Source: Gammaproteobacteria bacterium | Lineage (GTDB): Bacteria; Pseudomonadota; Gammaproteobacteria; JBCCGL01 | Length of the DNA: 64,000 nt | Assembly: GCA_965277715.1 (NCBI GenBank) | Contig: OZ255836.1 | Span: 224,001-288,000, forward strand | Direction of reading: 5' to 3' | Part shown: positions 1 to 64,000 of the stretch, one piece after another | How positions within the stretch are numbered: position 1 is the stretch's first letter | Layout: every line of letters starts with the position of its first letter | Translations under genes and position numbers: made by a program | The notes under the pieces: model-generated | What the model saw: the letters and a program-made list of their open reading frames with translations, nothing else | Told to the model about the DNA's origin: nothing | Databases searched by the model: none

Positions 1-189
1 GAAGCCACTGAGGCGCTGGCGATGATCGCCGATGAAGCCCTGCAAATTCACGGCGGCATGGGGCTAATGAATGACTTACCCCTGGAGCGCATCTGGCGGG
101 ATGCGCGTGTCGAACGTATCTGGGAAGGCACCAGTGAAGTGCAGCGTTTGATTATCTCACGCGCCATGCTGCGCCCGCTCGAAGTCTGA
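1..189 (+). CDS. acyl-CoA dehydrogenase, C-terminal part (runs off window start)
   Basis: Frame 1 reads EALQIHGGMGLMNDLPLERIWRDARVERIWEGTSEVQRLII, the ACAD C-terminal signature; TGA at 187-189. Confidence 0.9.
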   Translation, partial: EATEALAMIADEALQIHGGMGLMNDLPLERIWRDARVERIWEGTSEVQRLIISRAMLRPLEV

Positions 190-201
190 TTCCTGGCTTT
201 C

Positions 202-2253
202 ATGTCACTCTATCAATTACTCAATCCCCGGCATATTGCCGTCGTTGGCGGTCGCTCGGCTGAAGAGGTGATCCGCCAGTGTGACAAACTGGGCTTTGCC
301 GGTTCTGTCTATGCGGTCAATCCCCGCCGTGACACACTTGTAGGGCGCGACTGCTACGCCCGCCTGAGCGATTTGCCTGAGATGCCCGATGCCGTGTTTA
401 TCGGTGCGCCTGCCGAGGCGACTATCGCGCTTGTCGAAGACGTTGTGCGGCTTGGTTGCCACGGTGCGGTGTGTCTGGCATCCGGGTTTAGCGAAATCGG
501 CCAGCCGGGGGTTGAACGCCAGGCGGCGCTCGTCGCGGCGGCGGCGGGCACGCCGTTGATTGGCCCTAACTGCTACGGCGTCATTAATTACATGAATGGC
601 GCGGCTCTGTGGCCGGATCAGCACGGCGGCGAGCGCGTTGAGCACGGCGTGGCCATTATTACCCAAAGTGGCAATATGGCCGTTAACTTCACCATGCAGC
701 AACGCGGCATACCGTTGGCGATGCTGATTTGCCTCGGCAACCAGGCCAATGTGGGCATCCAGGATTGCGTGGCGGCTATGCTCGAAGACCCCCGCATCAC
801 TGCGATTGGCCTACATATTGAAGGGCTGAACGACATCGCTGCATTTACCGCTGTAGCCGCGCAGGCACTGCGCCTGAAAAAACCGATTGTGGCGCTGAAA
901 ACAGGTCGCTCGGCTGTTGGGGCCAGTATTGCGCAAAGCCATACCGCCTCACTGGTGGGAGCGGATAATCTGTTTGACGCACTGTTTCAGCGGCTGGGTA
1001 TCGCCCGTGTCGACAGCGTTGATGAATTTCTGGAAACACTCAAATTTCTCTCCTTTGCCGGGCCGATAAACAGCAACCACATCGCCTCAATGAGTTGTTC
1101 AGGTGGTGAGGCATCACTGATTGCCGATCTGGCGGAAAACAGCCGTCTTGTGTTTCCGGCTATTGGTGAGGCTCAACGACAGCAACTGCTTGCAGCGCTC
1201 GGCGAGCGGGTTAGCCTGTCTAACCCACTCGACTACCACACCTACGTCTGGGCTGACCAGGCGGCCATGTGCAAAGCGTTTACGGCGATGTTGCTCGGCG
1301 ATTACGCCGTGGCGTTTCTGGTTTATGACTTTCCGCGTGCCGACCGCTGCCGACAGGAGGATTGGTGGGCCGGTGTGCGCGCCTTTGCGCAAGCGGCGAA
1401 AACGGGCGACAGCGTTGCGGCGATACTGGCGACGATGAGTGAAACCATCGACGAGGCCACCGCCAAACAACTGATGGCTGAAGGAATAGTTCCGATGCTG
1501 GGAATGCAGCAGGCAATTGTTGCCCTGGAGAGTGCCCTGCAGATTGGTCGGGCGCAGCGGCAGCCCCCGTGCACACCGCAAATCGACCCCACATATCGCG
1601 CAGGTGGTGCACACAACCTCACTGAATGGCAGGCCACACAATTACTCCAGCAAGCGGGCCTGGGTGTCCCCCAAAATGCGCTGATAAGTACGGTCGATCA
1701 GGCGGTCACCGCAGCAACACACATTGGCTACCCGGTGGTAATGAAAATTGTTTCAAACGACGTTGTGCATAAGACCGATGCCGGTGGGGTAGTATTAGAC
1801 CTCGACAGTGCACAGGCGGTACGCGATGCAGCGACGCATCTACTCACCCTGTCCAGCCAGTTGATGGTAGCGCGGATGGTGCAGGCTGCCGTGGCCGAAA
1901 TGATCGTGGGCGTATCGCGTGACCCCTTGTTTGGCCCCTATATGATGATCGGGCTGGGTGGGATTAGCGTTGAACTGATTGCCGACCGCCGCATTTTATT
2001 ATTGCCGACCTCTGAGCAGGCAGTGCGTGAAGCGTTGTTAGGTCTCAGGTTGGCGCCCCTGCTACAGGGGTATCGTGGGCGACCAGTGGCCGATATCGAT
2101 GCACTAGTCGAGGCCGTATTGGCGATTGCCCGTTTTGTCGATCAACACAGCGAGGCGATTATGGATATGGAAGTGAACCCGCTGTTGGTCTGTCGACAGG
2201 GAGAGGGAGCCTGGGTGGCCGATGCTTTTATGAACATTATTGGTGAAATATAA
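202..2253 (+). CDS. NDP-forming acyl-CoA synthetase (acetate--CoA ligase family, fused alpha/beta)
   Basis: CoA-binding N-terminus, GPNCYG, SHTASL phospho-His, NPLDY, ATP-grasp HKTDAGGV. Confidence 0.9.
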   Translation: MSLYQLLNPRHIAVVGGRSAEEVIRQCDKLGFAGSVYAVNPRRDTLVGRDCYARLSDLPEMPDAVFIGAPAEATIALVEDVVRLGCHGAVCLASGFSEIGQPGVERQAALVAAAAGTPLIGPNCYGVINYMNGAALWPDQHGGERVEHGVAIITQSGNMAVNFTMQQRGIPLAMLICLGNQANVGIQDCVAAMLEDPRITAIGLHIEGLNDIAAFTAVAAQALRLKKPIVALKTGRSAVGASIAQSHTASLVGADNLFDALFQRLGIARVDSVDEFLETLKFLSFAGPINSNHIASMSCSGGEASLIADLAENSRLVFPAIGEAQRQQLLAALGERVSLSNPLDYHTYVWADQAAMCKAFTAMLLGDYAVAFLVYDFPRADRCRQEDWWAGVRAFAQAAKTGDSVAAILATMSETIDEATAKQLMAEGIVPMLGMQQAIVALESALQIGRAQRQPPCTPQIDPTYRAGGAHNLTEWQATQLLQQAGLGVPQNALISTVDQAVTAATHIGYPVVMKIVSNDVVHKTDAGGVVLDLDSAQAVRDAATHLLTLSSQLMVARMVQAAVAEMIVGVSRDPLFGPYMMIGLGGISVELIADRRILLLPTSEQAVREALLGLRLAPLLQGYRGRPVADIDALVEAVLAIARFVDQHSEAIMDMEVNPLLVCRQGEGAWVADAFMNIIGEI

Positions 2254-2265
2254 GGTTTAAAGACT

Positions 2266-3051
2266 ATGAGTGAATCAGCACTGCACGTTGAACGCAACGG
2301 GAATATCCTGGAAGTGACGCTGAACAGGCCCAAGGCAAACGCCATTGACGCGGCAACCAGCCGCCAGATGGGCGATGTTTTTGCCACATTTCGGGATGAC
2401 CCGGCATTGCGTTGTGCCATATTAACCGCCACAGGCGAGAAGTTTTTTTGCCCCGGCTGGGATCTAAAAGCCGCCGCTGAAGGCGAGGCGGCCAACTCGG
2501 ATTACGGGGTCGGTGGCTTCGGTGGTTTGCAGGAACTGCCCAATTTGAATAAACCCGTGATTGCCGCCGTCAACGGCCTTGCCTTTGGTGGCGGTTTCGA
2601 GTTAATGATATCCGCCGATATTATTATCGCCGCAGAACACGCCACCTTTGCGTTGCCTGAAATCAATTCCGGGGTGATTGCCGATGCCGCTACCCTGAAA
2701 CTCCCCAAACGTATTCCCTACCATATTGCGCTGGATATGCTCTTTACGGGCCGGGTGCTCGATGCAGAAGAGGGTGCCCGCTGGGGGTTTATCAATGAGA
2801 TCGTACCGGCGGATCAACTCATGGTGCGCGCCAGAGAAAAAGCGCGGCTATTGGCCGCTGGCCCACCGCTGGTATTTGCAGCGATCAAGGAAGTGCTGCG
2901 CGAGAGTGAAAACCTGACGTTTCACGATGCACTGGCGAAGATGAACCGCGAGGAATTCCCTACCATTGCCACACTTTACCATTCACAAGACCAGCTTGAA
3001 GGGGCGCGTGCATTTGCTGAAAAGCGCGCACCGGTTTGGAAGGGATGTTAA
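2266..3051 (+). CDS. caiD: carnitinyl-CoA dehydratase / crotonobetainyl-CoA hydratase (crotonase)
   Basis: RPKANAIDAATS, FFCPGWDLKAAAEGE, GGGFE motifs typical of CaiD-like crotonases. Confidence 0.8.
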   Translation: MSESALHVERNGNILEVTLNRPKANAIDAATSRQMGDVFATFRDDPALRCAILTATGEKFFCPGWDLKAAAEGEAANSDYGVGGFGGLQELPNLNKPVIAAVNGLAFGGGFELMISADIIIAAEHATFALPEINSGVIADAATLKLPKRIPYHIALDMLFTGRVLDAEEGARWGFINEIVPADQLMVRAREKARLLAAGPPLVFAAIKEVLRESENLTFHDALAKMNREEFPTIATLYHSQDQLEGARAFAEKRAPVWKGC

Positions 3052-3088
3052 GTTTAACCCGCCTGTTCATATCGTTGAGTCTATTGTC

Positions 3089-3940
3089 TTGAGCCCAATA
3101 CAACACAAAAAAGGTCGTTTATTCAGAGACCTGCACACTGCCGAAGGTATTTTTGTGATGCCCAATGCATGGAATGCGGGCAGCGCTTGTATGTTGGAGG
3201 CCGCCGGTTTTCAGGCGATTGGCACCACCAGCGCGGGCATTGCCTTCTGTGCCGGGCTGCCGGACTATGAAGGTGCGTTGACGCTGGACGCTGCACTGGC
3301 GGAAACGCACCGCATCGCGCAGGCGGTGAATATACCCGTGAGTGCCGATGCCGAAAACGGTTATGGACATGAACCGGAGGCGGTGAGTGATACCATCCGC
3401 CTTATTGCCGACAGCGGTGCAGTAGGGGCCAGCATCGAGGATTTTGCCGCCAGCTACGGCAGTGGCCTATACCCCCGCGATCACGCTGTAGCACGTATTG
3501 CTGCGGCGAAGGCAGCGGCGGATGGGCTCGAATGCCCGTTTACCTTAACAGCCAGGGCGGAGTGCTACCTGATTGATCACCCCGACCCCTTTGCCGAGTC
3601 AGTGATACGCGCCAATGCCTACCGGGAAGCGGGTGCCGATTGTCTGTATGTACCCGGTGTGAAAGATGCCGATACCATTGCGGCTTTGGTCAGGGAAATT
3701 GACGGGCCGATTAACGTGGTTATGGGGTTGGCGGGGGCGCCTATTAGTGTTGCCCAGCTCGAAGATCTGGGGGTGAAACGGGTGAGTATTGGGGGTTCTT
3801 TGGCGAGGGCCACGTTTGGCGTTATTCAGCGGGCGGCTGAAGAGCTGCAACAGCATGGTACGTTTGGGTTTGCTGAGCAGCAGGTGCCTGATAGTGTGCT
3901 TTGTGCGTTTTTTTCGGGTCGTTCTTCGGCGACGACTTAA
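3089..3940 (+). CDS. isocitrate lyase/PEP mutase family protein
   Basis: PNAWNAGSA, GTTSAGIA, DAENGYG, SIED, RVSIG motifs; TTG start at 3089 inferred to avoid overlap with caiD. Confidence 0.85.
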   Translation: MSPIQHKKGRLFRDLHTAEGIFVMPNAWNAGSACMLEAAGFQAIGTTSAGIAFCAGLPDYEGALTLDAALAETHRIAQAVNIPVSADAENGYGHEPEAVSDTIRLIADSGAVGASIEDFAASYGSGLYPRDHAVARIAAAKAAADGLECPFTLTARAECYLIDHPDPFAESVIRANAYREAGADCLYVPGVKDADTIAALVREIDGPINVVMGLAGAPISVAQLEDLGVKRVSIGGSLARATFGVIQRAAEELQQHGTFGFAEQQVPDSVLCAFFSGRSSATT

Positions 3941-4156
3941 ACGCTATGCCCAATCCGAACACCTCGTCATTGGCGCTAACCGACTGTTTGGGGTAGTTAG
4001 CTGACGCTTTTAACACCAATTCATGCTCATCACCACCAGGCAACTTTTCACCAAGTGGAGTGAACGCTCTCCCAGCGTTTTTACTCCTCTCCTCGTTACG
4101 ATACCTTGGTACTTATCTGCCCGTATCAATGTTACTGCTCGAAGGATAAAGGGGCT

Positions 4157-4582
4157 TTATACTTTACTGCTGAGGTCTGCCAGTTTTATCAATGCCTGGC
4201 GCAGGCGCTGGTTTTCAATGGATGAGGCGGTCGATCGGATGATCTTTTGGGTGTGCGCTGATAACGGGAGGGCGGTGGTGCGCGGTTTGGTTGCAGGTTT
4301 TGCCACGCTGTGTGCTGGGTGGGTGGTGACTTTGATGGTGCGGAATTGGGTTAATCCGTTGTTGTGTAAAACGGTGAGAATGGCATCTGTGTAAAAGCGC
4401 AGGCGGCTGCTGTGTGCCGCGCTGTCAGTGGCTAGGTTAAGGGTTGACTCACTGCTACTGATGTATTCAATATGTGCTGTAAAATCAATGGGTAAACACT
4501 CTCCCACTAGGGACATGATGCGTGTGCCAGCGGATATATTCGCGTAAATAGTGGGGGCGATCAGTGTGTTTAACTTTTTCAT
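4157..4582 (-). CDS. DciA/DUF721-family protein
   Basis: 141 aa with LNLATDSAAHSSRLRF motif and LRQALIKLA tail, divergent from an M23 peptidase as in the usual lpxC-secA interval. Confidence 0.7.
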   Translation of the reverse strand: MKKLNTLIAPTIYANISAGTRIMSLVGECLPIDFTAHIEYISSSESTLNLATDSAAHSSRLRFYTDAILTVLHNNGLTQFRTIKVTTHPAHSVAKPATKPRTTALPLSAHTQKIIRSTASSIENQRLRQALIKLADLSSKV

Positions 4583-4683
4583 TGTATTTCTATTTTTACT
4601 TAAGTTGCTGGTTTATAAGTAGGCTGTTAAACGGCACTTATTTGATTTATTATGGCCGGTCTTGTGCATAGCTTTTACTCACT

Positions 4684-5625
4684 GTGATGAATATTATTTT
4701 GCTAACTGAACGCCGGGGAACGCCGGTGACCCATCAACTTAACACCAGGTTTCAGTTTACTGTGTTATTGATGGCCTTTGCCAGTGTTTGCGTTGGTTTG
4801 TGTTATTTGGGGTATTGGTTTGGCGTTGATCGTGGCCAGGCGCAGGCAGCGCAACAGCAGGCGCCTGCCTATGTATACAATTGGCATGGAGAGCTGGATA
4901 CACAACAATATTCACCGAGCATAGAACAGCAGGCACAGGCGGATATCGATGCGCTAACGCGCCGTTTGGGGCTGATGCAGGGGCATATCACGCGGTTGGA
5001 CGCTCTGGGCCAAAAACTGGTGGACATGGCTGGTCTGGATAGTGATGAATTCAATTTTGACGCTGTTCCGGCACTCGGCGGCCCCGATGCACAGGATAAC
5101 TACCAATCACTTAATATTCCCGAGCTGACCAAGGCAATATCCCGGCTTGTCGAACAAATCGAAGACCGCGAGCAACAGCTCACTGTGCTGGAACAGTTGG
5201 TGATGAACCGCAATCTGGCCGCTGAAGTACTGCCCTCGGGGCGACCTGTGACAAAGGGTTTTATCTCCTCCGGGTATGGCAGCCGTATAAGCTCGTTTAC
5301 GGGTAAACAACAATTTCACAAGGGAGTGGATTTTGCCGGCAAGGTGAACAGTGAAATCATCGTTGTCGCCGGTGGGGTTGTCACTTATTCAGGACGGCAA
5401 AGTGGTTACGGCTATGTGTTGGAAGTCAGCCATGGAGATGGTTATTCAACACGCTATGCGCACAATGCCAAAAACCTTGTGGGAGTGGGTGATGCGGTTA
5501 AAAAAGGACAGGTGATTGCGTTAATGGGATCGACAGGGCGCTCTACCGGGCCGCATGTACATTTTGAGGTACTTAAAAACGGCACGCAGATTAATCCCGG
5601 CAAGTATATCGTCAAGTCAAATTAA
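4684..5625 (+). CDS. M23 family metallopeptidase (TM + coiled coil + M23)
   Basis: HKGVD, YAH, STGPHVHFEV motifs. Confidence 0.92.
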   Translation: MMNIILLTERRGTPVTHQLNTRFQFTVLLMAFASVCVGLCYLGYWFGVDRGQAQAAQQQAPAYVYNWHGELDTQQYSPSIEQQAQADIDALTRRLGLMQGHITRLDALGQKLVDMAGLDSDEFNFDAVPALGGPDAQDNYQSLNIPELTKAISRLVEQIEDREQQLTVLEQLVMNRNLAAEVLPSGRPVTKGFISSGYGSRISSFTGKQQFHKGVDFAGKVNSEIIVVAGGVVTYSGRQSGYGYVLEVSHGDGYSTRYAHNAKNLVGVGDAVKKGQVIALMGSTGRSTGPHVHFEVLKNGTQINPGKYIVKSN

Positions 5626-5660
5626 CCCATCTATTCCAACACTCTATAGATAAGCTGTAA

Positions 5661-7595
5661 TTACCGTACCGCCCGGTTTTCGATTAGATTGTCAACCACC
5701 GATGGATCGGCCAGGGTCGAGGTATCACCCAGGTTTTCAAGTTCATTTTCTGCCACTTTGCGCAGAATGCGCCGCATGATTTTCCCCGACCGCGTTTTTG
5801 GTAACCCTGGCGCCCACTGGATAATATCCGGTGAGGCGATTGGCCCAATCTCTTTGCGCACGTGCTGTACCAGTGCGGTGCGCAATGCATCGCTACTGTC
5901 GATTCCTTTCATCAATGTGACATAGGCGTAGATGCCCTGGCCTTTGATCTCGTGGGGAAAACCGACGACTGCCGCCTCTGCCACTGCCTCGTGCAGTACT
6001 AAGGCACTCTCCACTTCGGCTGTGCCCATACGGTGCCCGGAAACATTGATCACATCGTCAACACGGCCTGTAATCCACCAGTAGCCGTCTTCGTCGCGGC
6101 GCGCACCGTCGCCGGTAAAGTAGTTGCCGGGGTACATTTGAAAATAGGTGTCGTAGAAGCGCTGTGGGTCACCGTAGACGCCGCGCATTTGCCCCGGCCA
6201 CGAGCGGGTTATTATCAGGTTACCGGATGTGGCCCCCGGCAATTGCTCGCCCTGCTCATCGACAAGCGCGGGGACGATGCCAAAAAATGGCCGTGTGGCC
6301 GAGCCTGGCTTGGTGGCTGTCGCGCCCGGTAGAGGGGTGATAAGGATGCCGCCGGTTTCGGTTTGCCACCAGGTATCGACAATTGGGCAGCGCGCATCAC
6401 CGACGACCTTGTGATACCAGGCCCAGGCTTCAGGGTTTATCGGTTCGCCGACCGAACCGAGCAGGCGCAGGCTGCTGCGGCTGGTGGCTGTGACGGGCTC
6501 ATCCCCCTGGCTCATCAGAGCGCGAATCGCGGTGGGCGCGGTGTAGAAGATGTTTACCTGGTGTTTGTCGATGACTTGCCAAAAGCGGCCGGCATCCGGG
6601 TAGGTGGGGATACCCTCAAACATCAAGGTGGTAGCACCATTGGCGAGTGGACCGTAGACGATGTAGGAATGGCCCGTCACCCAGCCGACATCGGCGGTAC
6701 ACCAGTAAATATCCCCATCGTGGTAGTCGAATACGTATTTGTGTGTCATGGCGGCGTACAGAATGTACCCCCCGCTGGTGTGCAGCACGCCCTTGGGTTT
6801 ACCCGTAGAACCTGATGTGTACAAAATAAACAGCGGGTCCTCGGCGCTCATTGCCTCGGCGGGACAGTCATCAGAGGCGGCATTAACCGCCTGGTGGTAC
6901 CAGACATCCCGGCCCTCTTGCCAGGTGACGGGTTCGCCGCCGCGCCTGACGACGATCATGTGTTGAATCGATGGAGTGTCTTCGCAGGCGGTATCGGCGT
7001 TGTCTTTGAGTGGCACCGCTTTACCGCCGCGAATGCTTTGGTCGGCGGTAATTAGGATGGAGCAGGCGGAGTCATTAATTCTGTCGCGCAATGCCTCGGC
7101 GGAAAAGCCGCCAAATACAACGGAGTGGATGGCACCGATGCGGGTGCAGGCGAGCATTGCCACGGCGGCCTCCGGCACCATGGGCATGTACAGGCAGATG
7201 CGGTCGCCCTTTTTGGCACCGTGTGCTTTTAGTACGTTGGCGAACCGACAGACTTCGGCGTGCAGCTCGCGGTAGGTGATTTTTTTGTCTTCGCCGGGGT
7301 TGTCGCCTTCCCAGATAATTGCAATCTGGTCACCACGCGTTTGCAGGTGGCGATCAAGGCAGTTGTAGGAGACGTTGAGGGTGGCGCCTTCAAACCAGCG
7401 GATGTGGGCTTTGTGGTAGTCGACATCCTGCACTTTGTCCCAGGGGGTGAACCAGTCGATAAATTTCTCTGCCTGTTCTGCCCAAAATGTATCCGGTTCG
7501 TCGATTGACTGCTGGTACATTGCCTGGTACTGCGCATCGGTAAGGTGTGTGCGGCTGGCGGCAGCTTCGCTGACCGGGTAGATTTTGTCAGACAT
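5661..7595 (-). CDS. acs: acetyl-CoA synthetase
   Basis: [32 protein letters not shown]; start moved to MSDKIY behind an AAGGGG RBS. Confidence 0.97.
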
Positions 7596-7905
7596 TGTGT
7601 TCCCCTTTGGTGTTGTCATTTTCGGTGTTTTGATTTTGCTAACCGTATAATGAAACTGCTTGTGTTTTCAAGCCGACATTGGTCGATAGTGAGGAGGGAG
7701 GGTGAGGGTGCTTATGCCTGTTTACTTCGTGTACTGTCGATTTTGAGTTGACAGGCTATTCGTTTTAATAAGTTAGCTTCGTTGGAAAAGTGCTGGTAAC
7801 AAGGTAGGTACGCAATAGAGGCGTCAGAAATACACTTCGTGTTTTGCTGTAAAGCAGATACGCTAACTGATTTAGGATAATGCCAATGCGGTATATGATT
7901 TATTT

Positions 7906-9075
7906 ATGTCTGTAAGAGAATATTTTCACTTGCCCGCGATTGCTGCCGGTTTTGTCTGTGTGCTGGTCGGGTTTACCGGTTCGGCGGTGATTATTTTTCA
8001 AGCCGCGCAGGCGGCAGGGGCGACGACTGGGCAAGTCGGTTCCTGGATGATGGCGCTGGGGTTTGGTATGGGGGTGACGACTATCGGTCTGTCGTTGCGC
8101 TATAAGGCGCCCGTTATTACCGCCTGGTCGACGCCGGGGGCGGCGCTGTTGGTGACTTCGCTGTCGGGTGTTTCTATGGCCGAGGCGGTGGGGGCGTTTT
8201 TGTTTTCTGCGCTATTGATTACGCTCAGTGGAGTGAGCGGGTGGTTTGAGAAGGTGATCGATCGTATTCCTTTGCCGATTGCCGCCGCGATGCTGGCGGG
8301 GATTTTGTTTCGGTTTGGGGCCGATGTGTTTGTTGCAATGGCGTCGCAGTGGCTGCTGGTGCTGGCTATGTTTGTTGTGTATTTGCTGTGTAAACGCAGC
8401 TTGCCACGCTATGCCACTATTGCTGTTTTGGTGGTGGGGGTGTTGCTGAGCGGGGTGCAGGGTTTGTTGGATTTTTCCCATTTGACGTTTGTTATCGCCG
8501 CGCCGGTTTTTGTTGTGCCAGCGTTTTCACTGAGTACGCTGATTGGTGTGGGGGTGCCGCTGTTTGTTGTGACGATGGCGTCGCAGAATATTCCGGGTAT
8601 CGCGGCGTTGCGCACAGCCGGTTATCAAACCCCGTTGTCACCGTTGATTAGCTGGACGGGGATCGCGACGCTGGTGCTCGCGCCGCTGGGTGGGTTTGCG
8701 ATTAATCTGGCTGCGATTACGGCGGCGATTTGCACAGGCCCGGAGGCGCATGAGAACCCGGATAAACGCTATCTCGCGGGGCTTAGCGCTGGTTTTTTCT
8801 ATTTGTTAATGGGTGTTTGCGGCGCGACGGTAGCGGGTTTGTTTGCGGCGTTTCCCAATGCGTTTGTGTTGGCACTGGCCGGGCTGGCTCTGTTAGGGAC
8901 GATTGCGAGTAGTCTGCATACAGCGGTGTCTGAGGTCGGTACGCGTGAGGCGGCGGTAATTACATTTCTGGTCACGGCATCCGGGGTTACGCTGTTGGGT
9001 ATCGGTGCGGCGTTCTGGGGTTTGGTGGCAGGGGTTGTCGCTTTATGGGTTTTTGGATTTAGGCAGGCTGTGTGA
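7906..9075 (+). CDS. benE: benzoate/H+ symporter BenE family transporter
   Basis: AWSTPGAALL, TMASQNIPG, INLAAITAAIC, FLVTASG motifs. Confidence 0.88.
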   Translation: MSVREYFHLPAIAAGFVCVLVGFTGSAVIIFQAAQAAGATTGQVGSWMMALGFGMGVTTIGLSLRYKAPVITAWSTPGAALLVTSLSGVSMAEAVGAFLFSALLITLSGVSGWFEKVIDRIPLPIAAAMLAGILFRFGADVFVAMASQWLLVLAMFVVYLLCKRSLPRYATIAVLVVGVLLSGVQGLLDFSHLTFVIAAPVFVVPAFSLSTLIGVGVPLFVVTMASQNIPGIAALRTAGYQTPLSPLISWTGIATLVLAPLGGFAINLAAITAAICTGPEAHENPDKRYLAGLSAGFFYLLMGVCGATVAGLFAAFPNAFVLALAGLALLGTIASSLHTAVSEVGTREAAVITFLVTASGVTLLGIGAAFWGLVAGVVALWVFGFRQAV

Positions 9076-9148
9076 AAACACTGAACCGTATTATCTGGGT
9101 GCTATCCGGTGATGGTGCGGTTATAACGTTTAGAAAAAGTGGCGCGTA

Positions 9149-9781
9149 ATGAATAAAAAACCTGAAGGTATTTTGCCCCGTGTGAACACGCTGGCTGTTG
9201 GCGATAAGTCTGTCGGTATTTATGATGACTGGGCCAGTTTTTATGAAAGTGACTTACTGGATAAGTATGGGTATGTCTCACCAAAAATAAGTGCGGAGGC
9301 GTTTTATCAGGCGTTACCGGATCCCGCGTTGAAGATCATTGATTACGGGTGTGGCACGGGCCTGGTTGGCCAGGCGATGCAGGCGTTGGGTTATCGTTGT
9401 ATCGATGGCATTGATATTTCTGAAGGGATGTTGGCGCAGGCGCGCAGTAAAAATGTGTATCAGCAGTTGTTTTGTGGTGATTTGACGCAAGCGATCGATT
9501 TGCCCGATGAACACTATGATGGCGGTTTGTGTGTGGGGTCGATGGGGGCGGGGCATATCGATGCCGGGCATGTGCAGAGTCTGCTTCAACCGATTAAAAA
9601 TAGTGGGTTGTTTGTGTTGTATATGAATGATATGCACTATCAATCAGAAGGTTTTGCCGATCAGTTCAAGCAGCTTGAAGCGCGGGGTGTCTGGCGGATT
9701 GAGCGGCAGGAGCGGTCTAATTACATGTCTGAGCTGGATCGGCCTGGGTGGTTGGTGGTGGCGTATAAGTTGGCAGTATAA
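9149..9781 (+). CDS. class I SAM-dependent methyltransferase
   Basis: YDDWASFYE, IDYGCGTGLVG, GIDISEGML. Confidence 0.88.
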   Translation: MNKKPEGILPRVNTLAVGDKSVGIYDDWASFYESDLLDKYGYVSPKISAEAFYQALPDPALKIIDYGCGTGLVGQAMQALGYRCIDGIDISEGMLAQARSKNVYQQLFCGDLTQAIDLPDEHYDGGLCVGSMGAGHIDAGHVQSLLQPIKNSGLFVLYMNDMHYQSEGFADQFKQLEARGVWRIERQERSNYMSELDRPGWLVVAYKLAV

Positions 9782-10145
9782 TCTCTGTTTTTTTGAACTG
9801 CGTTGTTTTTACTCACCATAGCACCACGATGATTGCGCAAAAACGCCTTGCTCTGCCACGCTTGTGGGCTAACTGAACCCGTCAATATAAGGTAGACGGT
9901 GTACTAAGATATAGCGGCAGCGGAATAAGGTATCGGATGCGCCATTACGGTCAATGAGTGGGGTGATCCGCCCGGCCTGTTTGTGGTCGATGGTTATTCT
10001 GTTTTGTGCTTCGTGTGCAGGCCCTGCTGTCATTCTGGTAGCTAAGCGTGATTTTTGACTGGGGTTTTGCATGGTGATACTCAATAAATTCTGTTCGTAT
10101 TGATTTCAATTCAGGTGTAGCAAGCGGTTTCTATCTTATGCCAGT

Positions 10146-10185
10146 AAAACGAAGCTTAACTTCGTTTTTATAGAAGTCTAACTTC
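10146..10185. promoter_or_regulatory. tandem palindromic operators GAAG-N5-CTTC upstream of the XRE gene
   Basis: AAAACGAAG-CTTAA-CTTCGTTTT (10146-10168) and GAAG-TCTAA-CTTC (10173-10185), 22 bp apart. Confidence 0.65.
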
Positions 10186-10218
10186 AATATTCTGTTTGCC
10201 TCACTCCCGGAGAGGCAG

Positions 10219-10434
10219 ATGCAAACAAACTTGAAAACTCAGTTTGGCCTTAGGCTTAAAGTGCTTCGTAAACAGGCGGACTTAACGCAAGATCAGCTTG
10301 CCGAAAGCACAGGCTTGACCGTTGAGTCTATTAGCAATATTGAGCGAGGTGTGTTTGGCCCCAAATTTGATAATTTGGAAAATATCGCGAGGGTGATGAA
10401 CGTTGAGGTAAAAGTGTTATTTGATTTTGAGTAA
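10219..10434 (+). CDS. small XRE-family HTH regulator (RM controller C-protein-like)
   Basis: 71 aa FGLRLKVLRK..LTQDQLAE..ISNIERG..LENIARVMNV; GGAG RBS. Confidence 0.88.
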   Translation: MQTNLKTQFGLRLKVLRKQADLTQDQLAESTGLTVESISNIERGVFGPKFDNLENIARVMNVEVKVLFDFE

Positions 10435-10591
10435 TACAAGCCCGGTGACGGGTATCAAATAAATTAACAGCTAACACCACTCTCTTTTAGGAATTAAAAA
10501 GTGCCTGTCCTTGATAAATTGTCCTTGATAAATTTTGTCGAAGAAAACAAAGGTCTTTACTACAAGGCACTTCTATGAAGAGTAAGTTTCA

Positions 10592-13384
10592 TTGAACGCA
10601 GTTGAAATAGAAGAGGCGATAACCAATTTATCCGAGCAAAATTTTGACCCGGAGGCTTTTCCTTACGCTTTTTTAGAGGCATTTGGCAATAAAGCCACCA
10701 CAATAAAACGGCTTAAAACTGGCTCCTCGAATGCGTCAGATATTAAGGGTGGCGTTTTACAGCGGAATAATATCCACCTTTCGGTCTGTCCCGAAGGTTG
10801 TGTAACGGAGACCTTGAGTAAACTCAAAGCCAGTTCTGAAACCAGCAAGAAAAAAGTTAAATTTGTGCTGGCAACTGACGGCATTGATCTGGAAGCGGAA
10901 GATCTCATATCGGGTGAAACGGTTGCGTGTGCCTACAAAAATTTTCCCGATCACTTCGGTTTTTTCTTGCCATTGGCGGGTATCACCACCGTTAAGCAAA
11001 TCCGCAATAACCCAATTGATATTCAGGCAACCAGCCGCTTAAACCGCCTCTATATTGAATTGTTGAGTACTAACGAGGAGTGGGCTACCAACGAACGTCG
11101 TCACGATATGAACCAGTTGATGACGCGCCTGATATTCTGCTTTTTTGCGGAAGACACTGATATCTTTCTCGGCGACAATCTGTTTACCGCAACCATTGAG
11201 CAGATGACGGACAGTCGTTCTGGCAACACGGGTTTTGTATTGGGTGAAATCTTTCGAGCTATGGATACACATCCCGATAAGCGGGCGGAAGCCAATTTGC
11301 CACGATGGGCTGATGCGTTTCCGTATGTAAACGGCGGGCTTTTTTCTGGCTGTAAAGAGGCGCCCAAATTCAGCCGGATTGCGCGCTCATACTTGCTACA
11401 TGCTGGTAGCCTGAATTGGAAAGAGATTAACCCCGATATTTTCGGCTCAATGATTCAGGCGATTGCCGACGAAGACGAACGCGGCGAACTGGGTATGCAC
11501 TACACCAGCGTGCCCAATATTCTTAAGGTGCTTAATCCTTTGTTTTTGGATGATCTGCGTGAGCAGTTAAAGCTGGCGGGGGATAGCGCCCGTAAGCTGC
11601 TCAATTTACGCAAACGCCTTTCCAATATTCGCGTGTTTGACCCGGCTTGTGGTTCGGGCAACTTTTTAGTGATTGCCTATAAAGAAATGCGCGCTATTGA
11701 AAACGAGATTAATCAAAGGCGAAAGGATGGCCATCAAAAAACAGCGATTCCGTTAACGAATTTTCGCGGCATAGAGCTTAGAGACTTTCCGGCCGAAATA
11801 GCCCGATTGGCATTGATTATCGCCGAATACCAGTGTGACGTGCGCTACCTTGGCCAAAAAGATGCCTTAGCCGAATTTCTGCCACTGAATGCTGTGAACT
11901 GGATTACTTGTGGCAATGCTTTGCGCCTGGATTGGCTGTCTATTTGTCCGCCAACAGGGAAAGCGGTGAAGCTGATGGCAGAGGATTTGTTGGAAATGCC
12001 GCTGGATCAAGTCGATATTGATTTTAAAAATGAAGGAGGGGAAACTTATATTTGTGGTAATCCTCCTTATCTAGGCAGTACTTGGCAGTCTAAGGAACAA
12101 AAAGCTGACTTGGAAAAGATATTTGGACATCGTACTAAAAGTTGGAAGTCGCTGGACTATGTTGCGGGCTGGTTTATGAAAGCCGCTGACTACGGAAAAT
12201 ATACCAACTCAGTTAGTGCTTTTGTTAGCACTAACTCTATTTGCCAAGGGCAGCAAGTTCCTATTCTCTGGCCATTAATTTTTAAAACAGATCATGAAAT
12301 CAGCTTTGCATATACATCTTTTAAATGGGCAAATCTTGCTAACCATAATGCAGGAGTAACTGTAGTGATTGTTGGCATTGCAAATCAGGCTAACAAGGTA
12401 CGGCGTTTATTTTCTACAGATGAAAATGGTCAGACTATTGAAAAGAAAGCAGGCAACATTAATGCTTATTTAGTCGTAGGGGCTAATGTCGAAGTAATAA
12501 AATTAGCTAGCCCCATAAGTATAGTAGGCACAATGGATCGAGGTAATGGCGCTACAGATGGCGGGAATTTGCTTTTAGATAAAATGTCTCTTCATGCTAT
12601 GAATTTAACTCTAAAACGACAAAATAATTTTATACGTCCGTTTTATGGTTCTGCTGAGTATATAAGAGGTCTACAACGATTTTGTCTATGGATTAGCGAT
12701 GAAGATGCTGAAGAATCCAAGAAAATAGAACCTATCAATGAACGAATAGCAGCAGTTAAAACAATGAGACTCGCGAGCAAAAAAGAAGCGACTCGTAAAG
12801 GCGCAGTTTATCCTCATCGTTTTGATGAAAAAAGGCAGATAGGAGATGAAACAGTTTTAATAATACCTCGTGTGTCATCTGAAACCAGAGAGTACCTTCC
12901 GGTTGGATTTTTACCCCCCGAATCAATTGTTAGCGATAGTGCCTTTGCCCTATATGATTCGCCACTTTGGAATATGGCTCTAATTGCATCAAAACTTCAT
13001 ATAGTTTGGATTGCGACGGTATGCGGCAAGTTAAAAACAGATTATCGTTATTCAAATACTATGGGCTGGAATACTTTTCCAGTCCCCAAACTAACTGAAA
13101 AAAATAAAAAAGACCTAACTCGCTGCGCAGAGGATATTCTCCTTACACGTGAAGCACACTTCCCCGCCACCATTGCCGATCTTTACGATCCAAAAAACAT
13201 GCCCGCAGACCTACGACATGCACACGACCGTAATGACGAAGTGCTGGAACGCATATATATCGGGCGACGATTTAAAAACGACACCGAACGCCTTGAAAAA
13301 CTCTTTGATCTTTACGCCAAGATGACGGCCACCACACATACAACAGTGAATAAAACCCGTAAAACCAACAAGAAGGTATCCTGA
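10592..13384 (+). CDS. MmeI-type (type IIL-like) N6-adenine DNA methyltransferase, YeeA/DnmA-like
   Basis: GMHYTS, FDPACGSGNF (motif I), GNPPY (motif IV), C-terminal YRYSNTMGWNTFP..LYDP..AH..ND..E of the MmeI family. Confidence 0.92.
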   Translation: MNAVEIEEAITNLSEQNFDPEAFPYAFLEAFGNKATTIKRLKTGSSNASDIKGGVLQRNNIHLSVCPEGCVTETLSKLKASSETSKKKVKFVLATDGIDLEAEDLISGETVACAYKNFPDHFGFFLPLAGITTVKQIRNNPIDIQATSRLNRLYIELLSTNEEWATNERRHDMNQLMTRLIFCFFAEDTDIFLGDNLFTATIEQMTDSRSGNTGFVLGEIFRAMDTHPDKRAEANLPRWADAFPYVNGGLFSGCKEAPKFSRIARSYLLHAGSLNWKEINPDIFGSMIQAIADEDERGELGMHYTSVPNILKVLNPLFLDDLREQLKLAGDSARKLLNLRKRLSNIRVFDPACGSGNFLVIAYKEMRAIENEINQRRKDGHQKTAIPLTNFRGIELRDFPAEIARLALIIAEYQCDVRYLGQKDALAEFLPLNAVNWITCGNALRLDWLSICPPTGKAVKLMAEDLLEMPLDQVDIDFKNEGGETYICGNPPYLGSTWQSKEQKADLEKIFGHRTKSWKSLDYVAGWFMKAADYGKYTNSVSAFVSTNSICQGQQVPILWPLIFKTDHEISFAYTSFKWANLANHNAGVTVVIVGIANQANKVRRLFSTDENGQTIEKKAGNINAYLVVGANVEVIKLASPISIVGTMDRGNGATDGGNLLLDKMSLHAMNLTLKRQNNFIRPFYGSAEYIRGLQRFCLWISDEDAEESKKIEPINERIAAVKTMRLASKKEATRKGAVYPHRFDEKRQIGDETVLIIPRVSSETREYLPVGFLPPESIVSDSAFALYDSPLWNMALIASKLHIVWIATVCGKLKTDYRYSNTMGWNTFPVPKLTEKNKKDLTRCAEDILLTREAHFPATIADLYDPKNMPADLRHAHDRNDEVLERIYIGRRFKNDTERLEKLFDLYAKMTATTHTTVNKTRKTNKKVS

Positions 13385-15435
13385 TGACGGCGCATAAAGC
13401 TATCCCCTCAGTTTCCGTTAAATACGCCTGCAACGGCAGCTCAAAAAAATCTAATGAGCTGGGTATGCGCGTTATGCAGGAGCGCGCCTTTGAAAAGCGC
13501 GGCGAACAATACTTACTGATTAAATCGCCGCCTGCATCGGGTAAAAGTCGCGCTTTAATGTTTATCGCGCTGGATAAACTGCACCATCAAAATTTAACAA
13601 AAGCCATTATCGTAGTACCTGAAAAATCCATTGGCTCCAGTTTTAATAATGAGCCATTAACTGAAAACGGATTCTATTGGGATTGGGCGGTTGTACCAAA
13701 ATGGAACTTATGCAACGCCCCCGGCGAAGAGGGTGGCAAGGTTAATACTGTAAAAAACTTTCTTGATAGTGATGACCGCATTCTGGTTTGCACCCATGCT
13801 ACCTTTCGCTTTGCCGTAGATCGCTATGGTGTCGGTGTATTTGATAATTGCCTGGTTGCTATTGATGAATTTCACCACGTTAGCGCTAACCCCGATAACA
13901 AACTGGGTGCCCAACTCGGTCAGTTTTTGGTGCGCGATAAAGCGCATATTGTGGCAATGACGGGTTCTTATTTTAGAGGGGACGCCGAGGCCGTCCTTGC
14001 CCCGCACGATGAGGCGAGTTTTGATACCGTCACTTATACCTACTATGAGCAATTAAATGGCTACGAGTACCTTAAAACGCTGGATATCGGTTATTACTTT
14101 TATTCCGGCAACTATACAGATGAAATTCTGAGTGTTCTTAACCCCCATGAAAAAACGATTATTCATATTCCCAATGTAAACTCACGGGAAAGTAGTAAAG
14201 ACAAGATTAAAGAAGTCGAACATATTATCGAAGAACTAGGTAGCTGGAATGGCATCGATGCCGATACGGGGTTTCACTTGGTCAAAACCAGTGCAGGCAA
14301 ATTAATCAAAATAGCGGATTTAGTGGATGACGACCCCGCTAAACGCGATAAGGTTTCGGCGGCTTTAAAACGCCCCGAGGCAAAAAATGATCGCGGCCAT
14401 GTCGATATTATTATCGCCCTTGGCATGGCCAAAGAAGGCTTTGACTGGATTTGGTGTGAGCACGCCTTGACGATTGGCTATCGTTCCAGTCTCACCGAGA
14501 TCATTCAGATTATTGGCCGTGCCACCCGCGACGCCGAGGGAAAGACACACGCACGCTTTACCAATCTTATAGCAGAACCGGACGCCGCAGAAGAAGCGGT
14601 GACCGATGCCGTGAATGACACATTAAAGGCGATAGCAGCCAGCTTATTGATGGAGCAGGTGCTGGCACCCAAATTCAACTTTACACCCAAGGATAACCAG
14701 AACGGCCCTATGGCGGGTTATGGCTACGGTGATAATGGTTATAACCCTGATGGCAGCAATGTTGGCTTTAATGAGCCAACTGGTCAGCTCCAGATGGAAA
14801 TAAAAGGCCTCGCTGAGCCAAAGAGCGAAGATGCGCGGCGCATCTGTCAGGAAGACTTAAATGAAGTGATTACCGCCTTTGTTCAGGATAAGACTTCGCT
14901 TGAACGCGGCCTGTTCGATGAGGAAATGATTCCTGAAGAATTAACGCAGGTTCGGATGGGTAAAATTGTAAAAGATAAATACCCGGAACTGGACGAGGAA
15001 GATTGTGAAGCGGTCAGACAGCACGCTATTGCCGCACTTAACCTGACTCAGAAAGCGAAAGAAATGGTTAACCAAAGCGATCAGACAGAGCAAGGAAGCA
15101 GTACCGCTTTTATCGATGGTGTCAGAAAGTTTGCGATGAATGTACGCGACCTTGATATTGACCTGATTGATCGTATTAATCCATTTAAACAGGCATACGC
15201 GATTCTCGCCAAATCCATGAGTGAAGAAAGCCTCAAACAAGTGGCTATGGTCATCAACGCGAAAAAGCTATCACTCACTGAGGATGAGGCCAGAGAGCTA
15301 ACTTCGCGTGCGATCAAATTTAAGAAAGAGTGCGGACGCCTGCCCGAATTGACCTCTCCTGATCCTTGGGAGAAACGCATGGCTGAAGGTATCGCTTTCC
15401 TTCAGCGTAAAGTCGCGGAGGAAAGCAATGACTGA
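13384..15435 (+). CDS. SF2 DEAD/DEAH helicase, YeeB-like
   Basis: Walker A SPPASGKS, DEFHH, MTGS, EGFD, QIIGRATR; start overlaps the upstream stop. Confidence 0.9.
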   Translation: MTAHKAIPSVSVKYACNGSSKKSNELGMRVMQERAFEKRGEQYLLIKSPPASGKSRALMFIALDKLHHQNLTKAIIVVPEKSIGSSFNNEPLTENGFYWDWAVVPKWNLCNAPGEEGGKVNTVKNFLDSDDRILVCTHATFRFAVDRYGVGVFDNCLVAIDEFHHVSANPDNKLGAQLGQFLVRDKAHIVAMTGSYFRGDAEAVLAPHDEASFDTVTYTYYEQLNGYEYLKTLDIGYYFYSGNYTDEILSVLNPHEKTIIHIPNVNSRESSKDKIKEVEHIIEELGSWNGIDADTGFHLVKTSAGKLIKIADLVDDDPAKRDKVSAALKRPEAKNDRGHVDIIIALGMAKEGFDWIWCEHALTIGYRSSLTEIIQIIGRATRDAEGKTHARFTNLIAEPDAAEEAVTDAVNDTLKAIAASLLMEQVLAPKFNFTPKDNQNGPMAGYGYGDNGYNPDGSNVGFNEPTGQLQMEIKGLAEPKSEDARRICQEDLNEVITAFVQDKTSLERGLFDEEMIPEELTQVRMGKIVKDKYPELDEEDCEAVRQHAIAALNLTQKAKEMVNQSDQTEQGSSTAFIDGVRKFAMNVRDLDIDLIDRINPFKQAYAILAKSMSEESLKQVAMVINAKKLSLTEDEARELTSRAIKFKKECGRLPELTSPDPWEKRMAEGIAFLQRKVAEESND

Positions 15436-16615
15436 GAAGTCAAACAAAGCATTGCTTGAGGAATTGGGCGTTGGTTCAGTTCCTACCAAAAAGAAGACCC
15501 GTTCACCACGCGAAGAACGCGTTATAGCAGGGTTTGAGGAAATCCAACGTTTTATCGAAGAGCACGGCCGTCTCCCGATGCACGGTGAAGATAAGGATAT
15601 ATTTGAACGGTTGTATGCCATGCGTCTGGATAAAATCCTTTCGCAAGAAGAGTATAGAAGCCTTGTTGCGGATATTGATAAGCAAGGGCTACTGAAAGAT
15701 TGGTCACGCATAGCAGAGCCGCAAGCAGAATATCGTAGTGACAAAGAGCTACTTACCGAGCTTGGTATTAATGCGCCAAAAGAAGGTGAAATTACGTTTT
15801 TAAAACATGTTAAACCGCGTGTGGAAGTAAGAGCAGCGGAGGAAATAGGCAGTAGAATACCGTGCGAGAATTTTGACGGTTTTAAACCCATTTTTGATGC
15901 TGTTCAAGAAGAGTTGAAAAGTGGTGTACGCATAACACGCCCCTTTAGAGATAATGCCGAAATCCGACAGGGAGATCTTTTTATATTATCCGGGCAGAAG
16001 GCCTATGTGGCTGAGGTAGGTGAAGAATTTGTTACCGAGTACGACCGCAAAGACAGCCGCCTGCGCGTTATTTACGACAATGGAACCGAAAGCGATATTT
16101 TATTACGCTCTTTGCAAAGAGCACTTAATAAGGACAAAGCGGGACGAAGAATAACCGATAAATCACTTGGCCCACTATTCTCAGGTGACGCTGCTAATGA
16201 AGATTTGGCGAGTGGTACAGTCTATGTTTTACGAAGTAAATCGGAACACCCAACAATACGGGAAAACAGAGCGATTATTCATAAACTGGGGGTTACGGGT
16301 GGAAGCGTGGAAAAGCGCATTGCCAATGCAAAACTGGATCCAACGTATTTAATGGCTGAGGTCGAAGTCGTGGCAACTTACGAACTTTACAATATCAATC
16401 GAACTAAGCTTGAGCATATCTTTCACCGATTCTTTGAACAGGCCAAACTTGATATAAAAATCCATGACCGTTTTGGCACCCTGGTAACACCAAGAGAGTG
16501 GTTTTTGGTTCCTTTGTTTGTTGTCGATGAAGTCGTTGAAAAGATTAAGGACGGCACTATCGGTCAATACTCTTATGCCATGGAGTCAGCCAAGCTGATT
16601 TTGAATCAACACTAA
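15428..16615 (+). CDS. GIY-YIG/T5orf172 nuclease, YeeC-like
   Basis: GTVYVLRS..HKLGVT..VEKRI..LEHIFHRFF..PREWF. Confidence 0.88.
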   Translation: MTEKSNKALLEELGVGSVPTKKKTRSPREERVIAGFEEIQRFIEEHGRLPMHGEDKDIFERLYAMRLDKILSQEEYRSLVADIDKQGLLKDWSRIAEPQAEYRSDKELLTELGINAPKEGEITFLKHVKPRVEVRAAEEIGSRIPCENFDGFKPIFDAVQEELKSGVRITRPFRDNAEIRQGDLFILSGQKAYVAEVGEEFVTEYDRKDSRLRVIYDNGTESDILLRSLQRALNKDKAGRRITDKSLGPLFSGDAANEDLASGTVYVLRSKSEHPTIRENRAIIHKLGVTGGSVEKRIANAKLDPTYLMAEVEVVATYELYNINRTKLEHIFHRFFEQAKLDIKIHDRFGTLVTPREWFLVPLFVVDEVVEKIKDGTIGQYSYAMESAKLILNQH

Positions 16616-16713
16616 GTTAGAGGGCAGACACTACCTGCTATAAAACCGTCCAGTTGCTTGCCTTGTTGGGCTGGGCTACATTGCGTAATAATATTAGTTA
16701 TAACTTATTTGCA

Positions 16714-16764
16714 GGCCAAATCGGCTTTCCGGCAGTAGAGCCGCCCTGAATCTGACAGGCTTCT
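16714..16764 (-). repeat. isolated end of the MITE family found complete at 20878-21058
   Basis: Reverse complement AGAAGCCTGTCAGATTCAGGGCGGCTCTACTGCCGGAAAGCCGATTTGGCC closely matches 20878-20928. Confidence 0.7.
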
Positions 16765-16766
16765 AA

Positions 16767-17765
16767 TTACAATTGCGCTATCTTTTTCAGCAGCTCTGCG
16801 TTTATCGCCCGCGTCGCTGTCGATAAACGATTATTATGACGACGAGCACCCGGCAGGCGAGCGCCATCGAGTGATTCAAATTGTTCAAAAAAGGCTTCGC
16901 AGTGTTGTTGCCAACCCTCTCCCGCAATAATTTCAGGCGATAGAGCAAACATAAAGTGCCCGCCTCGCGGTGGCCCGCCGTCTTTATTGTCGGCTTCATT
17001 GGCCTCAAAGCTGAAGCGCTCACCCATTGCCCCGGCCGCCAATAGTTCGACCATCATTGCAATTGCTGAGCCTTTGTGACCACCAAACGGCAGTAAGACG
17101 CCCTCGATAATTTTAGCGGGATCGCTGGTGTCATTGCCATTGGCATCCAGCCCGGTGCCCAGCGGGACACTGTGCCCATCCCTCGCCGCCACCATGACCT
17201 CACCCATCGACATAGCGGCAGTGGCCATATCAAAAACAAACGGTGACTTTCCAGACCTGGGCCATGCAAATGCAATCGGGTTGGTGCCAAACAATGGCTC
17301 CGCTGCACCAAACGGCGCCACAGCAGGCATGTAACAAACGCAGGCGAAGCCAACCAATCCGTGCCCTGCCAAAGCTTCTACTTCGGGCCACAGGGCTGCA
17401 AAATGGTGGGTATGCGTTGTCGTCATTACGGCTATCCCCAGTTTTTTGGCCGACTCAACGAGTAGCGGAATCCCCCGCTCCAGGGCGAGCGGCGCGTAGC
17501 CGTTATCCCCGTGGACGCTGATAATCGCCGGTGTTTTGTTCGACGTTCGAGGCGCAGCCGCACCATTTACCTTGCCGCTCCGCAGTGATGCCACATACCC
17601 GGGAATGCGAAAAAGGCCATGCGAGACTGAGCCATCGCGCTCGGCCGAGACAATCGTGCGCGTCAAGGCGTCAATATTGGCTTGATCGCAACCATTGCGG
17701 GAAAAAACCGCACGACAAACTGCTTCGATTTCATCCAGAGACATTTCTACGGTATTCATAAACAC
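16767..17765 (-). CDS. Ldh_2 family oxidoreductase (DpkA/ComC-like)
   Basis: DGSVSHGLFRIPGY, HHFAALWPE, FGTNPIAF, FDMAT, LPFGGHKGS. Confidence 0.9.
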   Translation of the reverse strand: MFMNTVEMSLDEIEAVCRAVFSRNGCDQANIDALTRTIVSAERDGSVSHGLFRIPGYVASLRSGKVNGAAAPRTSNKTPAIISVHGDNGYAPLALERGIPLLVESAKKLGIAVMTTTHTHHFAALWPEVEALAGHGLVGFACVCYMPAVAPFGAAEPLFGTNPIAFAWPRSGKSPFVFDMATAAMSMGEVMVAARDGHSVPLGTGLDANGNDTSDPAKIIEGVLLPFGGHKGSAIAMMVELLAAGAMGERFSFEANEADNKDGGPPRGGHFMFALSPEIIAGEGWQQHCEAFFEQFESLDGARLPGARRHNNRLSTATRAINAELLKKIAQL

Positions 17766-18577
17766 ACCACCCCATAACGAAAATTAAAATGATTATTCAC
17801 TGCTATGCCATCTGCCTGGAATATATTGCCTTACTTGGATGGGTAATACACCACGACATCGCCGTCGGTGGTAATGCCGAAACTGTTTAGCTGGCGGTTG
17901 ACGTAATTAAGAAAGAGGAAAGGGCAGGCATTATATACCAGGAGTTCAATCAAAAATTAAACCCGTAGCCCATATATAAATTCAACTGTAAGTTCAACCA
18001 GGCGTTCATGCCTGTCCCAGGAACTCCAGGGGCTATGTTCCACTGGATAGCAATGCACCCAGTCTGTTAGCTTGGGGTATTCTATTTTTTAAACTTGAAC
18101 TATCAATTGTAGTGCAGTTGTCCTGATACCAGGAGCGTAATGAAATTCACGTCCCAGAAACTTTGTTGGTAGCGTTTCATTACCAATTGCATATTGTTGT
18201 TAACATTAAATCCATGTGCATGTTTGACACTTGATAACTTTGCACCGGTATTGGTTTTTTCTGCCAGCTTGGAAACGCGAGTGGGTTCAGGAAGGTCGAG
18301 ATACAAACCAATAGCCTGGCTGTTTCCTCGCAGCGGAGAAACACCGCGAATATAACGCGCTGCATCAATCCAGGTAAAATTGATAACAGCTTCATTAAAA
18401 GGGTTTTAGTTTTTCCAAAAATGCCTAATTAAAATCATCAATAAGAAGTGTAGTTCACCAAAGAAGATATTTCTGAGAATAGAGCGTAATCTTTGGTGAT
18501 ATTTTTCACGATAGTATTAAAGCATTAGCAAATGTAATGCCAGGGAAATATATTTTTTATCAGAATCGAATGGTGAA

Positions 18578-18631
18578 ATAACTTAAATCGGTCTTTCCCT
18601 CGCTACGAGTGTCTAAACCCGACAGGCTCCT
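18578..18631 (+). repeat. isolated right end of the same MITE family
   Basis: AAATCGGTCTTTCCCTCGCTACGAG...CCCGACAGGCTC nearly identical to 21010-21056. Confidence 0.7.
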
Positions 18632-18696
18632 GGTTTTTTTGGCGGTCAATGCAATTAAAATAAAACCGCTGCCCTCTCCCCTACCAGCACCCGTTC

Positions 18697-18990
18697 TCAC
18701 AGGGGTGTCCAATAAATCCACTTATGCTCCCCGGCATTGGTAAATACCTGATTTTCCGGTAATTGCGCCGCCAACTGCCCGGCGGGCGCGGCTATCCTGT
18801 CCTGTTTTCCATAAGCCAGAATAATAGGGTGTTTATATTTGCCGGGGGTGAGAAATGCATCAATCCAAAACCACGGTTGTTGATCGATATCCGGCTTGCC
18901 ATCAAATGTTTCAACCCAGCCGCGAATCCCCCCGTGGTGGCGAATTTCCTCTATTGCATCGGCGTCTCCCAGATACGGGGCAAACAGCAC
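18697..18990 (-). pseudogene. alpha/beta hydrolase C-terminal fragment
   Basis: APYLG..ILAYGKQDR..GEHKWIYW (acid/His region); nucleophile half missing. Confidence 0.55.
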
Positions 18991-19293
18991 TACGGTATCG
19001 ATATATTCAGATAACTGGTAGGTGGCCCATGTCTCGTTTCTGGGGGTGTGTCGCTTTACGCTAAATTAATCAGGCGGTTGAGGCAGTCGAGATAAACTAC
19101 GTGCTCAACTGTGTGTTTTTACGATAGCATATATTATATGCTCTATAACGATACGGCGGGTCAGGCAAGTACATGGGCAAGCACATGGGCAAGCACGTGA
19201 AACACGTATTGTTTTTTTCGTGAATTGCTGCTGTTGTATTTCTATATCTGTTCAGATATAGCGTACTCCATCGTTTTTATTAGGGTTTCTATA

Positions 19294-20487
19294 ATGAATA
19301 TTAATCAGTTAATTGCAGGTTGTAAGCCCGGCTTTGCTCTCCCTGCCGCGTTTTATAATGCAGATGAAATATACCGGCGCGATGTCGAGCAGATTGTGAT
19401 GCGTAGCTGGATTTATGCCTGCCATCAAAGCGAGCTGGCGGAGGTGGGCAGTTTCAGGTTGTTGGAATTGGCGGGCGAGTCGGTAGTGGTTGTCAAGACG
19501 GCGACGGGGGAGATCAAAGCGCACTTTAATGTGTGTCGGCATCGCGGTTCACGGGTGTGCCTGGCAGAGTCCGGGCGGGCGCAGAATCTGGTGTGTCCCT
19601 ATCACGGTTGGGCTTATGATTTACACGGGAAGTTACTCAATAGTCGTGAGATGCCTGCCGGGTTTGATAAGTCTGCATATGGTTTAAAACCTGCCAGTGT
19701 GTCGGTTGTTCACGGGATGGTGTTTGTCAATTTCGATGCGGATGCCGCGCCATTTTTGCCGTTTACAACGCCATTAAATAAAGCCCTGGATATTTATGAT
19801 TTGGCCAATGCACAGGTTGCCTATCAGGAAACCTGGAATGTGCAGGCGAACTGGAAGCTGGCGGTGGAGAATTTTATGGAGTGTTATCACTGCGCGCCCG
19901 CACACCCGGAGTATGCGCGGGCGCACAGCCTTAAGTTGCCCTCGCGTTTGAGTGAGAAGTTGCTGGGGCCGATGTATGAGAGGTGCGAGTCACTGGGCAT
20001 TTATTCTGAGACGATCGATGGGGAAGGTGGGGAGTCGGGTACTTGGCTTAATAGTATTTTTTATGGGCGCCATCCGTTGTTTGATGGTTATGTTACCGGG
20101 AGTGAGGACGGTAAACCGCTGGCACCATTGCTCGGTAATATGCCGGATTACGATGGTGCGGCGGCCGATATACAAATGGGATTGATGTGTTACGGTCTGG
20201 TGTATCCCGATCATGCGGTGATCTATAGTTTTTTACCGATGGGCAAGCATTCGACTGATATGAAAATAATCTGGTTGGTGCGTGGTGATGCCGTTGAGGG
20301 TGTCGATTATCAGCGGGATCAGTTGACTTGGCTGTGGCGAGTGACGACGGAGGCGGATAAGACGATTATTTTGAATAATCAGTTGGGGGTTAATTCGCGG
20401 GTTTATGAACCTGGACCGTATGCGGAGATGGAGGCGTTTACGCAGCTTTTTGTTACCTGGTATTTGAGTGTGATTGGGGAGGAGTGA
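19294..20487 (+). CDS. Rieske non-heme iron oxygenase alpha subunit (betaine demethylase/choline monooxygenase-like)
   Basis: CRHRG..CPYHGW Rieske motif, ENFMECYHCAPAHPE iron site, QLGVNS..PGPY. Confidence 0.9.
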   Translation: MNINQLIAGCKPGFALPAAFYNADEIYRRDVEQIVMRSWIYACHQSELAEVGSFRLLELAGESVVVVKTATGEIKAHFNVCRHRGSRVCLAESGRAQNLVCPYHGWAYDLHGKLLNSREMPAGFDKSAYGLKPASVSVVHGMVFVNFDADAAPFLPFTTPLNKALDIYDLANAQVAYQETWNVQANWKLAVENFMECYHCAPAHPEYARAHSLKLPSRLSEKLLGPMYERCESLGIYSETIDGEGGESGTWLNSIFYGRHPLFDGYVTGSEDGKPLAPLLGNMPDYDGAAADIQMGLMCYGLVYPDHAVIYSFLPMGKHSTDMKIIWLVRGDAVEGVDYQRDQLTWLWRVTTEADKTIILNNQLGVNSRVYEPGPYAEMEAFTQLFVTWYLSVIGEE

Positions 20488-20585
20488 ATGTGGGTGAATC
20501 TATCCATGTATGGCTTTTTAAGTAGTGTAGGGTGCTGTGTGGGCCATTTGTGAGGCTTTGCTTAACCAGGCTCAGGTTCGATTGA

Positions 20586-20633
20586 CTAGGCCCCATGTAT
20601 TGACTTATGTGTAAGTTAATACATGGGGTCTAG
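20586..20633. repeat. 48-bp hairpin with GGGGTCTAG arm (REP-like)
   Basis: CTAGGCCCCATGTATTGACTTA-tgtg-TAAGTTAATACATGGGGTCTAG. Confidence 0.75.
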
Positions 20634-20877
20634 CCTGGATTTCTTTCTAACCGCAGATGAGTGCGGCACAGGCGGTGAGAATATCTTGCTAATTAATACG
20701 GTAGTACGCCAACTGTTTCTGTGTAAAGTAGGCTGGTGTTAATTGCTGATGGCGACAGGCAGTGATAAGAGCGATAGTGCCACCAGGTAAACCAGTGGTC
20801 TGGTTTGTCGTATCAGGGCATTACAGCACGGTGAAAAAAGTGCGTGGTGTGACCTCTCTTTAATCCTCTGGTGTACC

Positions 20878-21058
20878 AGGAGTATGTCGGATTCAGGACT
20901 GCTCTACTGCGGAAAAGCCGATTTGGCCCTTTTTTGTGCACCTATTTTTTGCGTACCATCCTGTCATATAGAACCACTATGTTCCTCAATAGTGCGTAAA
21001 AAATGACTCAAATCGGTCTTTCCCCCGCTACGAGCACCTCAACCCGACAGGCTCTTAG
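20878..21058. mobile_element. ~180 bp non-coding MITE with ~50 bp imperfect terminal inverted repeats
   Basis: Left AGGAGTATGTCGGATTCAGG..GCCGATTTG, right AAATCGGTC..CCCGACAGGCTCTT; ends recur at 16714 and 18578. Confidence 0.6.
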
Positions 21059-21335
21059 CTCAATATATAAAAACATAGAGTATTGGGTAATAGTTGAAAT
21101 ATTGAAATCATCAACTACGCTTAGTGAAAATAAAATAAATTCCCAGTGGTTTTAGCCTGATCATATCTTTAATCATATTTAGAGAATGTGTTCTTTTGGT
21201 GTGTCTTCTTATCGGGTGCGCCATATAGCGCTATGAAGCTGTTAAAGGGAGGATCCTTTTTATAAGGAGGCATCAAATCAGTTCTCTGGAAATATTAACT
21301 AATAGAAAAAATAACTGTATCAAGAGGAAAATTCG

Positions 21336-22598
21336 ATGAATATCCAATACTTACCGGTAGTTACGGCAATATCTTTATTATTGGTGGGCACTGCTGCTGC
21401 AGACAATACCAACTTAAACAAACTCGGCGCGTTTAAAACCACAGGTGTTAGTGGTGGTGAAAGCATTCCACAGGAAGGCAAATACGCCAATAATCTACGC
21501 AAAATTCTACAAACAATTAAAATGCCGCCGGGGTTCAAAATCGAACTCTTTGCGCTGGCACCTGATGCCCGGCATATGACTGTAGGCCGCAATAAAGCAA
21601 CAGTATGGATTGGCACCAGGAAGTCTAAAATCTGGGCGGCTACTGATCGTGATCTGGATAACATCGCCGATACGGTGGAAGAGTTTAGCCCCAGCGTTAA
21701 ATTTGATATCCCCAACGGAGTGTGCTATTCACCCGATGGTTTTCTGTTTGTCGCCGAGCGCAATCGGGTGATGATGTTTCCCGCCGCAGAGTTTTTTATG
21801 GAGAGCCCGGATACTGTCGCTATCCCGATAGTTCCCCAAGGCGAGCTGATCCCGGTAGACGAGGAATCTTACAATCACACCGCCAGGGTGTGCGCGATAG
21901 GTCCCGATAACAAATTGTATATCAGCCTTGGCCAGCCGTTTAATGTGACCCCTGATGATAAGATCGAGCGGTATAAGCAAACCGGCATCGGCGGTATGAT
22001 CCGCATGGATCGTGACGGCAGTAACCGTGAGGTGATCGCTACTGGTATCCGCAACTCAGTGGGGCATGCCTTCAACCCGGCAGATGGCAGCTTGTGGTTT
22101 ACTGATAATCAGGTTGATGGTATGGGTGATGAAACGCCGCCCGGCGAGTTAAACAAAATACCCGGTGACGGTATGTGGTTTGGCCACCCTTATTTTGGCG
22201 GTGGTGAAGTCAGAACCAATGAATACAAAGACCAGGCCATCCCCGAGGCAGACATGGCCAAATACGTTGCCCCTCAAGTAGAGATGACGCCTCACGCGGC
22301 CGATCTTGGCATGATGTTTTACACCGGTAAGATGTTTCCAGAGAAGTACAAAAACGCTATCTTTAGCGCGCAGCACGGTTCCTGGAATGCCACGGTGCCA
22401 CGCGGTGCGCGAGTGATGGTGACATTCCTGGACGATGACGGAAACGCGGCAGAAACAGTGCCCTTTGCCGAAGGCTGGTTACAGGATAACGGCGTGTATT
22501 CAGGCCGCCCTGTCGATGTACAGCAATACGTCGATGGTTCTATTTTAGTATCAGATGACAAGGCGGGTGCTGTGTACCGCATTTCTTACAGCAACTAA
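21336..22598 (+). CDS. PQQ-dependent sugar (sorbosone-type) dehydrogenase, exported beta-propeller
   Basis: Signal peptide, GIRNSVG, PHAADLGM, QHGSWN, GRPVDV..DGSILVSDD. Confidence 0.9.
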   Translation: MNIQYLPVVTAISLLLVGTAAADNTNLNKLGAFKTTGVSGGESIPQEGKYANNLRKILQTIKMPPGFKIELFALAPDARHMTVGRNKATVWIGTRKSKIWAATDRDLDNIADTVEEFSPSVKFDIPNGVCYSPDGFLFVAERNRVMMFPAAEFFMESPDTVAIPIVPQGELIPVDEESYNHTARVCAIGPDNKLYISLGQPFNVTPDDKIERYKQTGIGGMIRMDRDGSNREVIATGIRNSVGHAFNPADGSLWFTDNQVDGMGDETPPGELNKIPGDGMWFGHPYFGGGEVRTNEYKDQAIPEADMAKYVAPQVEMTPHAADLGMMFYTGKMFPEKYKNAIFSAQHGSWNATVPRGARVMVTFLDDDGNAAETVPFAEGWLQDNGVYSGRPVDVQQYVDGSILVSDDKAGAVYRISYSN

Positions 22599-22665
22599 AA
22601 AAAGAAAAATACCGGTCAGGGCAGCGCTGGTTTTGCCCTGATCGGCTGTAGTGATTGAATTGATT

Positions 22666-23028
22666 ATGCGTATGAAATATTTTGTTGCGGCAATACTGTT
22701 GCTGGGCTTGTCTGGTCTATTGATTGGCCAGTCTGTTTATGCCGATAACTTGGCCGATGACCTGACAGCAGGCAAGGTAAAGGCCGAATCATCGTGCCAG
22801 ACCTGCCACGGGATGGATGGTGTGGCGACAATCCCCACTGCACCGAATATCAGCGGCCAGCAAAAACACTATATGATCATACAGCTTGAAGCCTACCGTT
22901 CCGGTAAGCGACAACATGCACAGATGTCGATTATCGCCCAGAGTTTGAGCGATGAGGATATTGAACGTGTCGCGCAGTGGTACGCCTCAATCAATGTCAC
23001 TGTCGAACTACCCGAAGGGCACAATTAA
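22666..23028 (+). CDS. cytochrome c553/c4-like monoheme
   Basis: Signal peptide, CQTCH, PNISGQ..Y..QL..YRSG.R, distal Met. Confidence 0.92.
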   Translation: MRMKYFVAAILLLGLSGLLIGQSVYADNLADDLTAGKVKAESSCQTCHGMDGVATIPTAPNISGQQKHYMIIQLEAYRSGKRQHAQMSIIAQSLSDEDIERVAQWYASINVTVELPEGHN

Positions 23029-23144
23029 CCACCCTTGGTTTAAGTGTCCTGACCAATACAAGACCCCACCACTGGGAATAAACCTATCGGTATAAGCCGG
23101 TAAAAAATAATCGGGTGGCTAGTGGGTTCTGGATCGAGATTCGT

Positions 23145-25193
23145 ATGTTAAGAACAATAAAACCCCTGGTATATCTTATTGGGTTGTGTGTATATACATC
23201 CGTCGCGATAGCTGAGGTGACCGAGCTGGACGCGGTTACCGTTACGGCAACGCGTGTTGAAAAGAACCGTGATGAAATTCCGCTGGCCATCAGCACTGTC
23301 GAACAGGACGATATCCAGCTTGCCACTGAACAGCTTGGCCTGGATGAATCACTGGTGGGCATCCCAGGCGTATTCTTTTTTAACCGTTACAACTTTGCCC
23401 AGGATTTACGTGTATCGATACGGGGTTTCGGTGCGCGCTCAAGCTTCGGGATTCGTGGCATTAAAGTACTGGTCGATGGCATACCTGAAACGCTGCCCGA
23501 TGGACAGGGGTCAGTCGATGGTGTGGATATTGGCTCGGCGGAGCGGATCAGTGTTATCCGTGGCCCGGCGTCTTCGCTATACGGTAATGCATCGGGCGGG
23601 GCGATTCTTATCGAGAGCGAAAAAGGCCCGGAAGAACCCTTTATTGAAACGCGCATCAGCGGCGGCGACTATGACCTGAATAAGCAACAGCTTAAATTTG
23701 GTGGCGATACCGGCAGGTTCAATTACCTGGTCAATGCATCCAACACAGAGATCGACGGCTACCGTTTTCACAGCGAAGCGGAGAATCGCCAAATCAATGG
23801 GCGCTTTGAGTTCACCCCCTCTGACAAAACCAGTCTGCTGGCCACACTGCACTATACCGATCAGCCATTGGCCAACGACCCTGGCGGGATTACCGCAGCC
23901 GATGTAGCGGCAGATCGCAGACAGGCACGCGACAATAATGTCACCTTTGATGCGGGTGAATCACTGGAGCAGACGCGTGCGGGGCTAGTGTTTAAAAACG
24001 AGCTCGACGCACAACAAAAACTCCAAACGCGGTTCTATTACACCACCCGCGACTTTAACAACAGACTGCCTTTCCAAAACGGTGGCGCTGTTTCACTGGA
24101 TCGAGATTTCGTCGGCGGCGGTATTAGCTATATCAATACAGGCACCATTGGCGATTATCAAAACCGCCTGCTGGTCGGTGTGGACTACGACTACCAGGAT
24201 GATGAGCGCAGGCGATTCAATAATATGCAAGGGGTTATCGGCGCGCAAACACTGAACCAGAACGAAGAGGTAAGCGCGGTAGGTGTTTATTTACAAAATG
24301 AAATGCAATTGAGTAACCACACCGAATTAACACTGGGCTTACGTTACGATGAAGTGACCTTTGACGTCAGCGATGCATTTCTTAGTGACGGTAACGATTC
24401 CGGCAAAGTCAGCCTGGATGAAGTCAGCCCAATGATTGGCATCAGCACGGCGATTGCCGAAAAATCCCGTCTTTACGCGACCCTATCCAGTGCCTTTGAA
24501 ACACCCACAACAACAGAGTTTGCCAACCCTAACGGTGGTGGATTTAATCAGGCGTTGAAGCCACAAACATCTATCAACTACGAAATAGGCCTTAAATCAT
24601 CAATGGGGGCGCACCATTTTGAAGCGGCGCTATTTCATATCGACGTTGACGATGAGTTGACACCGTTTGAGCTTGCCACCCAACCTGGGCGTACCTTCTT
24701 TCAAAATGCCGGTTCATCGGAGCGCGATGGCGTGGAACTCAGCTACAACGGCCAGCTTGCCCACGGGTTTACACTTTCTGCCGCTTACACCTATTCAGAT
24801 TTCACCTTTGATCGTTTTAGCGATGCCAACGGCGGCGTATTTGATGGTAATCAATTACCCGGGATACCAGAGAGCCTGCTCCACCTGAATGTATCCTGGT
24901 TTAACAGTGCTGGTATTTATGCTTTTTTAAGCACCACCTATACGGGCGAATTATTTGCTAACAATGCCAATACCGAAAGGGTCGATTCACACACGGTATC
25001 CAATTTTCGCCTGGGGTATAACGGCTTTGTTGACGACTGGGAGTTCTCACCGTTTATTGGCATCAATAATTTGTCCGATGAGGAATACAATAACAATATT
25101 CGTATTAACGCCTTTGGTGGGCGCTTTTTTGAACCAGCACCCGACAGAAATGTGTATTTTGGCCTTACAATACGCAAAAATTTTACAGGGTAA
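23145..25193 (+). CDS. TonB-dependent receptor, YncD/PqqU-like
   Basis: TonB box VTVTATR; plug NFAQDLRVSIRGFGARSSFGIRGI..DGIPETLPDGQG; FETPTTTE; FFEPAP. Confidence 0.88.
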   Translation: MLRTIKPLVYLIGLCVYTSVAIAEVTELDAVTVTATRVEKNRDEIPLAISTVEQDDIQLATEQLGLDESLVGIPGVFFFNRYNFAQDLRVSIRGFGARSSFGIRGIKVLVDGIPETLPDGQGSVDGVDIGSAERISVIRGPASSLYGNASGGAILIESEKGPEEPFIETRISGGDYDLNKQQLKFGGDTGRFNYLVNASNTEIDGYRFHSEAENRQINGRFEFTPSDKTSLLATLHYTDQPLANDPGGITAADVAADRRQARDNNVTFDAGESLEQTRAGLVFKNELDAQQKLQTRFYYTTRDFNNRLPFQNGGAVSLDRDFVGGGISYINTGTIGDYQNRLLVGVDYDYQDDERRRFNNMQGVIGAQTLNQNEEVSAVGVYLQNEMQLSNHTELTLGLRYDEVTFDVSDAFLSDGNDSGKVSLDEVSPMIGISTAIAEKSRLYATLSSAFETPTTTEFANPNGGGFNQALKPQTSINYEIGLKSSMGAHHFEAALFHIDVDDELTPFELATQPGRTFFQNAGSSERDGVELSYNGQLAHGFTLSAAYTYSDFTFDRFSDANGGVFDGNQLPGIPESLLHLNVSWFNSAGIYAFLSTTYTGELFANNANTERVDSHTVSNFRLGYNGFVDDWEFSPFIGINNLSDEEYNNNIRINAFGGRFFEPAPDRNVYFGLTIRKNFTG

Positions 25194-25245
25194 TAGAAGC
25201 GGGGAATCGTCTTTCAGTTGCTAATCGTTTTCCCGACATTGAACC

Positions 25246-26055
25246 ATGCGTGCCATCTCGGTTGGTTTTGTCATATCGTTGTTACTGCATAGCACCGTAA
25301 TAACCAGCGTCCTATGGGCATTGCCACGCTATCAAACACCGCAAAATAAATTACTTTCACTGGTATTACTCCATCCTCCTCAGCAGGTGGATAAGACCAC
25401 TCCAGTACCAGCAGCCAATAGCCCAGCGCCTAAATCTAAACCTGAAGCGCAACCCGAATCCAAGCCAGCCCCCAAGCTCATCACTAAACCACAACCTAAG
25501 CCTAAGCCCCAATCCAGGCCTGTGTCTAAATCACAACCCGACTTCAAACCAGCGCCTGAGCCTATACCTGAACCACAGCCAGAACCTAAACCAGCGCCCA
25601 GACCTGCACCAAAGCCACAGGCCAAGCCCAAACTACCCTTAGAATCAACGCGTGTACCAGTTTTAAAGGCAAAGCCTGATGCGATACAAAAGCCAGCGTC
25701 TGAGGTAACACCCATTCAAACATCACCATCAACACCGGCGCCGTTAAGCACGCAGGCAGATATTCGAGCGGAAAAAGCCTATATAAACGCTGTACGCGAT
25801 TTGATTGAAAAAAATAATACCTACCCCAGAAAGGCAAAGCGGCGGCGAATACAGGGTGAAGTTATTGTTCGCTTTACCCTCTCGGCAAATGGCGTGGTAA
25901 CCCGTCGTAATGTGCATAAAACATCCGGGTTTTCTGTGCTTGATCAAGCGGCGTTATCCGCTGTTACTAAAGTGAGAAGGTTTCCTCCTTTTCCTAAACA
26001 CACTCAACGTACACAATGGGTGTTTACAATACCATTGCGCTATGCACTTAAATAA
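25246..26055 (+). CDS. tonB: energy transducer TonB
   Basis: N-terminal TM with SLLLH, Pro-Lys-rich spacer, YPRKAKRRRIQGEV..SGFSVLDQAA. Confidence 0.9.
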   Translation: MRAISVGFVISLLLHSTVITSVLWALPRYQTPQNKLLSLVLLHPPQQVDKTTPVPAANSPAPKSKPEAQPESKPAPKLITKPQPKPKPQSRPVSKSQPDFKPAPEPIPEPQPEPKPAPRPAPKPQAKPKLPLESTRVPVLKAKPDAIQKPASEVTPIQTSPSTPAPLSTQADIRAEKAYINAVRDLIEKNNTYPRKAKRRRIQGEVIVRFTLSANGVVTRRNVHKTSGFSVLDQAALSAVTKVRRFPPFPKHTQRTQWVFTIPLRYALK

Positions 26056-26064
26056 ATACCTCTA

Positions 26065-26918
26065 AAACATATTGACGTTTCACATGGGTAACCAAAGAAA
26101 GGCGCATGCCAAGGCGAGCATGCTCCGATAGTTCCGCTTCAACTTATCATATCGGGTGGCAATCGCTCGAAAATGCTTCAATCGAGCAAACACATTTTCA
26201 ACCAGGCGTCGGTATTTATATAAACACCAGTCGATATCCTCATCGCCTATTTTTGAGTTGCTTCGCCGTGGAATAACCGGAACGGACTTTTTCTGTCTAA
26301 TCTGATGGCGTAACGCCTCGCTGTCATACCCTTTGTCAGCCACCACATACTCGCTTTTTGGCAAGGCATCAATCAATTCAGGAGCTGTTGTGGAGTCATT
26401 AACCTGCCCAGCAGTGATATCAAATAATACGGGCAACCCAAACCCATCTACAATCATGTGTATTTTCCTTGTTTTCCCGCCTCGACTGTTGCCAATGGCT
26501 TGATTTTCATGCCCTCTAGCCCCTGCGCTATGTTGGTGTGCCTTCACAATACTTCCATCAATAAATGCCCATTCTTGATCGGGTTCTTCGACAAGCGCAT
26601 GGAAAATGTTCATTAACTTGCCTTTCGATGACCAGTCATTAACGCGTTTATAAACACTATTCCAGTCACCAAATGACGCCGGTAAATCTCGCCACGGACA
26701 CCCCACACGCAATCGATAAAGAATTCCTTCAACGACTAACCGTAACTTCGGCTTGTCATAAATGCCTTCTTTAAGCATGCTACTCCGTAGCTTCGACCAA
26801 TACCCATCGTTGAGCAATAATCGGGACATGGCAAACTCGTATTTGTTGTTTTTCTCACATCCAATGATACGAGTTTGCCTTTTGTTTCAAAAGCTTATAG
26901 CCAAACGTCAACAGGCCC
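26065..26918 (-). mobile_element. IS5-family element (transposase 26080..26829)
   Basis: GCPWRDLP, IDGSIVKAHQH, ADKGYDS, RRLVENVFARLKHFRAIATRYDK; TTGACGTTT inverted ends. Confidence 0.9.
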
Positions 26919-27290
26919 TAGCACCATTGATTTGTGTTTATCGCTGTTTCCTTGGGCCGATTTTCGAACGACCAAAGGTGCGATTAAATTGCATGTTGGT
27001 TTGAATCATGCAGGATACCTACCCGAATTTGTGTCGATTACCGAGGGTAAAGTACATGATGTTACTATTGGTAAGCTGTTGAGTTTCCCTAAAGGTAGTA
27101 TCATCGCCATGGATAAGGGTTACAATGACTACAATTGGTATAAGCAATTGACTAACAAGGGAATATTCTTTGTCACGCGACTCAAGAAGAATGCTAAATA
27201 CAGGGTTGTCAGTCGTCGTTCGGTATTGAAAGATAAAGGGCTAAGCTGTGATCAGACCATTGAATTTACGGGTGTTCAAACATCAAAAAA
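26919..27290 (+). pseudogene. IS4-family transposase internal fragment
   Basis: STIDLCLSLFPWA.FR..KGAIKLH..AMDKGY..FFVTRLK; truncated at both ends. Confidence 0.85.
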
Positions 27291-27502
27291 ATGGGGCTAC
27301 GCACGGTTATTATCATACTGCATCAAACTTAACAGTAAACACGCAAGTAAGTGCAGGGCAAGTGATAGGGAGCAGCAATTTTTCAGGTCGAGCTACAGGG
27401 TTGCATCTTCACTATACGATTCAGACAGGAGCTACAAGAGCCACGAGAATTGATCCCTTACCATACTTGAGAAATCTAAATCCAAGTACACCAGGTCAAT
27501 GA
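27290..27502 (+). pseudogene. orphan toxin tip 1, M23-peptidase-like
   Basis: YYH..VSAGQVIG..SGRATGLHLHY..IDP; fused behind the IS4 fragment and followed by a small exported ORF. Confidence 0.6.
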
Positions 27503-27512
27503 GGGTATAGGT

Positions 27513-27959
27513 ATGTGCAGAGTTTTTGTAATAATTTTATTTTTTGTGTCTGTAAATGCAATAGCACTAGGCGCGAAATTTGAAGAGCCTAGTGATGCTT
27601 CGGTTTCCGTGGTTAAACAGTTTGGCTTGGGACAATTTGAATTTACTAACAACGGTAATTTTTCTGGTGTTATTAATATTAAAAATCATGTGTCTGGCAA
27701 GAGCTTTAAAGTATTTTCTGGCAGATATCTTAATGCACAGAAAGGGGATAAAAAAAGCTTTGTTTTAATAACGAGTATTATCGGTGATAAGCTGAATAAA
27801 GAATCACTATATGAATTTTATACCAAAACTATAGAAAATATAGTATATGAGGATAAAAAAATATACGTAATTTTCAAACGCGAAACAGAAATGTATGGAT
27901 GGATAGAATGGCGAAATAATGAATTTACATTTGTCTTATTTCGAGACCCAGAATTATGA
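27513..27959 (+). CDS. putative immunity protein 1 (signal peptide)
   Basis: AT-rich 148 aa ORF with GAGG RBS just after the tip; cleavable signal peptide. Confidence 0.65.
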   Translation: MCRVFVIILFFVSVNAIALGAKFEEPSDASVSVVKQFGLGQFEFTNNGNFSGVINIKNHVSGKSFKVFSGRYLNAQKGDKKSFVLITSIIGDKLNKESLYEFYTKTIENIVYEDKKIYVIFKRETEMYGWIEWRNNEFTFVLFRDPEL

Positions 27960-28065
27960 TAAGTGTCGTGGATATCTATGGACAAAAAATCATGGGCATC
28001 TATTATTTGAAGAACCATAGCGTAGCGTGTCATTTTCTGATCGTATAAATTCCCAAATTATCGAT

Positions 28066-28595
28066 GGGCGGTTACTACTGCGGTGATTGAGGGTACTGCC
28101 GCTGAGCTTGGCGGGGGTAAGTTTGCAAACGGGGCACAAACCGCCGCGTTTGCGCATTTGTTTAATGCGGAGATGAGTAACCTGAAGAAAATAATAGACA
28201 GTACGAGTGAAGCGATAGGTCATTATTTCAATGGCAATGGCGAATAGGTAGAGCTTGGGCCTAATACAAAAATGGCCTTGCGAAATCACCCGCTGGTGCA
28301 ACGCCAATCTGAAGTTTTACGAACAGAAACAGCCAATCACCTTAATGATAATTTGAGCGTTGAGTTAAGAGGAGAGGTTTATCATGTAGGAAAAACAAGA
28401 GTGGATTTTTCAACTGCTTGCCAATCTGGCTCTTGTACAACGACTTATATAGGGTTCTCCAATGACGGGTTCTGGGGTCCTAGAGCCCCTGTGGGATTTG
28501 GTGATGGAATTGGAGGTGGTTGGGAAATTCCTGGTGGTATTGGATATCGTTATAATCCATATAGATGGTCAGAAACGTACCCGGATAGGTTTTAA
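28066..28595 (+). pseudogene. orphan Rhs toxin cassette 2 (linker + tip), in-frame TAG at 28245
   Basis: ELGGGKFANGAQTAAFAHLFNAE junction, then a tip paralogous to cassette 5. Confidence 0.8.
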
Positions 28596-28596
28596 G

Positions 28597-28887
28597 ATGA
28601 TCTACTATTTACTGTTTTATTCCATCATTTTCTTGAGCTTTTTACTGTTTGATAGGTTTTCCAAAATAGGTTGGTCGAGTGTAAAAATATCTTTTTTTTC
28701 ACTTTTTAGCTCTGTTGTTATTTTGCTGTTTTGGAATTTTTTTCTCAGCTCGTTCTTTTTTGATCTAGAAACTCTCGGTAGTGGTGTATCAATGGTGCTA
28801 AGTTCAATTTTCTCAATAATTGAATTATTTGTTTATTCGTCACTGTTTTGTATTGCATTGTATTTTTACAGGCGAATGGCTAAATGA
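28597..28887 (+). CDS. putative membrane immunity protein 2
   Basis: ATG just after the toxin stop; about 3 hydrophobic segments. Confidence 0.65.
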   Translation: MIYYLLFYSIIFLSFLLFDRFSKIGWSSVKISFFSLFSSVVILLFWNFFLSSFFFDLETLGSGVSMVLSSIFSIIELFVYSSLFCIALYFYRRMAK

Positions 28888-29339
28888 GTCAGGCGCCTGG
28901 GCAGGCAAACTAATTAGAACAAACAATAGCTAAAAGGACAGTCACTGAACCCTTTCTGGTTCAGTGAAAAAGCGAAGTAAGACATAGCTTATATTGCCTG
29001 GTTGCTCTAATCGTTCGTCGAACAGCAGCCTTTTAGCTGTCTTTTTTATGTGCTGACCACGAGCTGCTTTAGCTGATGCTGCTTAATGACCACATTGAGA
29101 AAATGGCAGATCATCTCCTGGTCGTGGTGTTTTAGCTGATCGACCTTTGGTATTGAGCTTGATCATTACTCAGCAACAATAGTGTCCACAAATAATTTTA
29201 TGGGTAAATACTATGGACAAACTGCTAGGGCACTCGATAAAATTTTCTATAGAGATAGTTGCCAATAGAATATTTATCCTAATTAAATTATAAAGGTATC
29301 TGCAAAAATGATGTCTACTTTGAAAAATTTATCCTTTTT

Positions 29340-29798
29340 ATGTGTTCTATTTTTTTTAGTTTGAATGCTCAATCTTCTGTAAATTATAAATATGTCGATA
29401 TATTTAATTCTTCAAAATGTTTCCTCATAAACCTTGACTTAAATCAGTTAATTTTAGATGGCATAGGAGGTTCGACATCTTTCTGTTCCAAAAAAAATAA
29501 ATATTTTTGCTTTTATAGTAAACATATTTCTTTTGCCATACCGAGAGGGAATTTTGAACTACAAAAAGAATGGGTATTTAAGAACATTCGCTATAGAAAC
29601 GAAGGAAAGAAAATAGTAAATTTTTTAGATAATTCAATCGAGATTTATAATATACTTGTCATAAAAAATAAAATTATCTATTCGTTTCTATATTCTAAGC
29701 CTCATGGCTTGATAGCTATAGGATTGTTTGACTCTTCGATGAGCCAAGGCCGTACTTATTTATTAGTTGGTAAATATGGTTTTGCTTTTCAGAAATAA
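29340..29798 (+). CDS. orphan putative immunity protein 3 (exported; 5' end probably frameshifted)
   Basis: AT-rich ORF within the array; signal-like N-terminus begins near 29308 in another frame; cognate tip degraded. Confidence 0.5.
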   Translation: MCSIFFSLNAQSSVNYKYVDIFNSSKCFLINLDLNQLILDGIGGSTSFCSKKNKYFCFYSKHISFAIPRGNFELQKEWVFKNIRYRNEGKKIVNFLDNSIEIYNILVIKNKIIYSFLYSKPHGLIAIGLFDSSMSQGRTYLLVGKYGFAFQK

Positions 29799-29827
29799 AA
29801 ACCCACGTGTAGCGTGCTATTTTTTGG

Positions 29828-30892
29828 AAATATACGGATCCTAGCGGGTATTTTTTAAAGAGCTTACTTAAAAAAGCATTCGGGAGACTTGCGGGTCTCA
29901 TATTAGGGTTGCCGGCGGCTTTGCAGTGACTTGAGAAGAAAGTTAAAAGAGCCGCTATTCGGGCTGTAGGTCCAAAAATTGCCAACCTCGTGGCGGCCAT
30001 TGGCTCAGCATTTTGTGGCCCCTATGCGGCGGCGGCGCTGTGTTATGCGACGGCGCAATACGACATAGCCAGAGCGCATGGGGCTTCGCCCTCGGAAGCC
30101 GCTAGAGGTGCCGCTGTAGCGGGGGTAACGTATTATCTTGGCCAACAAGCCAGTAGTTGGGTTGGTTCAACCTTTGACATTAATGCTGGTGCAGGTCAGT
30201 ATGCCTTGAATGTGGCTGCTAATGGTGTGGTTGGTGGTACTTTGACGGTTGCGCAAGGCGGAAAGTTTGGTTATGGGTTTGTTTCGTCGGCCTTTGCTGC
30301 AGGGGCAAAGTCGTTGAATTTTGATATTTGGGGGAAGTCCGCTAATTATAAAATTCATCGGACGGTTACTGCTGCGGTGATTGGGGGGACGGCATCTAAG
30401 CTTGGTGGGGGGAAGTTTGCAAATGGGGCGGCTAGTGCAGCGTTTACTCATCTGTTTAATGCAGAGTGGAGTGCTAAGCGAAATCCAGCAAAACAAATAG
30501 CCGATAAAGCCTTGGAAGATGAGCATTTAAGTTGGGGTGAAGCCAATAAGATTTGGCGCAATAATGATGCCCCGAACTTTGAGGTTACCGTTGATGCCAG
30601 TCAGTTAACGGTTGAGCAAACAAGTGATTTCAATGAAAATGGGATTGCAACAGGAAAAGTTCAGGGTAGTGATTGGCTTGTTCATGGCTCAGTCACTTTA
30701 AGTAGGGACGCTCAAGGTAATATTACTCTTCCACCTGGCCCATATGATTTTCAGCCTCATGGTTCATTTTTGAGTCGTCCAGTTCGTAACTTTGAAACTT
30801 ATGGTGGTTTTTATATGGCTTCCAATGCTGGAATATCAGTAGGGACAGATTTTCTAATAAAGTATTCAGGGCACCCTAATGTTATTAAATAA
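29828..30892 (+). pseudogene. orphan Rhs cassette 4: DPSG core end + Gly/Ala linker + colicin-M-like tip
   Basis: KYTDPSGY at 29828, frameshift and stop in the linker, GGKFANGA..FNAE junction, tip with YDFQPH..R..ET. Confidence 0.8.
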
Positions 30893-31277
30893 GGTAATTA
30901 AATCTGTTTTAATTGTATTTGCTTTTTTTGTGTTTCTATATCTTTTAGCTAGCCAATTACTGGGGCCAGGTGTTGGGGATTTCTCTACTTCAATTGCCAA
31001 TGGATATAAGTATGAATATTTAGGTGGCAATGAAAGGGTTGTTGTTTATCAAGGAGAAGAGCGTTCAAACACAATTATTATTGACTCCAGGGTTGATGAT
31101 TATTTTATTGAAAATAATAATTTATTAGTTGCACGGCGACCTAGGGAAATATACAAAGATCATGGCATAACAAAAAGTCGCCTCTCTAATAATTGTGAAT
31201 ACTGGGTTATCAACATTAAGACGCATGAAGTCAAACAAACCACTGATTTTGGTGGTTTACGTTGCAAAAAAAACTAA
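30879..31277 (+). CDS. putative immunity protein 4 (N-terminal anchor + periplasmic domain, DUF3997-like)
   Basis: Overlaps toxin stop; TM then GVGDFSTSIANGY..YWVIN. Confidence 0.7.
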   Translation: MLLNKVIKSVLIVFAFFVFLYLLASQLLGPGVGDFSTSIANGYKYEYLGGNERVVVYQGEERSNTIIIDSRVDDYFIENNNLLVARRPREIYKDHGITKSRLSNNCEYWVINIKTHEVKQTTDFGGLRCKKN

Positions 31278-31289
31278 TTAGGACATGCA

Positions 31290-31380
31290 GAGCGCCGAGG
31301 TAAATCGGCAAGAGATCGGAGGTGAAAGTCCTCTACACGGTAAGTTTAAGGTCAAGGAAGGCAGGTGTTGAATTACTGGT
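31290..31380 (+). other. group II intron 5' fragment (start of domain I)
   Basis: GAGCGCCGAGG-TAAATCGGC (GTGCG-like 5' end with hairpin) followed by GGAGGTGAAAGTCCTCT. Confidence 0.5.
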
Positions 31381-31861
31381 TTTTGCAAACGGGGCACAGA
31401 CTGCCGCTTTTGCGCATTTGTTTAATGCGGAGGGTATCCTTAAGAAAATGATAGACAGTACGAGTGAAGCAATAGATCACTATTACAATGGTAATGGTGA
31501 ACAGGTAGAGCTTGGCCCTAATACTAAAAGTGCCTTGATAAACCATCCCTCAGTAGTTCGTCAATCTAATGCTCTTAGAAGTGGTACAGCAAAGCACTTG
31601 AATAGCAACTTAGGAGTTGACATGACGGGTGATGTCTTTCATGTAGGAGATACTGCTGTTGTGTTTACTACCAGTTGCTCATCGAGCGAATGTACAACTA
31701 ACTATACAGGTTTTGTTGAGGCACATAATCCTGGGATGCCAAATATTACTGGTTCAGATGGGTTTAGAGATCCCCTGAGTTTAGGGTTTGAGATTGGTGG
31801 TACTCCTTATGACTATTCGCCCTATACATGGTCGGAAACTTATCCAAATAGGTTTAAGTAA
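31381..31861 (+). pseudogene. orphan Rhs cassette 5 (junction + tip, paralog of cassette 2)
   Basis: FANGAQTAAFAHLFNAE then KKMIDSTSEAIDHYYNGNG..DGFRDP..WSETYPNRF. Confidence 0.8.
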
Positions 31862-32271
31862 TGTTTACGTGGTTTATAGATTATGTTTATGCAGGATTGA
31901 TAATCCTTATTGTGGTTTTTTCTCCTTTTTTTATATGGATTATGCTAAGAAAAAATCTTGAATTTTTTATAAAAGCTAAAGTGGTTTTTGTTGCTTTAAT
32001 TTTTAGTTTTTTGATGACTATATTGCTTCTTTTTTTAAAAGATTTTCATATAGATGTGATTAGAAATATATGTTTTGATTGGCCGTTAATAGAATATAAA
32101 AGTAAGGATATACCTAGTGCTTGCTATGATTTTGATAATAATAAGTATATGGGTATAGGTTGGCCATTGGCAGCGATTTTTTATACAGTTGTTGGATTTA
32201 TTTATATGCTAATGATATATATTTTATGGGTCTTTGCTGATTTTTATAAACATAAAAATTGGCGCATGTGA
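31861..32271 (+). CDS. putative membrane immunity protein 5
   Basis: Start overlaps toxin stop; three hydrophobic segments with a Cys-pair loop. Confidence 0.7.
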   Translation: MFTWFIDYVYAGLIILIVVFSPFFIWIMLRKNLEFFIKAKVVFVALIFSFLMTILLLFLKDFHIDVIRNICFDWPLIEYKSKDIPSACYDFDNNKYMGIGWPLAAIFYTVVGFIYMLMIYILWVFADFYKHKNWRM

Positions 32272-32481
32272 GTGGGTGTGACTGGAGACATTGGCTGCAA
32301 ACTAATTAGGACAGGCATCGATAGAGATGACAGCTTTATCGTAGAAGAAAGCAGCTCTCCAGTCGGCCATGACTTGTCTGACTCAATTTGTAATGGTCAA
32401 GTATTTCTGTAGTGACTCTAAGCCACATTGAGTAATTTCTGCCTTTTCATTGCTGGTGTCAGGCATCGAGAAAAGGGGCCA

Positions 32482-33456
32482 TATATGGACCCGCAGTTAA
32501 ATTCAACAATTTTTTAATCGTTCATTCATTTTTTAGCGTTCAGAGCAGACATAGTAAATAAGGTTAGCAGTCATATATCCGGCTTCTCGATAGAACGGAT
32601 TGTATTTGTTTATCCGTCCAGAACCATAATGGGAACCGCGCTCAGACACCTCATCAAGCAATCGGTCTGTGAAGACCATGACCCCTCCAGGTTCTGTCTT
32701 AGCCGGTTTAACCTGTTATACCCTTTACTGCTCTTTCGCTACCTCGTGGTAAGAAATCTTCAACGATGTTATTAAACTGTTTTATGCACGTAAGTTGTAT
32801 TATTAGCCGCCACCGCCCAGCTAATTCTGGCGAGCTTATTGGCCAATGCCACCGCCGCCACACAATGGCCCCGACGTGCTTTGACACGACAGGCCCAACG
32901 ACTTAGCCCATCATCGTGTTTAGGCATTCGACTTAATGCCGCTTGCGCCCCCTGTATCAACAAAGTGCGCACGTGTTCGTCCCCGCGTTTACTGATACCT
33001 TTTAGTTGCGTTTTGCCCCCCGAACTATATTGACGAGGAACGAGACCCAAAAAGGCGGAAAACTCACACCCATTTTTATAAAAACCCGGATCGCCCATTG
33101 CTGTAAACAAGGCAGTGGCGACCAGAGGCCCTACACCCGGCAGTGTTTTTAATTGCTGACAGCGCTCATGCTGGTTGCTCAACTGGGTTAACCGTTTTGT
33201 GTAGTGTGTTACGCGTTTATCAATCGCCACTAGTTCATCATACAAAGAACTGAACACTTCACGTGCTGTGGCTGAACCGTGTTTATTAGCACCACACACT
33301 TGAAAAATAGTTTTGGCTAGATCAATACCCAATCGGGTGATATTCTCGTTCATGGACTCGCTCCTACCTTTATTAGGTGATAATAGATTGGTTGTGTTAC
33401 CGCTCAATCTTGGCACATTGTGATGCCGGTTCAAAGGGAGCGGGTCCATCCCATCA
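32482..33456 (-). mobile_element. IS110 family, IS1111 group, copy 1 (444-bp in-frame deletion in transposase)
   Basis: Near-identical to 59874-61293 but lacking 60055-60498; sub-terminal IRs ATGGACCCGC; GIDLAK, GLVPRQYSSGGK. Confidence 0.92.
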
Positions 33457-33559
33457 GGCATAGACTGACCCCCGGCGCTCACGTTGTTCGCTTGTGCCCC
33501 CGAGCCAGTGTCCGCTGCGCCGCATAATCAGTCGTTATGTTAAATGGCCGGTCGCTATC

Positions 33560-33920
33560 GCTCCATAAGGTGTGCTGCGCACTGCGCACGGTCTCTTGCG
33601 CCGCTGTCGCGCGCCAGAGCCGTGCTGTTTTTAAAGAGCCCGCCCACCCCGGTCAGCTAAAGGGCGCTCCAGCCCGCACAAAAAGCGTGCGTTCTTCCAT
33701 TTCCCCTTTAGCTGCCCTCCCTGAATCAGGTGGGTGTGGTGGACAAGGGCTGACTGCACATGCTGTCAGGTTAGCACCGTGCTCGAACCGTCAAGGCCAA
33801 GCCCTACGGGTTCTTCGCTCCACGGCGTTGCGCTGCGAAGCCTTGACAGTCCTGCGCGCGATGCAAGGGGTTTTGCATGTCCAGTCAGTCCTACTGGGCT
33901 GTCAACAGCCACAGGAGCAA
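33560..33920 (+). promoter_or_regulatory. structured leader resembling ssi/Frpo single-strand promoters of conjugative leading regions
   Basis: Hairpins CAGCTAAAGGG..CCCTTTAGCTG and GTCAAGGC..GCCTTGAC carrying TTGACA; GC-rich against AT-rich neighbours. Confidence 0.5.
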
Positions 33921-33926
33921 ATCAAC

Positions 33927-34160
33927 ATGAAACAGCGAATAACCATCGACCTACCCGACGAGTTTATCGCGTTGTGTCAAGCAGACGAAGTCGAGCCGGA
34001 ACGGGTGCTCAGGGGCTTCATTGCTGATCTATCTGGCATTATGAACTGGGCAAATGATCCCAGGGAAGACGGCTACTCAAGCCATGGCAGAGACGAGCGG
34101 ATGAAAGCTCGTGAGTATTATGATCGAGTCGGTTATCCGTACTGGAAGCAGTACAAGTAA
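33927..34160 (+). CDS. small hypothetical protein of mobile-element type
   Basis: AGGAG RBS, MKQRITIDLPDEF..GYSSHG.DER..YYDRVGY; followed by a terminator. Confidence 0.7.
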   Translation: MKQRITIDLPDEFIALCQADEVEPERVLRGFIADLSGIMNWANDPREDGYSSHGRDERMKAREYYDRVGYPYWKQYK

Positions 34161-34164
34161 TCCA

Positions 34165-34192
34165 TAAAGGCCGGTGCAATCCCGGCCTTTTA
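34165..34192. terminator. intrinsic terminator
   Basis: AAAGGCCGG-tgcaatc-CCGGCCTTTT. Confidence 0.75.
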
Positions 34193-34527
34193 GCGCGGCC
34201 TGATGGTTCAGAAAAAAGCGGCTAAAAACAGAAGCCTTCATGATCGTGCCGTCATCGCGTAAACTACCGGCCATGACGTATCCGATTCAATCCCTCCTTC
34301 AACTGAATGTCCCGCAGGTTCTCTGTCTGTGGCGGTTGACCTGGCTGTACCTGATGGCGGCTTCTATCCTGAAACAAAGTACCGCGCTGGTCGTATCGGT
34401 GCGAAAACCGCCTCAAGGGAAAAAATCGCCAGAACAGGATGGTATCAAGGAAAAGAGACGTTTAACGGATTGTTTTATCAAAGGAAAAGTGGGGTCGTTA
34501 CGAGGATGCACGTCAAGCGTACCCATC

Positions 34528-35010
34528 CTTGCAAACGGGGCACAAACCGCCGCTTTTGCACATTTTTTTAATGCGGAGATGAGTGCTCGGAGGGGCTCGG
34601 CTGACAAGGATCTTCGTGATGGAAGTGTACATGTGGACAAATCAAGACTAGAAGATATATATGAAACTGGGGAATGGGATACCATTGGAGCAGTGGGAGA
34701 TATTTTAGCATCGATAATGCAACGAGTTCCCCATCCTGAGATACAAGGAGCGGGCTATGCTTTAGATTTAGCAGATGTCTTATCGGTGCAATCTAGAATG
34801 GTAACAGTAGGGCAGGTTCGTTTAACAGAAACGTATTCCTATGACACATTGTATGACGCTACTGGTTCACCTAATAATCCTGATTTGTGGTCAGAAGTTC
34901 CAGGTTTTAGATCGGGAGGGAATTTAGTCAGCACAAAAAGAACAACGCTTTATCGCCGGACTGGAACTGAATATAGAACGTGTTTTGCTCAAAGCTTAGG
35001 ATGTTATTAA
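34528..35010 (+). pseudogene. orphan Rhs cassette 6 (junction + unrecognised tip)
   Basis: LANGAQTAAFAHFFNAE then about 140 aa of unique sequence. Confidence 0.75.
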
Positions 35011-35011
35011 T

Positions 35012-35535
35012 ATGTATGTCATGATATTCAAGGGCCTATTCTTTTCGTTTTTGGTTTCAATTTTGAGTTTAGTAATAGTGACTTACACTCCTATAGAACT
35101 AACCCAGAGAGAGCCGAGTAATATCTATTCACCATATTTGGATGAAATTAATGTAATACAAAAAAAAACGGAACAAGGCTTACATCCGTCATCACCTGAG
35201 TGGAAAAGGCTTGATGAGTTGATAGAAAAAAATAATCAGTGGCATGAACAAGATCACAATGAAAATTTTCAAAATACTACAATTAGCTTACGTGTTTCCT
35301 GGAAAAAGAAAAGCAACTATATGTCTCCTGTTATTATGTTGCTTTGGGTTTAGCATTTTATTATTTTTTTAAATCTCGTTCAGAAATTCAATTGCTTAGC
35401 GTTTTGATATTCCCTGTTATTTTATTAGTTACCCAATTGATGTCTATATTGCAAGTAGTGTTAATTGTGTTTGTTGTTTTATCAATCTTGTTTTGGAATA
35501 GGAAAAGAGCATCGACTGGGACAGGCATAGACTGA
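35012..35535 (+). pseudogene. putative membrane immunity protein 6, frameshifted near 35345
   Basis: Two overlapping hydrophobic ORFs 35012-35353 and 35344-35535 directly after the tip. Confidence 0.6.
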
Positions 35536-35556
35536 AGAGCAAAAGAGAGCAAAAGG

Positions 35557-37240
35557 AGCAAAAGGGGTCAAGGCAGAATGGCACTTCCTTAAGCTGTAAG
35601 TATTTGAAGTAATTACAAAAAAAGCTGGTTCTATGGTAGGTTATTTGTTGCCAACACAAATACCCTTTATCCCACAGGAACCAGCTATCATGCAGAGTAA
35701 TGTAAAAGTCAACATTCTTCAACGTCGCATCAAAAGCCGAGCTCAATCCTCGGATGCATTGAGTTTTTATCACTTGCTGACATCCTCTCAGTTACTTACG
35801 AAACTGGAAGAATTACAACCGGATTTTCGAGCGCGTCGCTATCCTCCTCTAGACACCTTATCGCTGTTTTTATACCAAACAATGAGTGCAGATCAGTCCT
35901 GCCAACAAGCTGTCAACACACTCGCTGTACAGCGATTAAGTGAAGGTTTATCAGTGAGTAATACGTATACAGGGAGTTAGTGTAAAGCGCGACAAAGGCT
36001 GCCAACCCCCCTCGTCTCAGGGCTTGCCCGTTGTACAGGCGAGTGTGTGGCGAATGAAGCGGCCAGTCACTGGCACTGGCAAGGGCGTTCAGTTAAATTG
36101 GTTGACGGCACTACTGTGACGATGCCCGATACGCCTGAAAATCAGGTAGTTTATCCACAACAGTCAGGCCAGCAAGTGGGGATCGGTTTTCCTCTTTGTC
36201 GCTGGGTAGGAATTATTTGTTTAGCCAGTGGTGGTGTTCTCGATGCGGCAATGGGTCCTTTTAAAGGTAAGGGAGCGGATGAGCAAACGTTATTGAGAAA
36301 AATACAAAATGCGCTTAAACCGGGTGATATTGTGGTGGGTGATGCCTATTTTGCGGGTTATTTTTTTCTAGCAAACCTTATAGAGCAAGGAGTAGACGGT
36401 GTATTTGAGCAGCATGGTGCGCGGCGTAAATCCACAGATTTTCGAAAAGGCAAAAAGCTTGGATCGAAGGATCATCTGATTTGTTATACAAAGCCCAAGA
36501 AAAGACCAGAGTGGATGAGCGAAGAAGCCTATGAAGCGGCGGCTGATGAAGTGGTTATACGTGAACTGAAAGTGGGTAAAAAACTGTTGGTGACAACGTT
36601 GTTATCAGTTAAATCGGCGTCTAAAGAGGCTCTTAAACAGCTCTACAAAGAACGCTGGCATGTCGAACTTGATTTACGCCATATAAAAACGACAATGAAG
36701 ATGCACACTTTCCGTTGTAAGACGCCAGAAATGGTTGAGAAGGAAATGTGGGTACACATATTAGCTTACAACCTTATTCGCTTATTAATGGCGCAATCTG
36801 CCTTACTAGTGGACATACTGCCTCGACAGATAAGTTTTAAGCATACGTTACAAATTTGGGTAGCGTATCGTTATCAGAAAGGCGGTAGCCCTCTGGGTAG
36901 TGATAAGGTGTTGGCGCTATGTGCGTTGATTGCAGAAAACTGTGTGGGTAATCGACCGGGGCGTATTGAACCAAGAGTGGTTAAACGAAGACCCAAACCA
37001 TATCCTTTATTGATGCAGCCAAGGGACGTGGCCAGAAGTGTTGTTAAAAAATATGGCCATCCCAAAAAACAGAAATAGGTCATTTACAATGAAAGTACTT
37101 CCATATTTTTCATGTACTTAGAGCTTAAGGAAGTGCCATTCGGGTCAAGGCAGTTATTTCCTATATTTCTTGCTGGAAACCACTGTTTTTATCCGTATTA
37201 GTCGTTGTATGGTGAATAATAAGCCTGACCCCCTTGCTTT
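35557..37240. repeat. ~105 bp GGGGTCA palindromic element, copy 1 (split by IS4-A)
   Basis: AGCAAAAGGGGTCAAGGCAGTTATTTCC...AATAATAAGCCTGACCCCCTTGCTT once the IS is removed; same body at 59781-59876. Confidence 0.85.
35576..37141 (+). mobile_element. IS4-family element A (transposase broken by TAG at 35978)
   Basis: IR GAATGGCACTTCCTTAAGCT; 11-bp target duplication GGGTCAAGGCA (35565-35575 / 37142-37152); LVDGTTVTMPDT, YKERWHVELDLR. Confidence 0.93.
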
Positions 37241-37243
37241 CTT

Positions 37244-37316
37244 TTAACTGAACCTCGTATCAAGGCCTCTCAGAGACTAAAAGATTCATTGGGTTAAACC
37301 TGAGGTAGCGGTATTG
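37244..37316 (+). mobile_element. isolated right end of IS4 element C
   Basis: Matches 42281-42353 (TTAACTGAACCTCG...GAGGTAGCGGTATTG). Confidence 0.9.
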
Positions 37317-37327
37317 CCCTCTGACCC

Positions 37328-38887
37328 CAATGGCACTAAGTTAAGCCGCTTTAGCTTGCCAATATTCAGTTTTTAAAACGTTCCTTGGTCGAGTCATTAA
37401 TGCCCGTGGTTTAGGTCGCCTTTTTACCACTCTTGGTTCAAATCTAAAAGGTCGATGAAGCACACGATCATCCGCAATCGCTGCATATAAATAATCAAGA
37501 TATTGCCGTCTTTTTTGTGCTGGACTCTGCCCACTACCAAGTGATGAAGTGCTTTGTCGGAGTGTTTGCAAAACACCTTTAAGACTTAGCCGATCAACCG
37601 GTGTGTCATGTCGGTATGAAGCGACACACATGATGTGCCTGATCGTGTTGTAAACAATCATGTGCATGATGATTTCCTTACGAACCATATCAGGTGTTTT
37701 ACAGCGTAATATATCCATACCCATGGTGGTTTTAATATTGCGAAAATACAGTTCCACATTCCAGCGCTGTGCATAGAGGTCGATAATTTCTATAGCGGGA
37801 TATTGCTGAGCATCAAGTAGTGTCGTGATGATATAAAAATGGTTCGTCCTAAATCCTTTTCGTACAATACTGACGTGTATTTGTCGTAAAGTTAAGGTCT
37901 TTGGAAGGTCGCTATGCTGCTCTTTTGTGTAACGGGTCGCTTTTGTGTGTTTAGGTTTTTGCCATTCAATATGAAGGTCATTATCGGCTATCTTCTTTTT
38001 GGCCTGGGAGGCAGTGCTGGGCGTTCTCCGCGCCAATGTAACGACACTGTCAACCGTTCGTCGAGAGAGGCAGTCAATATCGTAGAAGCTGCAAAAACCT
38101 TTATCACCTAAGAAAATGTCACCTTCATTGAAGGTATCCCATTGTTCTTCTAAAAGTCTTAGCTCATGACTTTTTTTATTTCCTAGTGCATAGCTCAGAA
38201 TTAAACCGCTATAAAGATTAAAACAAGCTAAAAGCCGTGCTTGAGGAAATCCGCATCCCTGTTTTTGTGATTTCGGTTGTGGGTAAGTTTGTTGATTCGC
38301 GGGCGTATCGGGCATGGATAGGCCTGTCCCATCGGCAACGATAACCGGTCGACCTTGGAGCGCTTTGGGTTGAGGTGGCGATAATCGACACGTCCCTGAA
38401 AATACGTTTTTAAGATCGTCCATGGGTAGTTTTTTACGTGCTTGGCAATAGGCGGAGGTGGATGATGAAGGTATGGGAATGCCTTGGTTGTGGGCGACAT
38501 TTTGCAGTTGTCTAACGACTTCTTTACAGCCACCATCGGCGTTCATTATTTGTGAAAAAAACAACCAGAAAGTATTTTCTTTACTGAAAATACGTCGACG
38601 ACTATTCACACCAAAATCATTCGGTTTAAGAATATTCGTGGGTATAATATCGCCAAGAAAAACAGGTAGTTCACTCAGTGATTTGTGACGTATTTTTGCT
38701 ATCTTATCGTGCAAGATTTGAATGGCTGAACGGGGTGTTTTGCGGAGTGTTTGGATGTTGAATCCGGGTAGAAATAAGGTTGTATTTTTCATACAAAATT
38801 ATAACATTTCAGCCTTTTTTATTGGGTTTATTACAGTTATTTTTTCGTTTATTTTACCCGCTAAAACCGCTTAACTTAGTGCCATTG
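37328..38887 (-). mobile_element. IS4-family element B (intact transposase 37341..38792)
   Basis: IR CAATGGCACTAAGTTAAGC; 11-bp duplication CCCTCTGACCC (37317-37327 / 38888-38898); VADGTGLSMPDT, YAQRWNVELYFR. Confidence 0.93.
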
Positions 38888-38912
38888 CCCTCTGACCCCC
38901 TTGCTTTCTTGC

Positions 38913-39965
38913 TTTTTTAAAAAAGCATTCGGGGGACTTGCGGGTCTTGTATTAGGGTTACCGGCGGCTTTGCAGCGACTTGAGAAGAAAGTTAAAAGAG
39001 CCGCTATTCGGGCTGTAGGTCCAAAAATTGCCAATCTCGCGGCGACAATTGGCTCAGCATTTTGTGGCCCTTTTGCGGCGCTGTATTATGCGGCGGCGCA
39101 ACACGACATAGCCAGAGCGTATGGGGCTTCGCCCTCGGAAGCCGCTAGAGGTGCCGCTGTAGTGGGAATAACGTATTATCTTGGGCAAGGCAACGGAGGA
39201 GATAGTGGGTGGTCGAACTTTGCCTATAAGGTTGCTGCCAGGGCAGGTCAAAATACGTTGAACGGAGGAGATGATGGTGGTTCGGGTGGTCGATCAACAA
39301 TTGCACAAGGAGGGCGGTTTGGTGCAGGATTTGTTACCTCATCCTTTGCAGACAGTGCGAAGCCGGTAAGTCTGAGTGTGGGTGGGAAATCGGCCACGAA
39401 TAGAATTCATCGGACGGTTGCGGCGGCGGTGGTTGGGGGGACGGCATCTAAGCTTGGTGGGGGTAAGTTTGCAAACGGGGCGCAGACCGCTGCGTTTGCG
39501 CATTTGTTGAATGCAGAGTTGAGTGCTCGGAAGGGAAGAGAAGCGGGTAAAGTATATGTAACAGGTCATAATGTCGGCGGCGTTGGCCCCGTGCATACGG
39601 CGATTGAATATACTGACGCTAATGGTGAAACTGTGACGTTTAGTGCTGGCCCTGACGGCGGATTATTGGTTAGTGACCTAAATCGATCATCAGATGCCCC
39701 CGCTAATAATTTTACTGTTGATTTGGTAACACTCCCTAAAGGTGCGACAGCTCAAAGTTATGTGAATAGCTTGAGGCAGGCTGATAGTGCTTATTGTGAT
39801 TGCGTTGATTACGACCTGTTTCCAGGGGTTGTAGACAGCTTCAATTCAAATAGTTATGTACGCGGTTTATTGAATGCTACTGGAGGTAGAACGTCTGTAA
39901 ATCTCGGCGACTATTATGGTGGTAACGATCCACTGCCTCGTCATCATTTCCAGTCTAGCCCATAG
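38913..39965 (+). pseudogene. orphan Rhs cassette 7: linker + permuted papain-like tip
   Basis: FFKKAFG linker shared with cassette 4, GGKFANGA junction, tip HTAIEY..YDLFP..NSNSYV..LL. Confidence 0.8.
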
Positions 39966-40514
39966 GTGAGTGGTATGAAAAGAACCGTTATCATTTGTAC
40001 AATCCTTCTATTTAGTGTTGGTTGCATGTCTAAATCGTTTGACTACAAGTACATCTCGCTAGAACAACTTGAAGGAATTGAGATTGTATCTCATGGAAAA
40101 TCTGAGTTATCACGCCTTAAATCAGATGATGATATGCCGACGCGTTATAAGCTATCTAGGAAAAATTATATTCTTATTTTTGAATTGGATAAAAAAAATC
40201 ATTGGCCATCAATTTTAGTTAGCTCGAAGTCTTTGAGTGGCGTTGGCCTTGTTATTGAAGCTATTACGGTAGGGGATTGCGGTGGTTTTGATGATTGGGG
40301 TGTGCAATACAAGGTAGATAACCTACAGGCTTTAAGATATGTGTGGTCACCTGCCTTTAGGCGAAATTGTAAAATGAGTGGCAATGAGGATTATCCTAGT
40401 CAGCAAGTGATTAGTTTTGTAGTGAAGGATCAAGAAGGTAAAGTGTTTGGCGAAGAAAGGTTGCCATTTGTTTTGATAAAAAATGGTACCTACTATGAAA
40501 AAGACAGCCTTTAG
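39966..40514 (+). CDS. putative lipoprotein immunity protein 7
   Basis: Adjacent to toxin stop; lipobox SVGC. Confidence 0.72.
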   Translation: MSGMKRTVIICTILLFSVGCMSKSFDYKYISLEQLEGIEIVSHGKSELSRLKSDDDMPTRYKLSRKNYILIFELDKKNHWPSILVSSKSLSGVGLVIEAITVGDCGGFDDWGVQYKVDNLQALRYVWSPAFRRNCKMSGNEDYPSQQVISFVVKDQEGKVFGEERLPFVLIKNGTYYEKDSL

Positions 40515-40824
40515 AAAAGAGAAACTAATTAGGAAAACTAATTAGGACAGGCATTGAGAGCAGGCATCGGCAGGCATCAGGACAGGCAGAGTAAAGACAT
40601 CGACTAGTTTTAGTGCCTGTTCGGAGGTTTTTTTGTTGGTTTGATGAGAGTGAATTCATCGAGCGTGCATCCATCGTTTAGCGTCATGCTTCAATAGCAT
40701 GCCGTCGATTAACGCCATAATGCCTGTCCTGTCCATTTCGGCGTCCATTGGCTCAGCGTTTAAAACCTTTCTTTTAGCGGCGGTTACTGGCGGATGTATT
40801 GAGAGAAGGGAAGGGGTCATATAT

Positions 40825-42353
40825 CAATACCGCTACCTCAGTCTGGTGAAGAACTAAAATAACGTTAAAAGTCATATAGATGGGTAACGTTAGGTTTCCT
40901 TTTGAAGTATCCTTGTAAGCGACAAAACACACAAGTACTTCGCCAAAAAACCTAACGCTGACCTATTCTATGAAATTCGCTATCCGACAGCAAATTAAAA
41001 CGATCAAATGTGTTTTTTTTCAGTTAAACACAGGAGACTTTAATAATTTACTCTGTTCCAAGCGTCTAAACGACCTAAGCGAACTATCGGGCAGCTATCG
41101 AGACCGGGTATTCACCCCACTTGTTACACTGCGTTTATTTCTCTGGCAGGTGTTAAGTGATAATGGCAGTTGTAAAGAAACAGTCGCCCGTCTGCTAGTT
41201 GATCGTTTACAGGAAAACCTGCTTCCAAGTTCTTTTAATAGCGGTCCTTACTGTAAAGCCCGTCAACGTTTATCTCTGTCGTGGGTACTTCAGGAGGTAC
41301 GTTCAATCGGTTCAACGTTACATGCCAGAGCAGGTAAAATTTGGACATGGAAAGGGTATAATGTGGTGCTTGTGGATGGAACCACTGTTCTCATGCCTGA
41401 TACCCAGAAAAATCAACATAAATACCCCCAGCAACAGACTCAAAAACCGGGTTTAGGTTTTCCTATTGCTCGAATAGTCGGACTCATTTCTTTAAGTTCT
41501 GGCGCTATTATTGATTATGCAATGGGAGAGTATCAAGGAAAGGGAACAGGGGAAATGTCATTATTCAGTACCCTGATGACGTCATTAACCGCCAATGATC
41601 TGTTACTGGCAGACCGCTATTACTGTACTTATGCTGTCTTAGCGGCTCTACAATCGAAAGGGGTTGCATTCGTCTCAATGAATCACGCACAAAAGAAAGC
41701 GGATTACAAAACAGGGTTAACGCTTGGTGCAAAAGATCATCTTATCGAGTGGGAAAAACCTAAAAGAAAACCGGTTTGGATGTCGCAATCAGACTTTGAT
41801 CTATTGCCGAAAACCCTGACAGTTCGAGAATTTTCAGTGGATGGGACAGTCTATGTTAGCACTTTGTTGGAGGTTGATACTTACCCTAAGAAAGAGCTTT
41901 CAACACTGTATAAGGAACGTTGGAAAGTTGAATTGGATTTTCGTACAATTAAAACAGATTTGAAAATGGATATGTTGCGATGCCATTCACCCGAGATGGT
42001 TGAAAAAGAAATAGCAACAACCTTTATGGCTTATAACCTGATTCGGGGTAGCATGGCAGAGTCAGCAAAAACAGAGGGTGAAATAGCACGTCAAATAAGT
42101 TTTAAGGCAACGGTACAGCTACTGGGTATTGCTCATATTAAATTCATCCATTCAACATCCAGTATGATACAAAAAGCGTACACTTCCTTATTAAGGATAA
42201 TCGCTTCAACGTTAATTGGCAGGAGAAAACGATCACCCCAACCAAGGGCAATTAAACGACGACCAAAAGCCTACCCACTGTTAACTGAACCTCGTATCAA
42301 GGCCTCTCAGAGACTAAAAGATTCATTGGGTTAAACCTGAGGTAGCGGTATTG
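40825..42353 (+). mobile_element. IS4-family element C (intact transposase 40970..42334)
   Basis: IR CAATACCGCTACCTCAG; LVDGTTVLMPDT, LADRYY, YKERWKVELDFR; flanks differ (no duplication). Confidence 0.93.
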
Positions 42354-43172
42354 GGGCCTGATCCATATGAATGGGCGGGTATACGATGCAAGCCTGGCGC
42401 GGTTTGTTAGCGCTGATCCGCATATACAGGCGGCGGGCATGAGCCAGAGCTATAACCGTTATAGCTATGTGCTGAATAACCCCATGAAGTATACGGACCC
42501 TAGCGGGTACTTTTTTAAGAAGCTTTTTAAGTCGATTAAAAAAGCGGTTAAAAAAGTGGTAAAAGCTATTAAGCCATTTATAGTGGTGATCATTGCGGCT
42601 GTGGTGACTTTTTATTGCCCACCCTGCTTAGCGTTAGTGGGGGGAAACGCAATTGCACTGGGCGCACTGGCCGGGGCAGCAGCAGGGGCAGCCAGTGCGG
42701 CTATTAATGGTGGTAATATACTTAAAGGCGCCATTACTGGTGGTATATCGGGTGCTATATTTGCGGGGACAGGTGTGTCAGGTTGGGAAGATAAAGCGAA
42801 GGTATTGGCTCATGGTATAGCGGGAGGATTTATGTCTGTGGTGCAAGGAGGGAAATTTGGGCAGGGATTTTTGAGTGCTGGGTTTGCTAAATTTGCAACG
42901 ACCAGCCTGACTAATGGCGGTGTTTTTAATATGGCTGATCGAAGTACTGGGAGTATTGTGGGCAGAACGGCGGTTGCGACAGTGGTTGGAGGTACGGCGT
43001 CTGAGCTTGGTGGGGGTAAGTTTGCAAACGGGGCCAGGACCGCCGCGTTTGCGCATTTGTTTAATGCGGAGTCGGGCCTTCTGAAGAGGAGCCGGACAGA
43101 TATTGGTGCTCCAACTGGGAGACAGAGATGGACAATGCTTGGGTATGTCGTTGATGATAAGTATGTTCCTGT
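42354..43172 (+). pseudogene. Rhs cassette 8: core C-terminus + linker + tip, split by IS3 (resumes at 44857-44961)
   Basis: LIHMNGRVYD..RFVSADP..NRYSYVLNNPMKYTDPSGY; removing the IS and one CTGT restores KYVPVVDAAIKEAK in frame. Confidence 0.9.
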
Positions 43173-44852
43173 CCCCCTGTGTCAGGCTAGTTGTCCCCCT
43201 CCCTAAATTGGGATTCAATAAGTTATTACAGGAGGCAAAGAGAGAGTGATATGGGTTGTCCAATAGAAAGAAAGGCCGCTGTTTTAAAGAAGATGCTGCC
43301 GCCGAACAATCAGACAATTTCCCGGTTAGCCAAAGAAGAAGGCATTGCACAAGGTACGCTTTCATAGTTGGCGAGCCCAAGCAAGAGCGAAAGGCGAACT
43401 CATGCCAGATGGCGATTTGACACCAGCAGGTTGGGGTTCTTCGGATAAGTTTGCAGCGGTTCTGGAAAGTGCGTCATTAAGCGAAACAGACCTTTCAGCT
43501 TATTGCCGTCATCGTGGTTTGTACCCTGATCAGATTAAGGCATGGCGAATGGCTTGTGAACAAGCCAATGACTGGGATCGCGCCCAAACGAAACGTTTAC
43601 AAACCAGTCGTAGAGAAGCGGATAAACGTATTAAACGTCTCGAACAAGACCTGCACCGAAAGGAGAAAGCGTTAGCCGAAACAGCCGCTTTGCTGGTGCT
43701 TAGAAAAAAGGCCCAAGCGATCTGGGGGGAGGGAGAGGACGAATGACCTGCCATTCAGATCGCCAAAATAGTATCCGTTTAATCAAAGAGGCCGTTGTCG
43801 CTGGCGCTACATTAAGCAAAGCGTGCAAAGTGCTTGAGTGACACCCTAAGACGTACCGACGCTGGGCAAACGCGGGTACTGTCCGTGCTGATGGCAGACC
43901 CAGCGCTCATCGACAGGCGCCTGGTAATAAGTTCACAGCAGAAGAGCGGGCATTGATTGTCACCACCTGTAATGAAGCGAACTACCAAGCGCTACCCCCC
44001 TCGCAAATTGTGCCCAAATTGGCGGATGAAGGTGTGTATGTTGGGTCAGAGTCAAGCTTCTATCGGGTGTTAAAGTCGGAAAACCAACTGCAGCGGCAAG
44101 GTAAGGCGGCGGCGCCTAAAAAACGGCACAAACCTAACAGCTACCTGGCATCAAGGCCAAACGAGGTGTGGTCTTGGGATATTACCTTTTTGAAATCGAA
44201 CATAACCGGGTGGTTTTACCGGCTTTACATGATGATGGATATTTACAGTCGTAAAATTGTTGCCTGGGAAGTGCATGACAGTGAATCGGCTGATCTGGCA
44301 GCGGCGCTGATCCAGCGTGCCTGTTTAGCGGAGGGGTGCAGCCAGAGTCAATTGGTATTACACGCGGATAATGGTGGCCCAATGAAAGGTGCTACCATGT
44401 TAGCAAAACTGCAATGGTTGGGTGTGATACCTTCGTTTAGCAGGCCATCGGTAAGCGATGATAATCCTTATTCAGAAAGTCTGTTTAGAACCTTAAAATA
44501 CACGCCTGCCTATCCGTCAAAGCCATTTGATAGTTTAGCCTCTGCCCGAAACTGGGTGCATGGATTTGTGCAATGGTACAACGACTCTCATTGCCATAGC
44601 GGCATTGGGTTTGTGACACCAACCTCACGTCATAAAGGCGAAGATCACGCGATACTGGCAGCCAGAAAAGCAGTTTATGAACAAGCAAAGGCCAAACACC
44701 CTGAACGCTGGAACCAGGATATTAAACACCTCGAACCGGTATCGGGGGTGTGGTTAAACCCGGAAAAGGAAGGCTTGGCCATGAGACAAAAGCATAATGG
44801 AATTGAAAAGCAAGTAGCATAGTAAAACGGACAACTACCTTGACAAACACCG
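43173..44852 (+). mobile_element. IS3-family element, full-length but inactivated copy
   Basis: Ends CCCCCTGTGTCAGGCTAGTTGTCC / GGACAACTACCTTGACAAACACCG, 4-bp duplication CTGT; orfA frameshifted; orfB WSWDIT..ADNG..YSESLF with TGA at 43839. Confidence 0.92.
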
Positions 44853-44961
44853 CTGTGGTAGATGCTGCTATTAAAGAAGCGAAGCTTGCTCTGAGCCCAG
44901 TGCCTCGAAGAATAACGGGGGGAGCTTTTGGTTCTTTACTTGGACCTGAGGCAGGTAATCT

Positions 44962-46526
44962 CATTGGCGATGCACACTACCAGCAACATCAGTGTTTCAA
45001 AATTCCTGGCTGTCGAGGTTTTAAATGCCTCACTAAGCTATGCATAATAGTTCTAAGAGACTTTCTTGTCATTATTGCATTTTGCAGAGAGCGGATGGTG
45101 AATGAGCATATACGGGTAATTCTAGCGTAAAAAAACAATGGGTTAACAAAGCCGCCTTTTTTCTGGGCAATTTGTTGTCTCTTATCAAGCATTTTAGTGT
45201 ATTTTTTATCAGATGGATGAATACATTCCAGGTTCTTTGTTTTTGATATTTCTTCAAAAATACGCATGATATTATAGGCCATGGCAGTAAAACGCATTTG
45301 ACTGTTCAGCGCATTCAGGTTTGAAGACCAGGCTTTTCTTTCGGTGAAATCACTTTTACTATTGTTGAATGATTTTTCTATCGTCCAACGCTTGTAATAG
45401 AGCATAGCAATAGTGCCTTGGTTAATTGACTCTGGTAGCGTTGAAATAAATTGATGTAATTGACCTGTTTCTGGGTCGCGGTATTTAACAATATGAAATT
45501 GGACCTTTTTATTTTTATATACACTATAGCCTTCAACCCCTGTATTAATTTCACTACCCTGGTCATAGGGTATAGAGTTGACAAAAGTTGCAACTGCATT
45601 TTCTTTGAGTACTGAAATCATAAAATTCTGATGCTGTTTTTGTTTTTCCCACCATGCATAATCAGTCACCGCCTTATCGTATATATAGAGATGCTTTTGC
45701 CAAGTCTCTTTTTCGCCACAACGTTGTTCAATATAAGAACGTAACGCGGGTATTTCCTGGTGTCGTTCAGTACCGTTAGTCACGACACAAAGTGGTCTTA
45801 GAAGTCCATTTCTGAGGTTCAAGGCATGAATAAAGCCTGCTGCGAAGACGTTGCCCTGACGATTTTTCTCTGTGTGACAAGCATGCTGTATAAAATGACC
45901 ATCAGCTGCTTCTACTCGATATTCTTCAAGTTCAGGAAATTGTTTTAAATAATCAATGTCCAAAGAAGATAATTTCTCACTTTGCAGTTGATAGCTTTGC
46001 TTTTCCATGGCTTGCATCATCTTCATCCGTCTTGTCGACTTCAATGCGTTAAAATAGCTTGAATGACAAATTGTCTCGTCGTATATTTCATCCGTAACCT
46101 GTAGATAGTGACGACCACTATGTACAAGACTTATACAGTGAAGTAACCCATGTCGAGAAAAAGCTACGTCATCAATGGAATCGCATGATCTTTTCCATAA
46201 AGGGAAGCGTTCAGCAGCAATTGCTTTTTCCATACTTATTTTACAGTGTTCGGTGATATATTCTTCAACGGTCATCATTTCGTTCATATTCAATTTGCCC
46301 ATTTAATCAGATATTAAATGGGTATTTTAAAAAAAATTCTGCTGGTGAATGCAAGTGTTTTTTTGGATAATTTTATTTATTTTATGAATTATAAAGCGTG
46401 TTATCGGTTTATAAAAAAACAGTACAAATATTATAAAAAATACTATTTGTAGCTTATGGCGGCTCTTTTCAGGTGTTATTCATTGCGTTATTAGCTTCCT
46501 GGTAGGATTCTAGTGGTACACCCATG
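44962..46526 (-). mobile_element. IS4-like DDE element (transposase 44989..46302)
   Basis: AADGH, YDKA, YYKRWTIEKSFNNSK (YREK motif); imperfect CAT..CACTA ends. Confidence 0.8.
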
Positions 46527-47590
46527 ATCATTATATAAAGCCGGTAAAACCACCCGGTTATGTCCGATTTCAAAAAGGTAATATCCCAAGACCACACCTC
46601 GTTTGGCCTTGATGCCAGGTAGCTGTTAGGTTTGTGCCGTTTTTTAGGCGCCACCGCCTTACCTCGCCGCTGCAGTTGGTTTTCCGACTTTAACACCCGA
46701 TAGAAGCTTGACTCTGACCCAATATACACACCTTCATCCGCCAATTTGGGCACAATTTGCGAGGGGGGTAGCGCTTGGTATTTCGCTTCATTACAAGTGG
46801 TGACGATCAATGCCCGCTCTTCTGTTGTGAACTTATTACTAGGCGCCTGTCGATGAGCGCTGGGTCTGCCATCAGCACGGACAGTACCCGCGTTTGCCCA
46901 GCGTCGGTACGTCTTAGGGTGTCACTCAAGCACTTTGCACGCTTTGCTTAATGTAGCGCCAGCGACAACGGCCTCTTTGATTAAACGGATACTATTTTGG
47001 CGATCTGAATGGCAGGTCATTCGTCCTCTCCCTCCCCCCAGATCGCTTGGGCCTTTTTTCTAAGCACCAGCAAAGCGGCTGTTTCGGCTAACGCTTTCTC
47101 CTTTCGGTGCAGGTCTTGTTCGAGACGTTTAATACGTTTATCCGCTTCTCTACGACTGGTTTGTAAACGTTTCGTTTGGGCGCGATCCCAGTCATTGGCT
47201 TGTTCACAAGCCATTCGCCATGCCTTAATCTGATCAGGGTACAAACCACGATGACGGCAATAAGCTGAAAGGTCTGTTTCGCTTAATGACGCACTTTCCA
47301 GAACCGCTGCAAACTTATCCGAAGAACCCCAACCTGCTGGTGTCAAATCGCCATCTGGCATGAGTTCGCCTTTCGCTCTTGCTTGGGCTCGCCAACTATA
47401 AAGCGTACCTTGTGCAATGCCTTCTTCTTTGGCTAACCGGGAAATTGTCTGATTGTTCAGCGGCAGCATCTTCTTTAAAACAGCGGCCTTTCTTTCTATT
47501 GGACAACCCATATCACTCTCTCTTTGCCTCCTGTAATAACTTATTGAATCCCAATTTAGGGAGGGGGACAACTAGCCTGACACAGGGGGG
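46527..47590 (-). mobile_element. IS3 element, truncated copy (orfA + 5' orfB)
   Basis: Near-identical to 43173-44235 in reverse. Confidence 0.9.
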
Positions 47591-48477
47591 AAGCTTGACT
47601 CTGACCCAATATACACACCTTCATCCGCCAATTTGGGCACAATTTGCGAGGGGGGCAGCGCTTGGTATTTCGCTTCATTACAGGGGGTGACGATCAATGC
47701 CCGCTCTTCTGCTGTGAACTTATTACCAGGCGCCTGTCGATGAGCGCTGGGTCTGCCATCAGCACGGACAGTACCCGCGTTTGCCCAGCGTCGGTACGTC
47801 TTAGGGTGTCACTCAAGCACTTTGCACGCTTTGCTTAATGTAGCGCCAGCGACAACGGCCTCTTTGATTAAACGGATACTATTTTGGCGATCTGAATGGC
47901 AGGTCATTCGTCCTCTCCCTCCCCCCAGATCGCTTGGGCCTTTTTTCTAAGCACCAGCAAAGCGGCTGTTTCGGCTAACGCTTTCTCCTTTCGGTGCAGG
48001 TCTTGTTCGAGACGTTTAATACGTTTATCCGCTTCTCTACGACTGGTTTGTAAACGTTTCGTTTGGGCGCGATCCCAGTCATTGGCTTGTTCACAAGCCA
48101 TTCGCCATGCCTTAATCTGATCAGGGTACAAACCACGATGACGGCAATAAGCTGAAAGGTCTGTTTCGCTTAATGACGCACTTTCCAGAACCGCTGCAAA
48201 CTTATCCGAAGAACCCCAACCTGCTGGTGTCAAATCGCCATCTGGCATGAGTTCGCCTTTCGCTCTTGCTTGGGCTCGCCAACTATAAAGCGTACCTTGT
48301 GCAATGCCTTCTTCCTTGGCTAACCGGGAAATTGTCTGATTGTTCGGCGGCAGCATCTTCTTTAAAACAGCCGCTTTTCTTTCTATTGGATAACCCATAT
48401 CACTCTCTCTTTGCCTCCTGTAATAACTTATTGAATCCCGATTTAGGGAGGGGGACAACTACCCTGACACAGGGGGG
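47591..48477 (-). mobile_element. IS3 element, second truncated copy in tandem
   Basis: Near-identical left end and orfA; cut in orfB by the neighbouring copy. Confidence 0.9.
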
Positions 48478-48890
48478 TGTTGGAAGACTTCAAACAATGG
48501 CTGGATAAGCATATTACTAAGGTGGCTAAAAAGTCCCTTACTCGTAACGCCATGGACTATGCACTGAATCAATGGCATACCCTCACAGGCTACTGTGATG
48601 ATGGACGGTTACACATCAGCAACGTGCTGGCTGAAAATGCCATTAGGCCTTTTGCCGTGGGTAGAAAAGCCTGGTTGTTTGCCGATTCAACCCGTGGCGC
48701 CCATGCCAGTGCCACATGTTACTCATTGATCGAAACGGCCAAAGCTAATGGGCTTGAACCCTATGCGTACATACTGCACGCCCTTAATCATATCGGCAGT
48801 ACGGATACTCTTGAAAAGATAGAGGTCTTGCTGCCTTGGCATGTCGGTTTGGACATTACCTTGGAATAGAGGCTGATTTAAGGGCGCTTA
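48478..48890 (+). pseudogene. IS66 tnpC 3' fragment with right end
   Basis: Near-identical to the reverse of 52722-53135; SNVLAENAIRP..GRKAWLF. Confidence 0.9.
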
Positions 48891-49945
48891 CAGCACTTCC
48901 CGTTATAGGTTTGAATACCCCAGCCACCCAGTAAAAACGCGGTATCTGAGAAAGTGCTGAAATAAGTTTTCGTAAACATTTAATCTGTTTTTGGTTATCC
49001 TGTGACGCCAAGCCAATCGCTTGGAGTTCTCCCGATGCCCAGAACCGTGTTTCGCCAGGATGTCAGTATTCCAGGGCTATTGTCCCTGGTCCGACGGGCC
49101 TTTGAGGCAATACCCGAACACAAAACGCGCTGCCAGATTCCCCTCGTGGATCATTTGATGAGTGGATTGGCGGTGTTTGGTTTGAAATATCCCTCGCTAA
49201 AGAAAGCGATCATAGGTTTTTGTTCGACTGGGTTGACAAAACCACCGGGGTGGCCGAGCACACGGATACCGATAAGCGCGGGTATACCTCCCGTTATCGT
49301 GCGCTCAATGGTGTGCCGCTCAATGAGACCCATTTTGACCTGGAGGTGAATTTCCTGGAGTACTGGGAAACCTCACCGAAGGGTAAAACACAGCACTTTG
49401 CCTGGGTCACCGACATCGAAATCGATGCCAACAATGCACCGATGCTCATACGAGCAGGGCGGGCGCGGTGGCGCATTGAGAATGAGACGTTTAACACCCT
49501 GAAGAACCAAGGCTATCACTTTGAGCACAACTACGGTCACGGCCATCGCCACCTCACCACGGTGCTCATGCACCTCATGATGTTGGCCTTTTTGATCGAC
49601 CAAATCCAGCAACGCTGTTGTGGTCTATTTCAGCATGCGCTGGACAAGGCGCTGAGCAAAACGCGCTTTTGGCGTCGGCTGCGTAGCTTGTTTGCCAGCT
49701 TCCTGATTCCCGATTGGGTGGTTTTATACCGAGGGGTTGTCGGCCAACTCAAACCCACGATCATCCCCATCGACACCTCTTGAACGATGGCTGTGACTGG
49801 GTGTGCCTAGGTGAGGTTTTTCAGGAAAATCAAGCCATAATCAGAACAGCCGTTCAACCGGTGACGGACACGGCTTCCCTTGATAAACGCGAGCTTTGCA
49901 TTTTCCCTGTACATCAACGGATATCTTTTTCAGCGGGAGCCTCTG
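48891..49945 (+). mobile_element. ISNCY-like element with internally deleted transposase, inserted in the IS66 terminal repeat
   Basis: LMSGLAVFGLKYPSL joined to GRARWRIENETFNTLKNQGY; 9-bp duplication GGGCGCTTA (48882-48890 / 49946-49954). Confidence 0.8.
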
Positions 49946-50043
49946 GGGCGCTTACTTTTCTATTGCTTGTATACAATCTGGATATTAGAATATACCTATT
50001 TTCACTTAGCAAACCCACTAGCACCCATCTGAAAGATTCTTTA

Positions 50044-51810
50044 GTGGCACATAACAACAAAAATAAACGAGAACTGAAAGCAATCCTATTTGCCGATGTA
50101 GTAGGTTACACGCGCCTAATGCAAGACAATGAAGAAGCAACTCATATAGCAACCACCGAACTAGTCGATATTTTCACAAAGGGTTGCGATAAACTGGGTG
50201 GCGAAATGCTTGAAATAAGAGGCGATGGTATCTTTGCATTATTCACTAGTGCTATAAATTCAGTTCGGTTTGCAGATAAAACACAAGACCTTATTGAAAA
50301 ACATAATCAAAAATACGAAGACCATCGAAAAATACGCTTCCGTATAGGTATTCACTTAGGTGATGTGGTAAGAAATAATAAACACTACTATGGGGACAGT
50401 ATCAATATTGCTTCACGCATTGAAGGTTTAGCTGATCCAGGCGGTATTTGTATTTCCAACTCGATATACGAACAAGTCAAAAATAATGGTGATTTTGGTT
50501 ACGAGTACCTCGGACTACAAAGATTAAAAAACATCACTGAACCTATTAATATCTATCGAATTATAAAAGATACAAATACAGCCGTTCTTGTAGCAAGCCC
50601 ACGGAATTCAAGAAAAAGGGGGGATTCCGTGTCAGAAGAAATTCGCCCTTCTATCGCCGTATTACCATTTAAGAACACTAGTGGAGACCCAAATTTTGAA
50701 TATTTTTCCGATGGAATTTCAGAGGATGTAATTATAAATTTATCTAAATTTCACAATCTATTTGTAATTGCCAGAGGATCTTCTTTCGCTTACAAAAACA
50801 AAGATATTTCAGCAAAAAGAATTGGCCATGAACTTGGAGTTCGATATTTAGCTGACGGAACGATTAGAAAAACTGGAAGTCAAGTCAGAATTTCTGTTCA
50901 GCTAGTAGATACAGACACGGGGGGTATTTTATGGACAGAGTTTTATGATAGAAACCTTGAATACATATTTGAGATACAAGATGAAATATCAGCGATTATA
51001 TGTAATTCAACAGCAGTAAAGATAGAAAAAGAAGAACGAGCACGCATCACAAGACTGCTGCCAACTAATTTGCACGCGTATGATTGTGTGCTTAAAGGCC
51101 AACAGGAGATATCCAGTTACACTAGAAATGGCCTTACTCAAGCAAAAAAATATTACGAATCTGCCTTAAATTATGACCCTAAATATGCCCGAGCACTAGC
51201 CTCTATTTCTCACACACTAAATCTGGAATGGTTATTTTCATGGGCAAATGAACATGAAGACCAAACTCTACAACGAGCATTAGAAATAGCTCGTGAAGCA
51301 GTTTCTCTTGATGAAGGTGATGCGAGAGGTCACGCAAGCGTAGGTTTTGTGCAGCTATACCAAAAACAACATGAACTCTCCATGAATGCGTATCAACGAG
51401 CAAGACAGCTTAATCCTAATGATGCTGAAGTTATGGCAGATATGGCTGACGCTCTAATTCACTATGGTGATCCACAGAAAGCTATAGATTTACTCAAAAA
51501 AGCGATGCACATTAACCCTTTATACCCCGATAGATATCTATGGAACATGAGTAGTGCTTACTATAATTTAAAGTTATATAACATGGCAATTGAGTCCATT
51601 CAAAAAATGAATAATCCAGCACAAGGAAGTCGAATACTCGCCGCAAGTTATGCCCAATTAGGCGAAGTTGGTCGAGCCAAACACTATGCCAAAGAGGTAC
51701 TTGCTGCTGAACCTGGTTTTTCGCTAAAAAGGTGGCAACTAGTTATCCCCGATAAATTTAGCCATGACACAGAACATTATATAGAAGGATTAAAAAAATC
51801 AGGGCTCTAG
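50044..51810 (+). CDS. class III adenylate/guanylate cyclase with TolB-like and TPR domains
   Basis: AILFADVVGYTRLM, GDG, FRIGIHLGDV, NIASRIE, PSIAVLPF, TPRs; GTG start inferred downstream of the IS. Confidence 0.88.
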   Translation: MAHNNKNKRELKAILFADVVGYTRLMQDNEEATHIATTELVDIFTKGCDKLGGEMLEIRGDGIFALFTSAINSVRFADKTQDLIEKHNQKYEDHRKIRFRIGIHLGDVVRNNKHYYGDSINIASRIEGLADPGGICISNSIYEQVKNNGDFGYEYLGLQRLKNITEPINIYRIIKDTNTAVLVASPRNSRKRGDSVSEEIRPSIAVLPFKNTSGDPNFEYFSDGISEDVIINLSKFHNLFVIARGSSFAYKNKDISAKRIGHELGVRYLADGTIRKTGSQVRISVQLVDTDTGGILWTEFYDRNLEYIFEIQDEISAIICNSTAVKIEKEERARITRLLPTNLHAYDCVLKGQQEISSYTRNGLTQAKKYYESALNYDPKYARALASISHTLNLEWLFSWANEHEDQTLQRALEIAREAVSLDEGDARGHASVGFVQLYQKQHELSMNAYQRARQLNPNDAEVMADMADALIHYGDPQKAIDLLKKAMHINPLYPDRYLWNMSSAYYNLKLYNMAIESIQKMNNPAQGSRILAASYAQLGEVGRAKHYAKEVLAAEPGFSLKRWQLVIPDKFSHDTEHYIEGLKKSGL

Positions 51811-51857
51811 AATTAGGTAGCCGAGCATATATAAGCTCATGCCTAACCTGATTGTTC

Positions 51858-51929
51858 CTTAGACAAAAGCACAATGGAATTGAAAAGCAAGTAGCATAGT
51901 AAAACAGACAACTACCTTGACAAACACCG
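51858..51929 (+). mobile_element. isolated right end of the IS3 element
   Basis: Matches 44783-44852. Confidence 0.85.
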
Positions 51930-51985
51930 GATGGACACCAACACTTGAGATTGCCTAATCGTTCGCTTAACTGTCCGGTGAGTAT

Positions 51986-52510
51986 ATGTACTCGATAAAA
52001 TATCTGATTGGAGTAACAACTCTGCTTTATTGCTTGAGTTGCGAAGGTGGTGGAAGTGAGACTCATATTGGGGTTCTGCCGTTAGAGCTATCATCGGAAG
52101 CTCAATCTCGTGATTGTCGTTTTATAGATGATTTTTACTCTGATTATGGAGTTGTAGACCCCCCATATGTTTATGGTTTTAGATCTAAAAAAAGGCATAA
52201 AAGTGCTGCATTTTGGTGCAAAGAAATAAGTGGTAACTACAAACTTGTTTTTGTTGAAAAGGGGACATTAACAGCATTTAGAGATTTTAGTGAGTGTAAA
52301 TCTGCTCTTGTAACCCCAATACTATGGGGTGGGCTGTCATTAAAGACCCAACAAATTGTATTATCAGATTTCTACTACTATCCGAAATTTGAAAAGAAAG
52401 GATCAAAGACAGAACGTACTAAATATCCAATATTAGTCGCTGAAACTGAAGGAACAAGAATAGAACTATATTGTCATAATGGAGATTGGCTTTTCAATAC
52501 TTATGACTAA
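51986..52510 (+). CDS. putative lipoprotein immunity protein 9 (orphan)
   Basis: Lipobox-like CLSC, AT-rich, preceded by a short possible toxin tail after the IS3 end. Confidence 0.55.
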   Translation: MYSIKYLIGVTTLLYCLSCEGGGSETHIGVLPLELSSEAQSRDCRFIDDFYSDYGVVDPPYVYGFRSKKRHKSAAFWCKEISGNYKLVFVEKGTLTAFRDFSECKSALVTPILWGGLSLKTQQIVLSDFYYYPKFEKKGSKTERTKYPILVAETEGTRIELYCHNGDWLFNTYD

Positions 52511-52721
52511 AAAAACCTCTGTACACGACACAATCTAAGTAATCTGCGGACAATCATGTAGCGTGTCATTTTCTGATCGTATAAATTCACAAATTATCGA
52601 TCATAATATTGTTCAGTTTTCCGACGTTTTGCCACACTCTGACCATAACAAAAAATATTTTTACCCTATTAAAATATGACATTTTACCCATCTATATCAT
52701 ACCCGTACGATAACGTCGACT

Positions 52722-55188
52722 GTAAGCGCCCTTAAATCAACCTCTATTCCAAGGTAATGTCCAAACCGACATGCCAAGGTAGCAAGGCCTCTATCTTTTC
52801 AAGAGTATCGGCACTACCGATATGATTAAGGACGTGCAGTATGTACGCATAGGGTTCAAGACCATTAGCTTTGGCCGTTTCGATCAATGAGTAACATGTG
52901 GCACTGGCATGGGCGCCACGGGTTGAATCGGCAAACAACCAGGCTTTTCTACCCACGGCAAAAGGCCTAATGGCATTTTCAGCCAGCACGTTGCTGATGT
53001 GTAACCGTCCATCATCACAGTAGCCTGTGAGGGTATGCCATTGATTCAGTGCATAGTCCATGGCGTTACGCGTAAGGGACTTTTTAGCCACCTTAGTAAT
53101 ATGCTTATCCAGCCATTGTTTGAATTCTTCCAACACCGGTTGGCTAAGTTTTTGGCGAAACCTTTGTTTTTCTGCGGGTTCAAGCGCTTGTATCTTTTTC
53201 TCAATGAGATAGAGCTTGCGGATTTTACCGATGGCGGCATCGGCTTTCGAGGCACGGGGGTTTTTCGTGTTTGCTTTATCGGCAGCTTTAATGGCATCAA
53301 TGAATTTTCGGCGCACATGATCCCAGCAACCGATACGTGTCAGATTTTGCTGCTCGCACACCCCGTTATACCCTGAATAGCCATCGACTTGCAGAGTGCC
53401 TTGAAAACCTTCCAGTAAGCGTTGTGGGACTTCGCCCGAACGAGAGGGGTCGTATTCAAACAACACACTGGGCTGGTCTGGAGGGCCACCGCGCGTTAGC
53501 CACATCCATTTATCGGATTGGGCGGTTTTGCCATTTTCTTTGAGTACCTGGATACGTGTTTCGTCCATTTGCACATAATCACCGTCATTTTGACTTTCCC
53601 GCAGCAAGGTCATCAGGGGTTTAAAAACCGCTTCCAGGCGAATCATCCAGTTGGCCATGTTGGTGCGGCTCACGGCATGTCCATAACGCTTTAAAATGCT
53701 TTCCTGGCGATACAAGGGCAACCCATCGGCGTATTTGGACACCATGATGTTGGCGAGCAGAGCCGTGCTGGCAAAGCACTTACCCAAAGGGTGTATGGGG
53801 CGTTGCGCGGCGATGATGTGGTCATCACCTGCGTAGCTGAAGACGGCCTTTTCTTGCCAGTACTCTAAAACGTTGAGTTGTGCGGGAATGTATTGGAGTT
53901 CTTCTTTGACTTTCACAAAGAAAGTACGTGTAGCGCCTGATTTTTCCTCATCGCTTAAGGCTAGCTCAACGCGCACACGGGGTAAGTGGTTGGAGAAGCC
54001 GCGTTGACGTTTTTTCTTGTTCGTGACCGTAGGCTGAGGTAGCAACTCATCCGGTAGCTGGCTATCAATGTCGACAATGGCTTGTTCGAGTTCCGCTTCA
54101 TCAAACAAGTCAATCTGGAAGGCAAGCTTTTCGCTGTTAGCGCCGAACCTCTGAACCTTGGAAAGACGCAACCGTTCTTCCAGCAAACGAATGTAGTGAT
54201 CGCGGTTTTTAATGGTGTTTTTGTGACGTTGAATAATTTGGTTATGGTGCGCTAATTCGGCTTCTTTTTCTGCCAGCACGGTCACTAATTCAGCCGCCGT
54301 TAAGCCGGTGTAATTGCGTTGTTTTTGTTGAATTTCCGATGCCAAAACCATCGCGTAATAATACCAAATAGCCGTCTAAAAATCACTAAAATCAAACACT
54401 TTTTCACCCTTTAGCGAGCTAAAAAACAGACTCGTAATGCAATACTTTGTGGCCTCTCATTGCGGCTAAATCATAGCCATCAAGCAACCCGTTTATTTGC
54501 GTTCCGGTAAGTGATATGACTTCCTCATCGAGGTCAGGCCACTTAAACTGCTCTTCGGCCAAGGCTTTGTAATACAGTACAAAACCGTTGTCCTCCCACA
54601 TCAGACACTTGATTTTGTTGCGGTGGCGATTGGTGAACACGTATAAGCCACCCTCAAACAGGTTGTGACCCAGCTCTCGCTCAACAATGGCCGCAAGGCC
54701 ATTGCTTTGCTTACGAAAGTCCACCGCCTCTCGGTATAAAAACACCTTTGGAATATCGAGCGATGGCCGTAAATAACGGGCCGTCATAACTGCGCCAGTA
54801 ACGCGCTAACTAACGTCACGTTAGCGGCGGTAATGCCAGAAATGGCACAGCCATTGGCCAGCGTAAAACACAAACCTGAATCAGCCCTTTGCCTATCAGC
54901 CACCATCACTTGGGTAAAGCCTGCTACAGGCATGTTACTCTGCACTGCTTGAATAGTTTTACGCGAACATTTACGGCTCCAATAGTAAAACTGCTTCAAG
55001 TGGATGCCGTTATCCTGGCAAAACTGCGCACCACTCAAACCGGATGCTTGCCATTGTTCAATTTGATTGCGCCAGTACGACGCGCGTTCTTTATTACTCA
55101 TATTACACCTATGCGGGTATTGGGTTGATGTGGTGCAGTGTGAGGACCAACCCGAGTAATTGGTAGACGCCTATTCTTTGGCGCTTAC
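52722..55188 (-). mobile_element. IS66-family element, complete (tnpA 54784..55101, tnpB 54419..54787, tnpC 52744..54351)
   Basis: GTAAGCGCC inverted ends; VDFRKQSNGL (TnpB); DETRIQV, DGYSGY, CWDHVRRKF (TnpC). Confidence 0.95.
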
Positions 55189-55310
55189 GTTTAAATGGAA
55201 TAAATTTAGGTGTAGTAGATGGTGTGAAGACTATGCTGTCTCGCCAGCTTTTATTATGGAAAAATCAGAAATAAAAATAAACATTTAGTTGAATGTCAAA
55301 ACTGAGTTCA

Positions 55311-55340
55311 AAATCCCTAGCGGCTTGCTAGGGCTTTTTT
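55311..55340. terminator. bidirectional intrinsic terminator
   Basis: AAAATCCCTAGC-ggctt-GCTAGGGCTTTTTT. Confidence 0.7.
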
Positions 55341-55344
55341 GCTT

Positions 55345-55492
55345 TTACTCTTCGCTAGTCAACACCAAACACCCGTCCATCACTCTGACCTTCACTGGCG
55401 AATCAATCTCAAATCCCGCTTTGATTAACCAATGGCCTTTGAGGTGAATCTCGCCAATGGGTGTGCGCTGTCGGCAGTTCTGGCTGAAATAA
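55345..55492 (-). pseudogene. symE: SymE-family toxin, N-terminus removed by repeat + ISL3
   Basis: Minus strand reads IHLKGHWLIKAGFEIDSPVKVRVMDGCLVLTSEE*; a candidate start GAGGA..ATGAAAGAG lies just beyond the ISL3. Confidence 0.75.
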
Positions 55493-55521
55493 AAGGAAAA
55501 GGGGTCAGGCTAGTTATTTAC

Positions 55522-56839
55522 GGTTCTTCCCCGGTTTGTGTGAGGTTATAGTATTTCATCCTCCTTTGCTATTGAGAGACTCCGGTGCTATCGAGCCTTG
55601 AAGAACACTACAGCCAGCTCCTATGCCTGACAGATGACTGGTCAGTGACATCAGTTGATTTAGACCCTTCAGGGTTAAAAGTATCCATTTCGTTGGCGTT
55701 TAGCGGCAACCACGGCCCTTGCTCGCACTGTGGCGAAGTGAGTCCGTTCTATGATCACCGTTCACAAGAGCGATCCTGGAGACACCTGGATATTATGCAG
55801 TTTGAAACGCGCCTACACAGTCGCATTCCCCGAGTAAATTGTCTGGAGCATGGTGTTAAAAGTATGATGTTACCCTGGGCAAGCAAGCGCAGTCGTTTTA
55901 CGTTGTTGTTTGAATTATTTTCCATCAGGGTGTTGCAAGCCTCACGTAGCGTCGAAGAGGCGCGTAAGTTACTGGGACTTAGCTGGAACGCAGTGGAAGC
56001 CATCAAAGCCCGCGCTGTCGAACGGGGACTTTCGCGTCGGGAATTGGTGACAATTGAGTACCTGGGTATTGATGAGAAGTCCCACCGTAAAGGGCATGAC
56101 TATGTGACGCTCATCAATGATATCGATGGAGGGCGAGTATTGGATGGAGTGAAAGATCGCACCCAGGCAGCTTGTGAGGAGGCGTTGGAGGTTGCGCTGA
56201 CGGATAACCAGCGAGAACAGGTGAAAGCTGTCGCTATTGATAGGTGGCCTGCGTTCATTAATGCCGTTGAGGTAAAACTGTCAGACAGTGCGATTGTTCA
56301 CGACCGTTTTCCTATTAGCCAACACCTGAATAAGGCGGTGGATCAGGTCCGTCGTGACGAACATAGAGACCTTTTGTCACAGGGTGATACTCGATTGAAA
56401 AAGAGTCGTTATCACTGGTTAAAAAATGAAGAAAATTTGTCTAACAAAGCAGCCGAGCACTTTGAGTCACTCAAGCATGATCAGTTATTGACAGCCCGAG
56501 CCTGGGCGATAAAAGAACTGTTTCGTGATTTTTGGACGTATAAGACAGCGGGTTGGGCAAAGCGTTTCTTTAGCGCATGGTATGCGTGGGCAATTCGGTG
56601 CCGATTGGACAGCATAAAGAAAGTGGCCAAGATGATAAAAACGCACATGCCGAACATATTGACATGGTTTAAGCACACAATAAGTAATGCCGTATCAGAG
56701 GGTTTGAATTCAAAAATTCAGACAGTCAAATCGAATGCAAGAGGGTTTCGTTCGTTTGAAAGTTACCGGCGGAGTATTTTGTTTTACTGCGGAAAGCTGG
56801 ATAGGGAACCAGTGGCTTCACAATAATCGGGGAAGAACC
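55522..56839 (+). mobile_element. ISL3-family element (transposase 55585..56826)
   Basis: IR GGTTCTTCCCCG; CSHC..C..HG zinc finger, GIDEKS, HDRF, SNAVSEGLNSKIQ..RGFR. Confidence 0.93.
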
Positions 56840-57182
56840 CTCTTTCATTTTCGGTTCCTCGCGTAAACTCAGTTTACTTCAAGTGAGGGGTCCGAATTAG
56901 TGTAGCCACATCACAGTAACCGCTGGGCGTTGTTGTATACGGCAGCAGCAAGTGGCACAGGCGACGATCGTTGTGTGGTCACTGCTAGAGCCAAGGTGAC
57001 CACAATTTACATCCCATATGCTGAAAACAGAACCACTAAGTACGAATAAGTGGTTTATCTGGTGCAGGTGCTTGTTTTCTTGGAAGTTTATCTGTTTAAA
57101 AAATCTGAGGTAAGCGATGTGTAAGCGAATTGATTGATATGCTTGAGTAGAAAGCCCAGTGTGGCCTGGGCTTTGTTCAAAG

Positions 57183-58319
57183 TTATGCTTTAGAATGCTT
57201 GTAGGCCGAAATACTAGTTATATTTTCTGGCAAATCTAACTCGGATAAGAGTGGAAGCAATAAGCTTTCTGTTTGTGTGAGGCTAGTTAAGAATTCGGCC
57301 TTCATTCCTAGTTCGTTTAATAGTCCACCAAAATTTCTCCCATAGCTCTTAAGCAGAAGGGCTAAACTCGATGGTAATAATTCGGGAAAATCTAAGGATA
57401 CTCTGTCGTCATAATATTCTTCTTTTGTTTGCCCTGTTTTGCTGAAATGAATGTTTGCTGTTCTGTATTGTGATGGCGTGATCATTCCATACTGGTTTAG
57501 CCTGTAAATAATAGCTCTAGCGCTTATCCCCCACTTAATCTTTATTGAGTATATGCTGTTCCAGTCAATTCGAGTTTTACTCTTGCTTGTGTATTCTCTA
57601 ATCAGTGCTGCGCGGGGCAGAAGAAAGTGGCTGGCGAAGTGGTCTGCCTGCGACTCGGTATCTCTATCTCCGGTTTCGATACCATTGTGGCCAATGATAT
57701 GTAGCATCTCGTGACCTATATCCATTCTTATACGAGGAGCGTTTTTTGTTGTATTAAGAATAATTATTGGACGCCCTCTGTTTAAAGACAGAGCGTCAAT
57801 TTTTTCAGATATTTCACCGAATGTTGAAACAATCACGCCTGCATTTTCTGCAACACGAATCATATTTTTAATTGGCCCGTCACCAAGCTTCCAATACTTC
57901 CTGCATTCGATACTGGCATTTTCTGCATCGGCTATGGAGGTTATCTCTAACTGCGGAAAGTTTACTGCTGGAAGATCAAGGTATTCCTCTAGAGTGGCAA
58001 CAAGCTTGTTGAGAAGTGTTGCACGAGCAGCACTCTCTCTTCGTGATGAAACCAAGGTTGTCTTTAATTTCCTGAAATGGCACTCCTCTTCTTTAACCTG
58101 ATTACCTAGTTGGTAGCCAAAAAAACTTGGTTCAACTTTTAGTTCGTAAGCCAGTGCATCCACCAACTCTTTGGTTGGTGTTTTCTTATCGGTGGTTTCA
58201 AGCTGATGAATGTATTGACGAGTGTTGCCAACTCGTTGTCCCAACTCATTTAAAGAAATGCCCGACATAAGCCGGGCAATCCTCAGGTTGTCTCCATTAA
58301 ATGCGATTTTGTCACTCAT
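57183..58319 (-). CDS. XRE-HTH + ImmA/IrrE (M78) metallopeptidase fusion, RmrA-like antitoxin
   Basis: N-terminal HTH (LRIARL..LNELG..YIHQLE), HFRK linker, RIRMDIGHEMLH (HExxH), ESQADHFASHFLLP. Confidence 0.9.
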   Translation of the reverse strand: MSDKIAFNGDNLRIARLMSGISLNELGQRVGNTRQYIHQLETTDKKTPTKELVDALAYELKVEPSFFGYQLGNQVKEEECHFRKLKTTLVSSRRESAARATLLNKLVATLEEYLDLPAVNFPQLEITSIADAENASIECRKYWKLGDGPIKNMIRVAENAGVIVSTFGEISEKIDALSLNRGRPIIILNTTKNAPRIRMDIGHEMLHIIGHNGIETGDRDTESQADHFASHFLLPRAALIREYTSKSKTRIDWNSIYSIKIKWGISARAIIYRLNQYGMITPSQYRTANIHFSKTGQTKEEYYDDRVSLDFPELLPSSLALLLKSYGRNFGGLLNELGMKAEFLTSLTQTESLLLPLLSELDLPENITSISAYKHSKA

Positions 58320-58963
58320 TCGTCGTGCTCTTTGGAATTAGAAACTTTGTCTGTTGCAGCTTTTGGCAAAGATGCTGACGCAGCAGGAAGATCTACTGGC
58401 TCGCTTTCCACACTGTTGATTGCAACTATATTAGATGCAATATCGAAGATTGGCACTGTGCGAGAAGCTATAACTTCACCAGACTCTGTCATGCCGAAAA
58501 ATTCTATATTGGTTGTTGTGCCTTCTAGGTCGGTCTCTACTGCGTACACCCAAACAAGCTTTTCTGGGATCGGTGAATCAAATAGTAAGCTGTTTTGTCG
58601 CAGTTCTGGGTGGGACTGCGCACGATTATGAATATTTGCCTTCGGTTTGTTTGCCATGCCTTTATAAAAACTAAACTCTACGCTGCCAATTTTGGCAATA
58701 AAGCGTAGTGAGGGGTCAACAATATTTAACCAAGGAAAACTTTTAGATTGAAACACTATTTCATTGCTCACCCATGCATGTGCTCGACAGCCTATACTCC
58801 AGCCATTGTCCCGATCTTCTACGGCATCAAGGTTTTCAGCTCTGACTCTGGCAATTAGTTGGCCGATATAATCGATGCGCTCATCGGTTAGGCAGGAATG
58901 TATTTCAGAAGGCTGTTTGATCATGTGGCAGTACCCATTTATGAGTGTAGAAGACAATGCCAT
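58316..58963 (-). CDS. hypothetical protein coupled to the XRE-peptidase (candidate toxin)
   Basis: 4-bp stop/start overlap with the peptidase gene; no motif recognised. Confidence 0.75.
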   Translation of the reverse strand: MALSSTLINGYCHMIKQPSEIHSCLTDERIDYIGQLIARVRAENLDAVEDRDNGWSIGCRAHAWVSNEIVFQSKSFPWLNIVDPSLRFIAKIGSVEFSFYKGMANKPKANIHNRAQSHPELRQNSLLFDSPIPEKLVWVYAVETDLEGTTTNIEFFGMTESGEVIASRTVPIFDIASNIVAINSVESEPVDLPAASASLPKAATDKVSNSKEHDE

Positions 58964-59113
58964 GATATGGGTAAAAACGGGTTTTTGTCAACCGCGATAT
59001 GGTTTGTAAATCAACTTTGCTATTGTCAACTTGAAGTGAGGTTACTTTCGCTGATGTTTATTAATAAGTAATCACATGTAAGCAGTTTCTGACGCTCCTT
59101 GATTCAAAATAAA

Positions 59114-59145
59114 AAAGCCCCGAAAACCTTACGGCTCGGGGCTTT
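59114..59145 (-). terminator. terminator downstream of tRNA
   Basis: AAAAAGCCCCGA..TCGGGGCTTT. Confidence 0.7.
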
Positions 59146-59152
59146 GATATGC

Positions 59153-59226
59153 TGGGCCTTCGCAGACTTGAACTGCGGACCTGCCGATTATGAGTCGGAT
59201 GCTCTAACCAACTGAGCTAAAGGCCC
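59153..59226 (-). tRNA. tRNA with CAT anticodon, Ile2 type; CCA not encoded (GCA follows)
   Basis: GGGCCTTTAGCTCAGTTGGTTAGAGCATCCGACTCATAATCGGCAGGTCCGCAGTTCAAGTCTGCGAAGGCCCA folds as a cloverleaf; position downstream of rpoD matches ileX. Confidence 0.9.
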
Positions 59227-59344
59227 TAAACTGTTTTTGCCGCTTACTAACTGCTTACTTTCACTTTTTGCTTTAGTTGTTTACTTGGCGTAAGCGGCTG
59301 TAACTAAAGCCTTTTTTGTTCTTTCTCTCCATCTAGCCCGCTCT

Positions 59345-59384
59345 ATTATGAGTCCCCTGCTCTAACCAACTGAGCTACAGGCCC
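59345..59384 (-). pseudogene. 5' half of a different tRNA-Ile(CAT), broken just after the anticodon loop
   Basis: GGGCCTGTAGCTCAGTTGGTTAGAGCAGGGGACTCATAAT followed by unrelated sequence. Confidence 0.85.
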
Positions 59385-59429
59385 ACATGTTTAAACAGTG
59401 GGGTAGGGCGATTGCCCTGAGTGGTGATT

Positions 59430-59724
59430 TTAATCGCCGTCGAGGAAGCTGCGCAACTGTTCCGAGCGGGTCGGGTGGCGTAACTTACGTAACGCTTTGG
59501 CTTCTATCTGCCGTATCCGCTCGCGCGTTACGTCAAATTGTTTGCCGACTTCTTCCAGTGTGTGGTCGGTGTTCATGTCGATACCGAAACGCATCCGCAA
59601 TACTTTTGCCTCGCGTGGCGTCAGGCAGGATAACACATCGTGGGTGGTTTCACCCAGCCCTGAATTGGTCGCCGATTCGACTGGGGATACGGCGCCCTGG
59701 TCTTCGATAAAGTCACCGAGGTGA
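59430..59724 (-). pseudogene. rpoD: RNA polymerase sigma70 RpoD, C-terminal fragment (region 3.2-4)
   Basis: [59 protein letters not shown]; upstream replaced by repeat. Confidence 0.92.
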
Positions 59725-59876
59725 AGCAAAAGGGGTCATGAAGCAAAAGGGGTCAAGACAGTTATTTCCTATATTTCTTGAAGCAAAAGGGGTCAAGACA
59801 GTTATTTCCTATATTTCTTGCTGGAAACCACTGTTTTTATCCGTATTAGTCGTTGTATGGTGAATAATAAGCCTGA
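59722..59876. repeat. GGGGTCA element copy 2 with triple 5' stutter; right arm completed at 61294-61307
   Basis: TGAAGCAAAAGGGGTCA starts at 59722, 59739 and 59779, the units being 17 bp, 40 bp and full length. Confidence 0.88.
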
Positions 59877-61293
59877 TGGGATGGACCCGCTCCCTTTGAA
59901 TCGGCATCACAATGTGCCAAGATTGAGCGGTAACACAACCAATCTATTATCACCTAATAAAGGTAGGAGCGAGTCCATGAACGAGAATATCACCCGATTG
60001 GGTATTGATCTAGCCAAAACTATTTTTCAAGTGTGTGGTGCTAATAAACACGGTAAAGTGGTGTTTAATAAAAAACTTAAACGCGATCAGCTACCGTCTT
60101 ATATCGCCACTATACCGGCCTGTGAGGTGGTGATGGAAGCGTGTGCGACGTCCAGTTATTGGTCGCAGGTTTTCACACGCTACGGCCATACCGTCAAACT
60201 CATTAACCCAGCCTATGTACGCCCTTACGTTAAAACAAACAAGAACGATGCAGCGGATGCAGAGGCGCTGTGTGAAGCAGCCTCACGTCCGAATATGCGA
60301 TTTGTTTAGCCCAAAACACCCGACCAACAAGACAGCCAATTACTCCACCGGGTGCGCAGTCGGCTAGTGTCAAAACGGACGAGTTTAAGTAATCAGATAA
60401 GAGGGTTACTGGGTGAGTATGGGCTGATTATTCCGGTAGGTATTCGCCACGTCCGCCAGCACTTGCCTGCGCTTTTAGAGGATGCTGAAAATGCCTTGTC
60501 AGCCACAGCACGTGAAGTGTTCAGTGCTTTGTATGATGAACGAGTGGAGATTGATAAACGCGTAACACACTACACAAAACGGTTAACCCAGTTGAGTAAC
60601 CAGCATGAGCGCTGTCAGCAATTAAAAACACTGCCGGGTGTAGGGCCTCTGGTCGCCACTGCCTTGTTTACAGCAATGGGCGATCCGGGTTTTTATAAAA
60701 ACGGGCGTGAGTTTTCCGCCTTTTTGGGTCTCGTTCCTCGTCAATATAGTTCGGGGGGCAAAACACAACTCAAAGGTATCAGTAAACGCGGGGACGAACA
60801 CGTGCGCACTTTGTTGATACAGGGGGCGCAAGCGGCATTAAGTCGAATGCCTAAACACGATGATGGGCTAAGTCGTTGGGCCTGTCGTGTCAAAGCACGT
60901 CGGGGCCATTGTGTGGCGGCGGTGGCATTGGCCAATAAGCTCGCCAGAATTAGCTGGGCGGTAGCGGCTAATAATACAACTTACGTGCATAAAACAGTTT
61001 AATAACATCGTTGAAGATTTCTTACCACGAGGTAGCGAAAGAGCAGTAAAGGGTATAACAGGTTAAACCGGCTCAGACAGAACCTGGAGGGGGTCATGGT
61101 CTTCACAGACCGATTGCTTGATGAGGTGTCTGAGCACGGTTCCCATTATGGCTCTGGACGGATAAACAAATACAATCCGTTCTATTGAGAAGCCGGATAT
61201 ATGACTGCTAACCTTATTTACTGTGGCTGCTCTGAACGCTAAAAAATGAATGAACGATTAAAAAATTGTTGAATTTAACTGCGGGTCCATATA
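59874..61293 (+). mobile_element. IS110 family, IS1111 group, copy 2 (transposase 59977..61002, in-frame TAG at 60307)
   Basis: DEDD motifs GIDLAK, MEAC, KNDAADA; SSGGK serine motif; sub-terminal IR ATGGACCCGC; TGA core at both junctions; ~290 bp 3' non-coding region. Confidence 0.95.
61030..61235 (+). ncRNA. predicted bridge/seek RNA of the IS1111 element (second copy about 32540-32745, minus strand)
   Basis: Two stem-internal-loop modules whose loop strands match the target (AGGGGGTCA, TTGCTTGA) and the donor junction (TCCCATTAT, ATATATGA); boundaries approximate. Confidence 0.75.
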
Positions 61294-61494
61294 TGACCCC
61301 CTTGCTTACCTTGGGTGGCGCACTATAAGCATACGTTACGCCATGCATAGCAAAGCGTTACGCGGTTTTCCCGTTATGGATTATGTTTTCAGGGTGATAA
61401 AAACCGGAGCGGTGAGTAAGCCAGGAAATTTTTATAAAAATGTCTTATATGTTGAACAGTTAAGCTATATATTGCACTCTATATAAGACATTTT

Positions 61495-61830
61495 ATGAAA
61501 ACACAAGCAACCAGTACACTGCCCCGTGCAGCCCGACAGGCCCTTATAGAACTCGGTGGGGACATTGCTGTCGCACGAAAAAAACGACGTATTTCTACTG
61601 TCTCAATGGCTGAACGTGCCTTTATTAGTCGGGGTACACTCTATAAAGTCGAAAAGGGTGACCCAACGGTTGCAATGGGTATCTATGCCACGGTGCTCTC
61701 GATTCTGGGGCTTGTTGAACGTCTTGGGCAGGTGGCTGATCGCAGCAGTGATTCGCTGGGTTTGGATATAGAAGAGGATCGGTTACCCAGGAAAGTACAA
61801 CCGCGTAAGCGTAAAAAGGAATTGTTATGA
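61495..61830 (+). CDS. XRE HTH protein of HipB-like antitoxin type; partner toxin absent
   Basis: LGGDIAVARKKRRIS..MAERAFISRGTLYKVEKGDPTVAMGIYATVL..LP.KV. Confidence 0.8.
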   Translation: MKTQATSTLPRAARQALIELGGDIAVARKKRRISTVSMAERAFISRGTLYKVEKGDPTVAMGIYATVLSILGLVERLGQVADRSSDSLGLDIEEDRLPRKVQPRKRKKELL

Positions 61831-61880
61831 CGGAGACCGGCTTCCTTAGTCGTCGGGCAGTGGTTAGTGAGTGATATTCC

Positions 61881-62064
61881 TTAACCCTAAATTCCGCAGT
61901 TGAATCTACTGCGAGCACCTGATGCACAGAATCTAAAGCGCTTTTACCCGCATTTCAGCTTCACCTGTAGAATGACTACAGGATGGCTAAAATGCGGGTA
62001 AAAACACTTCATCTTCAGCACCTTAGACGCCCTCGCTACGATTCAACTGCGGAATTTAGGTTAA
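61881..62064. mobile_element. ~180 bp fold-back MITE flanked by TTAA
   Basis: Perfect 21-bp terminal IR CCTAAATTCCGCAGTTGAATC, inner IR TTTTACCCGCATTT, central CCTGTAG/CTACAGG. Confidence 0.8.
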
Positions 62065-62184
62065 CTGACCTGGCTGTATTGCTGATAGTGATACGCAGGA
62101 AGAGGCTTTAGTAGAAGCGAGGGTGCGTTTGAGGCGTGGAAAATGGCCCGAAGGGCAGGGCACAGAGCGTAGAGCCCCCCTACT

Positions 62185-62198
62185 GTCATAACATTGAC
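62185..62198. promoter_or_regulatory. putative FleQ/FlrA binding site
   Basis: GTCATAACATTGAC fits the GTCA-N6-TGAC FleQ box, just upstream of a sigma54 promoter. Confidence 0.55.
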
Positions 62199-62251
62199 GT
62201 TTTTTCCATGATTTTATAGTAAATCACTGAATCTTATCATTTAACTCAGCG

Positions 62252-62267
62252 TGGCATAGTTTCTGCA
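62252..62267 (+). promoter_or_regulatory. sigma54 -24/-12 promoter of fleSR
   Basis: TGGCATAGTTTCTGCA, GG-N10-GC. Confidence 0.75.
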
Positions 62268-62304
62268 CTCGTCCCGACTACTGTAAATACTGGTCGGAGC
62301 CATA

Positions 62305-63453
62305 ATGCCACAAGCCTGCGCAATTGCGCCCTGTACGCCCCTGGAGTACTGCAAACAACCCCGTATAGCGCCTGGCACGGCAAGTGCGTCAACTGTCTGT
62401 AAATCACTGATCGATGCCGTACCCGGTGCGCTGTTACTGCTGGATGCCAGTGGCAATATTGCCAGTGCCAACGATACCGCCTGTAACTGGTTGAATGGCC
62501 CATTACTCGGTCAGTGTTGGCGCGATGTTTACCAGCGTGAATTTCAATCAGGTCTCAATCGGGGGGATTTGTCGACCCGCGATAACCGTTTGTTAAATAT
62601 CTCAACCCGGCCACTCGGTGACAAGCCTGGGCAGGTTGTCCTGCTCAGTGATGTCACCGAAAGCCGCATGTTACAACAACTAATGGAACGCAATACGCGG
62701 CTGGTATCGATGGGGGAGATGGTCGCCCGTCTTTCCCACCAGATCCGCACACCTATCGCCACTGTCGTGTTGTACCTGACGCAGATGCAGGCGACTTCAC
62801 TGAATTTGAGCACTCAGCAGGCATTTATCGAAAAATCGCTGGCACGGTTACGCCATGTCGAAAAAATGATTCGCGATATGTTGATGTTTGCCCACGGAGC
62901 GCGCACCGATGTGGAAACCATGTCGATATCGGTGGTGCTCAATGAGCTGGATCAACAATTGGCACCGCTGATGGAATTGGCCGGTGCACAGTATCAGATT
63001 AATTGCGACACCACGGCATTGCTGCGCGCCAATTGCACCGGCATGGTGACGGCTTTATTGAATATTTGTAGCAATGCCATCGAGAACGTCGGCCCGAGCC
63101 TCCGCTTGACCATTAATGCCGATCAGGACGAGGCAGAAAATACGGTGATTAAAATAGCCGATAACGGCAAAGGCGTTGCACCGGCACTGCGTCAGCGCGT
63201 ATTTCAACCTTTTTTTACCACGCGCAACGACGGCACCGGGCTGGGTTTATCCGTGGTTAAGTCGATTGTCGAGGCGCACAACGGGACGATTGAAATAAAG
63301 CGTGCAGCAATGGGCGGGGCGCTGTTTGTGATAACAATCCCCGCACTTAACACCAGTCGGCGCGGAGCAACTCAACAGCCTGCCAAGGGCGGTAACAAGC
63401 GTGTGCCTATGCCCTCTGTTGCCAGCCGTTTCGCAATGCGCACCGCTACCTGA
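62305..63453 (+). CDS. fleS: flagellar PAS sensor histidine kinase FleS/FlrB
   Basis: PAS, GEMVARLSHQIRTP H-box, FQPFFTT..GTGLGL. Confidence 0.85.
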   Translation: MPQACAIAPCTPLEYCKQPRIAPGTASASTVCKSLIDAVPGALLLLDASGNIASANDTACNWLNGPLLGQCWRDVYQREFQSGLNRGDLSTRDNRLLNISTRPLGDKPGQVVLLSDVTESRMLQQLMERNTRLVSMGEMVARLSHQIRTPIATVVLYLTQMQATSLNLSTQQAFIEKSLARLRHVEKMIRDMLMFAHGARTDVETMSISVVLNELDQQLAPLMELAGAQYQINCDTTALLRANCTGMVTALLNICSNAIENVGPSLRLTINADQDEAENTVIKIADNGKGVAPALRQRVFQPFFTTRNDGTGLGLSVVKSIVEAHNGTIEIKRAAMGGALFVITIPALNTSRRGATQQPAKGGNKRVPMPSVASRFAMRTAT

Positions 63454-63565
63454 TCGTTGCTATGACAATTCCTCGTTATAGTGGGAACAGTGTAGGGGCG
63501 TTCCCCTATTTGCCAAACAGATAGAACTGTTAACAAAAAAGATCGATTCGAGAGAGGTAATAAGT

Positions 63566-64000
63566 ATGAGTAAAGCAAAAATCCTGGTGGTTGAAGATGA
63601 CGATGCACTGCGCCAGGCACTGACCGATACGCTGGAACTGGCGGGTTACCCGGTATACGCCTGTGATAATGGCGAATCGGCGCTAACGACGCTGCACCTG
63701 CAAACGGATATTGCGCTGGTTGTCAGCGATGTGCAAATGGCCCCTGTCGACGGTTTAACGCTGCTGAAATCGATTCGCACATCGAATACCGATTTACCGG
63801 TCATTCTAATGACTGCCTACGGCAGCGTGCCTCGTGCGGTCGATGCATTGCAACACGGCGCTAATGATTACCTCGCCAAGCCATTTGAAGTGGGAGCGCT
63901 ACTGGAAAAAATAGACGGTTTATTAGTCTCCCAGCAAACGCGTGAAGACACCTTTATCGCCACTGATCCGGTAATGCAGAAACTGATTGGTATCGCACAG
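63566..64000 (+). CDS. fleR: sigma54-dependent response regulator FleR/FlrC, partial
   Basis: MSKAKILVVEDDDALRQALTDTLELAGY..SDVQM..MTAYG..YLAKPF; runs off the window. Confidence 0.85.
   Translation, partial: MSKAKILVVEDDDALRQALTDTLELAGYPVYACDNGESALTTLHLQTDIALVVSDVQMAPVDGLTLLKSIRTSNTDLPVILMTAYGSVPRAVDALQHGANDYLAKPFEVGALLEKIDGLLVSQQTREDTFIATDPVMQKLIGIAQ

Follow-up and report, generated by a model that had tools for sequence, protein, structure and literature searches.

Our data support the reading of positions 59874-61293 of the window (the whole 64,000-nucleotide stretch of DNA analysed here) as a copy of an IS1111-type insertion sequence, which displays every feature of this family that a sequence can reveal. 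The element, uncatalogued until now, is yet an ordinary member of its family. It appears to encode a two-module guide RNA directed at a short host repeat and to be mobilisable in trans, and we give this overall reading a probability of roughly 0.85. What is new is only one more guide set within the known seekRNA/bridge RNA system (Siddiquee 2024; Durrant 2024), and the known picture of the IS1111 family is unchanged. The element extends by one the set of natural guide/target pairs for RNA-guided DEDD recombinases, its guide being readable from sequence alone, and the match between guide and target would explain the position of the element inside copies of a short host repeat. The features discussed below are collected in Table 1.

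Table 1. Features of the two IS copies in the window, their predicted guide RNAs and their target sites; a slash within a sequence marks an insertion point or element end.
Feature	Position	Strand	Details
IS1111-type IS, copy 2	59874..61293	+	1420 bp; bounded by subterminal inverted repeats and 7-bp/3-bp extensions; no target-site duplication
Left target flank GCC	59871..59873	+	flank part pairable by B segment
Left extension TGATGGG	59874..59880	+	7 bp; same layout in relatives
Left subterminal inverted repeat ATGGACCCGC	59881..59890	+	10 bp
Promoter-like TTGAGC-16-TATTAT	59923..59950	+	5' of transposase gene; weak
DEDD transposase gene	59977..61002	+	341 codons; broken by TAG 60307-60309; PF01548 E 5.5e-11, PF02371 E 2e-23
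Predicted two-module guide RNA (long seekRNA/bridge RNA)	61031..61213	+	183 nt; closing stem TAGC 61033-36 with GCTA 61207-10
Predicted target-binding module (module 1)	61071..61135	+	stem GCTCAGAC 61071-78 with GTCTGAGC 61128-35; inner pairs CCT 61083-85 with AGG 61124-26
T segment GAGGGGGTCA	61087..61096	+	against top strand of right flank TGACCCCCTT; 9 Watson-Crick and 1 G-T, run of 10
Central hairpin of module 1, GGTCT-tcac-AGACC	61098..61111	+	
B segment GCTTGA	61116..61121	+	against bottom strand of GCC/TGA; one U-G; run of 6
D1 segment TCCCATTAT	61141..61149	+	complementary to left end A/TGATGGG/A, one U-G
Second-module stem and hairpin	61150..61194	+	GGCT 61150-53 with AGCC 61191-94; GGACGGAT 61156-63 with ATCCGTTC 61175-82
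D2 segment ATATATGA	61197..61204	+	same sense as right end AT-ATA + TGA; predicted bottom-strand pairing
Outward -35-like hexamer TTGAAT	61269..61274	+	17 bp from TA/TGAT once circularised; predicted junction promoter
Right subterminal inverted repeat GCGGGTCCAT and right extension ATA	61281..61293	+	repeat 61281-90, 10 bp; extension 61291-93, 3 bp
Right target flank TGACCCCCT	61294..61302	+	within terminal inverted repeat of MITE-like repeat
IS copy 1	32482..33456	-	975 bp; 444-bp deletion within transposase gene; flanks TCTATGCC / TGGCCCCTTTT
Copy 1 guide RNA region	32562..32743	-	93.8 bits, E 5.2e-22; T segment AGGGGTCA, one G short; one stem pair broken
Unoccupied target GCC/TGACCCC	37223..37232	+	in another MITE-like repeat copy (37142-37240)
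Second exact unoccupied GCCTGACCCC	55501..55510	-	

The boundaries of copy 2 agree both with the unoccupied paralogous site, where the corresponding point lies between 37225 and 37226, and with a contig of one public run (X4) in which 59876 is fused to 61299. The subterminal inverted repeats of IS1111 elements range from 7 to 17 bp (PMC11208160), and the 10-bp repeats of this copy fall inside that range. The family rule of a 7-bp extension outside the left repeat (PMC11187229) is seen here together with a right extension of 3 bp and nothing duplicated at GCC/TGACCCC. The left extension and the right flank both begin with TGA, as against one or two shared bases in most relatives. Subterminal repeat pairs of the ATGG[AT]C type occur in 122 of the 160 nearest related loci, the other 38 being excluded as having no repeat pair under the criteria used. 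The longer non-coding region lies 3' of the transposase gene, measuring 291 nt between the stop codon and the end of the IS, versus 103 nt between the start of the IS and the ATG. The circle junction deduced from the element ends is CCAT-ATA-TGATGGG-ATGG, in agreement with the junction that had been proposed in the original prediction. A distant DNA search of the plasmid collection found no record spanning at least 80% of the element, the best matches covering 9-21% of it at 67-75% identity inside IS110-family transposase genes. In a metagenome scan, relatives of 45-55% identity only were found, and the 72-80% relatives known as proteins were not recovered. An Rfam search of 58000-64000 (E<=1) placed no family on the element, the matches being a tRNA at 59153-59226 and three weak ones elsewhere. 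DNA of the host bacterium occurs in sponge-metagenome runs.

The protein encoded by the interrupted gene has the IS1111 layout, with a DEDD/RuvC-like N-terminal part, a C-terminal PF02371 domain and a length within ~330-350 aa, and the residues that are invariant among 40 aligned relatives, including D11, E54, D91 and D94, are all present when the TAG is read through as X. The TAG falls at codon 111, where the intact paralogues carry Q, and position 60307 is C, not T, in all contigs of four public runs. The best full-length match to the transposase anywhere is 80% identical, and the best among species-representative genomes 61%. It had been predicted that both transposases are damaged. This is true of the two copies in the window, one carrying the TAG and the other the 444-bp deletion, but not of the genome, which encodes, on the same 4.29-Mb contig, two paralogues of 341 aa that are intact and 98% identical; the enzyme could therefore be obtained without mending the TAG. 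Copy 1 is 99.4% identical to copy 2 over 181 bases and 97.8% over 805 bases, and has GCC on its left flank as in copy 2, with an A-to-G change in its flank. One site was found in a promoter scan against 2.5 expected from shuffles, which is not above chance, and a scan for promoters and terminators detected no promoter in front of the RNA and no terminator. The TTGAAT hexamer near the right end, in place of which relatives carry TTGCAA, may form half of a promoter assembled at the circle junction, a concept described for IS1111 elements (PMC11187229).

The 3' non-coding region contains a conserved structure. A covariance model (R1) built from 46 relatives, with the window sequence left out, has exactly two matches in the 64-kb window at E<=1: the region 61031-61213 (101.4 bits, E 6.7e-24, all 29 pairs standard) and its counterpart in copy 1. 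RNAalifold on 54 sequences gave 29 pairs, 24 of them with compensatory changes, and the fold of the non-coding region has a z of -4.19, equalled by none of 200 shuffles. The fold and covariance analysis that had been suggested as a check of the original prediction thus came out in its favour. The 14-bp stem that it had drawn around the target loop stands in part. The inner pairs covary strongly, with two-sided changes at each of seven pairs in 16-31 of 54 relatives, whereas the outer five pairs (AACCG/CGGTT) show neither conservation nor covariation, one of them forming in 1 of 53 sequences; this outer part also competes with a small hairpin conserved in the family (GG 61061-62 with CC 61068-69). 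For 93.0% of IS1111s, a bridge RNA has been predicted in the right end (PMC11208160), and seekRNA sizes of 70-100 and 145-170 nt have been reported (PMC11187229).

All four RNA/DNA matches of the original prediction were found where it had placed them, as was the hairpin between the target-loop segments (61098-61111). The sequence AGGGGGTCA at 61088-61096 is the exact reverse complement of the right flank TGACCCCCT at 61294-61302. Among 2000 dinucleotide-preserving shuffles of the 278-nt non-coding region, the T match arose in 5, the D1 match with one G-U allowed in 12 and the D2 match in 16, and all four matches at once in none. The pairing of TCCCATTAT with the left end (one G-U) and the match of ATATATGA at 61197-61204 to the donor end are thus both above chance. 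The match of TTGCTTGA (61114-61121) to GCCTGA is present, with the one G-U that had been described, but taken alone it is at chance level, being equalled in 628 of the 2000 shuffles. At 6 nt, one of its pairs being a wobble, this B match falls short of the family norm, covering five of seven family-typical positions, and the segment pairs just as well with 17 of 107 foreign targets. The T segment gives a run of 10 on its own target versus at most 8 on the targets of 107 other elements, and its register relative to the hairpin is one base off that commonest in relatives. T lies 5' of B and both cover TGA of the target, so that they overlap at the insertion point. The order of IS1111 seekRNAs is the same, with the top-strand match 5' of the bottom-strand match and an overlap at the insertion point (PMC11187229).

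Relatives with other targets allow the same pairings to be followed across the family, in a set of 108 unique elements with both flanks. The T region has a mean run of 8.08 on its own right flank, reaching at least 7 in 88 of the 108, versus a mean of 4.27 on the flanks of other elements, where 4.9% of 11,526 pairs reach 7. The B region behaves likewise, with a mean run of 6.96 on its own flank (at least 7 in 76 of 108) versus 4.08 on others (3.3%), and pairs with positions -5 to +1 in 82-94% of elements versus 39-85% after shuffling, the shuffled values being 39-46% at the five left-flank positions. In all 104 anchored elements, and across six trinucleotides, the AT of D2 is followed by the same three bases as make up the right extension of that element, the 5 of 109 elements without an anchor not being counted. 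D1 has two variable bases, and in 72 of 106 elements these are an exact match to the left extension; the D1 positions that depart from Watson-Crick pairing are 21 of G-U type versus 1 of A-C type, a predominance of wobbles that is expected for RNA-DNA pairing. Most D1 segments carry the same CA directly 3' of CAT, and these two bases do not follow the left end. A wobble bias is clear in D1 only, those in T (49 versus 37) and B (27 versus 21) being too weak. These counts come from related elements of shared ancestry and so do not represent independent events. The covariation of guides and flanks over the 108 elements supports the pairing scheme of the original prediction.

The apparent target is the terminal inverted repeat of a MITE-like repeat of ~105 bp, and landing sites in the genome would be many as a result. 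The empty target of the original prediction is present in the window as an unoccupied paralogous AATAAGCC/TGACCCCCTTGC at 37215-37237, in a repeat copy that shares 98.8% identity over 84 bases with the left flank of copy 2. With up to one mismatch, GCCTGACCCC occurs 9 times versus 2.81 expected, a count reached in none of 100 shuffles. In four public runs, all seven of the loose contig ends listed past the right IS end diverge at or after TGACCC, with at least six different flanks. Other copies in these runs thus adjoin TGACCC, in support of a resident repeat as the target. One contig of run X4 is the copy 2 locus without the IS. With other insertion sites and an empty allele, it would seem that the IS family moved recently. 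T segment variants with GGGG and GGGGG coexist in the runs, and in the window the 4-G copy adjoins CCCC and the 5-G copy CCCCC; in the runs, contigs break at the IS ends, and none spans 61089 to beyond 61300 to join a guide variant to a flank variant. An IS4-family element at 35576-37141, with an 11-bp duplication, also lies inside a MITE-like repeat, giving a layered parasitism in which IS1111-type and IS4-family elements share the same repeat as host. The repeat motif was considered as an inverted repeat of the IS4 family and rejected, this IS4 element having inverted repeats of its own and its 11-bp duplication within the MITE-like repeat.

We propose that the 3' non-coding region encodes a two-module RNA of ~183 nt that would be produced and bound by the transposase. 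Module 1 (~61071-61135) would form an internal loop around its hairpin, in which GAGGGGGTCA could pair with the top strand of the right half of the target, TGACCCCCTT, and GCTTGA with the bottom strand of the left half and the first bases of the right half (GCC/TGA). With T and B both paired, the DEDD transposase would be positioned to insert the circular IS between GCC and TGA, in a single orientation and with nothing duplicated. Module 2 is predicted to be laid out like module 1, with TCCCATTAT complementary to the left end and ATATATGA in the sense of the right end, and may hold the donor junction. Copy 2 is without its own enzyme because of the TAG; its ends and RNA are intact and intact paralogues lie elsewhere in the genome, and it could therefore still move in trans.

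It might be argued that the complementarities are accidental or hitch-hiking and that the transposase protein alone reads the target. The chance-level B match would fit this, as would the several nearest relatives that also adjoin TGACC, which makes a shared protein preference conceivable. However, T and B follow their own flanks over 108 elements with many unrelated targets, the four matches in the window are not reproduced together by shuffling, and reprogramming has been shown experimentally for the IS1111 family (PMC11187229). We regard this explanation as highly improbable, and it is already contradicted by the covariation. Somewhat unlikely, in our view, is that the window copies are inert fossils whose RNA region is conserved only through recent insertion, with no RNA made and no movement now. 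The damage to both transposase genes is in keeping with this, as are the broken stem pair and the flank change of copy 1; but neither end of copy 2 is lost and its RNA region preserves all 29 model pairs, the two intact paralogues are in the same genome, and the unoccupied locus in another run and several other insertion sites point to recent movement. We note that fossil status would bear on present activity only, and not on what the sequence encodes.

A different question concerns module 2. It may be that only module 1 guides, and that 61141-61204 serves in the processing or structure of the precursor, or that its DNA is an internal transposase-binding site copying the end sequences. An 82-nt RNA, which judging by its size would lack a second module, sufficed for transposition of ISEc11, and the same paper describes the function of the long form as unknown (PMC11187229); given this sufficiency, a donor-binding role of module 2 in IS1111-type elements is not proven. 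Read as DNA, D2 repeats the right tip directly and D1 repeats the left tip in inverted form, as may be the case for subterminal protein-binding sites, and the constant CA of D1 does not follow the end. We nevertheless consider guidance by module 1 alone quite unlikely, since a covarying stem and hairpin lie between D1 and D2, arranged as for T and B, D2 follows the 3-bp extension without exception, and the near absence of A-C-type departures in D1 is unexpected for a DNA site. Donor-complementary loops are also present in the IS1111 elements inspected by Durrant et al. (PMC11208160). Over the 108 elements, the sequence of the target loop varies together with the flanks, and that of the second module together with the 7-bp and 3-bp extensions of the same element; we take this as support for donor binding by that part of the long seekRNA for which PMC11187229 left the function open. 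The second module of other IS1111 elements may already be present in the supplements of PMC11187229 or PMC11208160.

The preferred reading, of a repeat-targeted element with a two-module guide RNA, can be extended to three linked possibilities, which taken jointly we consider rather doubtful. Module 2 could be a true donor-binding loop of IS1111-type elements; slippage of one base in the G-run could re-tune the guide in step with C-run variants of the repeat; and enzyme-dead copies that keep their ends and RNA could persist as guide-carrying passengers moved by intact paralogues. If module 2 were such a loop, the purpose of the long seekRNA, a stated open question, would be settled.

An IS1111-type element reportedly inserts at one position and in one orientation within the terminal inverted repeat of a Tn21-family transposon, whereas the host element here is the ~105-bp MITE-like repeat. 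The use of a short abundant repeat as landing site is shared with ISPpu9 (PMC12288879) and ISPa11 (PMC11187229), IS110/IS1111 elements found in REP sequences, although, as these are described, the repeat family and the guide sequences are others. The small RNA gene of ISPpu9 occurs also as solo copies (PMC12288879), and no solo copies were seen here. The predicted RNA resembles the bridge RNA of IS621 (PMC11208160) in that a single RNA has two internal loops, one for the target and one for the donor junction, and in that the two segments of each loop read opposite strands either side of a shared core. Unlike here, the IS621 RNA is encoded in the left end, 5' of the gene, with the order of strand matches reversed (PMC11187229), and the subterminal repeats of IS621 are only 2-3 bp, as against 10 bp. 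The transposase is a distant relative of that of ISEc11, which is compared here by description, and the guides and the target, here GCC/TGACCCCC in the MITE-like repeat, are different. In other respects the element is like ISEc11 as described in PMC11187229: each has a DEDD transposase of ~340 aa and subterminal repeats, extends 7 bp beyond the left repeat and duplicates no target sequence; the long non-coding region that encodes the RNA is 3' of the transposase gene; the RNA segment matching the top strand precedes the one matching the bottom strand, with an overlap at the insertion point; and a short module of ~80 nt lies within a longer RNA of 150-180 nt, with a promoter assembled at the junction, which in the present element is predicted.

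Copy 2 is an insertion sequence (IS) of IS1111 type (see the table), in which all the strings of the original prediction lie where it had placed them, and the coordinates were confirmed in the sequence. A domain search found the PF01548 DEDD transposase domain (E 5.5e-11) and PF02371 (E 2e-23) in the two halves of its gene, which is interrupted by a TAG at 60307-60309. Translated through this codon with X in its place, the transposase is otherwise full length, and all residues invariant in 40 aligned relatives are kept. Copy 1 lacks 444 bp of the transposase gene.

Features of the two IS1111-type copies and their predicted guide RNAs
Feature	Position	Strand	Details
Copy 2, IS	59874-61293	+	1420 bp
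Copy 2 left extension			TGATGGG, 7 bp, outermost left
Copy 2 left subterminal inverted repeat	59881-90		ATGGACCCGC, 10 bp
Copy 2 transposase gene	59977-61002		341 codons
Copy 2 non-coding stretch 3' of gene			291 nt
Copy 2 second repeat arm	61281-90		GCGGGTCCAT
Copy 2 right extension			ATA, 3 bp
Copy 1	32482-33456	-	two pieces, 99.4% and 97.8% identical to copy 2
Model match, copy 2 RNA	61031-61213	+	101.4 bits, E 6.7e-24, zero non-standard pairs
Model match, copy 1 RNA	32562-32743	-	93.8 bits, one pair broken

Eighty-four bases of the copy 2 left flank are found again at 37142-37225 (98.8% identical) and continue there directly into TGACCCCCTTGC, so that the unoccupied site is AATAAGCC followed by TGACCCCCTTGC, with no duplication upon insertion; copy 1 is inserted between TCTATGCC and TGGCCCCTTTT. 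The target site lies within a MITE-like repeat of ~105 bp whose ends are mutually inverted (GCAAAAGGGGTCAAGGC ... GCCTGACCCCCTTGC). The repeat copy at 37142-37240 is additionally interrupted by an IS4-family element (35576-37141, in the region 35565-37240) that has inverted repeats of its own and a duplication of 11 bp, GGGTCAAGGCA, and in the copy hosting copy 2 (59738-59873 and 61294-61310) the first ~40 bp are tandemly duplicated at 59738-59817. At up to one mismatch, GCCTGACCCC occurs at 9 sites in the window against 2.81 expected, a number reached by 0 of 100 shuffles, and two of the sites are exact and unoccupied. The motif AAGGGG(G)TCA also adjoins the ends of several distinct mobile elements (37329-38906, 40811-40850 and 55490-55530), among them the second element of the IS4 family, which has CCCTCTGACCC as its 11-bp duplication, and a third near 40811; the stretch upstream of an ISL3 transposase gene is a further neighbour. 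The repeat seems to be a landing site or end common to several mobile elements. The region 26080-56826 is very rich in transposase genes (IS5, four IS4-type, IS3, IS66 and ISL3, in addition to copies 1 and 2) and also holds an RHS-core fragment. A tRNA gene (59153-59226, minus strand, 69.3 bits) lies ~650 bp left of the IS, and a 99-aa ORF (59430-59729, minus strand), resembles in translation the C-terminal portion of a sigma-70-family factor; since it ends where the repeats and the IS start, it is probably a fragment of a gene. Three consecutive large ORFs at 10592-16612 (930, 683 and 395 aa) had no NCBIfam match at E<=1e-10, and a scan of the 31 larger ORFs showed no resistance, toxin or virulence genes.

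We gathered 160 related loci of 44-61% protein identity. Species-representative genomes supplied 80 of them (545 candidate stretches confirmed out of 589) and metagenomes the other 80 (563 out of 596). In 122 loci, subterminal repeats of ATGG[AT]C type could be paired at the correct spacing, and the remaining 38 were left out for want of such a pair; the non-redundant set comprised 108 relatives and copy 2, each with at least 12 bases of flank per side. The downstream non-coding regions of the relatives align on a conserved scaffold, for which RNAalifold, given the window and every second eligible relative (54 sequences), predicted 29 pairs, with compensatory changes in 24. The structure has an outer closing stem, in which the window carries a compensatory A-U at a pair that is U-A in relatives, and a small hairpin; module 1, the target-binding part of the predicted guide RNA, has a 7-8-bp closing stem with strong covariation, an internal loop closed by CCU/AGG and a central hairpin, and module 2, the second part, a GGCC/GGCC stem and hairpin. 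The stem originally drawn around the target loop holds in its inner part, where each of seven pairs changes on both sides in 16-31 of the 54 sequences, but conservation does not extend to its outer AACCG/CGGTT part, where one pair is present in 1 of 53 sequences and which competes with the conserved small hairpin. A covariance model built from 46 relatives, the window excluded and 7 of 53 relatives removed (one duplicate, six with large insertions or deletions), had exactly two matches at E<=1 in the 64-kb window. The fold and covariance check proposed with the original prediction thus returned a conserved structure, and a model from relatives alone finds both copies. No Rfam family matched the RNA region of the IS.

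Four segments of the predicted RNA match the element and its target: T and B, in module 1, pair with the right flank (top strand) and the left junction (bottom strand), and D1 and D2, in module 2, match the left and right IS ends. When the 278-nt non-coding region was shuffled 2000 times with its dinucleotides preserved, the 9-mer that complements the right flank (T) arose in 5 shuffles, the left-end complement with one G-U (D1) in 12, the right-end 8-mer (D2) in 16 and the GCCTGA match with one G-U (B) in 628, and all four jointly in none; the T, D1 and D2 matches are therefore each individually unlikely, while the left-flank match is not. We also took the longest pairing run, G-U allowed, between guide and flank in 108 unique elements, among them examples with quite different targets. 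For the 12 nt on the 5' side of the central hairpin the mean run was 8.08 on the right flank of the same element (at least 7 in 88 of 108), compared with 4.27 on foreign right flanks (at least 7 in 4.9% of 11,526 pairs). For the 10 nt on the 3' side and the bottom strand of the left flank, the means were 6.96 within an element (at least 7 in 76 of 108) and 4.08 on foreign flanks (3.3%). Taken by position, this 3' segment is paired to the final five bases of the left flank and the first two of the right in 82-94% of elements. In copy 2 the T segment, in a register one base off that of most relatives, has a run of 10 on its own target and at most 8 on 107 foreign ones; the B segment spans 5 of the 7 usual positions, and its run of 6 is equalled or exceeded at 17 of the 107.

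In module 2, the three bases of D2 after AT are the same as the 3-bp right extension of the element itself in all 104 anchored elements (5 of 109, without anchor, were left out), across six different trinucleotides, and the next two are mostly identical to the first two right-flank bases. In D1, two bases vary, and they complement left-extension positions 6-7 in 72 of 106. The departures comprise 21 positions of G-U type versus one of A-C type, a bias that fits RNA-DNA pairing rather than a duplicated DNA site, though the related elements are not independent. D1 also has, 3' of its CAT, a near-constant CA that does not track the element end. At the junctions of the related loci (L001-L160) the left extension starts YA in most relatives, and the start of the right flank, with its matching D2 bases, is YG; TA/TG accounts for 43 and CA/CG for 20 of 109 elements. 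In most relatives ATA and TAAT together form a TATAAT that spans the circle junction, a possible reason for the A in YA. This comparative support for a module 2 that would read the donor is a useful by-product and no discovery.

The transposase protein cluster has 13 members, all on one contig of 4,294,796 bp, two of them intact; these have 341 aa, share 98% identity with copy 2 and carry Q in place of its stop. Ten public runs from five studies, several labelled sponge metagenome, contain the stretch. In every covering contig (four runs) position 60307 is C, not T; a T segment with a one-base-shorter G run occurs in two of the four runs and the 444-bp deletion form in one. Beyond the right IS end, all seven loose ends shown diverge at or after the end of TGACCC, into at least six different flanks, and CC or GCC is common to most left-side loose ends. 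One contig of X4, one of the four runs, carries the copy 2 locus without the IS, joining 59857-59876 to 61299-61400, with 12 extra bases and the target TGACCCCCTTGC twice in tandem at the joint. The varied flanks beside TGACCC and this empty allele indicate that the IS family moved recently, always beside the motif that T reads. Whether other copies sit at sites unlike the loops had been raised with the original prediction; the right-side insertions in the run contigs are all beside TGACCC. In the window, in two cases only, the guide copy with GGGG adjoins CCCC and that with GGGGG adjoins CCCCC, and through wobble pairing the longer guide would fit C runs of either length.

The original observation is confirmed and its interpretation supported. 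In the relevant sections of Siddiquee et al. (PMC11187229), IS1111-type elements have a long non-coding region downstream of the gene, a 7-bp left extension and no target duplication, and the transposase binds a seekRNA of 70-100 nt, contained in a form of 145-170 nt whose role is given as unknown. The top-strand match of the seekRNA lies 5' of the bottom-strand match, the two overlapping in the target; re-direction is both natural and experimental, the donor needs correct flanks, and a junction promoter drives co-transcription (PMC11187229). For 93.0% of IS1111 elements Durrant et al. (PMC11208160) predict a bridge RNA in the right end, and for the examples they inspected they report loops that complement both target and donor. 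As far as sequence can tell, the IS in the window is consistent with all features of both descriptions. Circularisation would place TTGAAT (61269-74) 17 bp from TA|TGAT, and the two would form its predicted junction promoter. The RNA predicted here has a module 1 of ~65-80 nt and a whole length of ~183 nt. The IS itself, its guide set and its target are new, and the system is as described in 2024.
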